A DNA stretch of 64,000 bases. Origin: Sarea resinae (taxonomy: Eukaryota). A program made the translations under genes and the position numbers. The notes beneath the pieces were generated by a model. The model saw nothing but the letters and a program-made list of their open reading frames with translations. It was not told the DNA's origin and did not search any database. How positions within the stretch are numbered: the first letter of the stretch is position 1; each line of letters begins with the position of its first letter. Below, piece after piece: positions 1 to 64,000 of this stretch. The stretch is from assembly GCA_026026165.1 (NCBI GenBank), contig JAPEUD010000001.1, positions 558,001 to 622,000 on the forward strand. Reading direction: 5' to 3'.

Positions 1-1399
1 GAGGGGTCGAGGGGTCGAGGGTCGAAGATGTCTCGAGGAAGAAACAATCAATGGGAGACTGGACCAGGCAATTGGAAGCGTGACTGCCCTACCCGATGGA
101 CCTGGGCTACACGACCTCGTCTACGTCTACGGCAGTACTGAAGTACGACGACCGGAATCCGAATTCGATGACCGCTCATTGGGCCAGCGACGTCGACCGA
201 AGAAGTTTTCCCTTCTCGACCGAGTCGCGTGCATGGTGTTCTTGGCCCGCCGTAGCAGCCACAGCCCTCCAGCTGGAGCTTGGCTTGTTCGATATGGAGG
301 TCGGGCAGGTCAATCCAGAATCAGAGCCGTATCAAGGCATTCACCGAGTGAGGAACCCAGTAGGCACGTCGAGTGCGGACAAGAAGATTCTATTGCCATG
401 ATCTATTGATGATGCCCGGCGAAGGGAAGCCTGCCCGCGGCCAACAGGCCAGCCCCGTGATCCGGAGTGCATCTCCACTATCTTGTGCATGTTTTGGGGG
501 GTGGAATCCATGGTCCGAAAGGCATTCATCAGTCACCTTCATCATCATCAGGATTATCATGATCATCATTGTCACCATTATTCCCTACCTATGGGCGACA
601 GGATGGCGGCGAGGCTGAATCAATTGATGTGGTCTGAAGGGGTCCAGCTGTGAAGAGTCAGTCAGTGACTTGCAGCGATTTGAGCCATTTGCTCGCCTAT
701 TTCCGTACGCGAGACGGCCAACTGACTACCTACGGACTGCCTGGCTGGCTGGCTACCTACTACCTACTACCTACTACCTACCGCCATACATCCATACCTA
801 CACATACCATACCTACCTGCCTGCCTTACTGGTGAGCTAACTCCGCTCTCCTCCAATTTCGATGCCGCCATAAACACAACCCTTCTGCTCCACGACGCCT
901 GTCATCACCATTTCCACACAGTTCACCTTGCCCTGAGGGCTCCCCAGGCCATGGCTTGTAAGTCTATCTCAAATTACCACTCTCCGCCTCTTCTACGTGC
1001 GGTGAAATCCGCACCTCTCTCGCTCCGCCGCGTTCTCGAATCGTATCAAAATACCCCCCCCATCATCCCATGCAATTGTCCAGACCCTTTGGATGTCTCT
1101 TGGATTCGTCTCGACTGCGTCTCTTCGTGGTAGGGCTGCTGTGAGAATGGTCGGATTCGACTTGACCCCATGCCATCGCTCTCGAAGCATCGGCCGCGCT
1201 GTCCATCTAATCCATCATCAAGAGCTTCGATTCCATCTCCGCCGACCATTTACTCTTCTTCCCTGCACCCGATAACTGTCGTGTCGACGGATTCTGGGTC
1301 GCATTCACATCTACTGCGTGGACCTCACTCAATCGGCACTGCGATCGTCCCATTGCCAACACTGGCCCTTGCTGACATTGTTCTCTCACAGCGGGCGGC

Positions 1400-4300
1400 A
1401 TGGTTCTCTCCTCTACCTCGAACCCGAATCCCTCCCTCCCTCTCTCCAATGGCCATCGATCGCCTCTAGCAGATAATGTCTTCACCGCCGATGAATTATC
1501 AGCAGAGAGTGAGAGCGATCTATCTGACGTCAACGGCCCGTCCAACAATGCTCGCGCCCTCCAGTCCGTATCTAGGTCGAGCGAGGACTCCCTCGAGCAA
1601 GATGACGGCGGAGACATGGATACCTCGGCAGATAACGATGAACAAGGCTCCGAAGATGCAGACTTCGATACGGAAACGCCTCCGCCGGCCGGAGAGCCTA
1701 ACGCCCGCACCTCACGCTCATTGTCGCAAGAATCTCGCAGACCGGCGAAGCGGAAAGCAGGTGTAGAAGACGACGAGTACATTATGAACAATCCAGAACT
1801 GTATGGACTGAGGAGAAGCGTATGTCGGTCCTGCATCACACCACATGTTGCCTACTGACCAATTGTGCCCCAGGGTCGTGCGCGACCAACTCGCCGGATA
1901 GTACGTTCAAGTAGCTGCTCCGCTGTGGAGACACCCATTGACTGTGTTTCTTAGATCGAGTCGAGCTCTGAAGACAATGCTTCGGACTCCGATGGGATCG
2001 GTGGACCCGCGAGGAAGAAACGCAAATCACATCCCCCCAAAAAATGTATTTGCCCTCTCGGCCTGCTCACGACGTTTCTTCCCCCCTGAAACCTGGAGGT
2101 CTGACTCTAATCTCCTTTCTACTCTAGCATCAAAACGCGCAACCCCCACCGTGCAGACGCCATCTGACTCCGAGTCAGACTCCGACGCATATGGCGGATC
2201 TCGCAAACGTGGTGCCAGCAAGAAACAACGCCGTCATCATCTAAAATCTGCTGCCGGACTCGTACCTGCCCACGGCGAAGTGCGATTCTCGACGCGTCGA
2301 GCGGCAAAGATTTCAAGCTACAACGAGGATGATGACGATGATGAACTCTTCAGTCAGGACGAGTCAGAGATGCTCACTCCAAATCATTGGCCCGCTGGGG
2401 TAGATGAGAGTGTCCCGGCCATCGATGCCGTCTTGAATCACCGGCGCAAGGAGGATGACGGCGGTAAGTCAAATAAGCTATTATCTCTTGCTCGTCTAAC
2501 TGATTGGAACTGGCAGACTCCGGGAGCCGGACACCGAATCGCGATGATTTCGAGTTTTTCGTAAGTCCTGACCGAGATCAAGCTTCCCTTTGATCATGAC
2601 TAACATGCTCTGTCCCTCAGATCAAATGGCAGGGCAAAGCACATTACCACTCTACCTGGGAGACAAGTGCTAAACTTGCGTCTTGCCGTGGAATCCGGCG
2701 ACTTGACAACTATGTGCGAAAAGTCGTCGAGGAAGACATACACATGGGGCTGGATCCTGACATCCCACCAGAAGAGAAGGAGAAGTGGAACCTCGACAGA
2801 GAACGAGATGCGGATGCCATCAGTGACTACATGAAGGTTGAGCGGGTCATTGGGACACGAGAAGAAGCTGGGGAGACAGAATACTTCATCAAGTGTATGT
2901 GATGCCGCCGTGGTGGTTATCGATAGACAGACTGCTCTCTAACAAGCGCATAGGGAAGGGTTTATTTTACGATTCGTGCACTTGGGAGAGTGCGTCTCTC
3001 ATCAGCGAAATTGCGCAGGCCGAGATCGACCGTTTCCTGGACCGAACCTCTTATCTCCCGACGTCAAATAAGAGTGAATCAAATGAGAAGACAAGACGGC
3101 CCTTCAAGCAATTCACCGAGCAGCCGCCGTACATCAAGCACGGGGAGCTCAGAGAATTCCAAATCAACGGCTTGAATCGGTTGGCGGCTCGCTGGACGAG
3201 GGGTAAGAATGTCATCCTCGCCGATGAAATGGGTCTTGGAAAGACTGTGCAAACGGTCTCATTCATCAATTGGTTAAGACATGATAGGCAGCAAGAAGGG
3301 CCGTTCATTGTTGTCGTGCCACTATCCACCATGCCTTCCTGGGCTGAAACCTTTGATCTTTGGACTCCCGACATCAACTATGTCGTCTACAACGGCAACG
3401 AAGCTGCTCGAAAAGTCATTCGAGAGTATGAACTTCTCGTGGATGGTAATCCCAGACGTCCCAAGTTCAACGTGCTGCTCACGACGTACGAATACATCCT
3501 TGTGGATGCCGCTTTTCTTTCACAGATCAAGTGGCAATTTATGGCTGTGGACGAAGCCCATCGTCTCAAGAATCGAGAGTCGCAACTCTATTCCAAGCTT
3601 CTAGAATTCAAGGCTCCAAGTCGACTCTTGATCACAGGCACCCCAATGCAAAATACGCTTGGAGAGCTGTCCGCTTTGATGGACTTCCTTATGCCAGGTA
3701 CCGTCACCATCGAAGATAACATGGACCTGCAGTCCGACGCGGCCGGGCAGAAGATTGCAGAACTCACTGAAGCGATTAAACCGTACATCATTCGCCGAAC
3801 AAAGAATATGGTTGAGACTGACTTACCGCCCAAGAGTGAAAAGATCATCAGAGTCGAGCTCTCGGATGTGCAATTGGAGTATTACAAGAACATCCTAACC
3901 CGCAACTATGAGGCTCTCAACCAAGGTGCGAAAGGGCCGAAACAGTCTCTGCTGAATATTGTCATGGAGTTGAAAAAGGCTAGCAACCATCCTTTCATGT
4001 TCCCTAATGCCGAAGAGCGAATTCTCGCTGGCAGCCAGAGACGGGAAGACCTCTTGAAGGCCTTGATCACCAGCAGTGGGAAGATGATGCTTCTCGATCA
4101 GCTCCTAACAAAGTTGAAGAAGGATAACCATCGCGTTCTGATCTTCAGTCAGATGGTCACCATGCTTGATATCCTTGGAGAATACCTCCATCTACGTGGT
4201 CATCAATTTCAACGGCTTGATGGGACAATACCGGCTGGACCCCGCCGTATGGCCATCGACCACTTCAACGCTCCTGATAGCAATGACTTTTGCTTCCTAC

Positions 4301-6450
4301 TTTCGACCCGTGCTGGTGGCCTGGGAATCAATCTTATGACCGCGGACACTGTCATTCTCTTCGATTCCGATTGGAATCCTCAGGCCGACCTTCAGGCAAT
4401 GGCTCGAGCGCATCGAATTGGGCAGAAGAAACCCGTCAGTATCTATCGCCTAGTATCAAAGGAAACTATAGAGGAAGAGGTCCTTGAACGGGCTCGAAAC
4501 AAGTTGATGTTGGAATTTATCACCATACAGCGAGGTGTCACCGACAAAGGGGTCAAGGAGCTCTCCGATAAACTGGCTCGGTCAGGGCGGGGGCTAGCGG
4601 AGCCAACGTCTTCTGATGACATCTCCCGTATACTGAAACGCCGCGGTCAGAAGATGTTCGAGCAGTCCGACAACCAGAAGAAGCTCGAGGAGCTGGATAT
4701 TGATTCTGTGCTCGAGAATGCCGAGGAACATAATACGGAAGGTCCCAATGGCATCGAGACTGATGGCGATGACGAATTCTTGAAGAGTTTTGATTACTTG
4801 GATGTGAAGGTCGATCTCAACTGGGAGGACATCATCCCTAAGGACCAACTTGAGCTGGTAAAAGCCGAAGAGAAGAAGAAGGCCGACGAGAAGTATCTTG
4901 CCTCTGTGATTGAGCAGAATGCTCCGCGGAAGAGGAAAGAGCATCCGGGTGATGAACGCGAACAGAGAGCAGCAAAGAAGAGAGCTCGCGATCTCGCTGC
5001 TGCAGAAGCTGCACGGGATCAAGAAGAGGAAGAAAAAGATCTGGATCCCAGCAGGCCTCTGGAAGAAAAGGAGCTTCGGAATCTGATTCGAGCATTTCTA
5101 CGATATGGAGCAATAGAAGATCGTGGCGAAGAGCTCATAGAGGATGCCAAGCTCGTTTCCAGGGATCGCGATCTACTCAAGCAAACTCTCGAGGACATTA
5201 CAGCTACTAGTCAAAAGCTTCTGAACGACCAACGAGAGGAAATCGAGCGTCTGGAGCGCGAATCTAACAAGGTCTTGACGAAGAAAGACAAGAAGGCGGT
5301 CCTGTTTGATTATAAGGGAGTAAAGCGCCTCAACGCCGAAACAATCATCGAACGCCCGGCCGAGATGCGAATGCTCAAAGACGCTGTTGCAGCAGTTTCG
5401 GATCCGAAGAATTTCCGCGTCGCCGAGGCATCCAAAGCTGCACACTATTCCTGCTCTTGGGGTGCAAGAGAAGATGGCATGCTCTGTGTTGGTATCGTTA
5501 GGCATGGATATGGCGCCTGGGTACCTATTCGCGATGACCCCGATCTTGGAATGGCCGACAAGTTCTTTCTCGAGGAGCACCGGGTGGACAAGAAAGAAGA
5601 ACGCGGCAAAGGCGAGGAGAAAAACGCTAAATCTCCAGGCGCAGTGCACCTAGTTCGTCGAGCAGACTATCTCATCAGCGTGCTCAAAGAGAAGCTGAGC
5701 AACGGTACCAACGCGGCCGCTAAACGAGCCGTGGAAAACCACCATCGCAACAATAAACGCAATTCCCTGCAGAATCGACGACTGGAGAAGTCTGGGAGCG
5801 TTTCCGCAAGTCCAGCACCGAGCTCGGTTCGCCGAGGGCACCGCGATGGGGACAGACATAGGCATCGTGGGCACAGCCACAGCGAGCATCGAGACAGTAT
5901 CGAACGTCGGGCCTCACACAGCGAGCAGAACGGCCATAATATCAAATCAGAACATCGTCGCAGACATGCCGAGGGCGATGATGATCGACATAGGCACAGA
6001 AAGCCAGAAGATCGGGCGAATAGACACCCAAGCGCCCATAATGGAAACGAAGAAGTTCATACTGAAGACCAGATCTTGAGAGAGCTGTTCAGGCCTATAC
6101 GAGTATCTCTGAAGAAAGTACAGGGTGCCTCGAAAAAGCTCATGAAGGACAAGACCGAGAGGGCCCTCATTCTCCGCGACGAGCTGTTGAAGATTGGAAA
6201 GTTTGTCAAGAAAGCCGCCAACTCACCGCAGAATAAGGCTCCTACCATTAAGGAAGACCAATTTTGGTAAGTCCCCCCTGTGATAGTGATGGAGGAATAG
6301 ATTTCGTTCTAACAGTACACCAGGGATTATGTCTTGAAGTATTGGCCCAACCCTGGAACCCTAAGTAGCCAAATTCAGTCCATGTATACGAAACTTGCTG
6401 CCGCCGAGGCGGAGAAGGCACGGAGTCAACAGGGGTCATCGGCCACATAA
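1400..6450 (+). CDS. CHD1: Chromodomain helicase DNA-binding chromatin remodeler (Chd1/Hrp3 family)
   Basis: 8 exons (approx. 1400-1819, 1874-1900, 1955-2045, 2128-2463, 2517-2560, 2621-2894, 2954-6266, 6324-6450), all GT-AG and in frame. Two chromodomains (IKWQGKAHYH..W; IKWKGLFYDSCTWE), SNF2 ATPase motifs ILADEMGLGKT, DEAH, LLSTRAGGLGINL, QAMARAHRIGQ, and a SANT/SLIDE-like region. Confidence 0.96.
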
Positions 6451-7742
6451 GCATGCCCGAGAAATTACGATAGAAATGCAAGCACAGCACAGAGTCTCTA
6501 CGATATTTGAGGCGCCGTCGGAACATTTATATGGCTGTCAGGAACAGTATCGTGGTTTCAGCAGCTGCATGCGATTCCCGGAGCAGGCAGTCCTTGGGTG
6601 TTACGCGTGTCGATATACTCAGTAGCCGAGATATTCTGAAAGATGCAGCAGTACCCAGCTGACGGCTGTAGAAAAAAATTCATACCGACAGGAAAAGAGG
6701 AAAGATTGATGAAAAGCCATCTCATCAATGGCGTGCATAGCAGAGTTTCCCTACCTACCTTAGTCTTGTTCTTTTAGCACCATATCATGGCGTCTTGTTT
6801 TGGTTCGGACTGTTCCGGGGTCATTCATTGTCGTGGGCATCGGCGGCGGCGGGGGGGTGGGGGGGTGGCTGTCTCTTCTAGAAGAAGACCGTGACGATAA
6901 GCAACGAAAACATAATCTGATTTTCTACCGCTGAGGCAGAGAGGGGCGGCGGCGGGGCGGCGGGGCGGCGGCACCTGGCAGCATTCGTGAGGCTTCTTCT
7001 CATCAGTACATTTTCCAAATCTCACTTTCAGTCCGTCACGCATTCCCTCCCCCCAACATTGGCATCTCGAGAGCTGTCCCTTTCCACCTTCTTGGTGAAG
7101 TTTCCCGAACCAATTCTCTGTATCATAAGTAGCCGGCGAGAAAAAAGATGAGAAATGAAATGGAATGGGTGAGATGAGATGAGATGATACGTCTTCATTC
7201 ATTGGGACCGGGCAATGGCAATGGCAATGGCAATGGCAAACAAAGTGACTGTTTCGTTTCCAACGACTCTTGATCCCTCTCGCCCACCCTCCCCTCCCTT
7301 TCCCTTTCCCTCCTTCCATCCATGGACCTTCTCCGTCACATCACAAGGTAGAGTAAGGTAACGTTGCCGACGTTGTCTTTCTACCTTACTTACCTACCAT
7401 ACCTTACCTTACCTTGCATTACTTGATCACGGATCCGTTTTCTCTCTCTCTGTCGTTGGCTTGGTGATCTCGGTCGTCTTATGTATATGCATATATGCAT
7501 GGATGCAGGTGGCTTCTTCGCTTTCGCTTTCGTTTCTGGGTGGATGGGTGGGCCATGGCCACGCATCATTGCCTTCTTGAAAAGTCTTGTGATTTGGCCG
7601 TGGTAAATACTGAGGTAATACTATCATTTTCACGATTACTATCATCATCATCATCATCACCATCACTCTTCGTCCCTTTTTTTCCGCATGCTCCTCTTCG
7701 ATGCCCTCTTTCCCCCCTTCTTCCAGCACCTCTTAAAGCACC

Positions 7743-10700
7743 TCATCTCCTTCCCCCCTCCTCCCCTTCATCCTCATCCTCAGCGTAATCATCATCCTCA
7801 AACAAACTATCCTCGAACCCGACCTCGCCACACACGACCTTGGTCCAGCGCTGCAGCTGCTCCAGCTGCGCCACAATGTCCGTCAGCGCCGACGAATACG
7901 CATAACGGTAGACATCTGCCCATTTCCTCTCTCCGTTGCTCTTCTTGTCCACGCCATCATCATCATCGTCATTGTCGCCGTCATTGTCGCCATCAACGTT
8001 GCCGTTGTGGTTGTCGTCATTCCCATTCCCGTTCCCATTCCCATTCTCATTTCCATTCGTATTCACATCCTCAAAGCTCGCCTCGACCTCGGCCATCCGA
8101 TCCAGCAGCCGCCGCCGCCCGACGGCCGCAGACGGCAGATAGCGCGGCACCTGCCGGCCGCCCCGCAGCGCGCCCGCGAGGATATACAGGCCCATGAGGA
8201 TGGGCGCCACGGCGTCCCGGCGGACCGAGAGGAGGGACTGGATGGTGGTGTTGGTGGGCCGCGCCCTCGTGCCGGCCTTGCTGTCGCTTTCCCTTCCTCC
8301 TCCTGCTCCTCCTCTTCCTGCCGGTCTTTTCTCGGTGGATGGAGATGAAGGTGAAGACGGGGATCCAGGAACGCTTGTGTTCGTATTGGTACGTCCGGGG
8401 AGCATGTACGGGTGGAAGTAGAGCGAGGATTGCCGGACGGCGATTAGGAGACTGAAAAATCGCTCCGATGTGTTGATGAGGTGGCTGTAGGGCGTTGGGT
8501 CAAAGGGGCCGCGGAGACGCTGTTTTTGGCGGCGGCGGCGTGGTTAGTCATGTCTTTTGTTGGGCGGGGAAAAGAAAGGAGAACGAGAGTCGAGTCGAGA
8601 CGGGAAGATCAAGAAAGGACCGAATGAAAAGAAAAAGAAAAGAGCACGCAAAACATACAATCTCATGTCTGGTCAACTCCATCAACTGTCGGATCCGGAC
8701 GAAGCCCTCGCGCAGTCTCCCCTCCAGCATCTCGGACCGCTCGATGTCCACCCGGCCGGGCTCCTGCCCCACCTCGAAGTAGATGTACCGCGCCACCATG
8801 CCGCGATACAGGATTGAGAGATGCAGCATCATTGTCGACAGGCTCTTGCGCAGCTCGTGCCGTGCCACAAACGGCCAGAGCACCCAGTTGACGATGCCGG
8901 CCGCGACGACGCCGACCATGAGCGCGACGCCGCGGGTCCAGGCCATCTTCGCGACCGAGGCGGCGCTGCTGGCGTCAATGTCATGTGGGTGCGAGTGCGG
9001 GTGTGAGTGCGCTGTATAGGCCGAGAGAGAGACGATGGTGTAGGCGATGCAGCCGACGATGCCGGACCGCGGATGCGTGGATTGCGTGAAGCGGTACAGC
9101 ATTGGGAGCATGAAGATAGCGGCGAAGACGCCGAGGACGTAGGGACTGCCGTTTCCGGCGCGGTATGCAAGACCGCCCCAGAGGGCACCGAGCACGGCGC
9201 AGAGAGCACGCGTGACAAGATCTTGGAAGTTCCCGCCGACCTAGTGGTGGTTAAAGGATCCGCGTCAGCCTTGAATCACAAAGTTCGAGAGAGGAACACA
9301 CTCTTGGGTGCATCATCATCCATGCCATCGCCACGGCCCACCAGCTGTCATTTTCGTTCCACCAGCCCCTGCTCTGATGCAGCCAGGCAGGGATGGCCAA
9401 TAGCGTAGTGAGAATGCCAGCCTTGAACGCGAACCGTGACTCGAAACCCTGCAGCCGATGCAATACCATCCAGATCCTATATCTCAGTCGCGTCGTCTCG
9501 GGCACAGACTGGTTCTTATCCATGGCGACTTCCTTCTCCTCCTGGTATTTTCCGATCCTCTGACTCTCTAATTCGTCTGCCCCCTTGCTATTACTGCTAC
9601 TGCTGGGAACGTTGGGTCTAGGCGTCGGCTTGTAGGCAGTACTTTGCAGATCACGCATCGTCTTCTCGAGCTGCCGCTTGCTTCGGAAGTAGAAACCTGC
9701 CGTCAGCCCGCCGCGATCATGACGCACCTGGGCATTGGTTCGCAGAAGTGACTTGTTGAATGGATAGGACGGCATGAACACTCGCCATCCCTGGCGCTTC
9801 TCCTGCATTTCCAATACCTTGACGAGGAACGCCTCGATCTTGTTGGCGCTCTCACGGACCGGATGGGCGAATAGGAAGAGCTCGACGACTTCTGGATGAT
9901 TGGTGTAAGTCCGAGGTAGCTTGGGATGATCGATCAGCGACGCATCCGCATCGTCAAACGCCGTCGTTGATCTCCTCAGCAAGCTCAGCAGCTCTGGAAG
10001 AGAGTGGCCGTGGACAGTCGATGCGCCAGCTTGCTTTCGATATCCGGCAATCTCCAGAAGAGCGGCATCCCCTTCCTCGACCGACTGACACATGGCATCG
10101 ATGAGAGTTCGGGTCCGTGGAGCCAACACACTCCTGACCAGGGATAGCGATGCCGTAGTTGAAGAGAGCCTGTGAATACCGAGGCCGTCCGACTCTGGGC
10201 CACTGCCTCTGGTGGCGTCCTCGTACAGTTGGCGATCTGCAGACGTATCTTTGTCAAACAAAGTCGTACTTGCTCTCAGCGATAAAACTGCTCGGATGAC
10301 TCCTTGAATGAGGTTTCGTAATTCTCTAATGTCGTCGGGCCGAAGCCGTGAAACAGTGACATCGATTGTGAAATCTCGAACAGCCTGTGATAAGGCAACA
10401 AAGTCCCAAGATAGAGTCCTCCTGATGCCCGTTCGTTCGGGCCGGGGCAGATCCAAACCACTGCGAACATGGCTAAGACATTTGTGCAGCGCCGTCCTAT
10501 ACCCGGTAGCATTTCGTTAGCAACGGAGTGACACAAGCCGAGGCGACGATGGCGAAAGACAATAATCAGATCAGAGAGGAGAATCTTACGCCATAGCAGG
10601 CGAGCCTGCGTCGGGAAATACCACGAATGCAATAACCAAGCATATGGCTTGTCCAAGAACCCAAGGGACACCATAATCGAAGACCTTCCTCCAGCCTACC

Positions 10701-11692
10701 GATTCCGATGTATTGGCAAGACAAGTATAAACGGCAGCCAGGCCAGCACAAAGGACGGCTTGGTAGAACCGAATGAAAACGCAGCGAATCCATGCCACGA
10801 GAGCAACAAAAACGACAAGAAACGTAGCCAATATACCACCATACCCTTCTCTCGCGATACTCGTAGAGGTTGAAACGTATAGACCGAGAGAGCCCCAGCC
10901 CAGCCCAAGCGCAGTTCCCGAGATGGTGAGTAAGGCCCCATCGAGCTGGGACCCGATTGACCTTCCCGAGTGATTCAGAATGGTCGAGATGGCCAAGATG
11001 TAGTTGTACCGGCCCAGCCAGTCCCTGGACGCCGGGATGAGACATATGATATACGCCACGAAGAAGCCCAAAAAGGACTTCAGCAACTGGATAGCGGGTC
11101 CTCTTGATGTGATATGCCGCGCCAAACCCCGCAGCTGACGCCATTGGTCTGGGAGAAAATGCCGAAGAGACAGCGGATTGCGTTTGCTGGAGCCTGCGGG
11201 ATTCACGTCGGTGAAGCTCCTGAAGAATTTGGGCAGATCGTCCATCATGGGCCGGAGGAAGGTAGCGTCGAAGAAGCCGTCTCGTAGCTCCTCCATGCCG
11301 TAGGTCTCGAGGTCGGCATCTTCCTGCTGCAGCAAGAGATCAAGCTGATCATGGCTGCCGCTGGGACGAGGCGAGAAAGCCGCCACGGAACCAGATCGCC
11401 TGGAGTCCAGAGATATCCTGGATTGGAACGGGTTCCTGCTATATGATCCTAGGTAGATGCTCGACCCGAATGGCTTGGCGCGCGAACTCGAGGGCTCTTC
11501 AACACGAATGTGCTTGTTGTGATCCTCTTTGCTCCTGACCGACATGCGCCGCGATCTGAAGCGCAGGAGCTTCGAGCCCTGATGGCCATGGCCCTCGTCG
11601 TGGGCTGGTCTCCGTTCGGCGGGGGACGTCGGCGGGGTCATCCGTCTGGCGGGGCCATGGTCGCGGGGGGGCTGCTCTTCGGACGGCGACAT
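7743..11692 (-). CDS. ArAE/FUSC-family multi-pass membrane protein (Bre4/YGL140C-like)
   Basis: 4 exons (11692-10590, 10496-9302, 9240-8659, 8519-7743) join ORFs 10586..11692, 9251..10456, 8548..9195 and 7743..8405. Two hydrophobic blocks; motifs QVRHDRGG, SRFAFK, WPFVARHELRK, TRHEIRLRGPF, YAYSSALTDIV. Confidence 0.85.
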
Positions 11693-12064
11693 TCAAGGAC
11701 GTGTATCAACAGCATGGTCCCTCGTTCGCGGTCGTTGGATTGTGGTGATGAAGCTATGCAAGACGTGCAAGATGCATTCCTGCGTCTTCGTAGGATCGAA
11801 TGCTGCAACACTGAACGCTGCAATCCTGCAGATCCAATGCTGCCGCCATTCACCGTGCCGTCAAGCCCAACGGGCGGCGGAACCGTCATCGAGTGCACGG
11901 CCCGGCACCCGCCTTACGCGAAAACATTCCTCCGAGGCCGAGGATAATGTAATGAGTTCAATGGATCATTGCAATTGATCTGGACCGTTCCATTCAGTTT
12001 CCGATTGCGACCAGAAACAAACAACAGATTCTCTCTCTTCTCTCTGGCCCATTGCACCCGCGAC

Positions 12065-13672
12065 ATGGACACTCCGAAGGTGGAGGAAGAGGCCTTGGCT
12101 GCCCGTCTGGCTACCAAGTCGTCCTCGCTCGACAGGCCGCCGCCCGAGATCGTCGACCTCCTCTCGGACGGCAATGATACTGATGATGGCGGCCGCGAAG
12201 AGGGCCAGAAACACGAACACGGGCACGGACACGACGGCGACGCGTCGGTAAATGGGCACGAGTCCGCTGAAGTCTCGGACGAGGGCGCCTGGGAGACGGA
12301 CTCTCTCTACGAGGACGCTTTCGAAGGCATGGGCGACGAACAGCTGGCTCACGGTGGTATGTTAAAGAGATAGCTCCTCACGCGAGACGTCATTCATTAA
12401 AAAACTATAGTCGACGGCTTCTGCACGCTCGAGGAAGCCATGGCCTTTCGGACACAGCTGCGCGAAGTCGGCGAGCACCAGTTCATCGCGAACACCATCG
12501 AGGCCGGCACCGTGAGCGCGAAGAAGCTCTGCACCGCATTCGGCATCCGGCCACCGGCCTTTCTCGACGGCGCGCCGGACAGCGCCTACTACCCCTTTGT
12601 CGGACTGGGCATCTCGCGCGAGCTCTCGAAGCGGGCCAAGCTAGCCGCGTACAACACCGTCGACGACGTCGTCGAGCTGCTCAAAACGAGCCGCAACATC
12701 GTCGTGCTCACGGGCGCCGGCATCTCGACCTCGCTCGGCATTCCCGACTTCCGCTCCAAGGAGACGGGCCTCTACTCGCGCCTCGCCCACCTCGGCCTCT
12801 CCGACCCGCAGGAGGTCTTCGACATCGACATCTTCCGCCAGGACCCGTCCATCTTCTACAGCATCGCCGCCGACATCCTGCCCACCACCAAACGCGTCTC
12901 CCCGACCCACGCCTTCATCGCCCTGCTCCAGCAGAAACAGAAGCTCCTGACCAACTTCACCCAGAACATCGACAACCTCGAGACGCTGGCAGGCGTGTCA
13001 CCGGAAAAATTGATCCAATGCCACGGCTCCTTTGCCACGGCCACATGCGTCAAATGCAGACACCAGGTCCCGGGCTCGGACATCTACGACGACCTCAAAG
13101 CCGGCCGAGTAGCGCGCTGCAAGCAATGCCTGCGACTCCTCCAGGTCGCCCGAGCCGCCACCGCCAATGGAAACGGAAGCGGGAAGAAGAAGAGGAAGCG
13201 AAGCCCCAACGGCGCGCAAGCGGACCGCAAACGCCGCTCGCACGACTGGACGGCCGACGACGACGACGAGCCGGACGACTCGCCCGAGCTGCAAGCCGGC
13301 GTCATGAAGCCCGACATCACCTTCTTCGGCGAAGACCTGCCGTCGTCCTTCCACACGCGGCTGGTCCAGCACGACCGCGACCTGGTCGACCTGGTCCTCG
13401 TCATCGGCACCTCGCTCAAAGTGGCCCCCGTGTCCGAGATCGTCGGGTTCCTACCGCCCACCGTGCCGCAGGTGTACATCTCGCGCACGCCCGTCTCGCA
13501 CGTCAATTTCGACGTCGACATGCTGGGCGATTGCGACGTCGTCGTGGCCGAGCTCTGTCGCCGCGCCGGCTGGCCCCTCGAACACGAGATGGTGAAGTCA
13601 GAGCAGAAGGCCGTCGTCGAGCGCATCGAAGGCTTTCAGAGTCGGTGGGCTTTCAAGCTTGCTGACGACTAG
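12065..13672 (+). CDS. SIR2: NAD-dependent histone deacetylase, Sir2/Hst1 class
   Basis: 2 exons (12065-12356, 12411-13672). Sirtuin motifs [29 protein letters not shown], CxxC..Cxx[20 protein letters not shown]. Confidence 0.95.
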
Positions 13673-13698
13673 CTGCTGCTGCTGCTGCTGCTGCTGCT
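13673..13698 (+). repeat. (CTG)n microsatellite directly after the sirtuin stop codon
   Basis: About 8 CTG units read directly from the sequence. Confidence 0.9.
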
Positions 13699-14149
13699 CT
13701 TTGCAGACAGGAGGAGCTTCGTGAGCATCTGTTTATTCGCATCTACACAACACAACGGCGCGCGTTAGGGAGCAAATGACTGGGATGGCATGATATCGGG
13801 TTCTCTATTTCATTCAGGGTCTTTCTATTCGGAGCATCTCATTTCACACGCTAGAGGCGTCGGCGTCGGCGCTATGTCTTTCCCTTCATCAGCTTTTTAG
13901 CATGGCTACGTTTTCTACGTTCAATCTCATCTTCACAGCGGCATCAATTCTTATGAGGTACCTATCAATAGACTCAGGTAGCGCTATGGCAGCTATTGCG
14001 CTACCACATCTCACTTCGGGCACAGACTGCGATGACTCAGAATGGGCTTATTGATTCTACCCGAGAATGATGTCTGAAATTGCTCTGTAGTCGCTGGAAC
14101 TTTTGCGAATCGATATTGAATCGAATCTAACAAGCACATAGCACTTCCC

Positions 14150-15250
14150 ATGAACCCTTATAACCATCCCCCTCGAGGCAGCTCAAGCTAGCCCGCCTTT
14201 CCCCATCTCCCCATCTCCCCATCTCCCTATCCCTCGCGACAGGAAACCCTTGGAAAGAAAACCCCGAACCTGACTCAATCAATCAGCAAACTGTCCTCCA
14301 TTACCTAGTGCCCCGGGGGGGCAGGGCACACAGCGCGCCCAAAAGTAAGAAATGTTCAAAGAGAAAAAAAAAGGCATCAGATCAAGTGTAGATTAGAATA
14401 ATCGACATACGGCTTCTTCCGCATTTCCCCTTTCTCCACTTCTTCCAACCCGAGAGAAGGAAACTGGGGGAAAGAGGAAACGAAGAAACCGGTCCGCATT
14501 GCAGAATTCTTGCTTGCTCATCATATGTGTGGATATCTCGTGTTCTCCTGCACGAGCAGCAGGGAGAGAGGCTCGATGGTATAAGGGAAAGGCGGACAAG
14601 TAAAGGAGAGAAAAAGTTCGTGGGACGTACCGTGGGGTGAACTTCATGTTGGCCGATTCCGTGATAAGAGGCTGCTTATGCTATAGAGATGATGGTATGC
14701 AGGGGGCTTGGCTGCTACACATCTCAATTAATAGCAAGGGAGGTGGAAGCCTGAACTGCACTTCGAGGGGTCATATATGAGCAGGGCATCTTTTGAGACG
14801 GGGGCTTGAAGGTTGTCAGTCGTCAGCGAAGACTGTGTGTCAGTATTCAGCAAGCTCTTGTCAGGAGTCGACGAAGAGTGAGATGCTGAAGAAGATGGAG
14901 ACACCTCGATCCGCGTCAGTAGTGACTGCCGAGCAACAGTGAGTTCTGCATGGCGGAAGGTGCAGAAAGTCAATGTAGAAGAGGGAACGAACGGAAGTAC
15001 GAGTGGTGCGTGTTGAATGGAAAGAATTAAGTGTGATGGGAGTTGCGTTGCTTATGTAATCGGTTTTCTGCCACCGCCTAAACTCACCTACTTCCCCTTC
15101 CCACCATACTATGCCTCTACGGTCGAGGAGGTTTCACTGGTGAGATTTTGAGGAGTTGATTCAGAAAGTCTATGGGAGATGGCATAGACGACTTCTACTG
15201 GGATCTAAGGATGGCGTCATGTGCCTCGAGCAGAACGATGCCTTATATAC
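14150..15250 (-). ncRNA. Probable non-coding, spliced snoRNA host transcript (ends approximate)
   Basis: TATATAA at 15249-15243 (minus strand); 361-nt intron 14630-14270; the spliced product gives only a 20-codon ORF (MKFTPRFGVFF...); no conserved long ORF seen. Confidence 0.5.
14375..14528 (-). ncRNA. Intronic box C/D guide RNA (snoRNA/scaRNA-like) with predicted targets U2 snRNA A30 and 5.8S rRNA G75
   Basis: Minus strand: box C ATGATGA (14524-14518), guide GAATTCTGCAAT (14509-14498), D' CGGA (14496-14493), long hairpin (about 14490-14411), C' ATGTCGA (14408-14402), guide CTACACTTGAT (14391-14381), box D CTGA (14380-14377). It sits inside a GTACGT...GCTGAT...CAG intron (14630-14270). Confidence 0.85.
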
Positions 15251-15393
15251 AAGCGACCCGCAGCAAACGCGCGCCGGCTAGGAACGCAATGGATGACAAG
15301 TGACAGGATCCGATAGAAGACTGAGTAAATTCTTTTCGCCCCGAAAAGAGTTCATCCCGAAAAGTAGGGTCCATCAGCAGCGCAATCTCCCCC

Positions 15394-18300
15394 CTACTCG
15401 ATTCCAAATTCCTCTCCCACCACGCCCAATAGTCCCCTGAATTTCCCTAGAACCACTCTGTCTCTCCATGCTACACCCGCTGCCCTAACCACCAGTGGAT
15501 ATAGTCGATGCATATGCTTTCGGTTGTCAGAAGACACACCCGGCGCGTCTGGAATAGCTCTAGGCTCAGCCTCGAGGTCGATCAGCTTTTCAAGAATATA
15601 CAGCAATTCCTTTCGTTGAGAGCTTGGCGTCGGCATGCGGCCTCTGAGAGGCTGATCGGCGATGTAAGCACGAATGGTGATAGCAGCCCGAAGGATGAGA
15701 AATGGTGCGGCAGCCTGGGCAAGCTTGACACGTGGCGGCGAGCCGTCGTGGAGGGAGACGAGAGCAAACAACGTGTCGAGGCAGACGTAGCTCATGCGCG
15801 AACGGAGGGAAGGAGGAGGGTCGTAGGTGCGGCCTAGGCGAGGCTTATAGAGATTCTTTAGGGGCTCAGACGTGCCAAATTGTGGCAATTCGGGAGGTGT
15901 GGGGGAGTGAATGAGAGAGGTGGTGAATAGGCTGGAGCCGTAGGCTCTGCGAACTGAATCCGCAATGGATGGGGAACCGAGTGCTGGGGTTATGAGGTTA
16001 GACAACCGAGTAAAGGATTGGATGTCGAACGTCTCGTCTGCTGCGATACTTGTAAGAGATGAAGCTAGGGACGTATCCGCGGCCAATATACTGCCTATGA
16101 TCTCGACCACTATCTTCCAGTGCTTGTTGATTTCTTCCTCCGCGCGCACTTTTTCTGTCATCACAGGTAAAGCTACTTCGAGGACAGCAACGGTAACAGA
16201 CGTGGCCTTTTTCCATGAGAAAGGCTCCTTCGTCTCAACACGCCACCTATACTTTCTAGCAATAGGTAAGACGAGGCTTTGGAGAGACGTCAGTAACGCA
16301 TCGCCTGCATAGACGTCTGCATCATGGACATGCTCTATGAGAAGGCCCTGCAGTAGGTCCATGGAGATTTTCGACAAGGCGATGAAAGTATGTTCGCGGT
16401 TGCCGACTTCCGGGGGATTCCTATCAAAAGCAAGTGCAACAAAGCCTGCTAGGAGTCGAATAATCCTAGGCGCTGCACCTTTGATATCCGTCCGTATCAT
16501 TTTAACAGCCTCCGTAATTTCTGTTTGCACAGGTGTGAGGTGATCGATATCTGTGGCATATTGCGGGCTATCTGAGCAGCAAACACTTTCGCGAAGATTA
16601 TCCAGGATTTGCTCCACACGTTGGACTGTAAGGTCCTTCTCAATCAGGCGATATAGCTCTTGGAAGAGCTGCACGTAGGCCAAGAAAGCATCTTGATTAT
16701 TCGTTTTGGGTTCCCGAGCGCCACCTTTGGACACAGGAATCTCCTTACACCAGATGTCCCAGACCAGTTCGGCAGACGATCTCCCAATCTTATCGGCATT
16801 TTCCACTTTCGAGAGGACATTCCTCAGCAGCTTGAATACTGTTGTACGAACCTGAAGAGATGGACGCTCCAGGAAGACGGAAAGGTAATGTAAAAACCTC
16901 TGCCAGGAATCGGTGAAATTTTCTTGCCGTACAATAGCATCCAAATAGTTCTCTAGTAATCCAGATATTCCATTGAGCATGATGATAGTTGTTTCGTTCC
17001 AGCTCTTTGTGTGTCGATCCAACGAAGAAGTCGTAGAAGAGTCTGATGGGTGTTTTTGTGAATCATTGGCTTCCATGACTTTGAATATAACGACTCTGAG
17101 ACAGGAGTCCCAGGCTCCAGGGGTCAAATCGTCACCGTATGCGTCGAATATTCTAAGAAGTGTTTGGATTGCGCCTAGGCTTCTTAGTCGTCTTCCACAC
17201 GATAGCTTCAAATTTACTAACCATTTCGGACTTCAGCTCGGTCATCAGTCGTGACTGCTGCCAACCTGAGCAATAGCAGTACCCATAACGCAGCGCCTGA
17301 TACCCGTTTATCATCACTCTCTGCTCGCTCTAGCAAGTTGCTCTCATTTTGGGCCTTCAGTGCTTGCTCGTCGAAGGAAGTATTTCGACTCTGAAGAAAG
17401 TCGGAAACTTCCCAAAAGAACGTGAGTGTCTTCAGAGGTTAGTCATTCGAACATGTCTCTTGGGTGGAGTGGCCTACTGTCAAAGAAACATTGAGATCAT
17501 CTTCTTGGGAGCAAAAACGGTACAGAGCGTCAAGAAGGACCAGTTCACACGTCCTTGGCAATGAGGAGAGAAAATCCGAACAGATGAGCTGAAGACAGCT
17601 GAAAGACGAACGAATCAATTTTGGTGACCGATCACCCCTGGCGGATCGAGGACGAGGAATGACATCTTTCGCTTGATCCTCAGGAGCGGAACCAGGAATC
17701 GTTATCCCGAAGACACTAGCAATGATCTCAAAGACCAGATCCCACCCAGCGACGAGTGACTCCCCACATTGCTCGAGTATCGATTTCAAGGCTTCCAGCG
17801 CTAGTAGGTGGACATCTGTATCAGAGGCATGCGCCGCCACTGTTTCTTCCCGTCCTCCATCGAACAGAGCGATAATCTCTTCTCGAAGCGCAGATAGGAC
17901 CATTCGTTGAATCCTGTTTCGTGAATCGAGCGGCTCAGATGTTGTAGTGGTGGCCGCGGCGATGATAATTGAGTGCAAGACTTCAGCAGCCCGCAATCGC
18001 ACCGACGGACCAACTTGGCTAGAGGAGGCAGCAGAGACAAGCTCTCGAATGAGGACATCCCACCCGCTCTCGGCCGTTTTGCGAGTTGTCAGTCGAGATA
18101 GGTTGATGCTAGCAAGCTCGCCGATTTTGGCCAGAGCAAAATGATGTTCCTGTATCTGCGAGGAAGTATTTGCAGGAAGCCCTGAAATGCTGACAGCTCT
18201 GCGGTGGGACGATGATGGCACCTGCGGACGCAATTTGGCCGGCACAGGAGTATCAACTGAATCAGGCTTCGGCTGTTGCTCTTCAACATCGCCAAATATA

Positions 18301-20887
18301 CCGCAAAGAGCTGTAAGCACGTCCACGAAAGACTCATTCGGAAAATCGGCCGTGCTCTCGAACATCCTATCTGCAGCTGTTTCCACAGCTGAAATCTCGG
18401 AACCAAAGTTCACAAACAGTGAAGACACCTCACCTCCATCTCCGGCATCGTTTTTGCGACCGAGATAAGAACCCTGGCGTCCTACTTTTCTGCTTGCAGA
18501 ATAAATCACGAAATCCGCTTGCTGCAGCGTCTCGAGTACTATGGACCATGCCTTACCTAAGGTTGGACCCAAGGCGATAGCAAGATTCAGAAGTGCCCGT
18601 AAACAAAGTAGGTTTCGCGTGTTAAGTGAAGGAGAGGTACTATCCGCAGAGGGTTGGCGATCTTTCTCCGAAGAAACGGTAGAAGACTGACTGACGATAC
18701 TATCGACGCTCAGGAGCCCTTTAGCATTCGCAAAAATACCTTTGATCTCTGTTGTAGGAGTACTAGGAGCTGAAGAGAAATTGGAAGTCAGGAGAAACGC
18801 TGGAACGGCTGCCTTTCCGAGAGTGGTCAAGAAAGCATCTCTGGGGGTTGAAAGTCTTAATAGGCCCGCAACCTGAGTGAATTTTTGAAATGAGCGAACA
18901 AGGCTATGGTAGTAATCCGTGTCGAGAGCAGCGTGGAGAAAGGTGGAGCAGGTTGCAAGAACAGCCGGCCAGCAGGTGGACACAATTTCAGAGCAGGTTT
19001 TAATTTCCTTAAACAAAGGGTGGTTGTCTAAGCTCAGCGGATTGATCGGGACATGGCTCTTCCGGTGAGAGTGCCTTCTAGATAGCTCCCTAGTTTGCGG
19101 CTCCGACGAGGTAGGTTCTGATGTTATTGGCGAAGAACCTTCCTGCTCGATAGCTGGAACGTTTCTATTCTTCTTCTTCCCCTTTCCATCTGTAGGTATC
19201 GTGAGAGGTAATATAAACTTCGCAAGGCCTTCTGAGAATGCGTTTACGCAAAGCAAGGTAAGGCTGTAGATGTAAGACTCGGGCAAGTTCGGAGGATCTG
19301 ATTTGTCGAGCTGATCAATACATGGGACTCGTACAGAGCTCCATTGGGCGCTGATGCCCGGAACGTTGACTTCGCTCATTGCAACGGGACCACTAATGAT
19401 TCCCGCAACCCCGCCAGCTTCCATTGCAACTTGATCGCCCGAAGAATCCTTCACGAGAGACTGGCCGACTGGCACAGAAGACTGGTACCCAAGGCCAATG
19501 ACACCAGGCTTCTCCGCAGAAAGGCGTACTAAAGCACCCAGATGATCTCCGACGATGTTCTTCTTCCCTTCTTTTTCGTCAAATTGAGCATAGTACTTGC
19601 GAGTAAGTCCAGGCTCTGAATGCAAGCCTCGGAAGATTTCCATGCACAAAGCTCGTTTCCAAGGAGCTGCAGCTTCAGGATCAAGCATGTGAGTGAGAAG
19701 ACTGAGGGCCACCTCGCATTCAGAGACAAGAATACTGAGATGTCTTCTCAATAGAATATATAATACTCTAGCCACGCGAACTGTCGTGGAAAAGCTCTGT
19801 CGCTCTGAGATGGCCCTGATGATAAAAGGCATGACTCGGCCACGAAGCACACTTGCTTGCTCCGCATGCGAAAGGAAGATGTCAGGGTGGTTACTAAGGA
19901 TGGATTCGATCAATTCCAGGCCAAAATTCTGAGGTAAGCCAGTCGAAGAAAGAAACCGCGGCTTTCGGCCCTCAGTCAGCAGGCAGAGATCACTGAATAC
20001 CTATACACCGCATGTCAGGTCTCTGTGCAGTTTTTTGGACTGCTTGCACGTTACGCACTCTATAAGCATCAAGCGCGGCGGGCCGCAGCTGAACGACACC
20101 TTCATCTGTCTCGATTTCCGAGACATAGGAGATTTCGTCTGCCTTTCCTGCTAGCCATCAACACGGATCCTTCCACCTAGTAAAGGTCGGGTCTTAGGAA
20201 AACCTACGATCTTCTGCAGCTACTTTGTCAAAAACAGATACCGACAGCTGCTGCAGCGTCGCAGCTGCCGTGCTGCTTACAACAGCAGTCTTACTCCCTT
20301 GTAAGGTTGAGCATACATGCAGAGCACTCCCTAGAAGCTCTCCCGTCAGAGCATCCGCATAGTTCTGCAATAGAGGCGGAAGGGACTGCAAGATTTTGAG
20401 CTGCACATCAAGGCCTAGCGCATCATAAGCTAAGCTGTCACTTGAGAATGAATACTGCCCTACCGAGTGAAGTTGACTCCCGCCATGCTTCGAGGACATC
20501 TTTCAGGTTGTCTTTCGGCAAGCCGCGAGACACCACGAGCCTCTGCAAGCAGGATACCGCGATACCTGAAAATTTGGCATTACGAGTTTTGCATGCAATC
20601 AAGAAAGGAGCAATGAAGCTCGGTCGCCGCGAAAGGTCTTTTGCATGATCAGAACATAGAAAGGCATATGGCAAGAAAGACAACGAACCAGCAGCAAGTT
20701 GGGCCTCTGAAGTGGAAGGGAGTGCTTTAAGCTCGTTTAACGACTTTTCAGCAGCCTATCATTTCATATGAGCTTCCCAATTAGCTAAGATTGGGGCATC
20801 AACTCATACGTGTCGTAAATCGGAGTTCTTCCTCTTGGAGTCCTGGATTAGGTTGGTGAGTTCAGAGCTCAGGATTTGTGCAGTCAT
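15394..20887 (-). CDS. MON2: Mon2/Ysl2 endosomal Sec7-related (DCB-HUS-HDS) protein
   Basis: Starts MTAQILSSELTNLIQDSKRKNSDLRH. Multi-exon, joining ORFs 20438..20683, 20194..20499, 17439..19913 and 15394..17211. Motifs LDVQLKILQ, CIDQLDK, YHSLVRSFQKF, PRDAFLTTL, YIADQPLRG. Confidence 0.93.
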
Positions 20888-21281
20888 GCTTGATGCAGCT
20901 TCAGATCATCGCCAAATTCTCTTGAGGGAGCATTGCTTCTTCGGTCATTCCAAATATCTCTGGGAATGAATGTTATATTGCTCGATGATATTGGTGAGGT
21001 CTCAACGGTGAGTAATGGTATGGATCACTGCGTACTCCGTAAGTGATCAATGATATGTGGTAACTCGAGGTCGTTTGGTACTACCATAGTACAGCTACGT
21101 AAGTGAACGCGCAACGAGAGCATGGAAGTGTAAGCGAATAGCAAGATTAGCCGGTGGGCTGCAAGCGAGTTCATCATCACCGCCTTACGACCCCTCTAAC
21201 AAAGACAGCGGGAGAGCTTCCAGATTTCGATACCAGAATTCATATTCAAGATCTCTCCTGTCACTTCTGCACATTTCAAAT

Positions 21282-21955
21282 ATGGCCACCGTGCCTCGTA
21301 ATTTTCGCCTCCTGGAGGAGCTAGAGAAAGGCGAAAAGGGTCTTGGAGCTGGTAAGTCTTTGTCTCGCCCGTCAGGCGTCAGGTCCACGTGCTCGACCTT
21401 GTCTTCTTACATGCGGTGATAGAGGCATGCTCGTACGGATTGGCAAACGGAGACGACCTATTGATGTCGGATTGGAATGGAACCATCCTTGGACCGCCGC
21501 ACGTAGGTTGCTTGTCTTCTTGAAGCAGATTTCTCGACGACATCGACGACCGGAACTGATCCCGTCTACGCTAGAGCGTGCATGAGAACCGCATCTACAG
21601 TTTAAACATCCACTGCGGCGATAACTATCCTGACACCCCGCCTGAGGTCACCTTCGTGTCCAAAGTCAACTTACCATGTGTTGATCAAGTGAACGGCAAG
21701 GTATGATTCAATTTGGCAGACGTTCAGGAATGGGACAGGGCTGATCGATTGACTAGGTTGACAAGTCGAGGCTGCCATGCTTGTCGGACTGGAAACGGGA
21801 CTACACTATGGAGACTATCCTCATTGAACTGAGAAGGCAAGCAATCAGAGGGAGGATATCTGTGCCGCCGCCCCCGTACTGACTGCTTGAAAAGGTACAT
21901 GGCTTTACCGCATCACAAGAAGCTACCGCAGCCCCCAGAGGGTGCTACATACTAG
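21282..21955 (+). CDS. MMS2: Ubiquitin-conjugating enzyme variant Mms2/Uev1
   Basis: Missed by the ORF track. Exons give MATVPRNFRLLEELEKGEKGLGA / EACSYGL...WNGTILGPPH / SVHENRIYSLNIHCG..YPD.PP / ...METILIELRR / YMALPHHKKLPQPPEGATY*. The last intron (21837-21894) is GC-AG. Confidence 0.95.
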
Positions 21956-22419
21956 GCCATGGAAGCGTCAGAGGGCGACAGGAGCGATAGGACCGAAGAA
22001 GCAACACAGCATGAGAGATGGTGGTTCATGAAATCGAGCAGATGGGCGTGGCTCATCGAGCGTTGTTTTCCTTTCTTGCATTTCCCTCGAACATTGCATC
22101 GGCGAAGCGGCGCGCAACTGCTTTGAAGATGATTAGTCGCAACAGTTCTACATATATCCAGCTCTGAGAATCAAGAGGGATTCGATGGATCTCATCCGCA
22201 CGTGATGAGGGCATTTAGGTTGGGCGTGCTCTGGCGTACGAAGTTACTCTGCTCGTACTCTGTACCCAGGGCAGCCAAATCAACACCGTACTGCGCAAAG
22301 TTGTGATTGAAATGGATCTTCTTGAACCTCACGAAACATCAATGTGACCTATAGGGACTTGACGTTGAATGCCTGCCTACCGATCCTGATTTAATTAGGA
22401 GTGCATTGTTTGGAAGGTG

Positions 22420-22720
22420 AACAAAGTTTCTCTCTTGTCTATTAAAAGCACTAAATTTATCTAGCTCTAATCTTCTAAATAAGATACTAAATAAAAATCC
22501 TCTAGCACTCTCCTATACTCTTATATTCTAATACACTTCTGCGTCTAATCATAGTGTATCTAATAATTCAAGGCAGACTCTGACCCACTCCCTATATCTG
22601 GGCCTAATTCTTATCAGAATAAAGAGCTATAGGATATAAACCTACTTGCACTCTAGAACAAACACTACTCGTACTACTCTTCAGAAGCTCCACTAGCTCT
22701 TCAATTATCTTTGTGCTAGT
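22420..22720. mobile_element. AT-rich, TpA-enriched degenerate segment, probable RIP-mutated repeat relic
   Basis: Abrupt drop in GC, dense CTA/TAG/TAA, few CpA/TpG, no ORF. Element type not recognisable. Confidence 0.5.
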
Positions 22721-23117
22721 CAGAGTGTGGAAAGTTTGTGTATCAGTGTTGTGATTGCTGAAAACTTGTACTTGTATTCTGATGCTTGGTGGGGAATCTG
22801 GAATATCGGGTTTGGGTTTAGCGCCCGCTTTTGTGTGTGGTGTCGCAACACCGCGGTTCGAAATTTTGGTAGGTAGACGATTTATTTACTACAGTACTAT
22901 CTTCGACCTCTCTATCGGATTTTGAGCAGCCCTGAAGCAGGTCTTACCCACTCATTCTAAAAGGCGCAAGGGCGCAATTCGGGCCTTGATTTAGGGGCAT
23001 TGCATCCAGCACAAGTCCACGCCGTCCCATTGGTGCGAAAATTCAATAATCAGCTTTCTACACTTTTCCCTCGCAACAGCCCGCCCTTATCCATCCTCAG
23101 CCTACCTCACCTACACC

Positions 23118-24402
23118 ATGGCGAAAACGAGACCGAGCAAGAAAGAGAAGAAGCGCGAGCGGTCGGTCTTGAATGGTACCACGGGCCCGATACAAAAATC
23201 ACCGCCGACCGAATCGCCCGAAAGCCTTCTCGCCGAAGCAACGGCCCTTCTCCAGACATCACAACCGGAGCAAGCCCTCGAGCTCGCGGAAAGGGCACTG
23301 GCCCTGCTACAGCCAGCCTCTACTCCTACAGTGGCTTCGCTGCCGGCGCTCAGCATCCTTGCGGAGACGCACCTCGAGCTTGGTGATGTCGAGGGGGCAC
23401 GAGAGCGGTTCTTGACCGCCGTGTCACTCGATCCCGCCGGCGAGATTCCAGAGGAGGCTGGAGGCGGCGCGGAGAAGTTTCTATATCTAGCACAATTGTG
23501 CGAGGAGGGTGGAGCGGAGAGCGTGCAATGGTTCGAGAAAGGCGCCGCGGCGCTGAGAAGAGACATTGCAGCTCTAGAAGGGAAGAAGGCGGAGCCAGAA
23601 GAAGAATACATGGCCGAGGAGAAGAAGAGAAAATTGGCCAATGCACTCTGTGGTGTTGCGGAAGTCTACATGACAGATCTATCGTGAGTTTTCTCCGCGC
23701 CATCATCATAGTGCTACGGGACACAGACACGGGACTCGGGGCATGATGCTGACATTTCAATACAGATGGGAAGAGGATGCTGAAGCCAGGTGCGAAGCCT
23801 TGGTCACAGAGGCGTTGCTCGTGGCACCAAATACACCGGAGCCCCTGCAAACGCTGGCATCGGTTCGGATATCACAGGAGCGAGGCGAAGACGCGCGAGC
23901 AGCTCTCTCGAGAAGCATGGAATTATGGAAGGACCTTCCACCGGAAGATCCACACGTGCCGGACTTTCCAACCAGGGTCAGTCTGGCCCGGCTCCTGATG
24001 GAAACCGAGATGGAAGACGAAGCGATCGAAGTTCTGGAACGACTAGTGGGCGAAGACGACAGTAGCGTGGAGACGTGGTACCTCGGCGGATGGTGCCTGT
24101 ATCTCATGGGCCAGAAGAGAAAGGACGCGGCGCCGACGTCGTCGTCGTCACATGACGGCGACGATTGGACGGCGCTGCTAGTCGCCAGCCGAGAATGGCT
24201 ACAAAACAGTCTAAAGCTCTACAATGCACTGGAGTACGAAGATGAGAGATTAAGGGATCACGCAGTAGAATTGGTCAATGGACTCGATGGAGAGTTGGGT
24301 CCGGTGGGCGAGGAAGGAGATGACGACGGGGAGATTGGTGATGATTGGGAAGATGAGGACGACGACGACGACGATGATGATGAGCGGATGGAGGGAACTT
24401 GA
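23118..24402 (+). CDS. ACL4: TPR protein, assembly chaperone of Rpl4
   Basis: 2 exons (intron 23684-23765). Motifs AEKFLYLAQL, EVYMTDLSWEEDAE, QTLASVRISQ, WYLGGW; acidic C-terminus. Confidence 0.88.
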
Positions 24403-26188
24403 AGATAGGCCGCTTTATCAGTAGTGGAGTACAAAGTAGAGCATCTCTTGGCATCCATTCCTCTGCATATCCACGGACGATATCGATGATTTCTTCGATG
24501 ACCAAACAGGCGTGGGTTACATACTCCGTACAGTACCATGGGTACCTTATCGCTGGTTGGGTCCACATCCGCGAAAAGAAGAAAGCGCACTGTACCGTAG
24601 TAAAATTAGGCTCTCGTGGATGCGTGCGGAAGCTTAAGGTTGTTGAAGCGCATCTCGGGCTGGCTATCTATGCACAACGGACTTGGTCGGGCTAGACGCT
24701 GGGACGCTGGGCCCTTGAGATGCAGCTCAACAGAAGAAAATAAATGGGGCAGAGGGCCCGACGACGATTAGGGCTAATTCCTTTCTTTTTCTGTCTTTCC
24801 CCTTCTTCCTTTGCGGCTCGCTCGCTTCTCTGTTGTTTGGCGGCGTAGCAGCTCGCTAGCTACTCTAGATTGCTCGTATTTACTTGGAGACGGTAAGGTA
24901 TCTATGCCCAGTAACAGACAGCCCGACCAGATATTCATCGAGGCTCCCATCATCGATCGATACGAGTGATAGTGTAGATAGTGCAGAACTGCCCTTACTG
25001 TCCGTACCGCGGTAGAGCAGAGTGGAGTTGCGTACCTAGTAGGTAGAGAACGGTACGGAGCGGATACCCCGGAAGGACTTGAAGGGTACTCGAAGGGGGA
25101 ACTGGCCTGCAGATAGTGACTTGATGGAGGGTCGAGAAGGTCAGGAATCCACGGATTAGCAACTCAACGCCCCCACTCACCCTTCGCGGACACGAAGCTG
25201 ACGGTCGGCGAGTCGTATATCTGGTGTATCTTAGAGTCGCTGTAGCGTGCAGCGGACGCAAATCACGTCTCGAGCTTGACGTCGGAAGTCGTCCGGAAGT
25301 CTCTCCTTTCGCCAAATGATGAACCTGGAAGCAATCAACGCCATCAGCGCAATCAACCATCAACTTTAGCATCGACTCTACTCGAGCGCTAACGACGACC
25401 GAAGGCTGTCATAGTAATGCGTAGTCATGCGTAGTAATTCGCCGTGAGGAAGCAGGAATTACTCTAGAGTAATAGCAGGCACCGTCCCCCAGGGGAGGGC
25501 AAAGGTGAGGTTATGACTAACGCACCGAGGGCAAAGGTCGAATCGCTGATTGATCATGGATGGATGGATGGATTGACTGATTGATTGATGGATTGCCATG
25601 CAAAGTACCATGGAGAGTACCTGAGCACGTCTTTTCCATTTGCAAGCTCTTTCCTTGCCCTTCTTGCCATAACCTACCACACCTGCATCCGACTAGACTG
25701 TTATACCTTACGGAGATCTTTAATACACACAGACTCCTCATCATTCTCCTCCTCCTCCTCCTCCTCCTCCTCCTCTTCTCGAAACCTCATATTCCCCTCT
25801 CCAAACGCATCCTCTACATCAAGGTTCTGGCCTCACTTCCAAAGGTATAGTGCCATTTGCCCCCCCGATCTCCCTTCGCGGCATTGATCAATATTCGATG
25901 CAAGCCACGCAAAAGCCTCGCTTCGGTTGTGAGGTCGATATTCTAATTCGTTGCGGCACAGTCTATCGCCCAGTCGTCCATACATACATCGCATCTCGTC
26001 TTTCTGTTCGCCGGGGGTTCACCGCGAAGAAAATATCCTTGTCGATTCTGCAAGACAAGACCGATAAATTTCTCACCGCCGATCAAGTCAATGATTGAAA
26101 GATTACTGTCATTACTTGAAGCGCCTCCTCCCCGCATCTTTCTCCCCTCACTCATGCCGCCTGCAATCATATAAAGGCGGCCATTCGG

Positions 26189-29100
26189 ATGATTTGGTAC
26201 CTGTTGTACCCATTTCGCGGGTATGCTGCTCTTCCGTTCTTCCTCACTCTCGTGCCCCGTCTGCCTTCAACCGCCACGGCGGCCACTTTCGCCTTCACTC
26301 TCGTTTTCATCGTCAAGATGGCTAGCTAATCTCTGGCAACGCCCTCCAGCACGACTGAACCCCCGGTACTAAGCCCCGACCATCCAATCCGGAAGCTCTT
26401 CTTCCGTCACGGCTCATCAGCAGCACGACATCCACTATTATCGATACTCATCTCAGTCGCAATCGGGATCATCCTCTGCTATCCCTTTCCTTTCCTCTAT
26501 GCAAATCCGAGCACAGGATCCCCAAATCTTCCACATCACGTATGGACCTCCGCACGTTTATACGGGGGCGACCCCGACACCCCGGCCGATATCGAGGTCA
26601 AGCAAGCTTGGGTGCATGGGAGTTATATGAGGGCGCTGGAGCCAGAAGTACTTCAAGAGGCGTTGACGATTCAAGATGGTCTTCTTGGGCCAACCGAAGA
26701 CTATACCCGTTTCCTCTACGACGCTGAGTCCCTCAACAACAGCTTACCTGAGGTGAAGAGGGCAGCTGACGAAGGCGCTGGTCGGGATCTACATCGGCTT
26801 GGCGCGAACGAGACGAATTGGTTTTTCCATTCTCCTCTTATGTATTGGGACTGTTCGTCCTCTGCCATAGCTCAAGATGGAAACATTGTAGAGACCGTCA
26901 ATTACGAGGGTGGCCGTCGTACTACGCCTCAGAACACCACCCTCCGACCTACGATGGTCTTCGCGGGCAAGTCCTTTAAAGACGATCGCATAGTCGCTGC
27001 CGATGCTCTCGTGATTAGCCTTTTCTACCGACCTGATACCGAGGTGGGCCACGATTGGGAAGAGCGAGTTCAGGGGCTTATCAAAACCTCTGATGATCGA
27101 TGGACCCTGTTCTCCAGCGAGGGGAAGTCTCCCCGCAGTCGTCTTTATGAATATCGCTTCCAGCCGATGAGCTTCCAAGACGACTTCTTCCTGGCTTTGG
27201 CCTATCTGGCAATGGCGCTCTATGTCGTGTCAAGCCTCAAGCGGCTGAGCGCTGTCAAGAATAGGATTGGTTTGATAGTCACGGTCATCACGCAGATCAC
27301 GACCTCAATTCTGGCCAGCTTCACCATCTGCGCTTTTCTGAATATCGACCTCTCTGAAATACCCCGAGAGGCATATCCATTCGTCGTGTTTGCAATTGGA
27401 TTGGAGAACATGTTCCGCTTGATCAACGCGGTGCTAGTGACATCACCGGAAATGCCGACATCATATCGGATTGCAAATGCTCTCGGGGATATTGGCCATC
27501 ATTCCATCGCAGCCGCCGCCCAGAATCTTTTAATGCTGTGGCTATTTTCTCAGCTAGTTTCGCCTGGTGTAGCTGCCTTCTGTGCCTTTGCGGCGGTAGC
27601 TTTAGTGTTCGATTTCTTTTTCCATCTCACTTTCTTCGTTGCGGTCCTGAGCGTCGATGTCCGCCGGATGGAGTTACAAGACTCTCTGGATAGGATCACC
27701 ATTGGACAGTATGACAAGTCCGAATCATCTCGGCTGACCTGGAAAGACGCCTTGTTTCAAGGCAATATTCCATTTAGCACCAGGATCGCTGGGACGGCCA
27801 TCATGATTGCCTTCATCGTAGCCCTTAATTGGCACTTTTTCGACAACGACAATCCTTTTCAGACGTTTTCACGACTACTCAGGTTGTTCCACTCATCGGG
27901 AGACCTGGATGACCCTGATGGCACATCAATCATGCCGTCTCGCCTGAACCCCGCAAGGAGCCCCAACGCGTGGTTTCGGCTTCAGGGTCATGATACGACA
28001 AAGGAGTTTATGCGACTAGTCAAGCCTCAGGCTCACAGTTTCATTGCTCGGGTTTACGATCCTTTGGTTTTTGTTCTCGATGGGGCCGACCGTGCAGATC
28101 ACGCAACGCCCGGACAGCGCTTCTACCATGTCTTCTTCGAAGCTGTGGAGGAACATCTTCTGCCCTTCTTACTTTCATTTGTGATCATCATTGCGGGAGT
28201 CACATTGTTGATGAATTTCATGCTCTGGAACGAAATCATCGATGACGTGTCCGGTAGTCCTGATGGTGATGAGCCGGGCTTGAATGTCAAAACCGTCTTC
28301 AGAACGCACGAATTAGATGTGGTTTTGCTTGCAGCTTGTCCCAAGGGCACTTGGGCGTCGGTCGGTCTGGACCGTACGATCTGCATTTGGTCTCTTCGGA
28401 ACCCTGTTGGTCGCGCAGAACGCCAGGTTATTTCGGGTCCAACAATGAATCCCCTCTGGCCTATTGTTGCAGCTGCTCTTCACGAGTCTGGGGATTGGCT
28501 GGCGGTATGCTCTTATGCGGGCCGTATCGCTATTTGGAGTGTCTTGGAACGTCGTTTTGTCTACTCGATGATGGTCGACCTTGCTAGAGAGAAGCCATGC
28601 TCATTCTTCTTCGCACCGTCTCAGCAAGAGATTCAGGGAGCTCAGGATCCGCGGCTGATACTCATTCGACCTGATGGCTGGATGGCGGATATGGACTTGC
28701 GCTCTGGCGACTCGAGACTTCTTCAGATCTGTAAGAATCGACTGGTGTGTGCCCAAGTCATCAATACGCCCAAATCTCCATTACGTATCATCACGGCATC
28801 AAGAAGCGGGTGCATGCATCTGGCCTCGAGAACCCCGACGGAATGGATATCCGATCACGTCGAGGTCGAAGAGCCTCGTCTCTTCAATGGCAAAATGCCA
28901 CGAGTAAAAGCAGTCTTTCCCATCCCCGCTCTCGGCATGATTCTAGCAGTCAAGCTCTGCGAAGTCGACCTCATCGATCTTCAATCCCGTACTGTATTGC
29001 GCACCTTTCAGACCGGCCAAGTCAAGAACCAAACCCTCCGCGCCCTTCACTCCATCCGCCGCTTATGCCCCGCTTGTGGTGCTCCAGGGGTTGCCTCACT

Positions 29101-29869
29101 CTCCATCGTCTACACTGAAGCTGAAACCCAGAATTGCATGCTCCACACCTTCACCCCCGGCCGACCTGGTGCCCTGATCTGTCTCCGGCCGGATCGCGCC
29201 GGCCGCGGCTTTAGCTGCGTCGGTATTGAATCTACCAGCGAGTCCCTGCACTGGGTCGAGAATGCCAATGTCTGGGAAACTACCAGCATCAACGCCGTCC
29301 TAGGTGTGCGAAAACGGCCGTCTGTGGATACCGACTCCTCGTCCGGCGGTAACAGTTCAGACCGCGACGAGTGTAGCCTCGGGAGCAGCCTGCGCCGCCG
29401 CCGCAGCAATCAACGCCCGCATAAGTACCTGGGCCCGCCGCGCGGCGAGGTCGAAGACGTCTGGGAGGCCTGGACCATGTCTGCCTCGGGCGAGATCACG
29501 ACGACCTTACTGGCCGAGGACCACAATCTCGCCCTCACGCACGCTACTAGTATGGACGGGAAGAGCAAAGCCTGCGACAACAGCGGCTTTACCAGGAATT
29601 CGCCAAGCGCAATGACGGCGACGACGACGACGAGCTCAAAGACGATGGCTACCTCGGGCGAGGAACTTCTCGTGTCCCACGCCGGCCCCATCGTCCGGCT
29701 GGGCGCCCGCTCCGTGGCCGTCGGCTTCGGCAATGCCGTCAAGGTCGTCATGTTCGGCAACGAGCGCTTCAGCGACTGTGGCAGCGCCGAGGGCGGCGCA
29801 TACGAGGACCTGGAGTTTGCCGCGCTGGGACATCGTCGACGCACGACTGGGAGGCTCAAAAATCTGTGA
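26189..29869 (+). CDS. SCP1: SREBP cleavage-activating protein (sterol-sensing domain plus WD40)
   Basis: Exon 1 26189-26220 (MIWYLLYPFRG), intron 26221-26349, exon 2 26350-29869 in frame with ORF 26612..29869. Sterol-sensing domain (IGLENMFRLINAV; VLSVDVRRMEL) followed by WD repeats (SVGLDRTICIW). Confidence 0.92.
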
Positions 29870-30634
29870 AGTTTTCTGGTTTTTTTTCTTTTTTCCGGGA
29901 AGGGGAAGGAGGGGGGCCGGGAGGGGTTTGGGGCGCTGTGGCACTTTTCAAGCTCTGATTTGGCTGATGCGCGCTGGTGTGCCTGTATCTTTTTTTTCCC
30001 CGTTGCTGTGAGGTTTCGTCTTGTGTATTTGCTGGCTGCAGGATGTCGAGTGCGCTGTGTGATGGGCTGCGGGAGTGGGAGCGGGAGCGGGCGTAGGAGT
30101 GGGAGCTTAGGAAATGGGGATCTGGGACGTGGTGGGTGGGGTAAGGGGGTTAAGGGGGGGAGCAAATCCAATCAAATGGGGGGGATAAGCGGCGTTCCTC
30201 TCACTTTTGTCTATCTTATCTATTCAACTGAATCATATTGAACTGGATTACTATATATTCTTTCACTTTCCTTAGTGACTCAAGTGGCTGGCCGGGTAAG
30301 CAAGGAAAGTTAGGGCTCGAGTATTGTTCAGTGTGTGTGTGTGTGTGACTGGGTGAGAGAGAGGGGGGCGGGGCGGGGGGAGGGTGGATTATTTTGTGTT
30401 TCGAAGGGAAAGGCAAGGAAGGGTTCGATAATCGGTCTCATTGATTCAGCTCCACTTGGATACTTGGATCTATCTATCTATCCTCGAGCGTCCGTGGCGT
30501 GCGTGGCGTGCGTGGCGTGCGTGCGTGCGTGCGTGCGTGCATCCATGCATACAAACCAGCTAGCAGGAAGGGACAACGTAAAAAGAACAAGGGGGGCCCC
30601 CCACCTCATCATCAGAGGAGAACCGAGAAACGCT

Positions 30635-33583
30635 CTACCAGCTACTGCCTACATCACCACCACCCCACGAACCATCCTCGAACTTGCCGTCGTCCTTGGC
30701 AGCGTTGTTGTTGTTGTTGTTGTTATTGTTGTTGCTGCCGCCGTCCCTGAAACCAGCGTCGTCGCGGCGCTTGGACTTGTTTTCAGGTTTGTTGTCGGCC
30801 GTGGGATGGTCGATGGTACTATTGTCAGCATTACTAGCGCTAGTGCCACTGCCAGTGCCAGTGCTGGTATTGCCATTGCCATTGCCAGACTCGGCCTTTG
30901 GCTTCGGAAAGGCTTGGAAGATGTCGTTGGGGATCTCGGTCTGAGAACTGAGGCCAGGGCTGAGGCTGGAGCTGGGGCTGGAGATGTTGGGATCCTGATA
31001 GCCGTCTTGGAAACGGAAACGGAATGGGTGGCCGGTGGCTGCGTTCTCGATCGTGATCGGCTGAGCAGGGATTGGCTGAGCAGAACCAGGAGCCTCGGAC
31101 GGCGTGTTTGTGGTCTGCGGGATGGCAGAGGCCGCTTGCAGTGGTGGCAGGGCTGCTTGAGAAAGATGATCCATTCGCGGGTACGCTGAGGCTGCTTGGG
31201 CCGCTTGGAATCTCCGATATGCTTGGATCCGCTGAGCTTCGTGGGCGATAAAGGCGGCGTGAGACGAGTGAGATGCCGGAGATGGTTGGAATGGCTGAGC
31301 TGTCTGAGACGCTTGAGAAGGCAATTGAGATGATTGAGCTGCTTGGTCTCGCTGAGTTGCCTGAGACAGAAGATCGGCCTCGGCCAGTTGAGCCTGTCTC
31401 TTTCGAAAAGCGATTTCCAGTTGAGCCATGGAATTCAGCTGGGATAACTGGGCCGAGTGATGGGTTTGTTGACTGGCTTGCTGGACGACTGGAGTCGGCT
31501 GCAATGGTCGATCACCTGCGGCAACTGTCCCGGCTTGTTGGTTTGAGCGAGACAGTAACGCGCTCTGCAACGAGTCAATCATCCGCTGCGACCGCTGAGC
31601 CTCTTGCTGCAGCTGCCTAACCTGTTGCTCTGAGACTTCTGCCCGTATCTGCAGGGTGCTCTTCTGATTCTCAAGCGAATTCACATGGCTTCTGAAGGAG
31701 CTGAAGAAGCTGTCATGGTGTTTTTGTATTGCCTCATGGTGAACTTGCTTGGCTTCCTGTGCTTGCTCCAGTGCTTCATGCTTCTTTTCCAGGGTTCCGT
31801 GCTCCACCTGGAGAGCATCATACTTGTCTTGCACTGCTTGACGTTCCGAAGGTTGGTCGCAATTATCTCGCGCCAGAGCATGATACTCTCCCTTTAGTAG
31901 TGCATAGTTTCTCTTTACTGATGCATATTCTGCCTTCAATTCTTCATGCTCCTGCGCCAGGCTGAGCTTTTCCTTCTCCAGATCGTCGTAGTCGAGTTGC
32001 AGCACGTCATGGCTGTCTTGCAGATCCTCGTTTCCTTCCTGGACCAGGTCTGCTCGAGCCCGAATCTCTTCAGCTTGATCCTGGTACGCTTTAACCTCTT
32101 TCTGCAAATCTTTAATTTGACCCTCCAATTCGCGAAGCTGAGCACATGACAGAGCCTCAATATGTGGTCGCTGGCCCTCAATATCTGCTCGGACTCCGGG
32201 CAAAGGAGCTCGGGTGTCTGGCGCAGCACTGGCGTAACGTTTAATCCAAATTTGCTCTTGTGCTAGCAGCTTCTTAGTAAATTCATCCTCCTCAGTGGTC
32301 TTCCAGATAGACATTTTTAGGTCCATTCGGAGTTCGTAGTCGAGTCCTTCGTAAGCACGTACCCAACCTTGATCTAAATCATTATGAGGGAGGACCTTCT
32401 TAAGTAGACGTGTCATCTCCGTGAGATAAGTCATGACACTCCTCCCCTTGATTACGTCTTCGACAGTGAACTTCATAGCATTGACACGTTGCTCCCAATT
32501 GTCCCCCAATGCATTGTCGAAATATCGAACAAGAGTATCTATCCATAGCTCAAGACTTAGCCCAGACGCGAGGGTTTCTCGCTCAGTATCGCTCAATTGA
32601 TTGCGATACCAGTCCCAAGCTTCGCCGAGAAGACATTGGTGGAGGTGTCGACATATTTTGTCATCGCCCAGACTAGCTGCCTTTGCTCGAGCCTGTTCAG
32701 TGAACATATGAACGTCGTGAAAGACCGGATAGCCAATTTCAGCATAGGTAAGCCTCCAGCTGGATTGGCCTGCCAAAGCGGGGGCGAAGTAGCCAATCAA
32801 AGGCGCTTGGAAATCAATATCGGCCTTGGGTGGTACAGTTGTTGGCTGCAGTCCTTTACGAGGAACGCCAATGGTCTGCTTCATAGATTTGCCGATCTCA
32901 GTGTTTGTCACTGGGTTGTTCTCAGACACAGGCTTATTCTCAGCTTTCTTTGAGTCGAGCTTGGCTAGTCAGTCGGTCAGCTGTAACTCACTAGTATCTC
33001 TGGAGGAAAGTTTCATACCTTTGACTCGTTGAACCCATGACGAACGCACCATAGAAGACCCATCTGAAGCAAAATAATCATCTACATGCTTGGTTAGATA
33101 TACCTGATTCGCATCATGTCACGGCGAGATCATACCTTCAGTCCGGTCCAACGCGAAGTCTAAACGTTGCATCAACCTATCCTCAAGGTCCTCGATCTTT
33201 AGGGAATTGATGCCAATCACTCTCTCACTAATCAACTCCATGAGTCGATCCTCCAAGGCCTTCATCTTCTTCGCATTCATGTCGAGTGTCTTTTTTGCAA
33301 TCTTTTCGGCCATCCTCGCCGCTAGATTCTCGACTTCGTCGGCTACCGTAAACGCATCACTCTGCTGTGTTTCTGTCTCTGCCACGGAGATCGACCAATC
33401 AGACGTCAGCTGACGTTGCTCAGGCCCATCGCGATTGTTGTTAGTGCTGGCCGAGGTGGCAGTGGGCGTGTCGATGTCGATTTCTGAAGACTCATCGTTG
33501 GTCCAATCATCAGATTGGTAACTCTCTGGGTAGTGCCGGCGAGCCGCGGGAGAGTGGTAAGAGCCTGTTTGAATAGAAGACAT
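30635..33583 (-). CDS. Gag capsid-like domain / coiled-coil / Q-N-rich protein, about 940 aa (candidate domesticated retrotransposon gag)
   Basis: Exons 33583-33136, 33063-33019 and 32964-30635 splice in frame through two phase-1 GTATGA..YAG introns. Segment 32800-32230 (IGYFAP..FHDVHMF..LHQCLLGEAWDWY..WIDTLVRYF..AYEGLDYELRMDL) resembles fungal Ty3/gypsy-type Gag. Confidence 0.75.
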
Positions 33584-34862
33584 CCTCAAGGAAGAAGCTT
33601 AATGTCGTGTGATGACAGCAAGGTGGGAGTAGGGGGAAAGGATGGAGAGAGCGAAGAAGTTGCAGGATGAGAGGTAAAGGTTCCAGAACGCGCGATGCAC
33701 TTATGCGTGAATGGCGACAATCAGGGCAGTCACTGGTAGGAAACAGGCGTGAGGTTGATGAGCCAGAGACAGAAGTTCAGGTAGAGTAGTGAACAAAGCT
33801 GAAGAAGTGGATGGTCAAGCAAGTTGAAAGAGGGAGAATAAGTTGCTGAAAGAGACCAGAGGCAGATGAGAATAATAACTGGTCAAGTGGTTCAGACCGA
33901 TCTTATATGAAGTCGTGGTAGGAAGACCTAAGCGTGAATAAATTCTCTGTTGGAGCCTCGAGGTGCATTGACATCCAGTGAGTGAAGGACACCAGGCAAG
34001 CTTTCCAACAGCAGGGTGTTTCAGCTAAAGCATTCATTCCGAATTCGACGAGGGTGATAGTGAGGCTGCAGACAGCTAGAAGATCTTCCTAAGTGCAAAG
34101 TGAATGAAGAAAGCATCGATTATTAGTGAACTCTACAGGTGTTCGTTCAGCCTCAGTATGTAAGCAAATCAGAACCAAAGGTTGCAGTGAATCCAATGCC
34201 ATGTATCAATAGTTGTGGTAATGCAGTCAATAGAGAACTTCAGCGCCTCTTTCTATTAGTTCTTTTGACAGACTGCTTTCCCAAAAACCCCGAGGGTGAG
34301 GAGATCTGGAGTCACTATTGCACGATGATGCTCGAATACTAGATACCCGTGTCAGATTAGGTAACGTGATAGCATCTCTAGTGGTGTAATCTCGGGCGGT
34401 GTTGATAGTGATGGTGACGGTCGAGGGATATCAAAATGCTATTCTCCCAATACTCGCATGCCGTACCAGCTCTCACGTTTCTCCGGCCTCATGGAAGTAG
34501 AGGAGCAGGCCGGGGCCCAGCCTAGATACCCCATCGCTGTCAAAACTTTCTCCTTTACTTTGCGGAACTCAGTCATTGTTCTCATGCCTGTGTGTGGAGC
34601 TTTGAGATGGAATACCATGATTGATACGTACTGGGTGAAACCCCCTATTCTACACCATTCGTAGCTGGCTTTTGAAACATCCCTATTGCTTTCGCCTTTC
34701 GCCTGTCGCCTTTTCTCCTCCCGCAAAAAAATTTTGAATCCGCAACCGTCAAGTCCCAATATCCATGTCCAGTATGCCTGCAATGAACGCTCATAAATGT
34801 GAGGTCAAGCACCAAAGAGCAGAGATCAAGCACCATCAGGTAACAAGAGATAGCAAGCCGCG

Positions 34863-36280
34863 TCATTCAGTAGCAGCGGCAGGAGAGGTAACCGAAATGG
34901 GGCCTTCTTCCACGATATCGAGGTCTTCAGGCTTGACTCCTTTTCCACCATCCCCGACGCCATCCGCGGCTGGATCACCGTTTGCGACATCGCCATCAGC
35001 AACATCGCCGATAGGGAGATCCTCGTCAGTAGCGACAGCTCCGTCGCGTCGAAACCAAGGCACCTCCCCACCGTCAGCGATGGCCATTGGCAGTCGCCGA
35101 ACAGGCAAATCCTCCTCAAGTCTCAGCTTCCGCTTCCTTCTCCTGCCTACCACTTCTGCACCATCCTCGCCATCATCCACAGCATACTGGCCCCTGCTTA
35201 CTGCCGCCGCCAGCTCCGCTTCCAACACATTTGCCAGTACGAGCTCCTTGGCTTGCCATTCTTGAAGCCTTTGCTTCTCGAGAACTTCGACCTCTGCTCT
35301 GAGGGTTGTTGATTCCTGTTCGGCCCAATGGACCTGGCGGCGGAGGAGGCGATATAGCTGCGAGGGTGGCATAAGCGATTCAGCTTTGGTGAACTGGCAG
35401 TCGGCGGGCCAGTCCCAAGGAGATGGACGATCGTCAGCCGTGGGAGTGTTTCCGTTTCCGTTGCGCAGTGGCGATGGACGGTCAGATGATGCTGATCGCT
35501 GAGCGTTCTGTGGGGGACGAGTCGTAAAGATGAGCTTGAGGCGCTGGTTCTTGTTCGGCTGCTGCTGCTGTTGTTGGGCAGTTTGGTGGTGCTTAGGCAC
35601 CGGGTCTGATGGACGTAGAGCTTCTGTCTCATGGACAGTGCGCATGTGTTTTGCAAGAGCATCAGAGCGGGTGAACGAGCGATCGCACTCTGTAATTGTC
35701 TTAGTTTCTATAGAGATAATATTCGCGATAGCAGCTCACCTGGCAGAAGGCAAAAGAACGGTTTCTCTCTTGTATGACTCCTCATGTGTGCGCGCAGCGC
35801 ATATCCACTAGCATGCGGCATACCCTTCCTACTACACTCTTCCCACTCGCACGAATACTTCTTCTGCCTCACACCAATATGATCATCATGAATATGTGCG
35901 ACCAGATTGTCCATGTTGCCCATTTCACCAACAGGACAGCCATCCCAACGACAAATAGTGACTTGTTCATGGCCAGAAGGCTCCTCATCGCCGCCCATCG
36001 TGACAGTAGCAGTGATCGGTGAGCCAGGGACGTCACCTTCTGTGTCAGTCGAGATGTCGGTTTCCGTGTCGTGGTCGTCATTGTCAAGGACAGAGAGTGA
36101 GGCTCGCTGATCCCATGAAGGGCCACAAGTACGCTGGCGCTTTGCAGGCGGCATGCTGGGAGCGTCGAGGCCGGTTTCTGGGGCATCGGAGCTGTTCTCG
36201 AAGTTGTCTTCAGCTTTGAGGTCGTCGTTGAAGTCCTCAGAGGACAGCGAAGAGAGTGATGAGCCAGGTGATTCGGCCAT
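34863..36280 (-). CDS. IEC1: C2H2 zinc-finger INO80 complex subunit (Iec1-like)
   Basis: 2 exons (intron 35739-35690). Three GLI-like fingers: CRWDGC..HIHDDH, CEWEEC..HMRSHTREKPF, C..ECDRSFTRSDALAKHMRTVH, then LRRQVHWA..EWQAKELVL. Confidence 0.88.
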
Positions 36281-36283
36281 GGT

Positions 36284-36343
36284 TGCGGAGGAGCGTGCGG
36301 AGGAGCGTGTGGAGGAGCGTGCGGAGGAGCGTGCGGAGGAGCG
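36284..36343. repeat. 12-bp minisatellite (TGCGGAGGAGCG) x5 directly upstream of the Iec1 ATG
   Basis: Five tandem units, one with a single substitution. Confidence 0.92.
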
Positions 36344-37174
36344 TGGCAGCAGTGAAGCCAGTGAATGAGTAGACCGTGATCTTATGTGTCGATTGCCCAG
36401 GTTGCTGCCTTTGCTGCTCGTGCAGTTATTGTCTTTCTGACGCTGGAAGGTATGGATCCCTTCGTTAAACTGGAGCTGAGTGTAGATCCCCTACGTATTG
36501 CGACGCGGGCATGTTGTGCAGTTTCCCTATCCAGCCTCGGGCTCGGCCTTGGGGGGCTCTTTTTCAAACAAACATTTATGGATTAGTCAACTCTGTTTCC
36601 TTATTCTTAGGCATTGTTCTCGCCGGAAGCTGATCCAAGAAATTGTGTCTTTATATCACTTGTCAATTTATCGCGATAGTCAAAAGCAAGAGCCACTAAA
36701 GGTCAACAACAAGGCAATGTCTATTCGTCTGAACAATACGTTCAGCAACAACCGCATTCTATTTCAGCCTGGATAGGGTAGAACATTGATATACAAAGTG
36801 TGTTAAATATACTACTATACCACGTAGGCTTTCTTTATTAACTTCTGCTGAGCACCTTTGAAAAGGAGGAGAACTGAAAGCTAGCAACAAAGGAACCATT
36901 GGCATGCTGCCTATCGATATTCGGCAACAAGAGGATTCTACTGAAAAATAATGCTGAAGCTGAACAAGACCTAGACAGGAAGATGCTTACTTTAGACAGT
37001 ATCGATAAGAGCTTTAGCTGTAGACTTCTTAAACTGCTTATTAGCTATAAAAACAGAGAAGATAGCCTGCATTAGAAAGTATTTCTCACTAATTCTCCCC
37101 CCCCTTGGTCGAAATATCACCAGTTCTAGCACTCTCAACTGACTTCTAGATCTACTACTATCATATTCAGCAAG

Positions 37175-37438
37175 ATGTGGTTGGGATTGGCTCCGAAGCA
37201 CAATTGCGGCCACCAGGCCACCAAGACCATTGATACGCAATGCGCGTCTGGATTTGACGAGGACACCCAGTGCTGTCTAGGTGCCGGTTTTGTGGCCTTT
37301 GGTAAGCCCGAAATCGATGGAAAATGCCGCGACTGCTTGGCTAGAGAAGCTGCTGAAGCGCTTTTGGGGCTCCGCGGGCCCACCCGCTCTTCCCCATGGC
37401 GTCGTTTCCTTGGCTCTCGTCACAGTCATCGGGGTTAA
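37175..37438 (+). CDS. Candidate small Cys/His-rich orphan protein (87 aa)
   Basis: TATAAAA at 37046-37052, CAAG-ATG start context, pattern CGH..C..CC..CxxC. Confidence 0.4.
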   Translation: MWLGLAPKHNCGHQATKTIDTQCASGFDEDTQCCLGAGFVAFGKPEIDGKCRDCLAREAAEALLGLRGPTRSSPWRRFLGSRHSHRG

Positions 37439-40400
37439 GCTGGAATCCTCGAACTCACTTTTCAAGTTCCGGATGCTCTATACAGGTTCTTCTATTTAGA
37501 CTTCCTCGATCTTGGCTAGCTTCCTGGTCAAGTGTCTTTTCTCCCCTCGTTTTCTTTGATTCACGGGCGGTTGCCATCTTTCACCCAAGTCACCCCTTTA
37601 GGTTTCCTTTATACGGTCTGGGTTGGCTTAAACAATGGAAGAATTCTGAACAAAAAGGAAAGCGAATCAGACCTGTAGTCGTGACCAGTGACTCGGAAAA
37701 GGTAAGAGTAGATATCCATATGACGGTAGCCGACGACATCTCTGATACCAAACAAAATCCATTCACCCAAAAAGTAGACGCTGAACAGAAACTTTTCTCA
37801 GGACAGCGTCGACCGCAGGGGCCATGCCGTTTCGCATTTTCGTATTTGACATCGAACCTTTGACTGATGGTCAAAGCGAGTCTGCAGTCGCTGTCGCTGT
37901 CGCCGTCGCCGATCCTGATCCTGATCATGTACCATATAGCAACATATTTTACAGTCCGGCCTGTCGTAGGGATGAGTGCCCGGTGGCAATCAGAAGGAGC
38001 GAGTTGCTAGAGTTCAAAGACGGCCAAATTGCCCGCCCAGAGAGATATCAATAGAGATTTGCCACATTCTTTTGCTACTACACCTCACGGTCAATGATGA
38101 AGAGCGTACTCAGAGAAGAATAGCACCTCGTCGGCACAAATATCCGGTGTGCAAATAACGTGCGTATCGAAAAGCTTGGGATGCTCTGGCCCATGTTGAC
38201 ATCTCGACCGCATCTAATAATACAACAGTCGTCCAATGGGCTACTGAGGCCCTTGTCGACAGAGACGAAAGGATTCAGACAATCGTCTGCTCGCTCCCGA
38301 GCGTGGCTCCACCTCGGCGAGTCTTTCGAGAAACAGTGCCTACTATGGAGCATCGGAAAGGAGCTTCATCTATGAGACATCCATCCTCTCGCCCGTCAAT
38401 ATCAAAGTCACTCTTCAATCTATAGGTACCGCGTCATCTGCAATGACGAAGGATGCCTCTGACCCAAGGAGGCCGAATGGCAAGGCCCTGAAAGGCCTCT
38501 TGCACCGAAGCCGTGCGCGGCTAATCCACCATGGAGTTCATGGAAGCCGCAACAGCGAGGGCTGAGCCTTGGATTCCAGACGGCATTGACCGAGCAGGTT
38601 CGCTGGCCTGTCAAGGTCGATCTGTGGGGTAGTCTCTGCAAGGATATTGTGGAGCACGACGGACGAGCGAACAGCGACGACGGCGAATGAAAAGCGGAGA
38701 AAAACCAGCAATCCGAATACGGAGCTTCCTGTGTCCATCCATGGACGGTAGAAGGCGTTGAGCAAAGTCTTGAGGGAAAGCAATGACGGAAAGTTCCTCA
38801 TGGCGTGAATCAAATCCATCCTTCATGATCTGCAAATGAAAAGTCGTATGTACTTCGTGTACAAAGCACTCGTAAGGCTACTCACCCTACTAACCTGACC
38901 TCACTTACGCAGTATGGTAGAGTAGGTAGAATACCACATTCGTATTTCATCTGTTGCTAGCATCTCGATCCCGCGTGCATTATTACTTAGGGTCTGTCTG
39001 TTCTGTATCTCATCGCCGAAGATGGGCCCGAGTATTCAGACTAACCAAATGCCGCCCCGCGCTGACGGTACCGCGAAGACAGGTAACGGTAGCTGGCCGC
39101 CGGATGAGGGCATTCCCAGTCCTAGTCGTCATGATGATTTCTAATTATTCAGCAGCCCTGGCGTCGTGTGGCCGAAGCAACCACGTACGAGGATCAGCGA
39201 TCTGGGCCAGGGAGAATCAGGGCACCATTGCTGGCATTGGTGCTCTCCACCGGTAGATAGTACTACTTCAGTATGTAGTCACCGCTCGTATCTATGATCA
39301 TCTCGTAGACTCCAGGGTTCGCCAGCCATGTTGGCGCTGGGCCCGTTCAGAGGAACTTCGTACCTGGGCTTACGTGAAAGGACGGGACCGTAGTTCAGGA
39401 ACGGACGCATACTACTACGAAGTATGTACTCGGAGTCCTCTAGAGTACAGCTGCTAGGCAAAGGTATTGCACCTAAATACCTAGGTACCTTAAACCTACT
39501 AAGCTACTAGGTAGCTAGTAGCTGGTACCAGCATCTGTAGACTCGTCAGACTCGCCCTCAAGAGCAGGCAAAGCAGGAACACGTCGCGGAATAGGAGCGT
39601 GCACCTGATTTGGTCTCTACGCAAGTCAAGGGGATACGATGGCACTCTAGTACCGGGAAAGTGATAGGTCCAAGCAACTGGAATGCGATGAATGAGAATG
39701 CAGAGACACCCTGTTCTACTGCGCGGTAGCCGGACGTGGATCCATCTGCTGCCGGACATATGCAGCCCTGGTCACCTCTTTCATGCTCAATTCTGGACAG
39801 AGCATCCAATTCTACGGCTGTACGAATCGAAGAGTACCGAGATACCGTCAATGCGAGATGTACAAATCTGAAAGGGCACATGGTTCACATGGAAGCTTTC
39901 GCGTTCATCCCATCTCCACCCCTGGAGACACCATCCATCCCTACTATTCGTACTCTCCAGAGGCAATACTGAACGGCGGAAAATGAAGGTCATTGGACAC
40001 ACTGTACCATGACCTTGCTCGGAGCATCAAACTCTAGATTGCTCACTCGGTCCTACATGACCGGACTCGGCATTGGGAAAAGGTAGGCATTTCCCCACAT
40101 TCTGGCTTTTGACGGATGGAACCCACGACGGACAACAGACCCTTGGACGTAAAGGAGAGTGCGATACCGCCGTAGATTCTTCGTACATACGCCCCGTTTC
40201 CGCTTTCCCTTTGCCTTTTCCCTCTTCCTTTCCCTTGAGCCGTCGCATGGCACACGGCTCGGCCCCTGTCCCCTACGCGGCTTCACCACCTCCATTCTGA
40301 CCTAGTGGCCATCGCTTTGGCCTCGCCGGTCTGTTCTGACATGTATTCTACTGGTCGCCGTCGACAATCAGAGTCAGGGCGAACGTCTTGGACCCTGCAA

Positions 40401-41493
40401 TCGCTGTCAGGTACTGTAAGCCACTTCACTCTCACGCGACAGACACTGCAGAGTACAGCAGCACGACGAGGAAAAGATCCGAGTGGAGAGATATAGTTGA
40501 TCGGTGGGGCCAAGGGCCAGCGATCAACGATCAGCGACCAAGAACCATTCGCATCCTTTACGACCCATTCCGCCTGAGCCGAGTCAGGAGTCAGGAGTCG
40601 GATCGGGGGACCCTTGGGGTAGACCCTACTTTGCACTTGGGCACACCAAAGGCGCACGCACTAGGTCTCGACTACCTCCACCGCTGCAGCAAATCCCCCG
40701 CGATATTTCGACTAGCCGAAGGACTGGATACCTAGAGATCGACCGACCGACCGATCCGTGAGCTTGTCGACGAGCTTGGACAAGGCCCGACAACCTACTT
40801 TACTCGTACATGCCTTACATACTACGATGTATAGTAGTGGCAGACCAGCTGGGCCAGCCAGCCCAGCCAGACCAGCCAGACCACCTCTATCCAGCCATGG
40901 AGTCATGGATGTGTCCCAAATGCTGTTGGTCCACGCCAATTCCCTGCTCTCCGGTGTACGAAGTACATGAATAGATTAATTTTTTCTCGTTATTGTTCCA
41001 CCGCCGATCCGCCATCCATGGATATAGCAGCCATTGCAGCCATTGCAGCCATTGCAGCCATTGCAGCTCTCAGGGCCCGAGGGTTTCCTCCCCCCCGGTC
41101 TTATTTGGATATATCCTGGATGAAACTATGCCGATGCATAACGTAGCTTCTAGTATTGAGTTTAGCCTTCGTTCTGACCGCACATCAGTTGCCTTACGGC
41201 AGTAGGCCCGTTTTCTCGGACACTGGCAATTGCAGGTCTCAAAGCTCTTAACTCGACTGCAGCCCTCTGCCGTGTGGGCTGAACGTCGAGAGAAGTCTTC
41301 ACCTTCGTCGTTGCTATGGAGCATTGCATGGCTTCGTCTGATTGATTTTCTTTTCTTCTGTCTGTACAGTGTTATCGGAGCGTCGAACGAGGCAATCGAC
41401 TGGATGTAAAGTCATCATTTCTGGCCCGCCATTTCGTCTTTGGCCCCCCTTCGATAGGTCGTCCTGACCAGTGGTTCCGTTGAATCCACGGCA

Positions 41494-43025
41494 ATGTCGT
41501 CCTCGGCGGGCGCTGATGCTGCTTCTGCAATGCAGAAGCAATATAATCTCTCGGAAAATCAAACCCCTGGGGTGATTGGGGCCGTGATCACGCTCATGAT
41601 CATCGCCACTGGGTTTGTGGGACTTCGAGCGGCTTCGAGATCAGTCTCGGCCATGCCGCTGGCGGCGGACGACTATGTGATGGCCGTTGCTCTTGTTTGC
41701 CGACTCCAATGCTCACATATTGCAATACGTGCCATACTGACATCACGACAGATATTGGCTTATGGCACAGGCATCTCCAGTATCCTAGGTGAGATTCTCT
41801 GCATCCTCTTCGGAGGACTCGTGATTGGGACCTGGACTGACTGTCCGATGCTATCCAGCATGTCACTACGGGGTTGGTAAACATATTGCATCACCATCGG
41901 TGAATCTCTTCTTGATGTCAAAAGTCAGTCTATCAAATCCCTGCGATCAATTGACCGCCTAAGATGAATCGCAGGTGCTTTGGGCATACGAAATGCTTTA
42001 CAACAGCGTTGTTGCCGCCATCAAAGTCTCCGTTATTCTATTTTACCATCGACTGTTTCCGATTCCTCGATTCACCATCACGCTCGGCTGCTGCGCCTTT
42101 CTCGTCATCAGCTGGTGGATCGCCGTCATGTTCACTACTCTCTTCCAATGCCAGCCCTTGCACTATGCCTGGGACCAGTACCGATACCCCAACATGAAGG
42201 GTCACTGCATCGATGCGGAACACTTCTTCATTGGCAACTCCATCGCCAGTTGTCTCACGGACGTTATTATCCTCATCGTTCCCATCCCAATGATCTGGAA
42301 GCTCCAGGTCCCACGTGCCCAGAAGTTAGCTATCTCCAGCATTTTCCTCCTCGGCAGCTTGTACGTTTTCCCCTTCTTTCTCTCCGATCTACACGTCTGC
42401 TAGACATCAAGCTGACTTTACCCGCGTCAGTGTCTGCATTGCCTCCATTCTCCGCATCTACTTCCTCACTTTCCTCACCCGCTCCGAAGACCTGACATGG
42501 AATCTCGGCCAATCCATCATCTGGTCCTGCGTCGAACCCTGTATCGGCATCGTCTCTGCGTGCCTCCCCACCCTTCGTCCCCTCCTCCGTTATGCCTTCC
42601 CCAGGTGGTTCAACAACAGCCGCTTCAAGGGTTCGTCGGGCGGCCAACGCACCACCCGTCACCATGGCTCTGCAAACTCGTCGGGCGGCGTCATACTGAC
42701 CACGGGCAAATCCGGGCGCAATTTCACGCGTCTGCAGGACTTGGGAGCCGGCTTGAAGGCCGCCGGAGCGAAACTAAGACCTGATGATGAGGTCGAGTTG
42801 ACATATAATATCTCGCGCGCGGACAGCTTCAGGGGTCCAAGAGGAGACGAGGAGGCGGGGTTCGCGCCTGGTGGTGGGTTCTTCGGCGAGGCCATGGGCA
42901 TGGGCATCACAGTCAAGCAGGATTTTCACTGGTCCGAGTCGCAAGTGGATCCGAGGAGTCATGACGAGACAGAGACAGAAGAGGAAGAGGAGCATCAGCA
43001 CCAGCACGACGAGCTCCGAAAATGA
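41494..43025 (+). CDS. PTH11-like (fungal rhodopsin-domain) integral membrane protein without CFEM
   Basis: 5 exons. Motifs ADDY, HYGVGKH, KVSVILFYHRLF, QCQPLHYAW, TDVIILIVPIPMIWKLQ, WSCVEPCIGIVSACLPTLRPL. Confidence 0.92.
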
Positions 43026-43779
43026 CGACGTGCAAGTGTGAAGTCTAATTGTGCATATATCGATGTCGTTACCATTCATGTCTATATTCGGGACTGGCGT
43101 ATCTGGTAATATGGAAAGGAATATTTTTCTTCTTGGAAGAGGCTGGGAGCCTGACTATACGATAGTCTCTTGGGTTTGGATTGGACGGGGTGGGGGGCGA
43201 GGCCAGGAAGGAAGTCCGGATGGGAACAGTCCACTAATCCGATCGTGGACCTTGACCTTCGAGGGTGTAACGTTTTCAGTCGCATACCTCGGACTTTTTC
43301 CGTCTCCTTGTTCATATTTCTTTCTGTCCCGATGGACCATCTTCATCATTGTACAAAGCACACCGATGTACCCACCCATCATCATCATCTGTACCTATGC
43401 AAATCCACATCCACATATACATATAAATCAGCAGAGTACCGCCATTGAAGGATCAGTATTTTTCAAGAGAGCCATTCTTGTGACGCCTGAGAAAAAGCGC
43501 CGGGCCAGGACGAGAACGAATGAACGAACGAACGCCAGGATCCCAGAAAAGAGAACAAAATAAACAAGGGCTAATAGCAAAAGAGGTGTTCACGTCCCCT
43601 TCCTATATCGCTAATCGAGCGACCAAACAAACCCGTCCGACCCCATTCAACCAACCATGCCCGAGATCTTTCTTTCTCTATCAGATCATATCAGATCAAC
43701 ACCCCCCCTCCCTCTCCCCCTCCTCTCTCTCCCCTCTTCCACATTAGATCCTTGGTAACAGCACCCCACTCATACTGTA

Positions 43780-44320
43780 CTAATTCCACTCTCGATCCTT
43801 AGTGACGCCATCGATCTCCCGGGCGCGTCTCTCCTGCTCGCTGGCCGCCTTCAGCCCGTCGCCCTTGCGCTTCTGCTCGGATAGCTGCGCGCCCAGTTTT
43901 CCTTTCGGCTTCGGCTGCTGCGCGCGCGTCTGTGCGAGTGGATATCATGGGTTAGGGCTTTATTGACTTGGGACTACACGGACTGGGGTTTGGGCGTGAA
44001 GGGGGTGTGTGAGAAGGGATCAAGCAAAAGGCAAAGGCAAAGGCAAAGGCAAAGGCAGAATCACGCACCTGCGCCGCCAACCCCGCGGCCTGTCGCGGAT
44101 CAAGCGCGGCTCCCTCTTGCCCACTCCCCCCTGCTCCCGCCGTTGCTCCCGCAGCGAGCGTCCGTCCCGGCCCCGTGGACACGGTCGCCGGCACTGGTAC
44201 GGAGGCGCGCGTTTTCTGCGCTTTCTGCGTCGATGGGATCGCGGGTGGTGCGGCGGCCGAGTCGAGCGTCCGGCCCGGGGCGGAGAAGTTCTTGGATTGC
44301 TTGCCGCAGAGATTGCCCAT
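43780..44320 (-). CDS. Small conserved fungal protein with N-myristoylation/palmitoylation motif (SVIP-like, tentative)
   Basis: MGNLCGKQSKNFSAPGRTL...DPRQAAGLAAQ / TRAQQPKPKGKLGAQL...REWN*; intron 44068-43930. Confidence 0.75.
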
Positions 44321-44904
44321 GTTTGTTGTCGTCTGTTGATTTGTTGTGTGGAGGAGGGGTTTGGGGGACCTGGATGGAGGGATGGGTGGGTGGGCGACAG
44401 ACAGGGACGGCAAGCGGGGAGCGTGAGCGGAGAGACGGATCAACAATGAGGTAGTTTTATGTACGGTCTCGATATTAAGATGCCACTTTCTATGCAACGA
44501 TTGTCTTCAAATGTCAGATATCATCATGCGGTTGTTTATCGGGCGTCATCGCAGGAAAATGAAGTCTTACCGCAGCGTGGCACGCCGAACACCTTACGTA
44601 TGCGCGGTACTGTGAAGATTGTACGTTCGCTGTTGGTTGGGGTTGGTGGGAAATGCCGAGTCGAGTCCAGGGACTGTGACGTCAATCGCGCACTGGTTGC
44701 TTCACCATGGCAGGGCACAGTAGTACGCTTTCTCTTCCTTCGCATCATCATCATCATCATCATCCTCCTCCTCCCTCTTCCTCTTTCTCTCTCCTTCTTC
44801 GTCCTCAGAAACAGACATCTGGCAAATTCCCTCAATTATATCTCCAGGCGCTCAATTCCATCTCCTACCTTGACACTTTCTACACTCGACAAAGAAAAGC
44901 AGTC

Positions 44905-45813
44905 ATGGACGTGAGTTCATCTTTCTCCTCTACTGCCTGCTTCCACCCCACTCACCACTCACCACTCACTTCCTCCAATGCACAACCCCTACCCATCAAT
45001 ACACGATCATGCATACTATATACCCAATTGAAAGGATTGCAATTAACAGCAGCGGCACCAATGCCCGCAACCGGGCATAGGTCTTCTACTACTACACGTA
45101 CAGCACGGCAGCGTGGCTGGGCGTGCAAGCCGCGCCATTGATCGCATCGCCAACGCTGATCGTCACGATGCTATCGCCTGAAGTGAGGGAACCTACAGGT
45201 GTGTACTGGAAGTCCTCTTCTATTCCTGCTTCGCCCCAGCATAATAAAAGAGAAGAAGACCTGCGCGCCTGGTCAACGTAACACAAGGGCTGAACAGATG
45301 GCTAATCTGATTCGTCGACGCAACCACAGTGCTGGAGGAGTACTTCTGCCGCACAATCGGCATCACATACATCACGCTCGGCATCCTGACCATCCTCCTA
45401 ACGGGCTCCGTCCCCCTGACCTCTTCCTTCTCAGACAGTACGATCCCTATCACCAATTCCACCCACCACCAAGCCCACTAACCAACACCAAAAAAACAAC
45501 AGGCGCAACCGCAGCGACCACCACCGACCCCCAGGATCCCAAGGCGCCCTACGCCCTGCCCACGCTCACCATCACGACGCTCTACCACGCCGCCCTGGGC
45601 TTCTACACGTACATGCTGTACACGGGCAACGCGCAGACGTGCTTCGCGCTCGCCTGTGCCGGCTTCTCCGCCCTTGCCGCCATGGGCCTGTGGTGCATCC
45701 TGTTTGCCAGCTCCGGCGGCCGCATCTCGCGCAAGACGGGCGTCGACAAGAGGACCAGCGGCTGGCCGTTTAAGAACGCCGAGGCCGAGAAGAGGAAGGG
45801 CAAGGAGCTGTAG
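44905..45813 (+). CDS. Small 4-TM fungal membrane protein of unknown function
   Basis: 4 exons (44905-44910, 45081-45198, 45330-45437, 45503-45813): MD/VFYYYTYSTAAWLGVQAAPLIASP../LEEYFCRTIG../..GLWCILF..RKTGVDKRTSGWPFKN..KGKEL*. Confidence 0.8.
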
Positions 45814-46300
45814 CGTGAGAGCTGAAAAGGTCGTGAAAACCTGGCGCACTCAGGTATATGACGGCTTACGAGTGCTGGTTAAGTTGGTCTTGTTTGATGG
45901 GATGGTGGGAAATGGGTAAGGCATGGCACGGCGGGACCAGGGCTGGTTGGGTGGTGTGGGATGGCATGGCATGGCATGGCATGGGCTCGATCGACGGATT
46001 CCAAAAAAAGTCAAACGAAAAAGTTTCTCACTCCAATCACCAAAGCAAAACAAAGCAAAGCCAAATAGAACTGGGGAAAGAAAAAAAAAGGGTAGAATTT
46101 CGTCGACAACGATGATGACTGTCATATCTAATTCCCTGCGAACGCTCCAAACATGATGCACACAATCCTTCTCTCCCTCACTGGCCTCCGCCTCCGCCCC
46201 ACACACAACCATACACTTACTCCTCTCCCCCCCACCCACACCCACTCGCCACCGTCAAAAAAAGCCAACCCCACCACAAACTCAGCCGCCCACCCAAGTT

Positions 46301-49300
46301 TCAAACGACATTATACCGCCCACTAGCAGGGGCCCTACTATCGCCCTCGACGGCGGCGGCCGTGCCCTCCTTGAGCAGACGCATGAGCTCGCGCATGGCG
46401 TTGGTGACGACGACCTCGGTGTCGCCCTCGACGAGGATGTACAGCTTAGGCAGGTCCGTGGGGCCGGGCTCCTTGCCGGCCGCGTAGAAGTTGCCCTTGG
46501 TCGTGATGGACGTGCCCGTCGCCTCGAGGATCTTGGCCACGTTGGTGCGGTTGGTGACGGCCCAGCGCGCTTTTTCTGTACGGTGCATCGGCTTGGTTAG
46601 CGGTGTGACTCTTTTTTGGGGGGGGGGGGACGGTAGGTGGAAAATGGAAAGAGGGGAAAGAGATAGAAGGCGAGGTATAGGGAGGAGAGGAACAGGGAGA
46701 AAATGGAGGGTTGTAAGAAGAATGACGTCGAGGTAAAAATAGACTTACGAGGGAAATCATTAATCTCGAGCGTCGCGTGAAAAGCACCAGCATCAGGGCC
46801 CTTGTTATCAATCGGCACGCCCGAGCGCAACTGGCCCGTCTTGTTGAGCCGTGAATGAATGTCCGCAACCGCCTGACCGACGCGATCGAGCGGGTTCTTC
46901 GACCCCCCACCCGTCGCCGCCGTCGTCTCCGTCTTGTGCACCGTGATCTTGCCGTCCAGGTCGATGCCCTTGGGTACACCGGGCAGATGATGTGCGGGCG
47001 CAGGGGCGCTGCTGGCGGCAGCCGCAGTACTGGCGACCGGAGTAGACGCCGCCGCTTTGACCACAAACTCGTCGTCTTTCTTGCTGTCGTCCTTCTCTTC
47101 GTCTTCGCCCTCCTCGCCTGTCTTGTACGTTTTCCGCTCGCGGTTACGCGCTGCGTCGCGCTCTTGGTCGAGCCGTTCGAGACCCTTACCGCCGAAGCCC
47201 GATCCGCTAGTCTTCTCCTTGCCGGACTTGACTTTCTCGATGAATGCATTGACCATTTTCTGGACCGGCTCAGGGACCTCCTGGCCACTTTGTCGCAGCG
47301 CCTTGGCAATGTCCATAGAGTACCTCTCTTGCTCCTCTGTGAGGAACGTAACAGCCGTACCGGTATTTCCGGCCCGCCCCGTTCGGCCCGCACGATGCAC
47401 GTAGTCCTCTAGATGGTTTGGAGCGTCGTAGTTGACGACGAGCTTGAGCTGTTTGACGTCCAACCCGCGAGCTGCCACGGATGTGGCGATCATAATGGGA
47501 ACCACGCCGGCCTTGAAGTCGTCGATTGTAGAATCCCTATCGATCTGATCTTTCCCACCATGGATCGACATGCAAGGATATCCCTTGCGCATCAGATCCC
47601 GAAGCAGGCCGTCAGCGGACTCTTGCCTATCCACGAATATGAGCGTCCTTGCATCTTCATCCTTGTCATAGAGCTCGCCGAGGAGCTCCAATAATCGAAG
47701 AAACTTGGATTCCTCCGGCCGAACCTCCACAATTTGAGTGATTTCAGGCGCCACAACGCTGCGACCCCCAACAACAATCTCGACCGGCTTGACGAGTGTT
47801 TTTCTCGCCAAGGCTTCCATTTGACGAGGGAACGTCGCAGAGAACAAGACAGTCTGTCTATTCGGCCGGATATTCGCGATGATCTTCATCACCTGCGGCT
47901 CGAAGCCCATGTCGAACATTCGATCAGCCTCGTCAAGCACAACATAAGTGACACGCCGCAGATTCGTGACCCGTCCGGAATTAGCCGCCAGCAGGTCGAT
48001 CATTCGTCCAGGGGTGCACACAATGATTTCTGCGCCTCGTTTCAGATCAGCAATCTGGTCTTTGATAGGCGCGCCTCCGTATGCGCACACAGCTCGCAGA
48101 TTCAACGCTTTCAAGAATGGTTTGCATTCTTTGTGGATTTGAGTGGCCAATTCTCGCGTTGGTGTCATCACTAGACCCACAGGACCTTCCATTGAATCCA
48201 AAGGTCTTTGGTCCTTGATGTGCCGGAACATCGGCAACAAGAAAGCAATGGTCTTGCCCGACCCGGTCTTTGCCACACCAATGACATCTCGCCCTGACAT
48301 GATAGCTGGGACGGCTTGAGACTGGATGGAAGTCGGGTGTTCGTAGCCCAACCTCTGGATGACGTTGAGGGTTTGTACTCCCAGACCACATTGGGACCAC
48401 TTCTGGACAGGTTTGGGGGCATCGACGCCTCGTATCTTGATGCCATCAAGTTCCAGACGTAAATCTGCCAGCTCCTCTTCTGTCATATCCGCTAACTCCG
48501 AGGGTTCAGAGTAGAAATTCTTTCGAAACGGTTCGTACGCCACCTTGGAATGATCGATAGCAGGTATTTCCTTTTTCTTGCGCGCTTTACTTGCCATGGC
48601 CAGAATATCATCTGGATCTGCATCTAAGGTATTGAGTTCCACGTCGTCATCTCCGAACATGGCCTCTGGCTCTTGGAGTGTCTGTTTGCTTGCAGAAGAT
48701 TTTATTCCATTAGCAGGTTTGGAGGGCCTCGAGTCAGTCAAGTCAGACATGAAGGCATCGAGAGGGTCAATCTCATCCTCGTCTTCTGGCTGTTCCACTG
48801 CTTCTGACATCGGAACGTCTCCGTTCACCGCCGTTGTCGTGCTAGCCACTGCGTCTGTGTTTTGGCTAGCTTGATATGCTAGATTCTCGTTTTGCAATCG
48901 TTCTTCTCGTTTCTCGGCTGCAGCTCGAGCTGCTGCTGCGGTTTCCTCTTCTGTGCCGGCGTCTTGCATGTCAACGTCATCATCCTCTCCGTCGACCCCA
49001 TTTGCTTGGTTGGTATCAGCATCATTTGACGCTTCTCCAAGAGGGGGGGTAGGCAGCCTCTCCAACTTTTTTCTCGTTGATTCTTCCTCACCAAAGTTTA
49101 AACCTCGCTTCGCGACGGGCTTCTCTGGATCGGTACTCGGTTTGCTCCCGAGACCGAAGCCGCTGACGTTCCCACGGGCTTTGAGTGGCCGTAGAGGAGC
49201 AGCAGCTTCATAGTAATCAATTAGCAATGCCCAGATATTACTTTGGGAAACATATTGGAACGCACCTGTAGGGGAACTGACACCAACAACTGTTGATTGG

Positions 49301-50248
49301 TTAGCTTTGGCACCTGGAGTCGTAGAGGTTGTGGTGGCCGACACTTCAGCATTTTCCGGCAACAAGATATCCTTGCCAAGCGTGCTATGTTTCGCGGAGC
49401 TCTCGGCAGCTTTTTTCGCTATTGCCTTCGGGTCAAACTTCCCGGCATATGGCGCTGGAGATGCGGCGGTTTCCGGCGTTGCAGGTGACCTCGGAGAAGC
49501 CGTGGTGGGGGACCCGGTGGCTTTCTTGTCCATTTCATCAAGGAGGCCCCGTGTACCCACTGCTTCCAGCTCTTTCTGCTTTCGCTCTCGCTCGGCTGCT
49601 TGCTTCTTTTTCCACGCTTCCAGCTTCGCCAATCTCTCCGCCTTTTTCTCTTCCTCTGTCTGCGCCGCAGGTGTAGTAGAAGCTGGGGACTCCTATACAA
49701 CGTAATGAGTTTCTGGCCTAATCCTCAAGATGTGCAGATCGACTTACATGACGTGCCCTTCCGATAGACGTTTTACTTACGCCCCTGTCTCTGCTACCTT
49801 CCCGCCTACTCTTTCGTCTTGAGTCAGTTGAGTCGTCGCGACGTCTCCGAACTCTATCACGGGAATCGTCTCGCCTATCCCTGTAGTCTCTATCCCGGCT
49901 TCGATGCCGACGATCTCTAGCACCATCTCGATCCCTAGAGCGTCTTCTATCGCGGGAGCGGTCTCTTCGATTAGGGCGATATACATCTTCGTCTCGGTGT
50001 CCATCTATGGGGCGGTCTCCTCGTCGATATGTATCGCGATCTCGGTAGCGCCTCTGTATTGACGGTCGATGAGTATCAGTAGCCTTCGGATGGGCAAGAA
50101 CAGATGGTCTTACCTCAGGGCTCCGTGACCGCGTATGTCGTCGGTGGCCTCTCCCATCATCTCTGCGGTCCTTCTCGTAACGGTCATCGTCCCGCCGGCT
50201 TCTCTTTCCTATAGGTGATGGTGAGCGAGAGTCCGCGTGGCGGGCCAT
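46301..50248 (-). CDS. PRP5: Pre-mRNA-processing DEAD-box RNA helicase Prp5/DDX46
   Basis: RS/RD-rich N-terminus, DPLDAFM motif, [31 protein letters not shown], and C-terminal [16 protein letters not shown] after intron 46748-46576. Confidence 0.97.
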
Positions 50249-51036
50249 TACCCCGGGACTGGATCAGTGAGTGAGCGTTACTCTGATGATGCAAAGAGCG
50301 CCTAATGACCCGATGCGATACGCAGATGGGGATAGTCCTATTAGGTACTGTAACTCAACGACCGCTGGTCGTTCAACGAATGGCTGAATGGCAGGACGGG
50401 CGGGAGAATCGATGATTAAAGTGAGGCTGGTGGATGAGTGGGTGCATGGGAACGTGGATGAGTCGTAGTTTGAAGAGCATTCAACCACAGAATGCTTCGA
50501 GACATATGCTGTCACTTTTCTTGGCTTTCACCTCATCCGCCCCAGGCTGCAAAAGCGCTATGCTTATGTAATACCGAGGACTGATAAGATTCAATCTGCT
50601 GACTCAGCCCGCCCGTCCCTCTTTCCTCTCCGCCCCTCCAATAGGACCCGCCCGGCGTCCGCCTCGTACAATCCGCCCTCGGCTCATTCCACCCACCCAC
50701 CCACCCACCCACCCAACCGACCTGCAACCCCTTGTGTGTGTCAAGTGCGTTCCATCAGTGCCGCAGTACACAACGTATTTCCGCATCGAGTGCTAGGGAG
50801 GCCAAGCTAAGCTACCTAAAACGACCTTGCGTGAGCGACCTTGCCTTATTTCGTACTCTGTAAACCTCGCGCAACTCGGGTACCTCTATTGTATCCTGTG
50901 TGTGACTGACGACTTGCGAGTCTCACAGAACACACACAGGTCACCGATCACCATCGCAAAGACACACAATCTGTTCCTAGCACAATCGCTACATATCAAT
51001 TCTCTTCTTCTCGACATCAACCGTGATTCCAACGCA

Positions 51037-52129
51037 ATGCTTGTACCTTCGGCGCGGGTCTTTGTCCCGCGTCTGACTGCGCAATCGCTGCCCAGGAGCG
51101 TTGCTGCCACGCAGAAGCTATGGAGATTCGGACGCGTCGAACGCAGCTTGATGACAGCTACTCAATTGCCAGCGACCAATCAAGCTTCACACTCCGCTGG
51201 AATCAATCCCCACCAGGTACGAGCCTACTCCGAAGCCGCCAAAACCACCAAAACAAGAGCTCGAGCCAAGCCTTCGACCTCGGCAGCCAAAGCCAAAAAG
51301 CCAGCAAGCAAGAAGGTCGCTCCGAAGAAGAAGACGGTCAAGAAGGCTGTCAAACCGAAAGCTAAGCCAAAGCCTAAGAGAAAGGTGTTGACTCCGGAGC
51401 AGAAGGAAGAGGCCGCAAAGAAGAAGGAGAGGGTCGAGATCCGTGAATTGAAGAAGGCGGCGCTCACTGCACCTAAACAATTACCAGAAACTGCATTCTT
51501 GGTCCTGAGTTCGGAATTAGCTAAGAAGGAGGGTAAACTTAACGGGAAGGAAGCCGGGGAAAGATACAAGGCATTCTCCCCCCAGGAGCTGGAGGTAAGA
51601 TCTCTATCAATTCTAGACTCGTATCCAAAATATCTGACAGCAAATCGCAGCACTACAATCATATCGCAAGCAACAATAAGGTGGCCAACAAGGAAGCGTA
51701 CAAGACATGGGTTCAGAGCCACACTCCCGATGAAATCAGACAAGCGAACAGTGCCCGTACAACCCTGAAGCGACGTCTCAAGAAGAACTTTACGAAGATC
51801 AAGGATGATCGGCAGCCGTCGAGGCCGGTCATGGCTTATATCTTGTTCTACAAAGAGAGGCTGGCATCAGGCGATCTCAATAACATGAGTATCCAAGAAA
51901 AGGCTACTCTTGCCGCAAAGGAATGGAAGGGGCTGTCTGAGAGTGAGAAAAAGGTCAGCTTTCTACGGTCTTTCTCCCTGGTTCTGGTATGCTAATATTT
52001 TGTGATATTCAGAACTACTTGGACAGACAGGAGCTCGAGATGGCCCGGTACAAGAAGGAGTTCGAGGCCACTTTCCCTGAGCTTGCGGCTGCCCAAGCCA
52101 AGAAATCGAATGCCAAAGCCACTGCCTAG
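51037..52129 (+). CDS. Mitochondrial-type HMG-box protein (two HMG boxes; mtHMG1/Abf2-like)
   Basis: 3 exons (introns 51595-51650, 51954-52012). Arg/Ser-rich presequence-like N-terminus, K/A/P-rich linker, WVQSHTPDEIRQAN, IKDDRQPSRPVMAYILF, WKGLSESEK. Confidence 0.85.
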
Positions 52130-53936
52130 GTTTCTCGCCGATTTCTATTTCGAAACGCAAGATTCGAAACCACAATGCAGCTGACATATGCAATGGGTTG
52201 AATTCTGCGTGCCGGATTCCGCTAAGGTCTTTCCGCTTGCACTTCCAGATATCTGCTTCGCTTCAATATGTACTAAACCAAGGGCATTTCCTATTTTCTG
52301 CTTTCTACTACTAGGTAGGTGGGTATGGAGTACTCCGCTAGTTGGTCATTGCCAAGGGCACCAAGGGCATGTATCTTCCTACGTTGTGTACGCTGTGTAT
52401 TGTAACGGCTTTGTCGTGGCTGGCTCGTGTTCGTAACGTCTCAAGAAATACCATTCGTCTCCTTTGTCGCGGCCTTCTACTGTGCACAGCCCTGACGTTG
52501 TTGACACATCAGCACACCGGCGTAGACATAATCGTAGTCTGATTTGCTCATGACGCTGTGATGAGGCGTGAGTGGACTTGCGACTACTCTAATGACCTGT
52601 GATCTACAGTGTGAAGGACCACCGTCTCAAACGGTGAACGCTTAGCCATCCATGGATGCACAGCCGCGCACACGTACCCTACAGCTTTAGAGCAAGTAGA
52701 TTTCCCCAGAACACGGTTCGCGTCCGGGGAAGATGAAAGATCGATTGGAGGCGGTTCGATTACATTGATCCTACGACCTCTGACGTGCCGAGATCTCTGC
52801 CAGGGCATGCATGAACTTGTCCATAGGTAGGATTTCAGGTCGCAGTTGTCTGAAGACGCCACTGGTGATGACGCTGACGATGGGGATGAGGATGTTGGCC
52901 AGCTGGAGGCCTCGGGCCTCCAGTTGCTCCGCAGTAGAGTACCTTGGCCTCGTTTATGGGATCTGCAATGAATTGGAGCTTGGTCCAATTCATGGGCTAC
53001 AAGGTTACACGCCAATGAAAGCGAGCGCTACGTGCACTACGAAGCACGACGATGGGCTGCCCGCATCAAACCGGTTTATCGGCTTTCCATGGATGTACTC
53101 TGGAGTCTGGATCCCTCGTATTTGTGGCGTTTGCTGCCCAACAACGATCAATGATACTCTCCAGTACTTCCATCGTACTTGACCTCGCTCGATCAGGAAC
53201 GAGATCCGTACCCAAGAGCATTGTGTACTCATAGTAAGACAATTTACAGGCTGAGCTGCCTGGCCGTGGATGCAGCTTGAATCCAGGAACGAGGGGCCAG
53301 CGGCCAGGGGGTGCTCGTCACCCGTCATGTCAAGACTACTCCGTATGAGGGAGTACTCATCCATGGATGTATCTCGCACAACAGCTCACAGTCCCGAGAG
53401 AGGCACAGCCCGACAGAGCCACAGGGCCAAGACGGCGCTTTTGCTCATCTTGCCTCCCTAGTACGTCAAGCCACGCTTGCTGAGCTGGTTGGCCAAGGTC
53501 CAAGAAGATGCAAATTGCACATTTCGTTCGAAGACACCATGCCTACCCAGTGGTACCTGTCTGACCCTCCCCACAGGCCGGCATGGCCGGTATCGTCATG
53601 TAGCCCAAGTACGGAGAAGAGGTGTACTCCGGAGGAGAGCTGCCAGAGAACTGGGTCATCGAGCTGCATCTAAACAGGCTTGTGCCTCCCATCTTGCGGT
53701 CAAAGGCCATTGGCGCCTTCTCTCTGCCCACTAACATGACCAGGTGCACCTCGTGTGACGGATGCCTGCGTGGTGCGATTAGCTGCCAAGCTCTTTTATA
53801 AAGCCTGCCCGTGCTGCTGTTGCTGCTGTTGCTGCTGTTGCTGCTTGTCGTCTTTGGCAATTTGTCGATTATACTGTTCTTCACTCTCCATCATCCGGCT
53901 TTCTTCTTGCAAGGATCAGCTTCCGCTTCGGTCAAG

Positions 53937-55163
53937 ATGCAGTCATTCATCCTTGGTGCCGCTCTGTTGAGCTCCATGGCATTTGCACTTCCCGCCCAGG
54001 AAAAGCGCCAGGCGCAGGCGTACGTTGATCTAGCTTGCCATTGACCAAAAGTGTTTCTGGCTAACGATGGCGTTCAGGACGAACTCTGCTCAATTCTCTT
54101 CCGCCGCCAACCAGCTCATCTCGCTTTATATCCCCCCGAGCGTAGCTGTTCCTGTAGGTGTTGCCGTTCAGAGCGCAGCGTCGGCGGAGAGCATCACTGG
54201 CGACATCAATTCGATCCTGAACTCGGCCCTCATGGCCACCAGCGCACCCTCGTTCCTCTCAGCTGTCCCGACCGAATATCACTCCAACATCGTCTCTCTC
54301 GAAGCCGCTATCAGTGCTCTTCGCGGAGCTGCCAACACTGGCATCGCGGGCGCACCCGTCATCCTCACAACGACTGATTCTGCCGGAAATACGATTACGA
54401 GTACGTCAGCCGCGTCAAGCGCCAGTGTCATCACCACAACAAACTCAGCTGGAAGTAGCTACACCTCGACACTAACACCTGCTGGAGTCGCTGTCATCGT
54501 CACTACCAACTCGGCGGGGAGCACATATACTACTACGAGCTCGGCCAGCAGCAAATCCGGTGCCGGAGTTGTGACTACGACAGATTCTGCCGGCAGCACT
54601 ATCACGAGCACAGAGAGTGGAAGCAGTAGTGCCACCAGTGGAGCGGGTGCAGTGGTCACAACGACGAACTCCGCCGGAAGCACCATTACAAGTACGAAGA
54701 GCGGATCTTCAACATCTGGCGCAGCAGGAGCAGTGGTCACAACTACCAACTCAGATGGTAGCACCATTACGAGCACCGAGAGCGTAAGTCACAGTCCCCC
54801 TTCGCATACGGGATTGAAAAGCTCAGCTGATCATCAATACAGTCAACGACTCCAGCATCTAGCGCCTCCGGCTCTACTGCAGCATCCTCAACCTCGAGTG
54901 GTGCAGCTGCTTCGGCTTCATCGGGAGCCTCCAGTGTCTCCAGCGCAGCTTCGTCAGGTGCCGCGGGTGCCAAGAGCACAGCTTCGTCAGGTGCCGCGGG
55001 CGCCAAGAGCACAGCTTCCTCTGATATTGCAGGCGCCAAGAGCACTGCATCTGGTGCCGTTCACTCGGCTACCTCTGCGGCCAAATCGAAGGCTGGAGCT
55101 GCGGCCACCCAAGTTCCAGTCGCAGCAGCTCTCGGTCTGCTCGGTATGGCCTTTGCTCTGTAA
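53937..55163 (+). CDS. Secreted Ser/Thr/Ala-rich, probably GPI-anchored cell-wall protein
   Basis: 3 exons (introns 54020-54078, 54784-54842). Signal peptide, EKR Kex2-like site, about 6 VTTTNSAGSTITST-like repeats, hydrophobic end VPVAAALGLLGMAFAL*; TATAAA about 53798. Confidence 0.88.
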
Positions 55164-55986
55164 AGGGTGTGTATGCACAACGAAGTAATAGCATCGTTTC
55201 CAGCATATGCGAAGATGGATAAGAGAGGGGTCACGAAAACCATAAGACGTTTGCATGAGCAATTGAGCGAAATGAGCGTAATGATTTGTTTTTTTTTTCT
55301 CTTCATACAAGCGTGGTGCTTACATCACCAGATACCCTGCTACACACATTACATACCTGATCTATCTTAATGGTCCTGACTGCCTCAGGCCGATGTAATT
55401 ATGAATACGAAGCTCGATAATACGATATATACATCTCGTTGAATTCCATACTGGCTTGGAGAACATTTGATATGACAGAACTCCAGGCCTATGCGATATA
55501 TCGCACTCGTCAAGCTACTCCGGAGTAGTTCCTGAAGGTCTGGGCCGGACCCTTGAGTTTGTGGGGTGCGGGTTTCACGTCGAACATCTAGGTACAGAGT
55601 ACACACTAGTGTCTGTATATTTCCTTATCTAGATATGTACTCCGTACTTCGATACCTTGAAGTGATCCCCGGGCACATCCATGGATGTCCGATCCCGATT
55701 CTCATGACGTATGGGCTTTTTCGCGGGTGACACCAAGGATGCTTCCCTACCTTCTTAGCTTCAAGTTCCTTATCCGACGGGCTATCGAAGCTCGGGCTCA
55801 ACAGTAGGGTTCCTGCGGTTTCCTTTTTGGAGACACGGAATCACATTGTGAGCCACACTTGTCTCTAACATCTACAGAACTTGACACCACAGCGTTCTTG
55901 GAAGATATAGACCGGCGGATGAAGAATGCAACTCGCTGTCTCATAGAAATCCCCCAACGTTCCCGCCATTCGAGCATCTGGACATT

Positions 55987-57518
55987 ATGGCTTCATCAGG
56001 CCTGTTGCCGTCCTTCCTTGGGGCATTGCAGGCTTCTCTGTCCGTGGTTTTGACCATTACTTACGGCGTTATTGCGGCGCAATTCTCTCTGCTGAGCGAG
56101 TCGTCGGCAAAGGATATATCGAAGCTGTGCGTGCGCATGTTCCTGCCGGCATTGCTCATCACGAACGTTGGGTCCGAACTGCACTTCGATACTATCTTAA
56201 GATATGTCCCAATCCTGAGTAAGACAAGATTCCCTCGCCCCTTGACTTGTCCATTTTCAAATTGACCTACGATTAGTTTGGTCCCTGATCTACACCTTCC
56301 TGTCAATGGCAATTGGCTTTGTGGCGACACGGTTCCTACGTATGCCTAACTGGGTCGTACCTGCGCTCTGCTTCAACAATACTACTTCTTTACCGCTCCT
56401 TCTCGTTCAGTCACTTGACGCAACGGGCATTCTCAAGGGTCTGGTCATGGGCGAGGACGATACAACATCCAAAGCCGTCAGTCGAGCGAAGTCATACTTC
56501 TTGGTCTGTGCCATGGTCGGGAATTCTTTGACTTTCGCCCTTGGTCCGAAGCTGCTCAATGGACAAGAGGAGGATGCGCCAGACGGAGAGAGAGATGACG
56601 ATGCATCAAAGGATCTCGCTAGCGACGAGGACGGTCCGGCTGGGCAGAATGGCGATCTGGAACAGGGGCAGGATGACCAAGGGACAGAAGAGGATGCACA
56701 TGAAGAGACGTCCCTGCTACCGGATTCGGTAGTACATACAGAAGACGACGTAGGCAACTACGCGCACAGGAAAGGTAGTAAGATATGGAACCGCCTGTCC
56801 ACTCGGATACAAGCAACTCTCGACTTCATGTACGCATTTCTAAATGCCCCTCTGATCGGCGCTGCCATTGGAGCTGTTATTGGATTGGTGCCGCCCCTCC
56901 ACAAGGCTTTCTTCGTCAGCCCCGAGAAGGGAGGGTTCTTCCAGGCCTGGTTAACAGCGAGCATCAAAAACATTGGAGAACTGTTTGCCGCACTACAGAT
57001 AGTGGTCGTGGGCGTCAAGCTGAGTAACAGTCTTCGGAAGATGAAGAACGGAGAGGACTCTGGAGCGGTGCCCTGGGGAGCCATGGTTTTTGTCACCTTC
57101 ATAAGGTTTATTTTATGGCCGGTGTGAGTCGGAGCCTTCTCTCAGCCCCCACTCTCTTCTGCTCGTTTACTGACCGAACTCTCCGCTGGCTCAGTATCAG
57201 CATTGCTACCATTTGGGGTGTAGCAAGCAAAACGAATTGGTTGGACGACGATCCAATGCTATGGTTTGCCTTGATGCTCATGCCAACTGGACCGCCGGCG
57301 CTGAAGTTGACGGCCTTGGCCGATGTCAATGGATCGGGAGAACAGGAGAAGCTTCGAATCGCCAAATTTCTGACGGTATGTTGCTCACGCATGTCTTTCA
57401 TTGACCAGGGCTGACTGTATTGGCTTCATCCTACTAGATTTCATATACCGTATCACCCTTGATTTGTTTCGCCGTAGTAGGGAGTTTGAAGGCGTCAATA
57501 GCAGTGATGGATAAATAG
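55987..57518 (+). CDS. Auxin efflux carrier / PILS-like membrane transporter
   Basis: 4 exons. Motifs FLPALL, FNNTTSLPLLLVQSL, acidic loop with ETSLLP, NAPLIGA, RFILWP, PTGPPA. Confidence 0.9.
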
Positions 57519-57855
57519 GCGGCAAGTAGAGCTCTGGATTATATTTTGGCGTTAGGAGGACAGCGTAGATATATCGTACCAATACAAGCTATATTTAATC
57601 CCTATTGATCCATCAGTATGGAGTTGTGATATTCGAGGTCCGCTATTGGGGGCAAAGATAACTAGGGATGTCTTTATGCAAACAATGCAAACATTGGTGC
57701 AAACCGTGCAAACAAAACATGGGTGTCGGTGATTGTGCAGCTTAGCGAGGGAAAAAGTTAAGAACGACGGTCAAGCACAGACAGAGACAGACAGAGATTC
57801 GAATATTATCAAGTTCGAAAATCTTACTACTCAGAGCCATTTCAAACCCTTGAAA

Positions 57856-60183
57856 ATGGCCGGCATCAAGCGCAAGAGTGTTTCCGAGAGCACCAAGCCG
57901 GTGAGCAATGGAAAAGCAAAGAAACCCAAGGTCGACGTCGCGCCGCCGAAGTCGTCCAAGTCGGCAGCGAAAAAACAAACCAAAGTAGCGAAAGCGGTCC
58001 CACAGCAAGTGCCGGATGATTCGCCGGAGACTGCATCTTCGGAGAGCGAAGATGTATTTGATGGGCTCTCAGACGATAGTAGAGACAGCATGGATGAGGC
58101 GGATAGCGACCTGGAGGACGGGGGTGTTTCCGTCGAGAAATCTTCCACATCGCATGCTCCCAAGTCTGGTGGAAAAAGCGGGGATGCGAATGGCGCCCTG
58201 AATTGTACGCTCTTTTCTTTCCAGATGTCTCGCCAAGAGCTGCTCCTAACGGTCCATTTCTAGCTACAAACTCCAAGGAGGCCCATGCGAAGCAAAAGGT
58301 GCTCGCGCAAGAGCGCAAAGCGGCCAAGCCGAACGCGGATGCGATTCAGAGGACGAAGAAGATCTGGGAGCGTCTACGTCGCAAATCGCATGTCCCCCGC
58401 GACGAGCGAAAAGAGCTGGTGACAGAGCTCTTCGAGATCATCACTGGACGGGTCAAGGACTTTGTTCTGAAGCATGACTCGGTCAGGGTCATCCAAACTG
58501 CGCTGAAATATGGGAATCTGGAGCAGAGGAAGATGATTGCAACTGAGCTCAAGGGAGAGTACAAGGGCCTCGCTGAGAGTCGATATGCGAAGTTTCTTAT
58601 TGGGAAGCTGCTAGTGCACGGGTAGGTTTAACTTCATGTGGTGACTGGATACCCCTAATTGACTCTAATTGTTTTGCAGAGACGCTGAGATCAGAGACCT
58701 GATCGTCCCCGAATTTTACGGCAATGTCCGTCGCATGATCAAGCACCCAGAAGCATCCTGGATCCTCGACGACACGTATCGCGGCATCGCCTCTCCCAGT
58801 CAGAAAGCCATCATCCTGCGAGAATGGTACGGCCCGGAATTCGCTCTCTTCCGAACCCAAGGCCCCGACTCGAACCCGACGTCCGACCTCTCCGAGATCC
58901 TAGCAGCAAACCCCGAGAAGCGTGGCCCGATCATGCGCAGCCTGTACGAGCTCATCAACCAGCTCGTACAGAAGAAAACGGCCGGCTTCACACTCTTGCA
59001 CGATGCGATGCTGCAGTACTTTTTAAACACCAAGCCCGGCAGTGAAGAAGCCACGGAATTTATCGAGCTGCTCAAGAGCGACGACGAAGGCGACCTGCTC
59101 AAGAACCTCGCCTTCACCAAATCCGGCGCCCGGGTCGTCTGTCTGGGCCTCGCCTACAGCGGCGCCAAAGACCGCAAGCTCATCCTCAAGACGTACAAGG
59201 ATCTCATCTCGGACCTGGCCTTTGACGTGCATGGCCACGCCATCCTGCTCGCCGCCTACGACGTCATCGACGACACCGTCCTGGTCTCCAAATCCATCTT
59301 TCCCGACCTCCTCGGCGGCAAGGACGGCGCGGAGAAACAAGACGCGCACATCGTCAGCCTAGCCAACGACCTCAACGCCCGCATCCCCTTACTCTACCTT
59401 TTCGCCGGGCCCACGGCCAAATGGCTGCTCCCCGCCGACGACCTCACGCTGCTGCAGTCCCTGCACGCCATCCGCGCCTCGACATCCAAAAAGGAGTCCG
59501 CCACGCGCCGGGCCGAACTCCTGCGCTCGCTGTCCCCGCCCGTCCTCGCCGCCATCTCATCGCACGCCGCCGCGCTCATGCAGACGTCCTTTGGCTGCCA
59601 GCTGATCACCGAAGCGGCGCTCTCCGCCCCAGGCGCCGAGGTCGACAAAACGCCCGCTCTCACCGCCGTCGCCGACGCCGCCGCCTCGTCGGGCTCTTCT
59701 TCTGACCCCGTCTCCCCCGCCTCGGCCCGCATGCTCAAGACGCTCGTCCTGGGCGGCCGCTTCAACCCGGCCTCGAAATCCATCGAGCCCGTCTCGCCGC
59801 CGCTGCGCTTTGCCGACCTCCTCTACGCCCGCATCCAGCCGGACCTCGTGAGGTGGGCCACGGGCGCCGGCTCGTTCGTCGTGCTCGGCCTGGTCGAGAG
59901 CCCGGATTTCGCCGCCACGGACGAGGTCCGCGCCGCGCTGAGGACGCACCGGGACGCGCTGGAGCGAGCGGCGAGGCAGGAGACGAGCGAGCAGAAGGCT
60001 AGACGGGAGAAAGAGGCCGCTGACGAGGCCGAGGCCGAGGACGAGAACGGAGGAACGAGCAAGGCGGGCGGGCAGGCGCTGCCGAAGAAGGAGAAGAAGA
60101 AGGGCACCAAGGCCAAGAAAGACGGGCCCGTTCGCGAGGTCGGGAATAAGGGCTCGAAGCTCCTGCTGGAGAAACTGGCCTAG
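57856..60183 (+). CDS. PUF6: Pumilio-homology ribosome biogenesis protein Puf6/PUM3
   Basis: 3 exons (introns about 58205-58263, 58622-58678). Motifs KKIWERLRRK, KHDSVRVIQTALKYG, EWYGPEF, IDDTVLVSK, TSKK, NKGSKLLLEKL. Confidence 0.93.
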
Positions 60184-60479
60184 GATGGTTTGGCCTAATG
60201 TTCCCTTTTTTTTTCTTTGGTTTCGCTGTTCATCTTTGGCGGGGGCGAGGGCGAGGGTGGACGCTTCCGTTTTTTTTTTTGATCTACATATTTTACCATT
60301 GTCTTTATCTTACATTACTTGACCTCATCACATTACATTACATTGCATGACATCGCCTTGTCTTGCCTTGTCTTGTCTTGTCTGGTCTTGCCTGACATAT
60401 ATATAGACGTAGTAGGGCTAGTCCGACTGCACGAGTAAAAAATGCTAGGAATTCTACCTACCCTGTCTTACGTAGGCCT

Positions 60480-61060
60480 TCATCGAATCGAACTCTCTCT
60501 CTCTCTCTCTCTCTCTCTACCTCTCTCTAGCGCTCTTCCTCCATACCTCTCTTTCTGGCTCTCTCTACTTCTACCTCGACCTGATTGATTGATTGATTGA
60601 TTCATAAATCGATAGATCCAGAGCCCGAACAATTGTTGGTTTTGATTGGAGGCATGTGGGTAGGTAGGTAGGTAGATATAAACCGATAGAATTGGTATAC
60701 CTAAGGTAGACACAACCAAGACCCAAACCAGCCCGAATGTCTAGACCTAACAGAACTAAACCAAATCTAAAAGAACAGACATGAATAGAACCGAACCGAA
60801 CAGAATGAATGGCATAGGTCGAGTCAAGTCGAGTCGAGTCGAATCAAGTCAAGAAGAAGAACAAGGGGAGGAGGAGGAGGAGGAGGAGGAAAGGGGTGAT
60901 GTATAGAAGAACGTCTGGGTCTGGGTCTGCATGAGGTCTGAGTCTGGATTTGTATGAGGTCTGGGTCTGGACCGGGGTCTGGATGACTATATTGAATTGC
61001 ACAGCACTCAACTGCATCGGACTGTACTGCACCGCACCGCATTGCTGCCCCCAACTCGGC
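60480..61060. repeat. Microsatellite-rich intergenic region between the convergent PUF6 and DPB4 genes
   Basis: (CT)n, (GATT)n, (GGTA)n, (GAGTC)n, (GGA)n and (GTCTGG)n runs. Confidence 0.85.
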
Positions 61061-61189
61061 CCCCTCCATCGCTGACCGAGACGAAAACCAAAACTAATAC
61101 TAGTGACGCCCAAAAAGCCCCCGGGAGAACGAGGCCCAAGCCGAAAGCCGAAAGGCCAAAAAGGCCAAAGCCCAAAAAGGACAACGCGA

Positions 61190-61664
61190 TCAATCCGAGT
61201 CCTCGTCGCCCTCGTCTTCGTCGACGGTATCGTCGCCGTCGCCATCCCCGTGCCCGTGCCCGCGTCCAGCATCGGCTCGACGGCGCGCGGCTTGTGAGTC
61301 GTCGATGACGCGGTCGCCGTCGTCCTCTTCCTCATCCTCCTCCTCGTCATCTTCGTCGTCGTCTTCGACTTCTTCTTCTTCGTCGACGTCTTCGTCTTCG
61401 TTCCCGCCGGACGATCCCTCTTCCGCTGTTTCAAACTCCTCGCCGCCGTCTTCCTCCTCCTCTTCTGCGTCGGCGTTGGCGTCTTCGACTTCCGTGTCCC
61501 CTTCTTCTGTACCGCTTGGTTGTTTTGGTTGTTGAGGACCAGGTTTCGCGGCTGATGTAGATGTAGATGTAGATAAAGCTTTGGGTTTGGCGGTAGGCGT
61601 GGAACCGTGGTCGAGTGTCGAGCGCCGTGGCTTCTTGTGCGGATGTCTGCCTCCTCCTTCTTCC

Positions 61665-61696
<32 letters not shown>

Positions 61697-62694
61697 GTCG
61701 ACCTCCTCGTCGCCTGGTTCTGCTGCTGTTTTCGATGCTTTTTTAGTCCGCGAGGACGAAGACGGCGGGGCGGTGGGCGGCGAGGTGGTGGCTGGCTTTT
61801 TCTGTCGGGAGGTCTTTTTCGCAGCTTGTATTTCAATGAATCCTAGAGTGCGTAATATAATCAGACAACGAAAATCCTCAAGTCCTTGTTTCTCATATAA
61901 AGTCGTCTCGATAGCTGATGAGGGTAAGACAAACTTTCTATCTCGGCCTCCAGGCGGGGGTTGAACCATGCGAGCCCCAATCCGTTCATGGATTCCACGA
62001 CGTCTTGCGGCATTATGGTCTTCTTGTTGTTTCGTTGGGCGTTTTCGTTGGCGCTGTTGGATGTGTACATTCGAGTTAGCTGGCGCTGCGCTGCTCTGTT
62101 CTGCTGTCTCGTCTCTCCAATGTGGAAATTATCATCCGCCTCTATCATACTCTCGCTCTTCTTCCTCCCCTTCATCATCCCCTTCTCTCTCTTTCTATCA
62201 TCTATAGAGGCCTCCCACCCATCAGACCCCCGCTGTCAAGCAAACACCCTAGCGCAGCAGATAGAAGAAAAGACACATACGTCGAAGCGAGATAGTTCAC
62301 GAACACGGTCGCGCTCTTGCAAATGGCGGTGACAGCATCCTTCTGGATCTGCGTATTCGGGGGCAGCGAGCTCTTGGCCAGCCGCTGAACGATGGTACGA
62401 GGAAGTAGCAGGTCCTGGTGATCAAATAATGTCACACGTTAGCCCCCCTCATTGCACGTCCTGGACCTTGCTGGGTCTTGTGTGTGCACGCAGCAACAGT
62501 TTGCTTGCGATTTCACCTTGCTTCGATATAGCGGAAGACTTTGGGGGCTCGATTTGAGGGCTCTCTCGCAGAAGTGCACGTACATCGATGCTGACACCTC
62601 CTCCTGCGCTTGCAGCAGCAGCGGTACCGTCTTTCGCAGGCGTGCTCTCGTCGCCGGTGGCGGCTTTGGAGCCGTCGCTCTTGCGCGGGGGCAT
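61190..62694 (-). CDS. DPB4: DNA polymerase epsilon / ISW2 histone-fold subunit Dpb4 with a long acidic tail
   Basis: 4 exons (62694-62584, 62414-62281, 62053-61935, 61842-61190). MPPRK..SIDDLLLPRTIVQRLAK..IQKDA..KSATVFVNYL..ANENA..KKTIMPQDV histone fold. Confidence 0.92.
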
Positions 62695-63761
62695 CTTCTA
62701 GGTGTGAGGATAGCCGGCTAAGAGAGTAAGTGAAGCAGTCGGAGAGATGGCTCTTGATGGCTTCGGGATGTGACAGTGGAAGACTTTGATGATCGAGGCC
62801 AGTAAGAGTAAGAATTGATGTGACCCTGTCTATCAATGGTACTGATTAAGTCGTGTGTATCTTCGTCGAGTCCACGGCAGTCATCGTCATCGTTGTCGTC
62901 GTCAGTCGTGAGGATTTAGGGAATCGCACTTTTGTTCATGCCATTCGCTGGTAGACGCGACACTACGCGAGTCGGGTCCCTGCACGCGTTGATGAGCAAC
63001 GGTCAAATCTCCGTGACTCTAGATCTCCTATCAGAGCACAGCACATCACAAAGCAACATATTTCTGTCTGTAACCTCGTTTTGAACTGTGTTTGGATTTT
63101 TACATTAGCTACTACTATACATAATGCTGTACTATATAGGATAGATAAGCCATTGCCCATGAATAGGACGAACTCATCGAGCCGTCCGTTCACCAGACTT
63201 CTCTCATCCACTTCCCCTTATACCCCGTTTTAGTTCTAGTCCCGCTGTCCCGCTCCGTAGATGAACGAGATTTATTACAAGAAGCCAAGATGTCCAAGTT
63301 CTTGAGATGATGTGGAAATGACCAAGCGCATGCTCCAGCATGTACTCATCGCCGTTTGTTCATCGCCGCTGATTCTGTACAGCATACGGATACGATCTTA
63401 TATCGACCGATCCGGGATTCCAAAATAGGTAACGCCACCATTAATGCACCCAAAGATAGGGAAAGGTGTGAAATGGTCTTCGAGCTCTCTGCCTGCACAA
63501 GTAAAGCTGGCCAAAATTTTGCAGGATGAATAATAAAAGGCCCGAGACGATCGATAAAAGGAGATCGGCCCGCATGTTTGACGTGCATATGTCGTGACTT
63601 CGAAACGCCGTCTCCCAAGTGGCTGTAGTGGCGGTTTTGAGAGGTTCCCGTGCGCCGCAATGCATGTGTCGTCCAAAAAGAGATCAGATATTCGGGTATA
63701 GCGGATCAGGTACTAAAAGCATTGAATGGATGCGGCGAACCACGGGCCTTCGAGATCAGGC

Positions 63762-64000
63762 CTAGCTGATCAGATCTCGAACTTTGTGTCGTTCGTCCAG
63801 AATTTCAGCCTGCAAGCGCCTCGTCCGTTTCATGGCCTCATCCCTATTTCCAAGAATCAGCAAATATCTATCAGAGCCTCTCCGTGAAATCATACCTTTC
63901 TGTCTGCAGCTCCGCCACTTCAATCTGCGCCATGTTCATCCTCCCCACTACTTGCTCCATCTCCTTATCGGCATCCCTAAGCGCCCTTTCCAAATCGTCG
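63762..64000 (-). CDS. 3' end of a coiled-coil protein running off the window (resembles spindle-pole-body SnaD-type C-terminus, tentative)
   Basis: DDLERALRDADKEMEQVVGRMNMAQIEVAELQTER / DEAMKRTRRLQAEILDERHKVRDLIS*; intron 63895-63844. Confidence 0.7.

Follow-up and report, generated by a model that had tools for sequence, protein, structure and literature searches.

An intron-encoded box C/D snoRNA in Sarea resinae, very probably an Afu-191 homologue with predicted guides for 5.8S rRNA and U2 snRNA

Described guides for the two target sites

The closest described system is the box C/D RNA Afu-191 of Aspergillus fumigatus, for which 11 cDNA clones, a length of 92 nt and a northern signal of 90 nt were reported (accession AM921920; Joechl et al., 2008, PMC2377427). 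Its gene is listed as intergenic, between Afu1g10270 and Afu1g10280, and Table 1 of that paper gives the putative targets as 'Gm75 in 5.8S and Am32 in U2 snRNA' (PMC2377427). Canzler et al. (2018, PMC5824354) counted only eight C/D families in which two target regions are conserved across the whole range; AM921920, as family CD_35, is one of these eight double guides and was found in Pezizomycotina. A second double guide is CD29 of Neurospora crassa, an intronic RNA of 101 nt with a D guide for U2-Am31 and a D' guide for 5.8S-Am42 (Liu et al., 2009, PMC2780460). Low-dNTP primer extension in N. crassa gave stop signals indicating both CD29 methyls, including the one on U2 A31, and A42 was the single 5.8S methyl predicted in that study (PMC2780460). 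For the U2 guide human SCARNA9 was listed as the homologue, and the Neurospora authors held the fungal U2 guide to be homologous to scaRNA9 (PMC2780460). CD29 (CD_29) was reported solely from Glomerellales and Neurospora (PMC5824354), and its cognates in other filamentous fungi were said to carry the U2 guide only (PMC2780460). These U2-only cognates may be Afu-191-type RNAs in which a different 5.8S guide was overlooked.

Vertebrate scaRNA9 is a Cajal-body RNA and far longer than one C/D unit. The vertebrate comparison drawn in the original prediction, with separate RNAs for the two sites, agrees with the literature: U2 Am30 is assigned to scaRNA9 (mgU2-19/30), which guides U2 Gm19 too and is described there as having no rRNA guide (PMC7960923), and for Gm75 of human 5.8S the predicted guide is SNORD96A (PMC7812721). 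SNORD96A is intronic and 72 nt long, and no snRNA target is named for it in that description (PMC7812721). The human 5.8S stretch reads 71-AAUUGmCAG-78, with G75 methylated to 92% by mass spectrometry, and 5.8S of S. pombe was found by mass spectrometry to be without any 2'-O-methyl and to contain a single pseudouridine (PMC4605285). U2 A30 is the site at which METTL4 turns Am30 into m6Am30 in other eukaryotes, a modification reported as conserved from S. pombe to human (PMC7960923). For filamentous ascomycetes, the literature searched, RiboMeth-seq included, contained no published mapping of a 5.8S methyl at the position equivalent to G75 and no report of a test of it; since S. pombe has none either, the 5.8S half of the present prediction rests on target prediction and on guide conservation.

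The element described here lies in a 64-kb stretch of DNA, the whole of which is called the window. It is a new copy of the known double-guide family RF01499 / Afu-191 / CD_35. With Afu-191 it shares the order of the boxes, the 13-nt D' guide, the D guide and the register of both, and the predicted targets, 5.8S Gm75 and U2 Am32/A30, on one RNA and in that order. The original prediction, which had assigned the D' guide to 5.8S G75 and the D guide to U2 A30 on a single RNA, agrees with what was published for Afu-191. Its description of the RNA as 'hidden', which implied a new combination, has to be given up, as the combination is catalogued as RF01499, as Afu-191 (2008) and as AM921920/CD_35 (2018). 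The discovery value is therefore small: a fungal C/D RNA for these two sites, U2 A30 and 5.8S G75, was published in 2008 and is represented by an Rfam model.

Three features set the window copy apart from Afu-191, and these alone are distinctive in it. It is longer (~150 nt vs 92 nt), owing to an expanded hairpin between D' and C'; its D' box is degenerate, reading CGGA rather than CTGA; and, whereas Afu-191 is listed as intergenic, it was shown to lie in an intron, the host transcript having no long reading frame. N. crassa CD29 is likewise intronic and combines a D guide to the same U2 adenosine with a D' guide to 5.8S, but its D' guide is directed to A42, whereas that of the window copy is directed to the G75 region, which places the window copy outside the CD29 type. 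With vertebrate scaRNA9 the window copy has the guide for U2 Am30 in common, and with human SNORD96A the predicted guide for 5.8S Gm75, the latter being a likeness of description, not of sequence.

Architecture and guide register of the window copy

The coordinates of the snoRNA, of its parts and of the surrounding features are collected in Table 1. As had been predicted, boxes C, D', C' and D follow each other in this order on the minus strand, and all four were read between 14524 and 14377. Box C/D RNAs are recognised by RUGAUGA close to their 5' end and CUGA close to their 3' end; the window copy has ATGATGA and CTGA at these places. In an alignment of 12 homologues (see below), the GATG core of the C box is invariant and the C' box keeps ATG..GA. 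Of the span proposed originally, 14375..14528, the 3' end was retained, while the 5' end was replaced by 14529, at which the Rfam alignment begins. In the fold of the whole element a terminal stem of 2-3 bp is formed between CAU before the C box and AUG at and after the D box. Short terminal stems are common in intronic snoRNAs. When folded alone, the spacer between D' and C' gave a long, almost perfect stem (-38.7 kcal/mol, z -5.3).

Table 1. Positions of the snoRNA, its boxes and guides, the host transcript and the flanking genes in the window.
Feature	Position	Strand	Basis or remark
Whole box C/D snoRNA, Afu-191 homologue	14375..14529	-	~150 nt; RF01499 alignment and profile R1 match
C box ATGATGA	14518..14524	-	letters read directly
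D' guide AGAATTCTGCAAT, 13 nt	14498..14510	-	identical to the Rfam consensus across all 13 nt
5.8S-pairing part of the D' guide, GAATTCTGCAAT, 12 nt	14498-14509	-	13th aligned A at 14510
Spacer nucleotide between 5.8S guide and D' box	G14497	-	
D' box CGGA, degenerate	14493..14496	-	one mismatch to CTGA; aligned to Rfam consensus CuGA
Expanded internal D'-C' hairpin, 82 nt	14410..14491	-	folding of the whole element and of the spacer
C' box TGTCGA, degenerate	14402..14407	-	two mismatches to TGATGA
D guide CTACACTTGAT, 11 nt	14381..14391	-	complementary to U2 nt 26-36
D box CTGA	14377..14380	-	letters read directly
Host intron, 361 nt, GTACGT...AG	14270..14630	-	splice joint in RNA contig, run X1
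Host exon 1 (contig-covered part)	14631..14803	-	RNA contig
Host exon 2 (contig-covered part)	14036..14269	-	RNA contig
Sir2-family deacetylase (sirtuin)	12440-13672	+	PF02146, E 1e-60; flanks the snoRNA host
Mon2/Sec7-like protein	15394-19913	-	flanks the snoRNA host; two open frames

The guide next to the D box was compared with a U2 gene on metagenome contig L002 (RF00004, 130.6 bits, model positions 1-192), which served as the reference for numbering and is metagenome-derived, not the fungus's own. The U2 motif ATCAAGTGTAG corresponds to nt 26-36 of this gene, a segment that borders the branch-site recognition sequence on its 5' side and partly coincides with it. The fifth nucleotide upstream of D is T14385, opposite the second A of AUCAA (U2 A30, human numbering), and A30 of the L002 gene faces the same T14385. 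The claim that the 11 nt before D are the complement of U2 and point to A30 holds against this U2. On L002 itself, a 1.5-kb contig, a U3-like gene (RF01848, 63 bits), the U2 gene and a U4 gene (RF00015, 88.7 bits) follow one another in the same orientation in a space of ~800 nt (positions 60-874), an unusually tight eukaryotic cluster.

At the D' box, the last 12 nt of the guide are complementary to the 5.8S sequence AUUGCAGAAUUC. As a small correction to the original prediction, D' starts one nucleotide after this 12-mer. The fifth nucleotide upstream of D' is C14501, and owing to this one-nucleotide offset it falls opposite the G of AAUUG (5.8S G75, human numbering), so that the target proposed in the original prediction stands. 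The 5.8S target was taken from the literature (human AAUUGmCAG and the Afu-191 prediction), not from the fungus's own gene. The published ITS3 primer, run against viral contigs to obtain a 5.8S sequence, gave 0 matches, so that for its full 12 nt the target depends on the literature and on the motif given in the original prediction. Methylation guides of this class have at least 10 nt of complementarity upstream of D or D', with a known methyl site at the fifth nucleotide; here the U2 guide has 11 nt and the 5.8S guide 12 nt, each with such a site in this register.

To each of the two guide-plus-box motifs corresponds one occurrence in the 64-kb window, against 0.01 expected (100 shuffles). 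A permissive Rfam search of positions 13800-15100 aligned RF01499 (Afu_191) in its full length (model 1-93 of 93) over 14529..14375 on the minus strand with 32.2 bits and an E value of 0.006, which refers to these 1.3 kb. In this alignment both guides, which are upper-case in the consensus, and the four boxes fall on conserved positions, while ~60 nt between D' and C' are insertions. The Infernal/Rfam check suggested with the original prediction thus returned an end-to-end match with both guides, though one below the gathering score (32.2 vs 60 bits). The score is lowered by the ~60 extra nt between D' and C', and because it stays under 60 bits, a default search of the whole 64-kb window at gathering score matched no family, hence no U2, no 5.8S and no other snoRNA.

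Homologues and host intron

Metagenome contigs were scanned for the 15 nt that make up the U2 guide and the D box. At least 118 loci with at least 120 matches were obtained, most of them chance matches without box motifs. The core of the 5.8S guide, an 8-mer with one two-fold position, was present within 200 nt upstream in 14 of the 120 matches listed, whereas 0 of the 120 had it within 200 nt downstream or on the opposite strand of the stretch upstream. By estimate, ~0.7 occurrences of the 8-mer are expected by chance among 120 stretches of 200 nt. L068 was rejected as such a chance occurrence, as no D'-like box stands at the family offset after the 8-mer, and L108 was excluded as identical to L035, leaving 12 distinct homologues among the matches listed. 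The co-conservation of both guides that had been proposed as a check was thus found in these 12. None of the 118 loci listed has a CD29-type D' guide upstream of the U2 guide, as judged by any 9-mer of the ITS2 primer; the 9-mer matches in L014 and L110 do not lie beside box motifs and were judged to be chance.

To obtain a measure independent of the retrieval, the 12 homologues were aligned from C box to C', without the 15 nt used in the scan, and built into a profile (R1). Across both strands of the window (128 kb) the profile had a sole match, 14527..14400 on the minus strand, with 41.9 bits and a rough E value of 2e-12. As this match spans C box to C', homology extends beyond the guide used for retrieval. 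With the motif counts given above, it bears out the original argument that a chance arrangement is unlikely.

Between the window copy and the 12 homologues, the offset of the D'-like box from the guide is constant (13/13), while the letters of the box vary (CCGA in 4, CTGA in 3, CGGA in 3, CCAA in 2 and CAGA in 1). At the guide positions that were free to vary, the only change inside the 5.8S duplex is A-to-G opposite a target U, seen in L003, L071 and L079, which keeps a G-U pair; at the outermost position, beside D', T-to-A occurs in four sequences. Between D' and C' the spacer measures 22-102 nt and folds into a single hairpin in 13/13, with z-scores from -1.1 to -5.3; the hairpins of L035 and L044 are short, at roughly 20 nt. 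A CGGT...ACCG-like stem base is common to 7 of the 13 hairpins; the others are of unrelated sequence. Since the hairpin is shared and its sequence varies, the 82-nt hairpin of the window copy is one among several expanded forms of a common element.

Rfam was run on 20 of the metagenome loci. Six of the 12 homologues were listed at E <=0.01, with 37.5-48.8 bits; none reached 60 bits, the best being L071 (48.8 bits), which, like L044 (45.9 bits), is of A. fumigatus-like length. As the gathering score is missed by the window copy and by 12 of 12 homologues, the RF01499 model is narrower than the family. It seems to be tuned to Aspergillus, and routine annotation therefore overlooks the family outside that genus.

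Seven further loci (L007, L018, L066, L043, L047, L057 and L086) carry the same U2 guide and D box, preceded at 85-121 nt by a C box, with D' halves of other sequence; L018 and L066 resemble each other. L047 weakly matches plant snoZ119 (36.1 bits, under the gathering score of 70). By their sequences, the seven look like U2 A30 guides of other eukaryotes that have either a single guide or a different second one.

The surroundings of the snoRNA were compared with RNA contigs of run X1, a metatranscriptome kept as contigs (0.18 of sampled words) that represents a close relative, not necessarily the same organism. A contig of 399 nt aligns to 14036-14267 and 14629-14803; over these 407 nt, 10 letters differ and 8 are skipped. 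At its joint, 14267|14629, 361 nt are skipped, the ends of which read CT..AC when the cut is moved by +2, corresponding to a GT..AG intron on the minus strand. The placement of the snoRNA inside a canonical intron, claimed from the sequence, is thus backed by a splice joint. A second contig of 151 nt (14274-14424) contains the 3' third of the snoRNA and the intron downstream of it; since it runs past the snoRNA into the intron, it represents unspliced or intron RNA, not mature snoRNA. The two X1 contigs, one spliced and one unspliced, cannot show the ends or the level of the snoRNA, and the stretch 14438-14601, which is without contig cover, carries no weight either way.

Within the host intron of the window a branch-like GCTGAT follows 89 nt after the D box. 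Similarly, 10 of the 12 homologues have a branch-like RCTRAY 51-96 nt past D, and 11 have a 5' splice-site-like motif 29-100 nt before the C-box region, L003 having just 94 nt of upstream sequence available in this check. No long reading frame was present in any frame of the spliced host. With stops in every frame, and an ATG at 14647 in exon 1 that opens merely 19 codons, the host appears to be a snoRNA host that codes for no protein, with the reservation that the contig may be incomplete.

Proposed activity, alternatives and neighbouring genes

These observations are very probably explained by an intron-encoded box C/D snoRNA, homologous to Afu-191, that guides methylation at the equivalents of 5.8S G75 and U2 A30. 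The RNA would be released by splicing and exonucleolytic trimming of the host intron and, by the rules known for box C/D RNPs, would assemble with the proteins that bind stable RNAs of this class, fibrillarin, Nop56, Nop58 and Snu13. Following the fifth-nucleotide rule and the prediction for the homologue, the D' guide would pair with 5.8S and direct a 2'-O-methyl to the G equivalent to human G75, and the D guide would pair with nt 26-36 of U2 and direct one to the A that corresponds to A30 in human. The U2 half is backed by the primer-extension stop at A31 in the relative N. crassa (PMC2780460) and by the m6Am30 reported from S. pombe to human (PMC7960923). The 82-nt hairpin between D' and C' is, as judged from the sequences compared, a lineage-specific expansion of a hairpin present in every homologue, and most likely merely draws the internal boxes together. 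Counted against this explanation were the degenerate D' and C' boxes, the terminal stem of 2-3 bp and the score of 32.2 bits against a gathering score of 60.

The same degeneracy is the starting point of a distinctly improbable alternative, in which the snoRNA is real but guides U2 Am30 alone, the 5.8S guide being vestigial because D' (CGGA) and C' (TGTCGA) have become too degenerate to make up a functional internal box pair. Both boxes do deviate from the consensus, and the literature searched contains no mapped 5.8S Gm at this site in fungi, S. pombe being without it. However, working snoRNAs usually have degenerate D' and C' boxes. A vestigial guide is also difficult to reconcile with the retention of the 5.8S guide and of the D' offset in 13/13 despite very different spacers, even with 8 of the 12 guide positions fixed by the selection of the homologues, and with substitutions in the 5.8S duplex that preserve pairing; moreover, the family was published as a conserved double guide (PMC5824354). 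It is extremely improbable that the arrangement arose by chance or that the element is a decayed copy yielding no stable RNA. This reading could account for a score under the Rfam gathering threshold and for X1 contigs that do not show mature RNA directly, but it is opposed by the single profile match in 128 kb of strand (E ~2e-12), by the expectation of 0.01 for each guide-plus-box motif, by the intact boxes and by an intronic context conserved among the homologues.

The hairpin could also have a function of its own beyond spacing, for example as a source of small RNAs or as a localisation element. Its long, almost perfect stem (z -5.3) would fit such a role, as would the weak hits of several models of microRNA precursors (E 0.31 to 9.2); we nevertheless regard the role as very improbable, as the hairpins of the homologues, at 22-102 nt and with unrelated sequences, fit neutral expansion. 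The matches to microRNA precursors were all far under the gathering scores, at chance level, and this identity was rejected.

With the double guide as the preferred reading, the predicted target of the second half of the RNA is 5.8S G75 in the Afu-191 type, to which the window copy belongs, and A42 in Neurospora CD29. One may speculate, though this is unlikely, that the U2 A30 guide is an ancient fixed core and the other half a slot filled more than once by 5.8S guides in filamentous ascomycetes, under selection for having the modification of U2 and of 5.8S served by a single particle. On this view the D'-C' hairpin, variable among the homologues and 82 nt long here, might be a module peculiar to the lineage that assists the particle in reaching both substrates, not a neutral filler.

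The snoRNA host is flanked by the sirtuin gene and by the gene of the Mon2/Sec7-like protein, which is probably split by an intron. The nearest atlas clusters of the sirtuin are mostly from Ascomycota, the commonest phylum among them. Exon 2 of the host contains a short tandem GGGGAGAT repeat (window 14195-14245, minus strand), and the RNA contig of the relative is without 8 nt at 14200, corresponding to one GGGGAGAT repeat unit.

Follow-up and report, generated by a model that had tools for sequence, protein, structure and literature searches.

Animals have well-known co-opted gag genes, including Arc, PNMA, RTL/PEG10, and Fv1, and very few such genes are known in fungi. Wang and Han (2021, PMC8321522) described three co-opted gag genes of fungi, Crtg12-14, as single-copy host genes. 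In the accessible part of that paper, the criteria for these genes are synteny in at least two families, expression, and selection; two of them originate from Ty1/Copia and one from Bel-Pao, and none is of Ty3/gypsy origin; and Crtg14 has a putative GT-AG intron and is fused to a host gene. In S. cerevisiae, Drt2 is a restriction factor that corresponds to the CA-CTD of an endogenised Ty1' Gag. As described in the available excerpt (PMC13709905), Drt2 derives from Ty1/copia, is a CTD-only protein of 169 amino acids, and shares 91.5% identity with the Gag that it targets; the same excerpt demonstrates purifying selection, transcription, and restriction. In the literature that we searched, we found no fungal co-option of a gag gene derived from Ty3/gypsy.

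Here we describe a gene from the fungus Sarea resinae that encodes the capsid (CA) domain of a Ty3/gypsy Gag. It lies in a 64-kb window, which is the whole stretch of DNA that we analyzed. It is a Gag-derived solo gene, and we see about an even chance that it is co-opted, or being co-opted, and kept as a host gene. The main alternative, which we find possible but rather doubtful, is that it is a relic that recently lost its mobility: a fragment of gag, or a copy consisting of gag alone, from a Ty3/gypsy element that is specific to Sarea and outside the databases, with no host function. The frame of such a relic would be intact only through its youth, and the "introns" would be bridges that the predictor placed over a stop codon or a frameshift.

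The coding sequence, from start to stop codon, occupies 30635..33583 on the minus strand and encodes 946 amino acids. Exon 1 (33583..33136; 448 nt) encodes residues 1-149 and the first base of codon 150; exon 2 (33081..33019; 63 nt) contributes 21 codons; and exon 3 (32964..30635; 2330 nt including the stop codon) lies inside an open frame of 777 codons. Between them are two predicted introns of 54 nt each, GTATGA ... CTAAC ... TAG (33135..33082) and GTATGA ... CTGAC ... TAG (33018..32965), and both 5' junctions read AAG/GTATGA (the slash marks the junction). A sequence-only reading of this DNA had joined three exons by two introns into one intact frame of about 940 codons, and this model holds: there are 946 codons with canonical signals, and the spliced translation is letter for letter that of P0003, "MAG: hypothetical protein M1819_000177 [Sarea resinae]" (this deposited entry was itself predicted, from a metagenome-assembled genome, and is not RNA evidence). 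Immediately 5' of the ATG, on the same strand, is a pyrimidine-rich (CT-rich) stretch (33584..33890) that could be a promoter or 5' UTR.

The intron signals bear on the relic explanation in both directions. Without splicing, the frame of exon 1 hits a stop inside intron 1 and the locus consists of two open frames of 159 and 777 codons, as expected if the introns are artifacts of prediction. A loose intron-like pattern is also no more frequent than chance (74 observed versus 92.6 in shuffles). In contrast, the strict pattern GTATGA..CTRAC..YAG occurs just three times on both strands of the window (128 kb of strand; mean of 1.3 in 30 shuffles), and two of these three occurrences are the gene's adjacent introns, both 54 nt long and both restoring the frame upon removal. 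The signals are thus strict and locally enriched, and the introns are still predicted ones.

Residues 191-439 (32159..32905, minus strand) comprise the N- and C-lobes of CA and are homologous to the Gag of Ty3/gypsy chromoviruses from ascomycetes. A phmmer search of 1.84 billion representative sequences found 229 proteins at E ≤ 0.001 (best non-self E = 6e-13). We built a profile from 75 relatives, excluding the Sarea protein, and it matched the Sarea protein at residues 191-439 with 128.1 bits (E = 4.8e-32 at a database size of 1.8 billion proteins). The Gag motifs LIGYFAP, FHDVHMF, LHQCLLGEAWDWY, WIDTLVRYF, and AYEGLDYELRMD coincide with the consensus of the 75 aligned relatives; the IGYF.P-type series that had been recognized by eye is present. 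Furthermore, all 8 nearly invariant residues of the family are retained. Among the matches listed, 8 of 149 relatives carry protease (PR), reverse transcriptase (RT), RNase H, integrase (IN), or chromodomain regions, and in these polyproteins the match is N-terminal of PR-RT-RNaseH-IN-chromodomain. An additional search found three further Ty3/gypsy polyproteins. The other 141 of the 149 have no Pfam retroelement domain, and many of them are from short contigs. In the ESM Atlas, 15 of 30 matches belong to Retrotrans_gag clusters (top score 0.95). A tblastn search of a phage collection with the CA part found no match.

Pfam does not recognize this family. The Retrotrans_gag (PF03732) and Ty3_capsid (PF19259) models do not match the Sarea protein even at E ≤ 10, and Pfam and PDB sequence searches with that protein gave weak coiled-coil matches only. 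Nor do the Pfam gag models match any relative among the 149 listed, of which 35 were searched at a cutoff of E ≤ 1e-3 and 114 at E ≤ 1e-5. Because the whole lineage is invisible to Pfam, the miss says little about whether the protein belongs to the fold class.

The predicted structure leads to the same family of proteins. An AF2 model of the CA part (76 sequences; pLDDT 86.7, pTM 0.71) has the two-lobed, all-helical fold of CA, as expected if the region that had been called capsid-like from its letters is a capsid. In a structure comparison, all 33 chains with Z ≥ 5 were retroviral or LTR-retrotransposon capsids. These include the Copia capsid (Z = 10.4), the CA-CTD of PEG10 (Z = 10.1, rmsd 2.5 over 84 residues), the dArc1 capsid (Z = 8.6, rmsd 3.7 over 160 of 164 residues), the CA-CTD of Drt2 (PDB 9rxy; Z = 8.5, rmsd 2.6 over 86 residues), MOAP1 (Z = 8.5), and PNMA2 (Z = 8.0). 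The full-length capsids (dArc1, Copia, PNMA2, MLV, RSV, and HIV) align over model residues 5-210 or so, which spans both lobes. The top rows from Foldseek are from the same capsid families, weakly (best E = 0.076). A complex prediction with two copies of the CA part, which was run without use of the alignment, scored 0.00, a value that speaks in neither direction on self-association. In sum, residues 191-439 or thereabouts are a genuine Gag capsid, and the gene's two-lobed CA domain descends from the gag of an ascomycete lineage of the Ty3/gypsy chromovirus type.

CA is flanked on both sides by predicted coiled-coil segments. Residues 1-76 are predicted to be disordered, and helices begin at residue 77. 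In 54 relatives, 90 or more residues precede CA, and we compared these parts with the N-terminal 215 residues of the Sarea protein: jackhmmer found nothing at E ≤ 10, and the scores from three subfamily profiles were all negative or close to zero. C-terminal of CA is a predicted coiled-coil hairpin of about 215 residues (31523..32170, minus strand). Its two helices (residues 436-536 and 542-651) are each about 100 residues long, and its pLDDT is about 75-80 even in single-sequence mode. For residues 435-720, the ESM Atlas gave generic coiled-coil hairpins only (best feature score 0.81). None of the 149 listed relatives matches the hairpin in sequence, and by eye we saw no comparable long helical or coiled-coil stretch after CA in the four autonomous polyproteins that we inspected, which argues against a relic. 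The protein ends in a predicted disordered, low-complexity tail of about 185 residues (762-946; 30638..31192, minus strand) that is rich in Q, S, A, N, and G. The tail is microsatellite-like (for instance, (GTT)10 on the plus strand encodes N10), as a relic's might be. Autonomous relatives also have long disordered Q-rich stretches after CA, so that this feature, too, is compatible with a relic.

The gene is an orphan, which again fits a relic. Searches of about 15 billion proteins yielded neither an ortholog nor a close paralog, and word-based searches for proteins of similar, shorter, or greater length gave nothing close. Over most of the CA domain, the best non-self identity is 27-34%; a higher value of 44% comes from a short fragment (P0090) and spans about 100 residues. 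The gene may be young or restricted to its lineage, or the relatives of this fungus may not have been sequenced. The same searches also count against a relic, because no parent element exceeds 34% identity over most of the domain in any length class.

We placed the Sarea protein in a tree by a quick IQ-TREE search of 115 rows, which comprised it and 114 of 142 matched relatives (we left out P0132, a repeat protein, and 27 relatives with matches to less than 150 residues of the query). Its row was placed with SH-aLRT values of 82-89, on a terminal branch of 3.94 (median 0.82). Because of these support values and this very long branch, we draw no donor lineage from the tree. Other rows also have long terminal branches (5.19 for P0092 and 3.42 for P0151), which favors the relic, and the long branch of the Sarea protein can be explained equally well by an unsampled lineage of elements.

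The locus itself argues against a young relic. A relic of recent origin should retain LTRs or pol, and we found neither in the 64 kb; at least two clean deletions would be required to remove them. Within 24000-42000, no direct repeat reaches 30 nt, and a pair of LTRs that had diverged by just 5% would be detected there. We also searched the entire window by tblastn with 11 Gag-Pol or Gag-PR relatives for remnants of pol. Ten of these queries matched (P0096 had no match at E ≤ 0.01), and the only region they matched was 32015-32884. The 946-residue protein contains neither a CCHC nor a C2H2 zinc knuckle pattern (it has 4 cysteines in total) and no D[ST]G protease motif. The indices for RIP (0.55 and 1.46) are like those of neighboring genes. 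Thus, the zinc finger, protease, RT/RNase H, integrase, and LTRs are all absent around this gene, and the earlier observation that these parts and RIP damage are missing is borne out by tblastn, repeat, motif, and RIP-index checks. The neighbors had been described as housekeeping genes, SCAP and Iec1. One is indeed a SCAP-like gene (with a sterol-sensing domain and WD40), and we can describe the other as a C2H2 zinc-finger gene.

It is very unlikely that this is the gag gene of an LTR element that is still mobile or is non-autonomous (gag-only and mobilised in trans), with LTRs too short or too diverged to detect. Gag-only ORFs do dominate the relatives (the 141 of 149 listed without a Pfam retroelement domain, many of them on short contigs). 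However, besides the missing repeats, the flanking host genes are close, with intergenic spacers of just 765 bp and 1.28 kb, the frame contains intron signals, and there is no second copy in the 64-kb window. As for a protein that is not Gag-derived and resembles capsids by chance because it is all-helical, we tested this idea and find it scarcely credible: the Pfam gag models miss the domain, the Foldseek E-values are weak, and helical bundles can reach middling Z scores by chance, but the 128-bit match to a profile built without the query, the reciprocal matches obtained by tblastn with 10 polyproteins or Gag-PR proteins as queries, the capsids that make up 33 of 33 rows at Z ≥ 5 (with alignment across both lobes for the full-length ones), and the Retrotrans_gag clusters in the ESM Atlas go against it.

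For the reading that the gene is kept by the host speak the intact 2.8-kb frame, the intron signals, the hairpin, and a host-like composition, as well as the lack of any recognisable LTR and the retention of all 8 nearly invariant family residues. Of the original proposal of a domesticated gag, what stands is a Gag capsid gene with intron signals that sits between host genes and has no pol or LTRs; domestication is only partly supported. The gene is an intact Gag-derived ORF at a host locus from which the rest of the element has been lost. In its coding sequence, 4.15% of single substitutions would produce a stop codon, and the probability that the frame would survive 5% neutral divergence is about 0.003. 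The intact frame may be an indirect sign of purifying selection. Composition, codon use, and RIP indices are within the range of neighboring genes. We considered codon usage as a way to discriminate between host genes and elements and rejected it: the correlation is r = 0.54 for this gene, and similarity of this kind is weak evidence in the Sarea genome because the host genes themselves span r = 0.23-0.79.

If the gene is kept by the host, then its protein would multimerise through the CA lobes and the coiled-coil segments. Drt2, the p22 protein of yeast Ty1, and mouse Fv1 suggest by analogy that its likeliest role would be to join the assemblies formed by Gag of related Ty3/gypsy elements resident in the genome and poison the lattice of their particles. 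A second option, again by analogy, is a self-assembling scaffold or capsid as in Arc or PNMA2. Both restriction and scaffolding are proposed from analogy alone. Tentatively, and with less confidence than in its being kept as a host gene, we propose that fungal co-option of a gag gene from Ty3/gypsy may be described here for the first time: a long-kept host gene whose two-lobed capsid gained introns and was fused to a coiled-coil hairpin, and which would build capsid-like assemblies or restrict resident chromoviruses by poisoning their lattice. If the gene proves to be expressed and conserved, it would offer a tractable fungal system for studying how a host re-uses a full capsid domain, and for asking whether an added coiled coil makes a capsid protein into a restriction factor or into a scaffold. 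In any case, the analysis exposes a large family of Gag proteins from ascomycete chromoviruses that Pfam does not recognize, and this gap would conceal similar genes from routine annotation.

Among the known systems closest to the Sarea gene are the Gag proteins of ascomycete Ty3/gypsy chromoviruses (P0086, P0087, P0096, P0136, and P0155-P0157), which have a homologous two-lobed CA. (P0157 is annotated from Peltaster fructicola, and another protein in our set, P0015, from Podosphaera aphanis.) They share the motifs GYF.P, (Y)RDV..F, L..CL.G.A..WY, W...L..RF, and LD..LR with the CA domain from Sarea, but the identity to the chromovirus polyproteins is just 25-31%. Unlike the chromoviruses, the Sarea gene lacks a C2H2/CCHC finger, PR, RT, RNase H, IN, a chromodomain, and LTRs, and it has intron signals and, relative to the four polyproteins inspected, a hairpin of about 215 residues after CA.

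Among the fungal genes, both Drt2 and the Sarea gene are gag-derived ORFs at a host locus from which the rest of the element is gone, and lattice poisoning, as described for Drt2 and for p22/p18 of Ty1 in the available excerpt (PMC13709905), is a candidate mechanism that they may have in common. In contrast to Drt2, the Sarea gene is of Ty3/gypsy origin and encodes 946 amino acids with both CA lobes and coiled coils; it is at most about one third identical to any known element, versus 91.5% for Drt2; and we know it from its sequence. It also differs from Crtg12-14 in its Ty3/gypsy origin and in having been identified from sequence and predicted fold only.

The animal genes Arc/dArc1, PNMA2, PEG10/RTL, and MOAP1 share with the Sarea gene a Ty3/gypsy origin, the CA fold, and the loss of pol. 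They arose independently and show just 5-15% identity to it in structural alignments. Conservation, expression, and sometimes capsid assembly are established for them, whereas the Sarea gene is known from its sequence and predicted fold. The architecture of CA, predicted introns, and a long predicted coiled-coil hairpin is not seen in Arc, PNMA, RTL, Fv1, or Drt2. In Arc and Fv1, the coiled coil is N-terminal of the CA-derived part, while in the Sarea protein the long hairpin is C-terminal of CA.

The candidate gene lies on the reverse strand at 30635..33583. Exon 1 (33583..33136) opens with the ATG start and extends to a donor in which AAG is followed by GTATGA, exon 2 (33081..33019) is 63 nt long, and exon 3 (2330 nt) ends with the stop at 30635. 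The two predicted introns are 54 nt each and read GTATGA ... CTAAC (branch site) ... TAG (acceptor) and GTATGA ... CTGAC ... TAG. Scripted splicing and translation of the three exons gave 946 residues, identical to the database protein P0003 ("MAG: hypothetical protein M1819_000177 [Sarea resinae]"; 1 member sequence, on a single 950,568-base contig). This bears out the intron-bearing, three-exon frame of about 940 codons in the sequence-only reading, whose gene model is the same as the deposited one; both are predictions from sequence. Without splicing, the locus splits into a 159-codon and a 777-codon frame. Both strands of the window together contain three sites of the strict pattern GTATGA..CTRAC..YAG, versus a mean of 1.3 in shuffled sequence (30 shuffles), and two of the three are the gene's adjacent predicted introns. 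Because a looser pattern is no commoner than in shuffles (74 observed vs. 92.6), only the strict pattern carries weight. The sole further strict site (62054-62150, reverse strand, 97 nt) is inside or near open frames at 60844-62128. On the coding strand, pyrimidines predominate in the 300 bases 5' of the ATG; such stretches are common in fungal promoters, and we take this one only as a hint of a promoter.

We are nearly certain that the gene's protein is derived from Gag. Pfam gave no gag match for P0003 even at E ≤ 10, just weak coiled-coil matches, and phmmer against PDB sequences found coiled coils only. With residues 209-434 as the query, phmmer searched 1.84 billion representatives exhaustively and returned 229 proteins at E ≤ 0.001, 12 at E ≤ 1e-10, and P0003 alone at E ≤ 1e-30; the best foreign matches are 27-34% identical to the gene's capsid over most of the domain. 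Pfam scans of the 149 listed foreign relatives (P0004-P0152), with cutoffs of E ≤ 1e-3 for 35 and E ≤ 1e-5 for 114, found retroelement domains in eight: P0086, P0087, P0096, and P0136 have reverse transcriptase (RT), RNase H, an integrase zinc-binding domain, a Tf2 SH3 domain, and a chromodomain; RT was also found in P0015 (annotated from Podosphaera aphanis) and P0081, an aspartyl protease in P0009, and a chromodomain in P0120. A profile search found three further complete polyproteins, one of them annotated from Peltaster fructicola. In the polyproteins, the matched stretch is near the N-terminus, ahead of every Pfam retroelement domain, where Gag lies in a Ty3/gypsy chromovirus. None of the 149 listed relatives matches Pfam's Retrotrans_gag or Ty3_capsid; Pfam misses this Gag lineage as a whole, which accounts for the gene's lack of a gag match. 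Routine annotation would overlook genes derived from Gag in this ascomycete lineage.

To avoid circularity, we also built a profile from 75 aligned relatives without P0003. This profile scores P0003 at 128.1 bits over residues 191-439 (E = 4.8e-32 for the 1.84-billion-protein database). The capsid motifs that had been recognized by eye recur in the consensus of the 75 relatives, and all 8 of the family's nearly invariant positions are kept in the Sarea protein. In an ESM Atlas feature search, 15 of 30 matches were Retrotrans_gag clusters (top score 0.95).

Some relatives have features of their own. P0004, P0006, P0007, P0029, P0086, P0087, and P0136 have a C2H2-like finger (C..C ... H...H/C) between capsid and protease, in the usual place of the CCHC knuckle (the one in P0086 is Pfam's zf-C2H2_6), and P0096 has a classical CCHC. 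P0139 (1120 aa) has a Gag-like stretch (residues 287-460) and a Fungal_trans transcription-factor domain (808-931). This protein is either a further gag fusion or the product of two genes merged during prediction.

AlphaFold2, given a 76-row alignment, modeled the capsid part as an all-helical fold of ten helices, plus a short strand at the N-terminus (mean pLDDT 86.7, pTM 0.71). Foldseek found no match to this model in the PDB at E ≤ 0.001; its top rows were dArc1, the C-terminal domain of the PEG10 capsid (CA-CTD), HIV CA, Arc, and PNMA2 (best E 0.076). VIA-align against 48,161 representative chains gave 33 chains at Z ≥ 5, every one a retroviral or LTR-retrotransposon capsid protein, including Copia capsid (Z 10.4), PEG10 CA-CTD (Z 10.1, rmsd 2.5 over 84 residues), the dArc2 C-lobe (9.4), the Arc C-lobe (9.2), dArc1 capsid (8.6, rmsd 3.7 over 160 of 164 residues), Drt2 and MOAP1 (8.5 each), PNMA2 (8.0), Ty3 CA-NTD (5.4), and MLV, RSV, and HIV CA. 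The first unrelated chain is at Z 4.8. Helical proteins may reach middling Z by chance; we nevertheless accept the capsid fold, whose absence from the prediction would have refuted the sequence-only reading, because the high-scoring rows are all of one kind, together they span both lobes, and sequence data agree. The gene's protein has a complete, confidently foldable capsid domain together with long helical segments.

Outside the capsid, phmmer with the full protein found no similarity to the 149 listed relatives, and we detected no homology between the N-terminal 215 residues and the sequences that precede the capsid in 54 relatives. When AlphaFold modeled the whole protein from its sequence alone, the overall result was poor (pLDDT 46.6); the model has helices at residues 77-179 (pLDDT about 44-58), two helices that each span about 100 residues (436-536 and 542-651; about 75-80), and a disordered tail from about residue 762. 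An Atlas model of residues 435-720 resembles generic coiled-coil hairpins only. In four autonomous relatives, the capsid is followed by Q/P/G/R-rich stretches, a C2H2-like or CCHC finger, and then the protease; inspecting these four sequences by eye, we saw no long helical or coiled-coil stretch after the capsid. The predicted hairpin looks particular to the Sarea gene. The gene's tail contains microsatellite-like repeats. Two open frames, 30314-31189 (forward, 291 codons) and 30649-31434 (reverse, 261 codons), overlap its low-complexity 3' part, antisense and in another frame; we read them as by-products of repetitive composition, not genes.

The Gag-derived gene very probably stands alone at its locus. 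A tblastn search of the whole window with 11 Gag-Pol or Gag-PR relatives found nothing beyond 32015-32884: ten match once each, all within that interval, and P0096 has no match at E ≤ 0.01. We found no second copy of the capsid part in the window. Across 24000-42000 there are no direct repeats of at least 30 nt and a single 31-nt inverted pair (71% complementarity), which we read as chance. The gene's protein has four cysteines and no CCHC, C2H2, or D[ST]G pattern, and the gene's RIP indices (TpA/ApT 0.55; (CpA+TpG)/(ApC+GpT) 1.46) are within the range of neighboring genes. These results agree with the original observation of no pol, LTR pair, CCHC knuckle, or RIP damage. The neighbors are ordinary genes: the SCAP neighbor named earlier is indeed SCAP-like, having both WD40 repeats and a sterol-sensing domain, and it converges on our gene, whose stop is 765 bp away; 1.28 kb upstream is a C2H2 zinc-finger gene, the candidate Iec1 of the sequence-only reading; and CHD1, Mon2, a DEAD-box helicase, and a CPL-domain gene are farther away. 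Overlapping open frames at 34863-35735 and 35708-36490 (reverse strand), with zf-C2H2 and zf-C2H2_15 fingers, probably represent exons of a single zinc-finger gene. The 765-bp spacer contains a (GCGT)n / GCGTGCGTG tandem repeat (30488-30540); there are also a (GT)8 at 30331-30347 and G-rich hexamer repeats at 30069-30106.

In its structure, the gene fits the definition of a co-opted gag: it is gag-derived and intact, the rest of the element is lost, and it sits at a host locus. We consider it an even call that the gene is a genuinely co-opted host gene. Single substitutions in the coding sequence create a stop in 4.15% of cases, and under neutral divergence the frame would survive with P of about 0.003 at 5% and about 8e-6 at 10%; because the frame is intact despite this, a selected gene is favored. 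The gene's composition is host-like, it sits among housekeeping genes, its intron signals are strict, and it has an added hairpin; these features also favor selection. On the other side, we found no ortholog or close paralog among about 15 billion proteins, in any length class searched, which we count against a selected gene. A recent relic of an element is possible, if somewhat doubtful: an LTR pair diverged by a few percent would be detectable and no LTR is, so a young relic needs clean deletions on both sides. In a quick tree (115 rows), the terminal branch leading to the Sarea capsid measures 3.94 substitutions per column (vs. a median of 0.82); this capsid groups, with weak support (SH-aLRT 82-89), with relatives among which P0015, P0086, and P0136 bear pol. 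The long branch fits equally well with long independent evolution as a host gene or with an unsampled element lineage of this isolated fungal class. Codon usage does not discriminate between a host gene and a relic.

If the gene is co-opted, its likeliest use, by analogy, would be interference with related resident Ty3/gypsy elements. Its protein may multimerize and interfere with them as do Drt2 and p22, the Ty1-derived restriction factors of yeast, which, in the available text of PMC13709905, bind the Gag CA-CTD and poison the particle lattice. That text also cites Fv1, which is likewise Gag-derived and so supports the analogy. Alternatively, the protein might self-assemble into capsid-like particles, as do the animal proteins Arc and PNMA2.

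In the available part of Wang & Han 2021 (PMC8321522), the authors describe three gag co-options in fungi and state that earlier work had documented no fungal case. We found no fungal co-option of a Ty3/gypsy-derived gag in the literature that we searched. The three described there derive from Ty1/Copia (two) or Bel-Pao (one), in contrast to the Ty3/gypsy origin of the Sarea gene. As modeled, its architecture would also be unusual, with a capsid joined to a C-terminal predicted coiled-coil hairpin.
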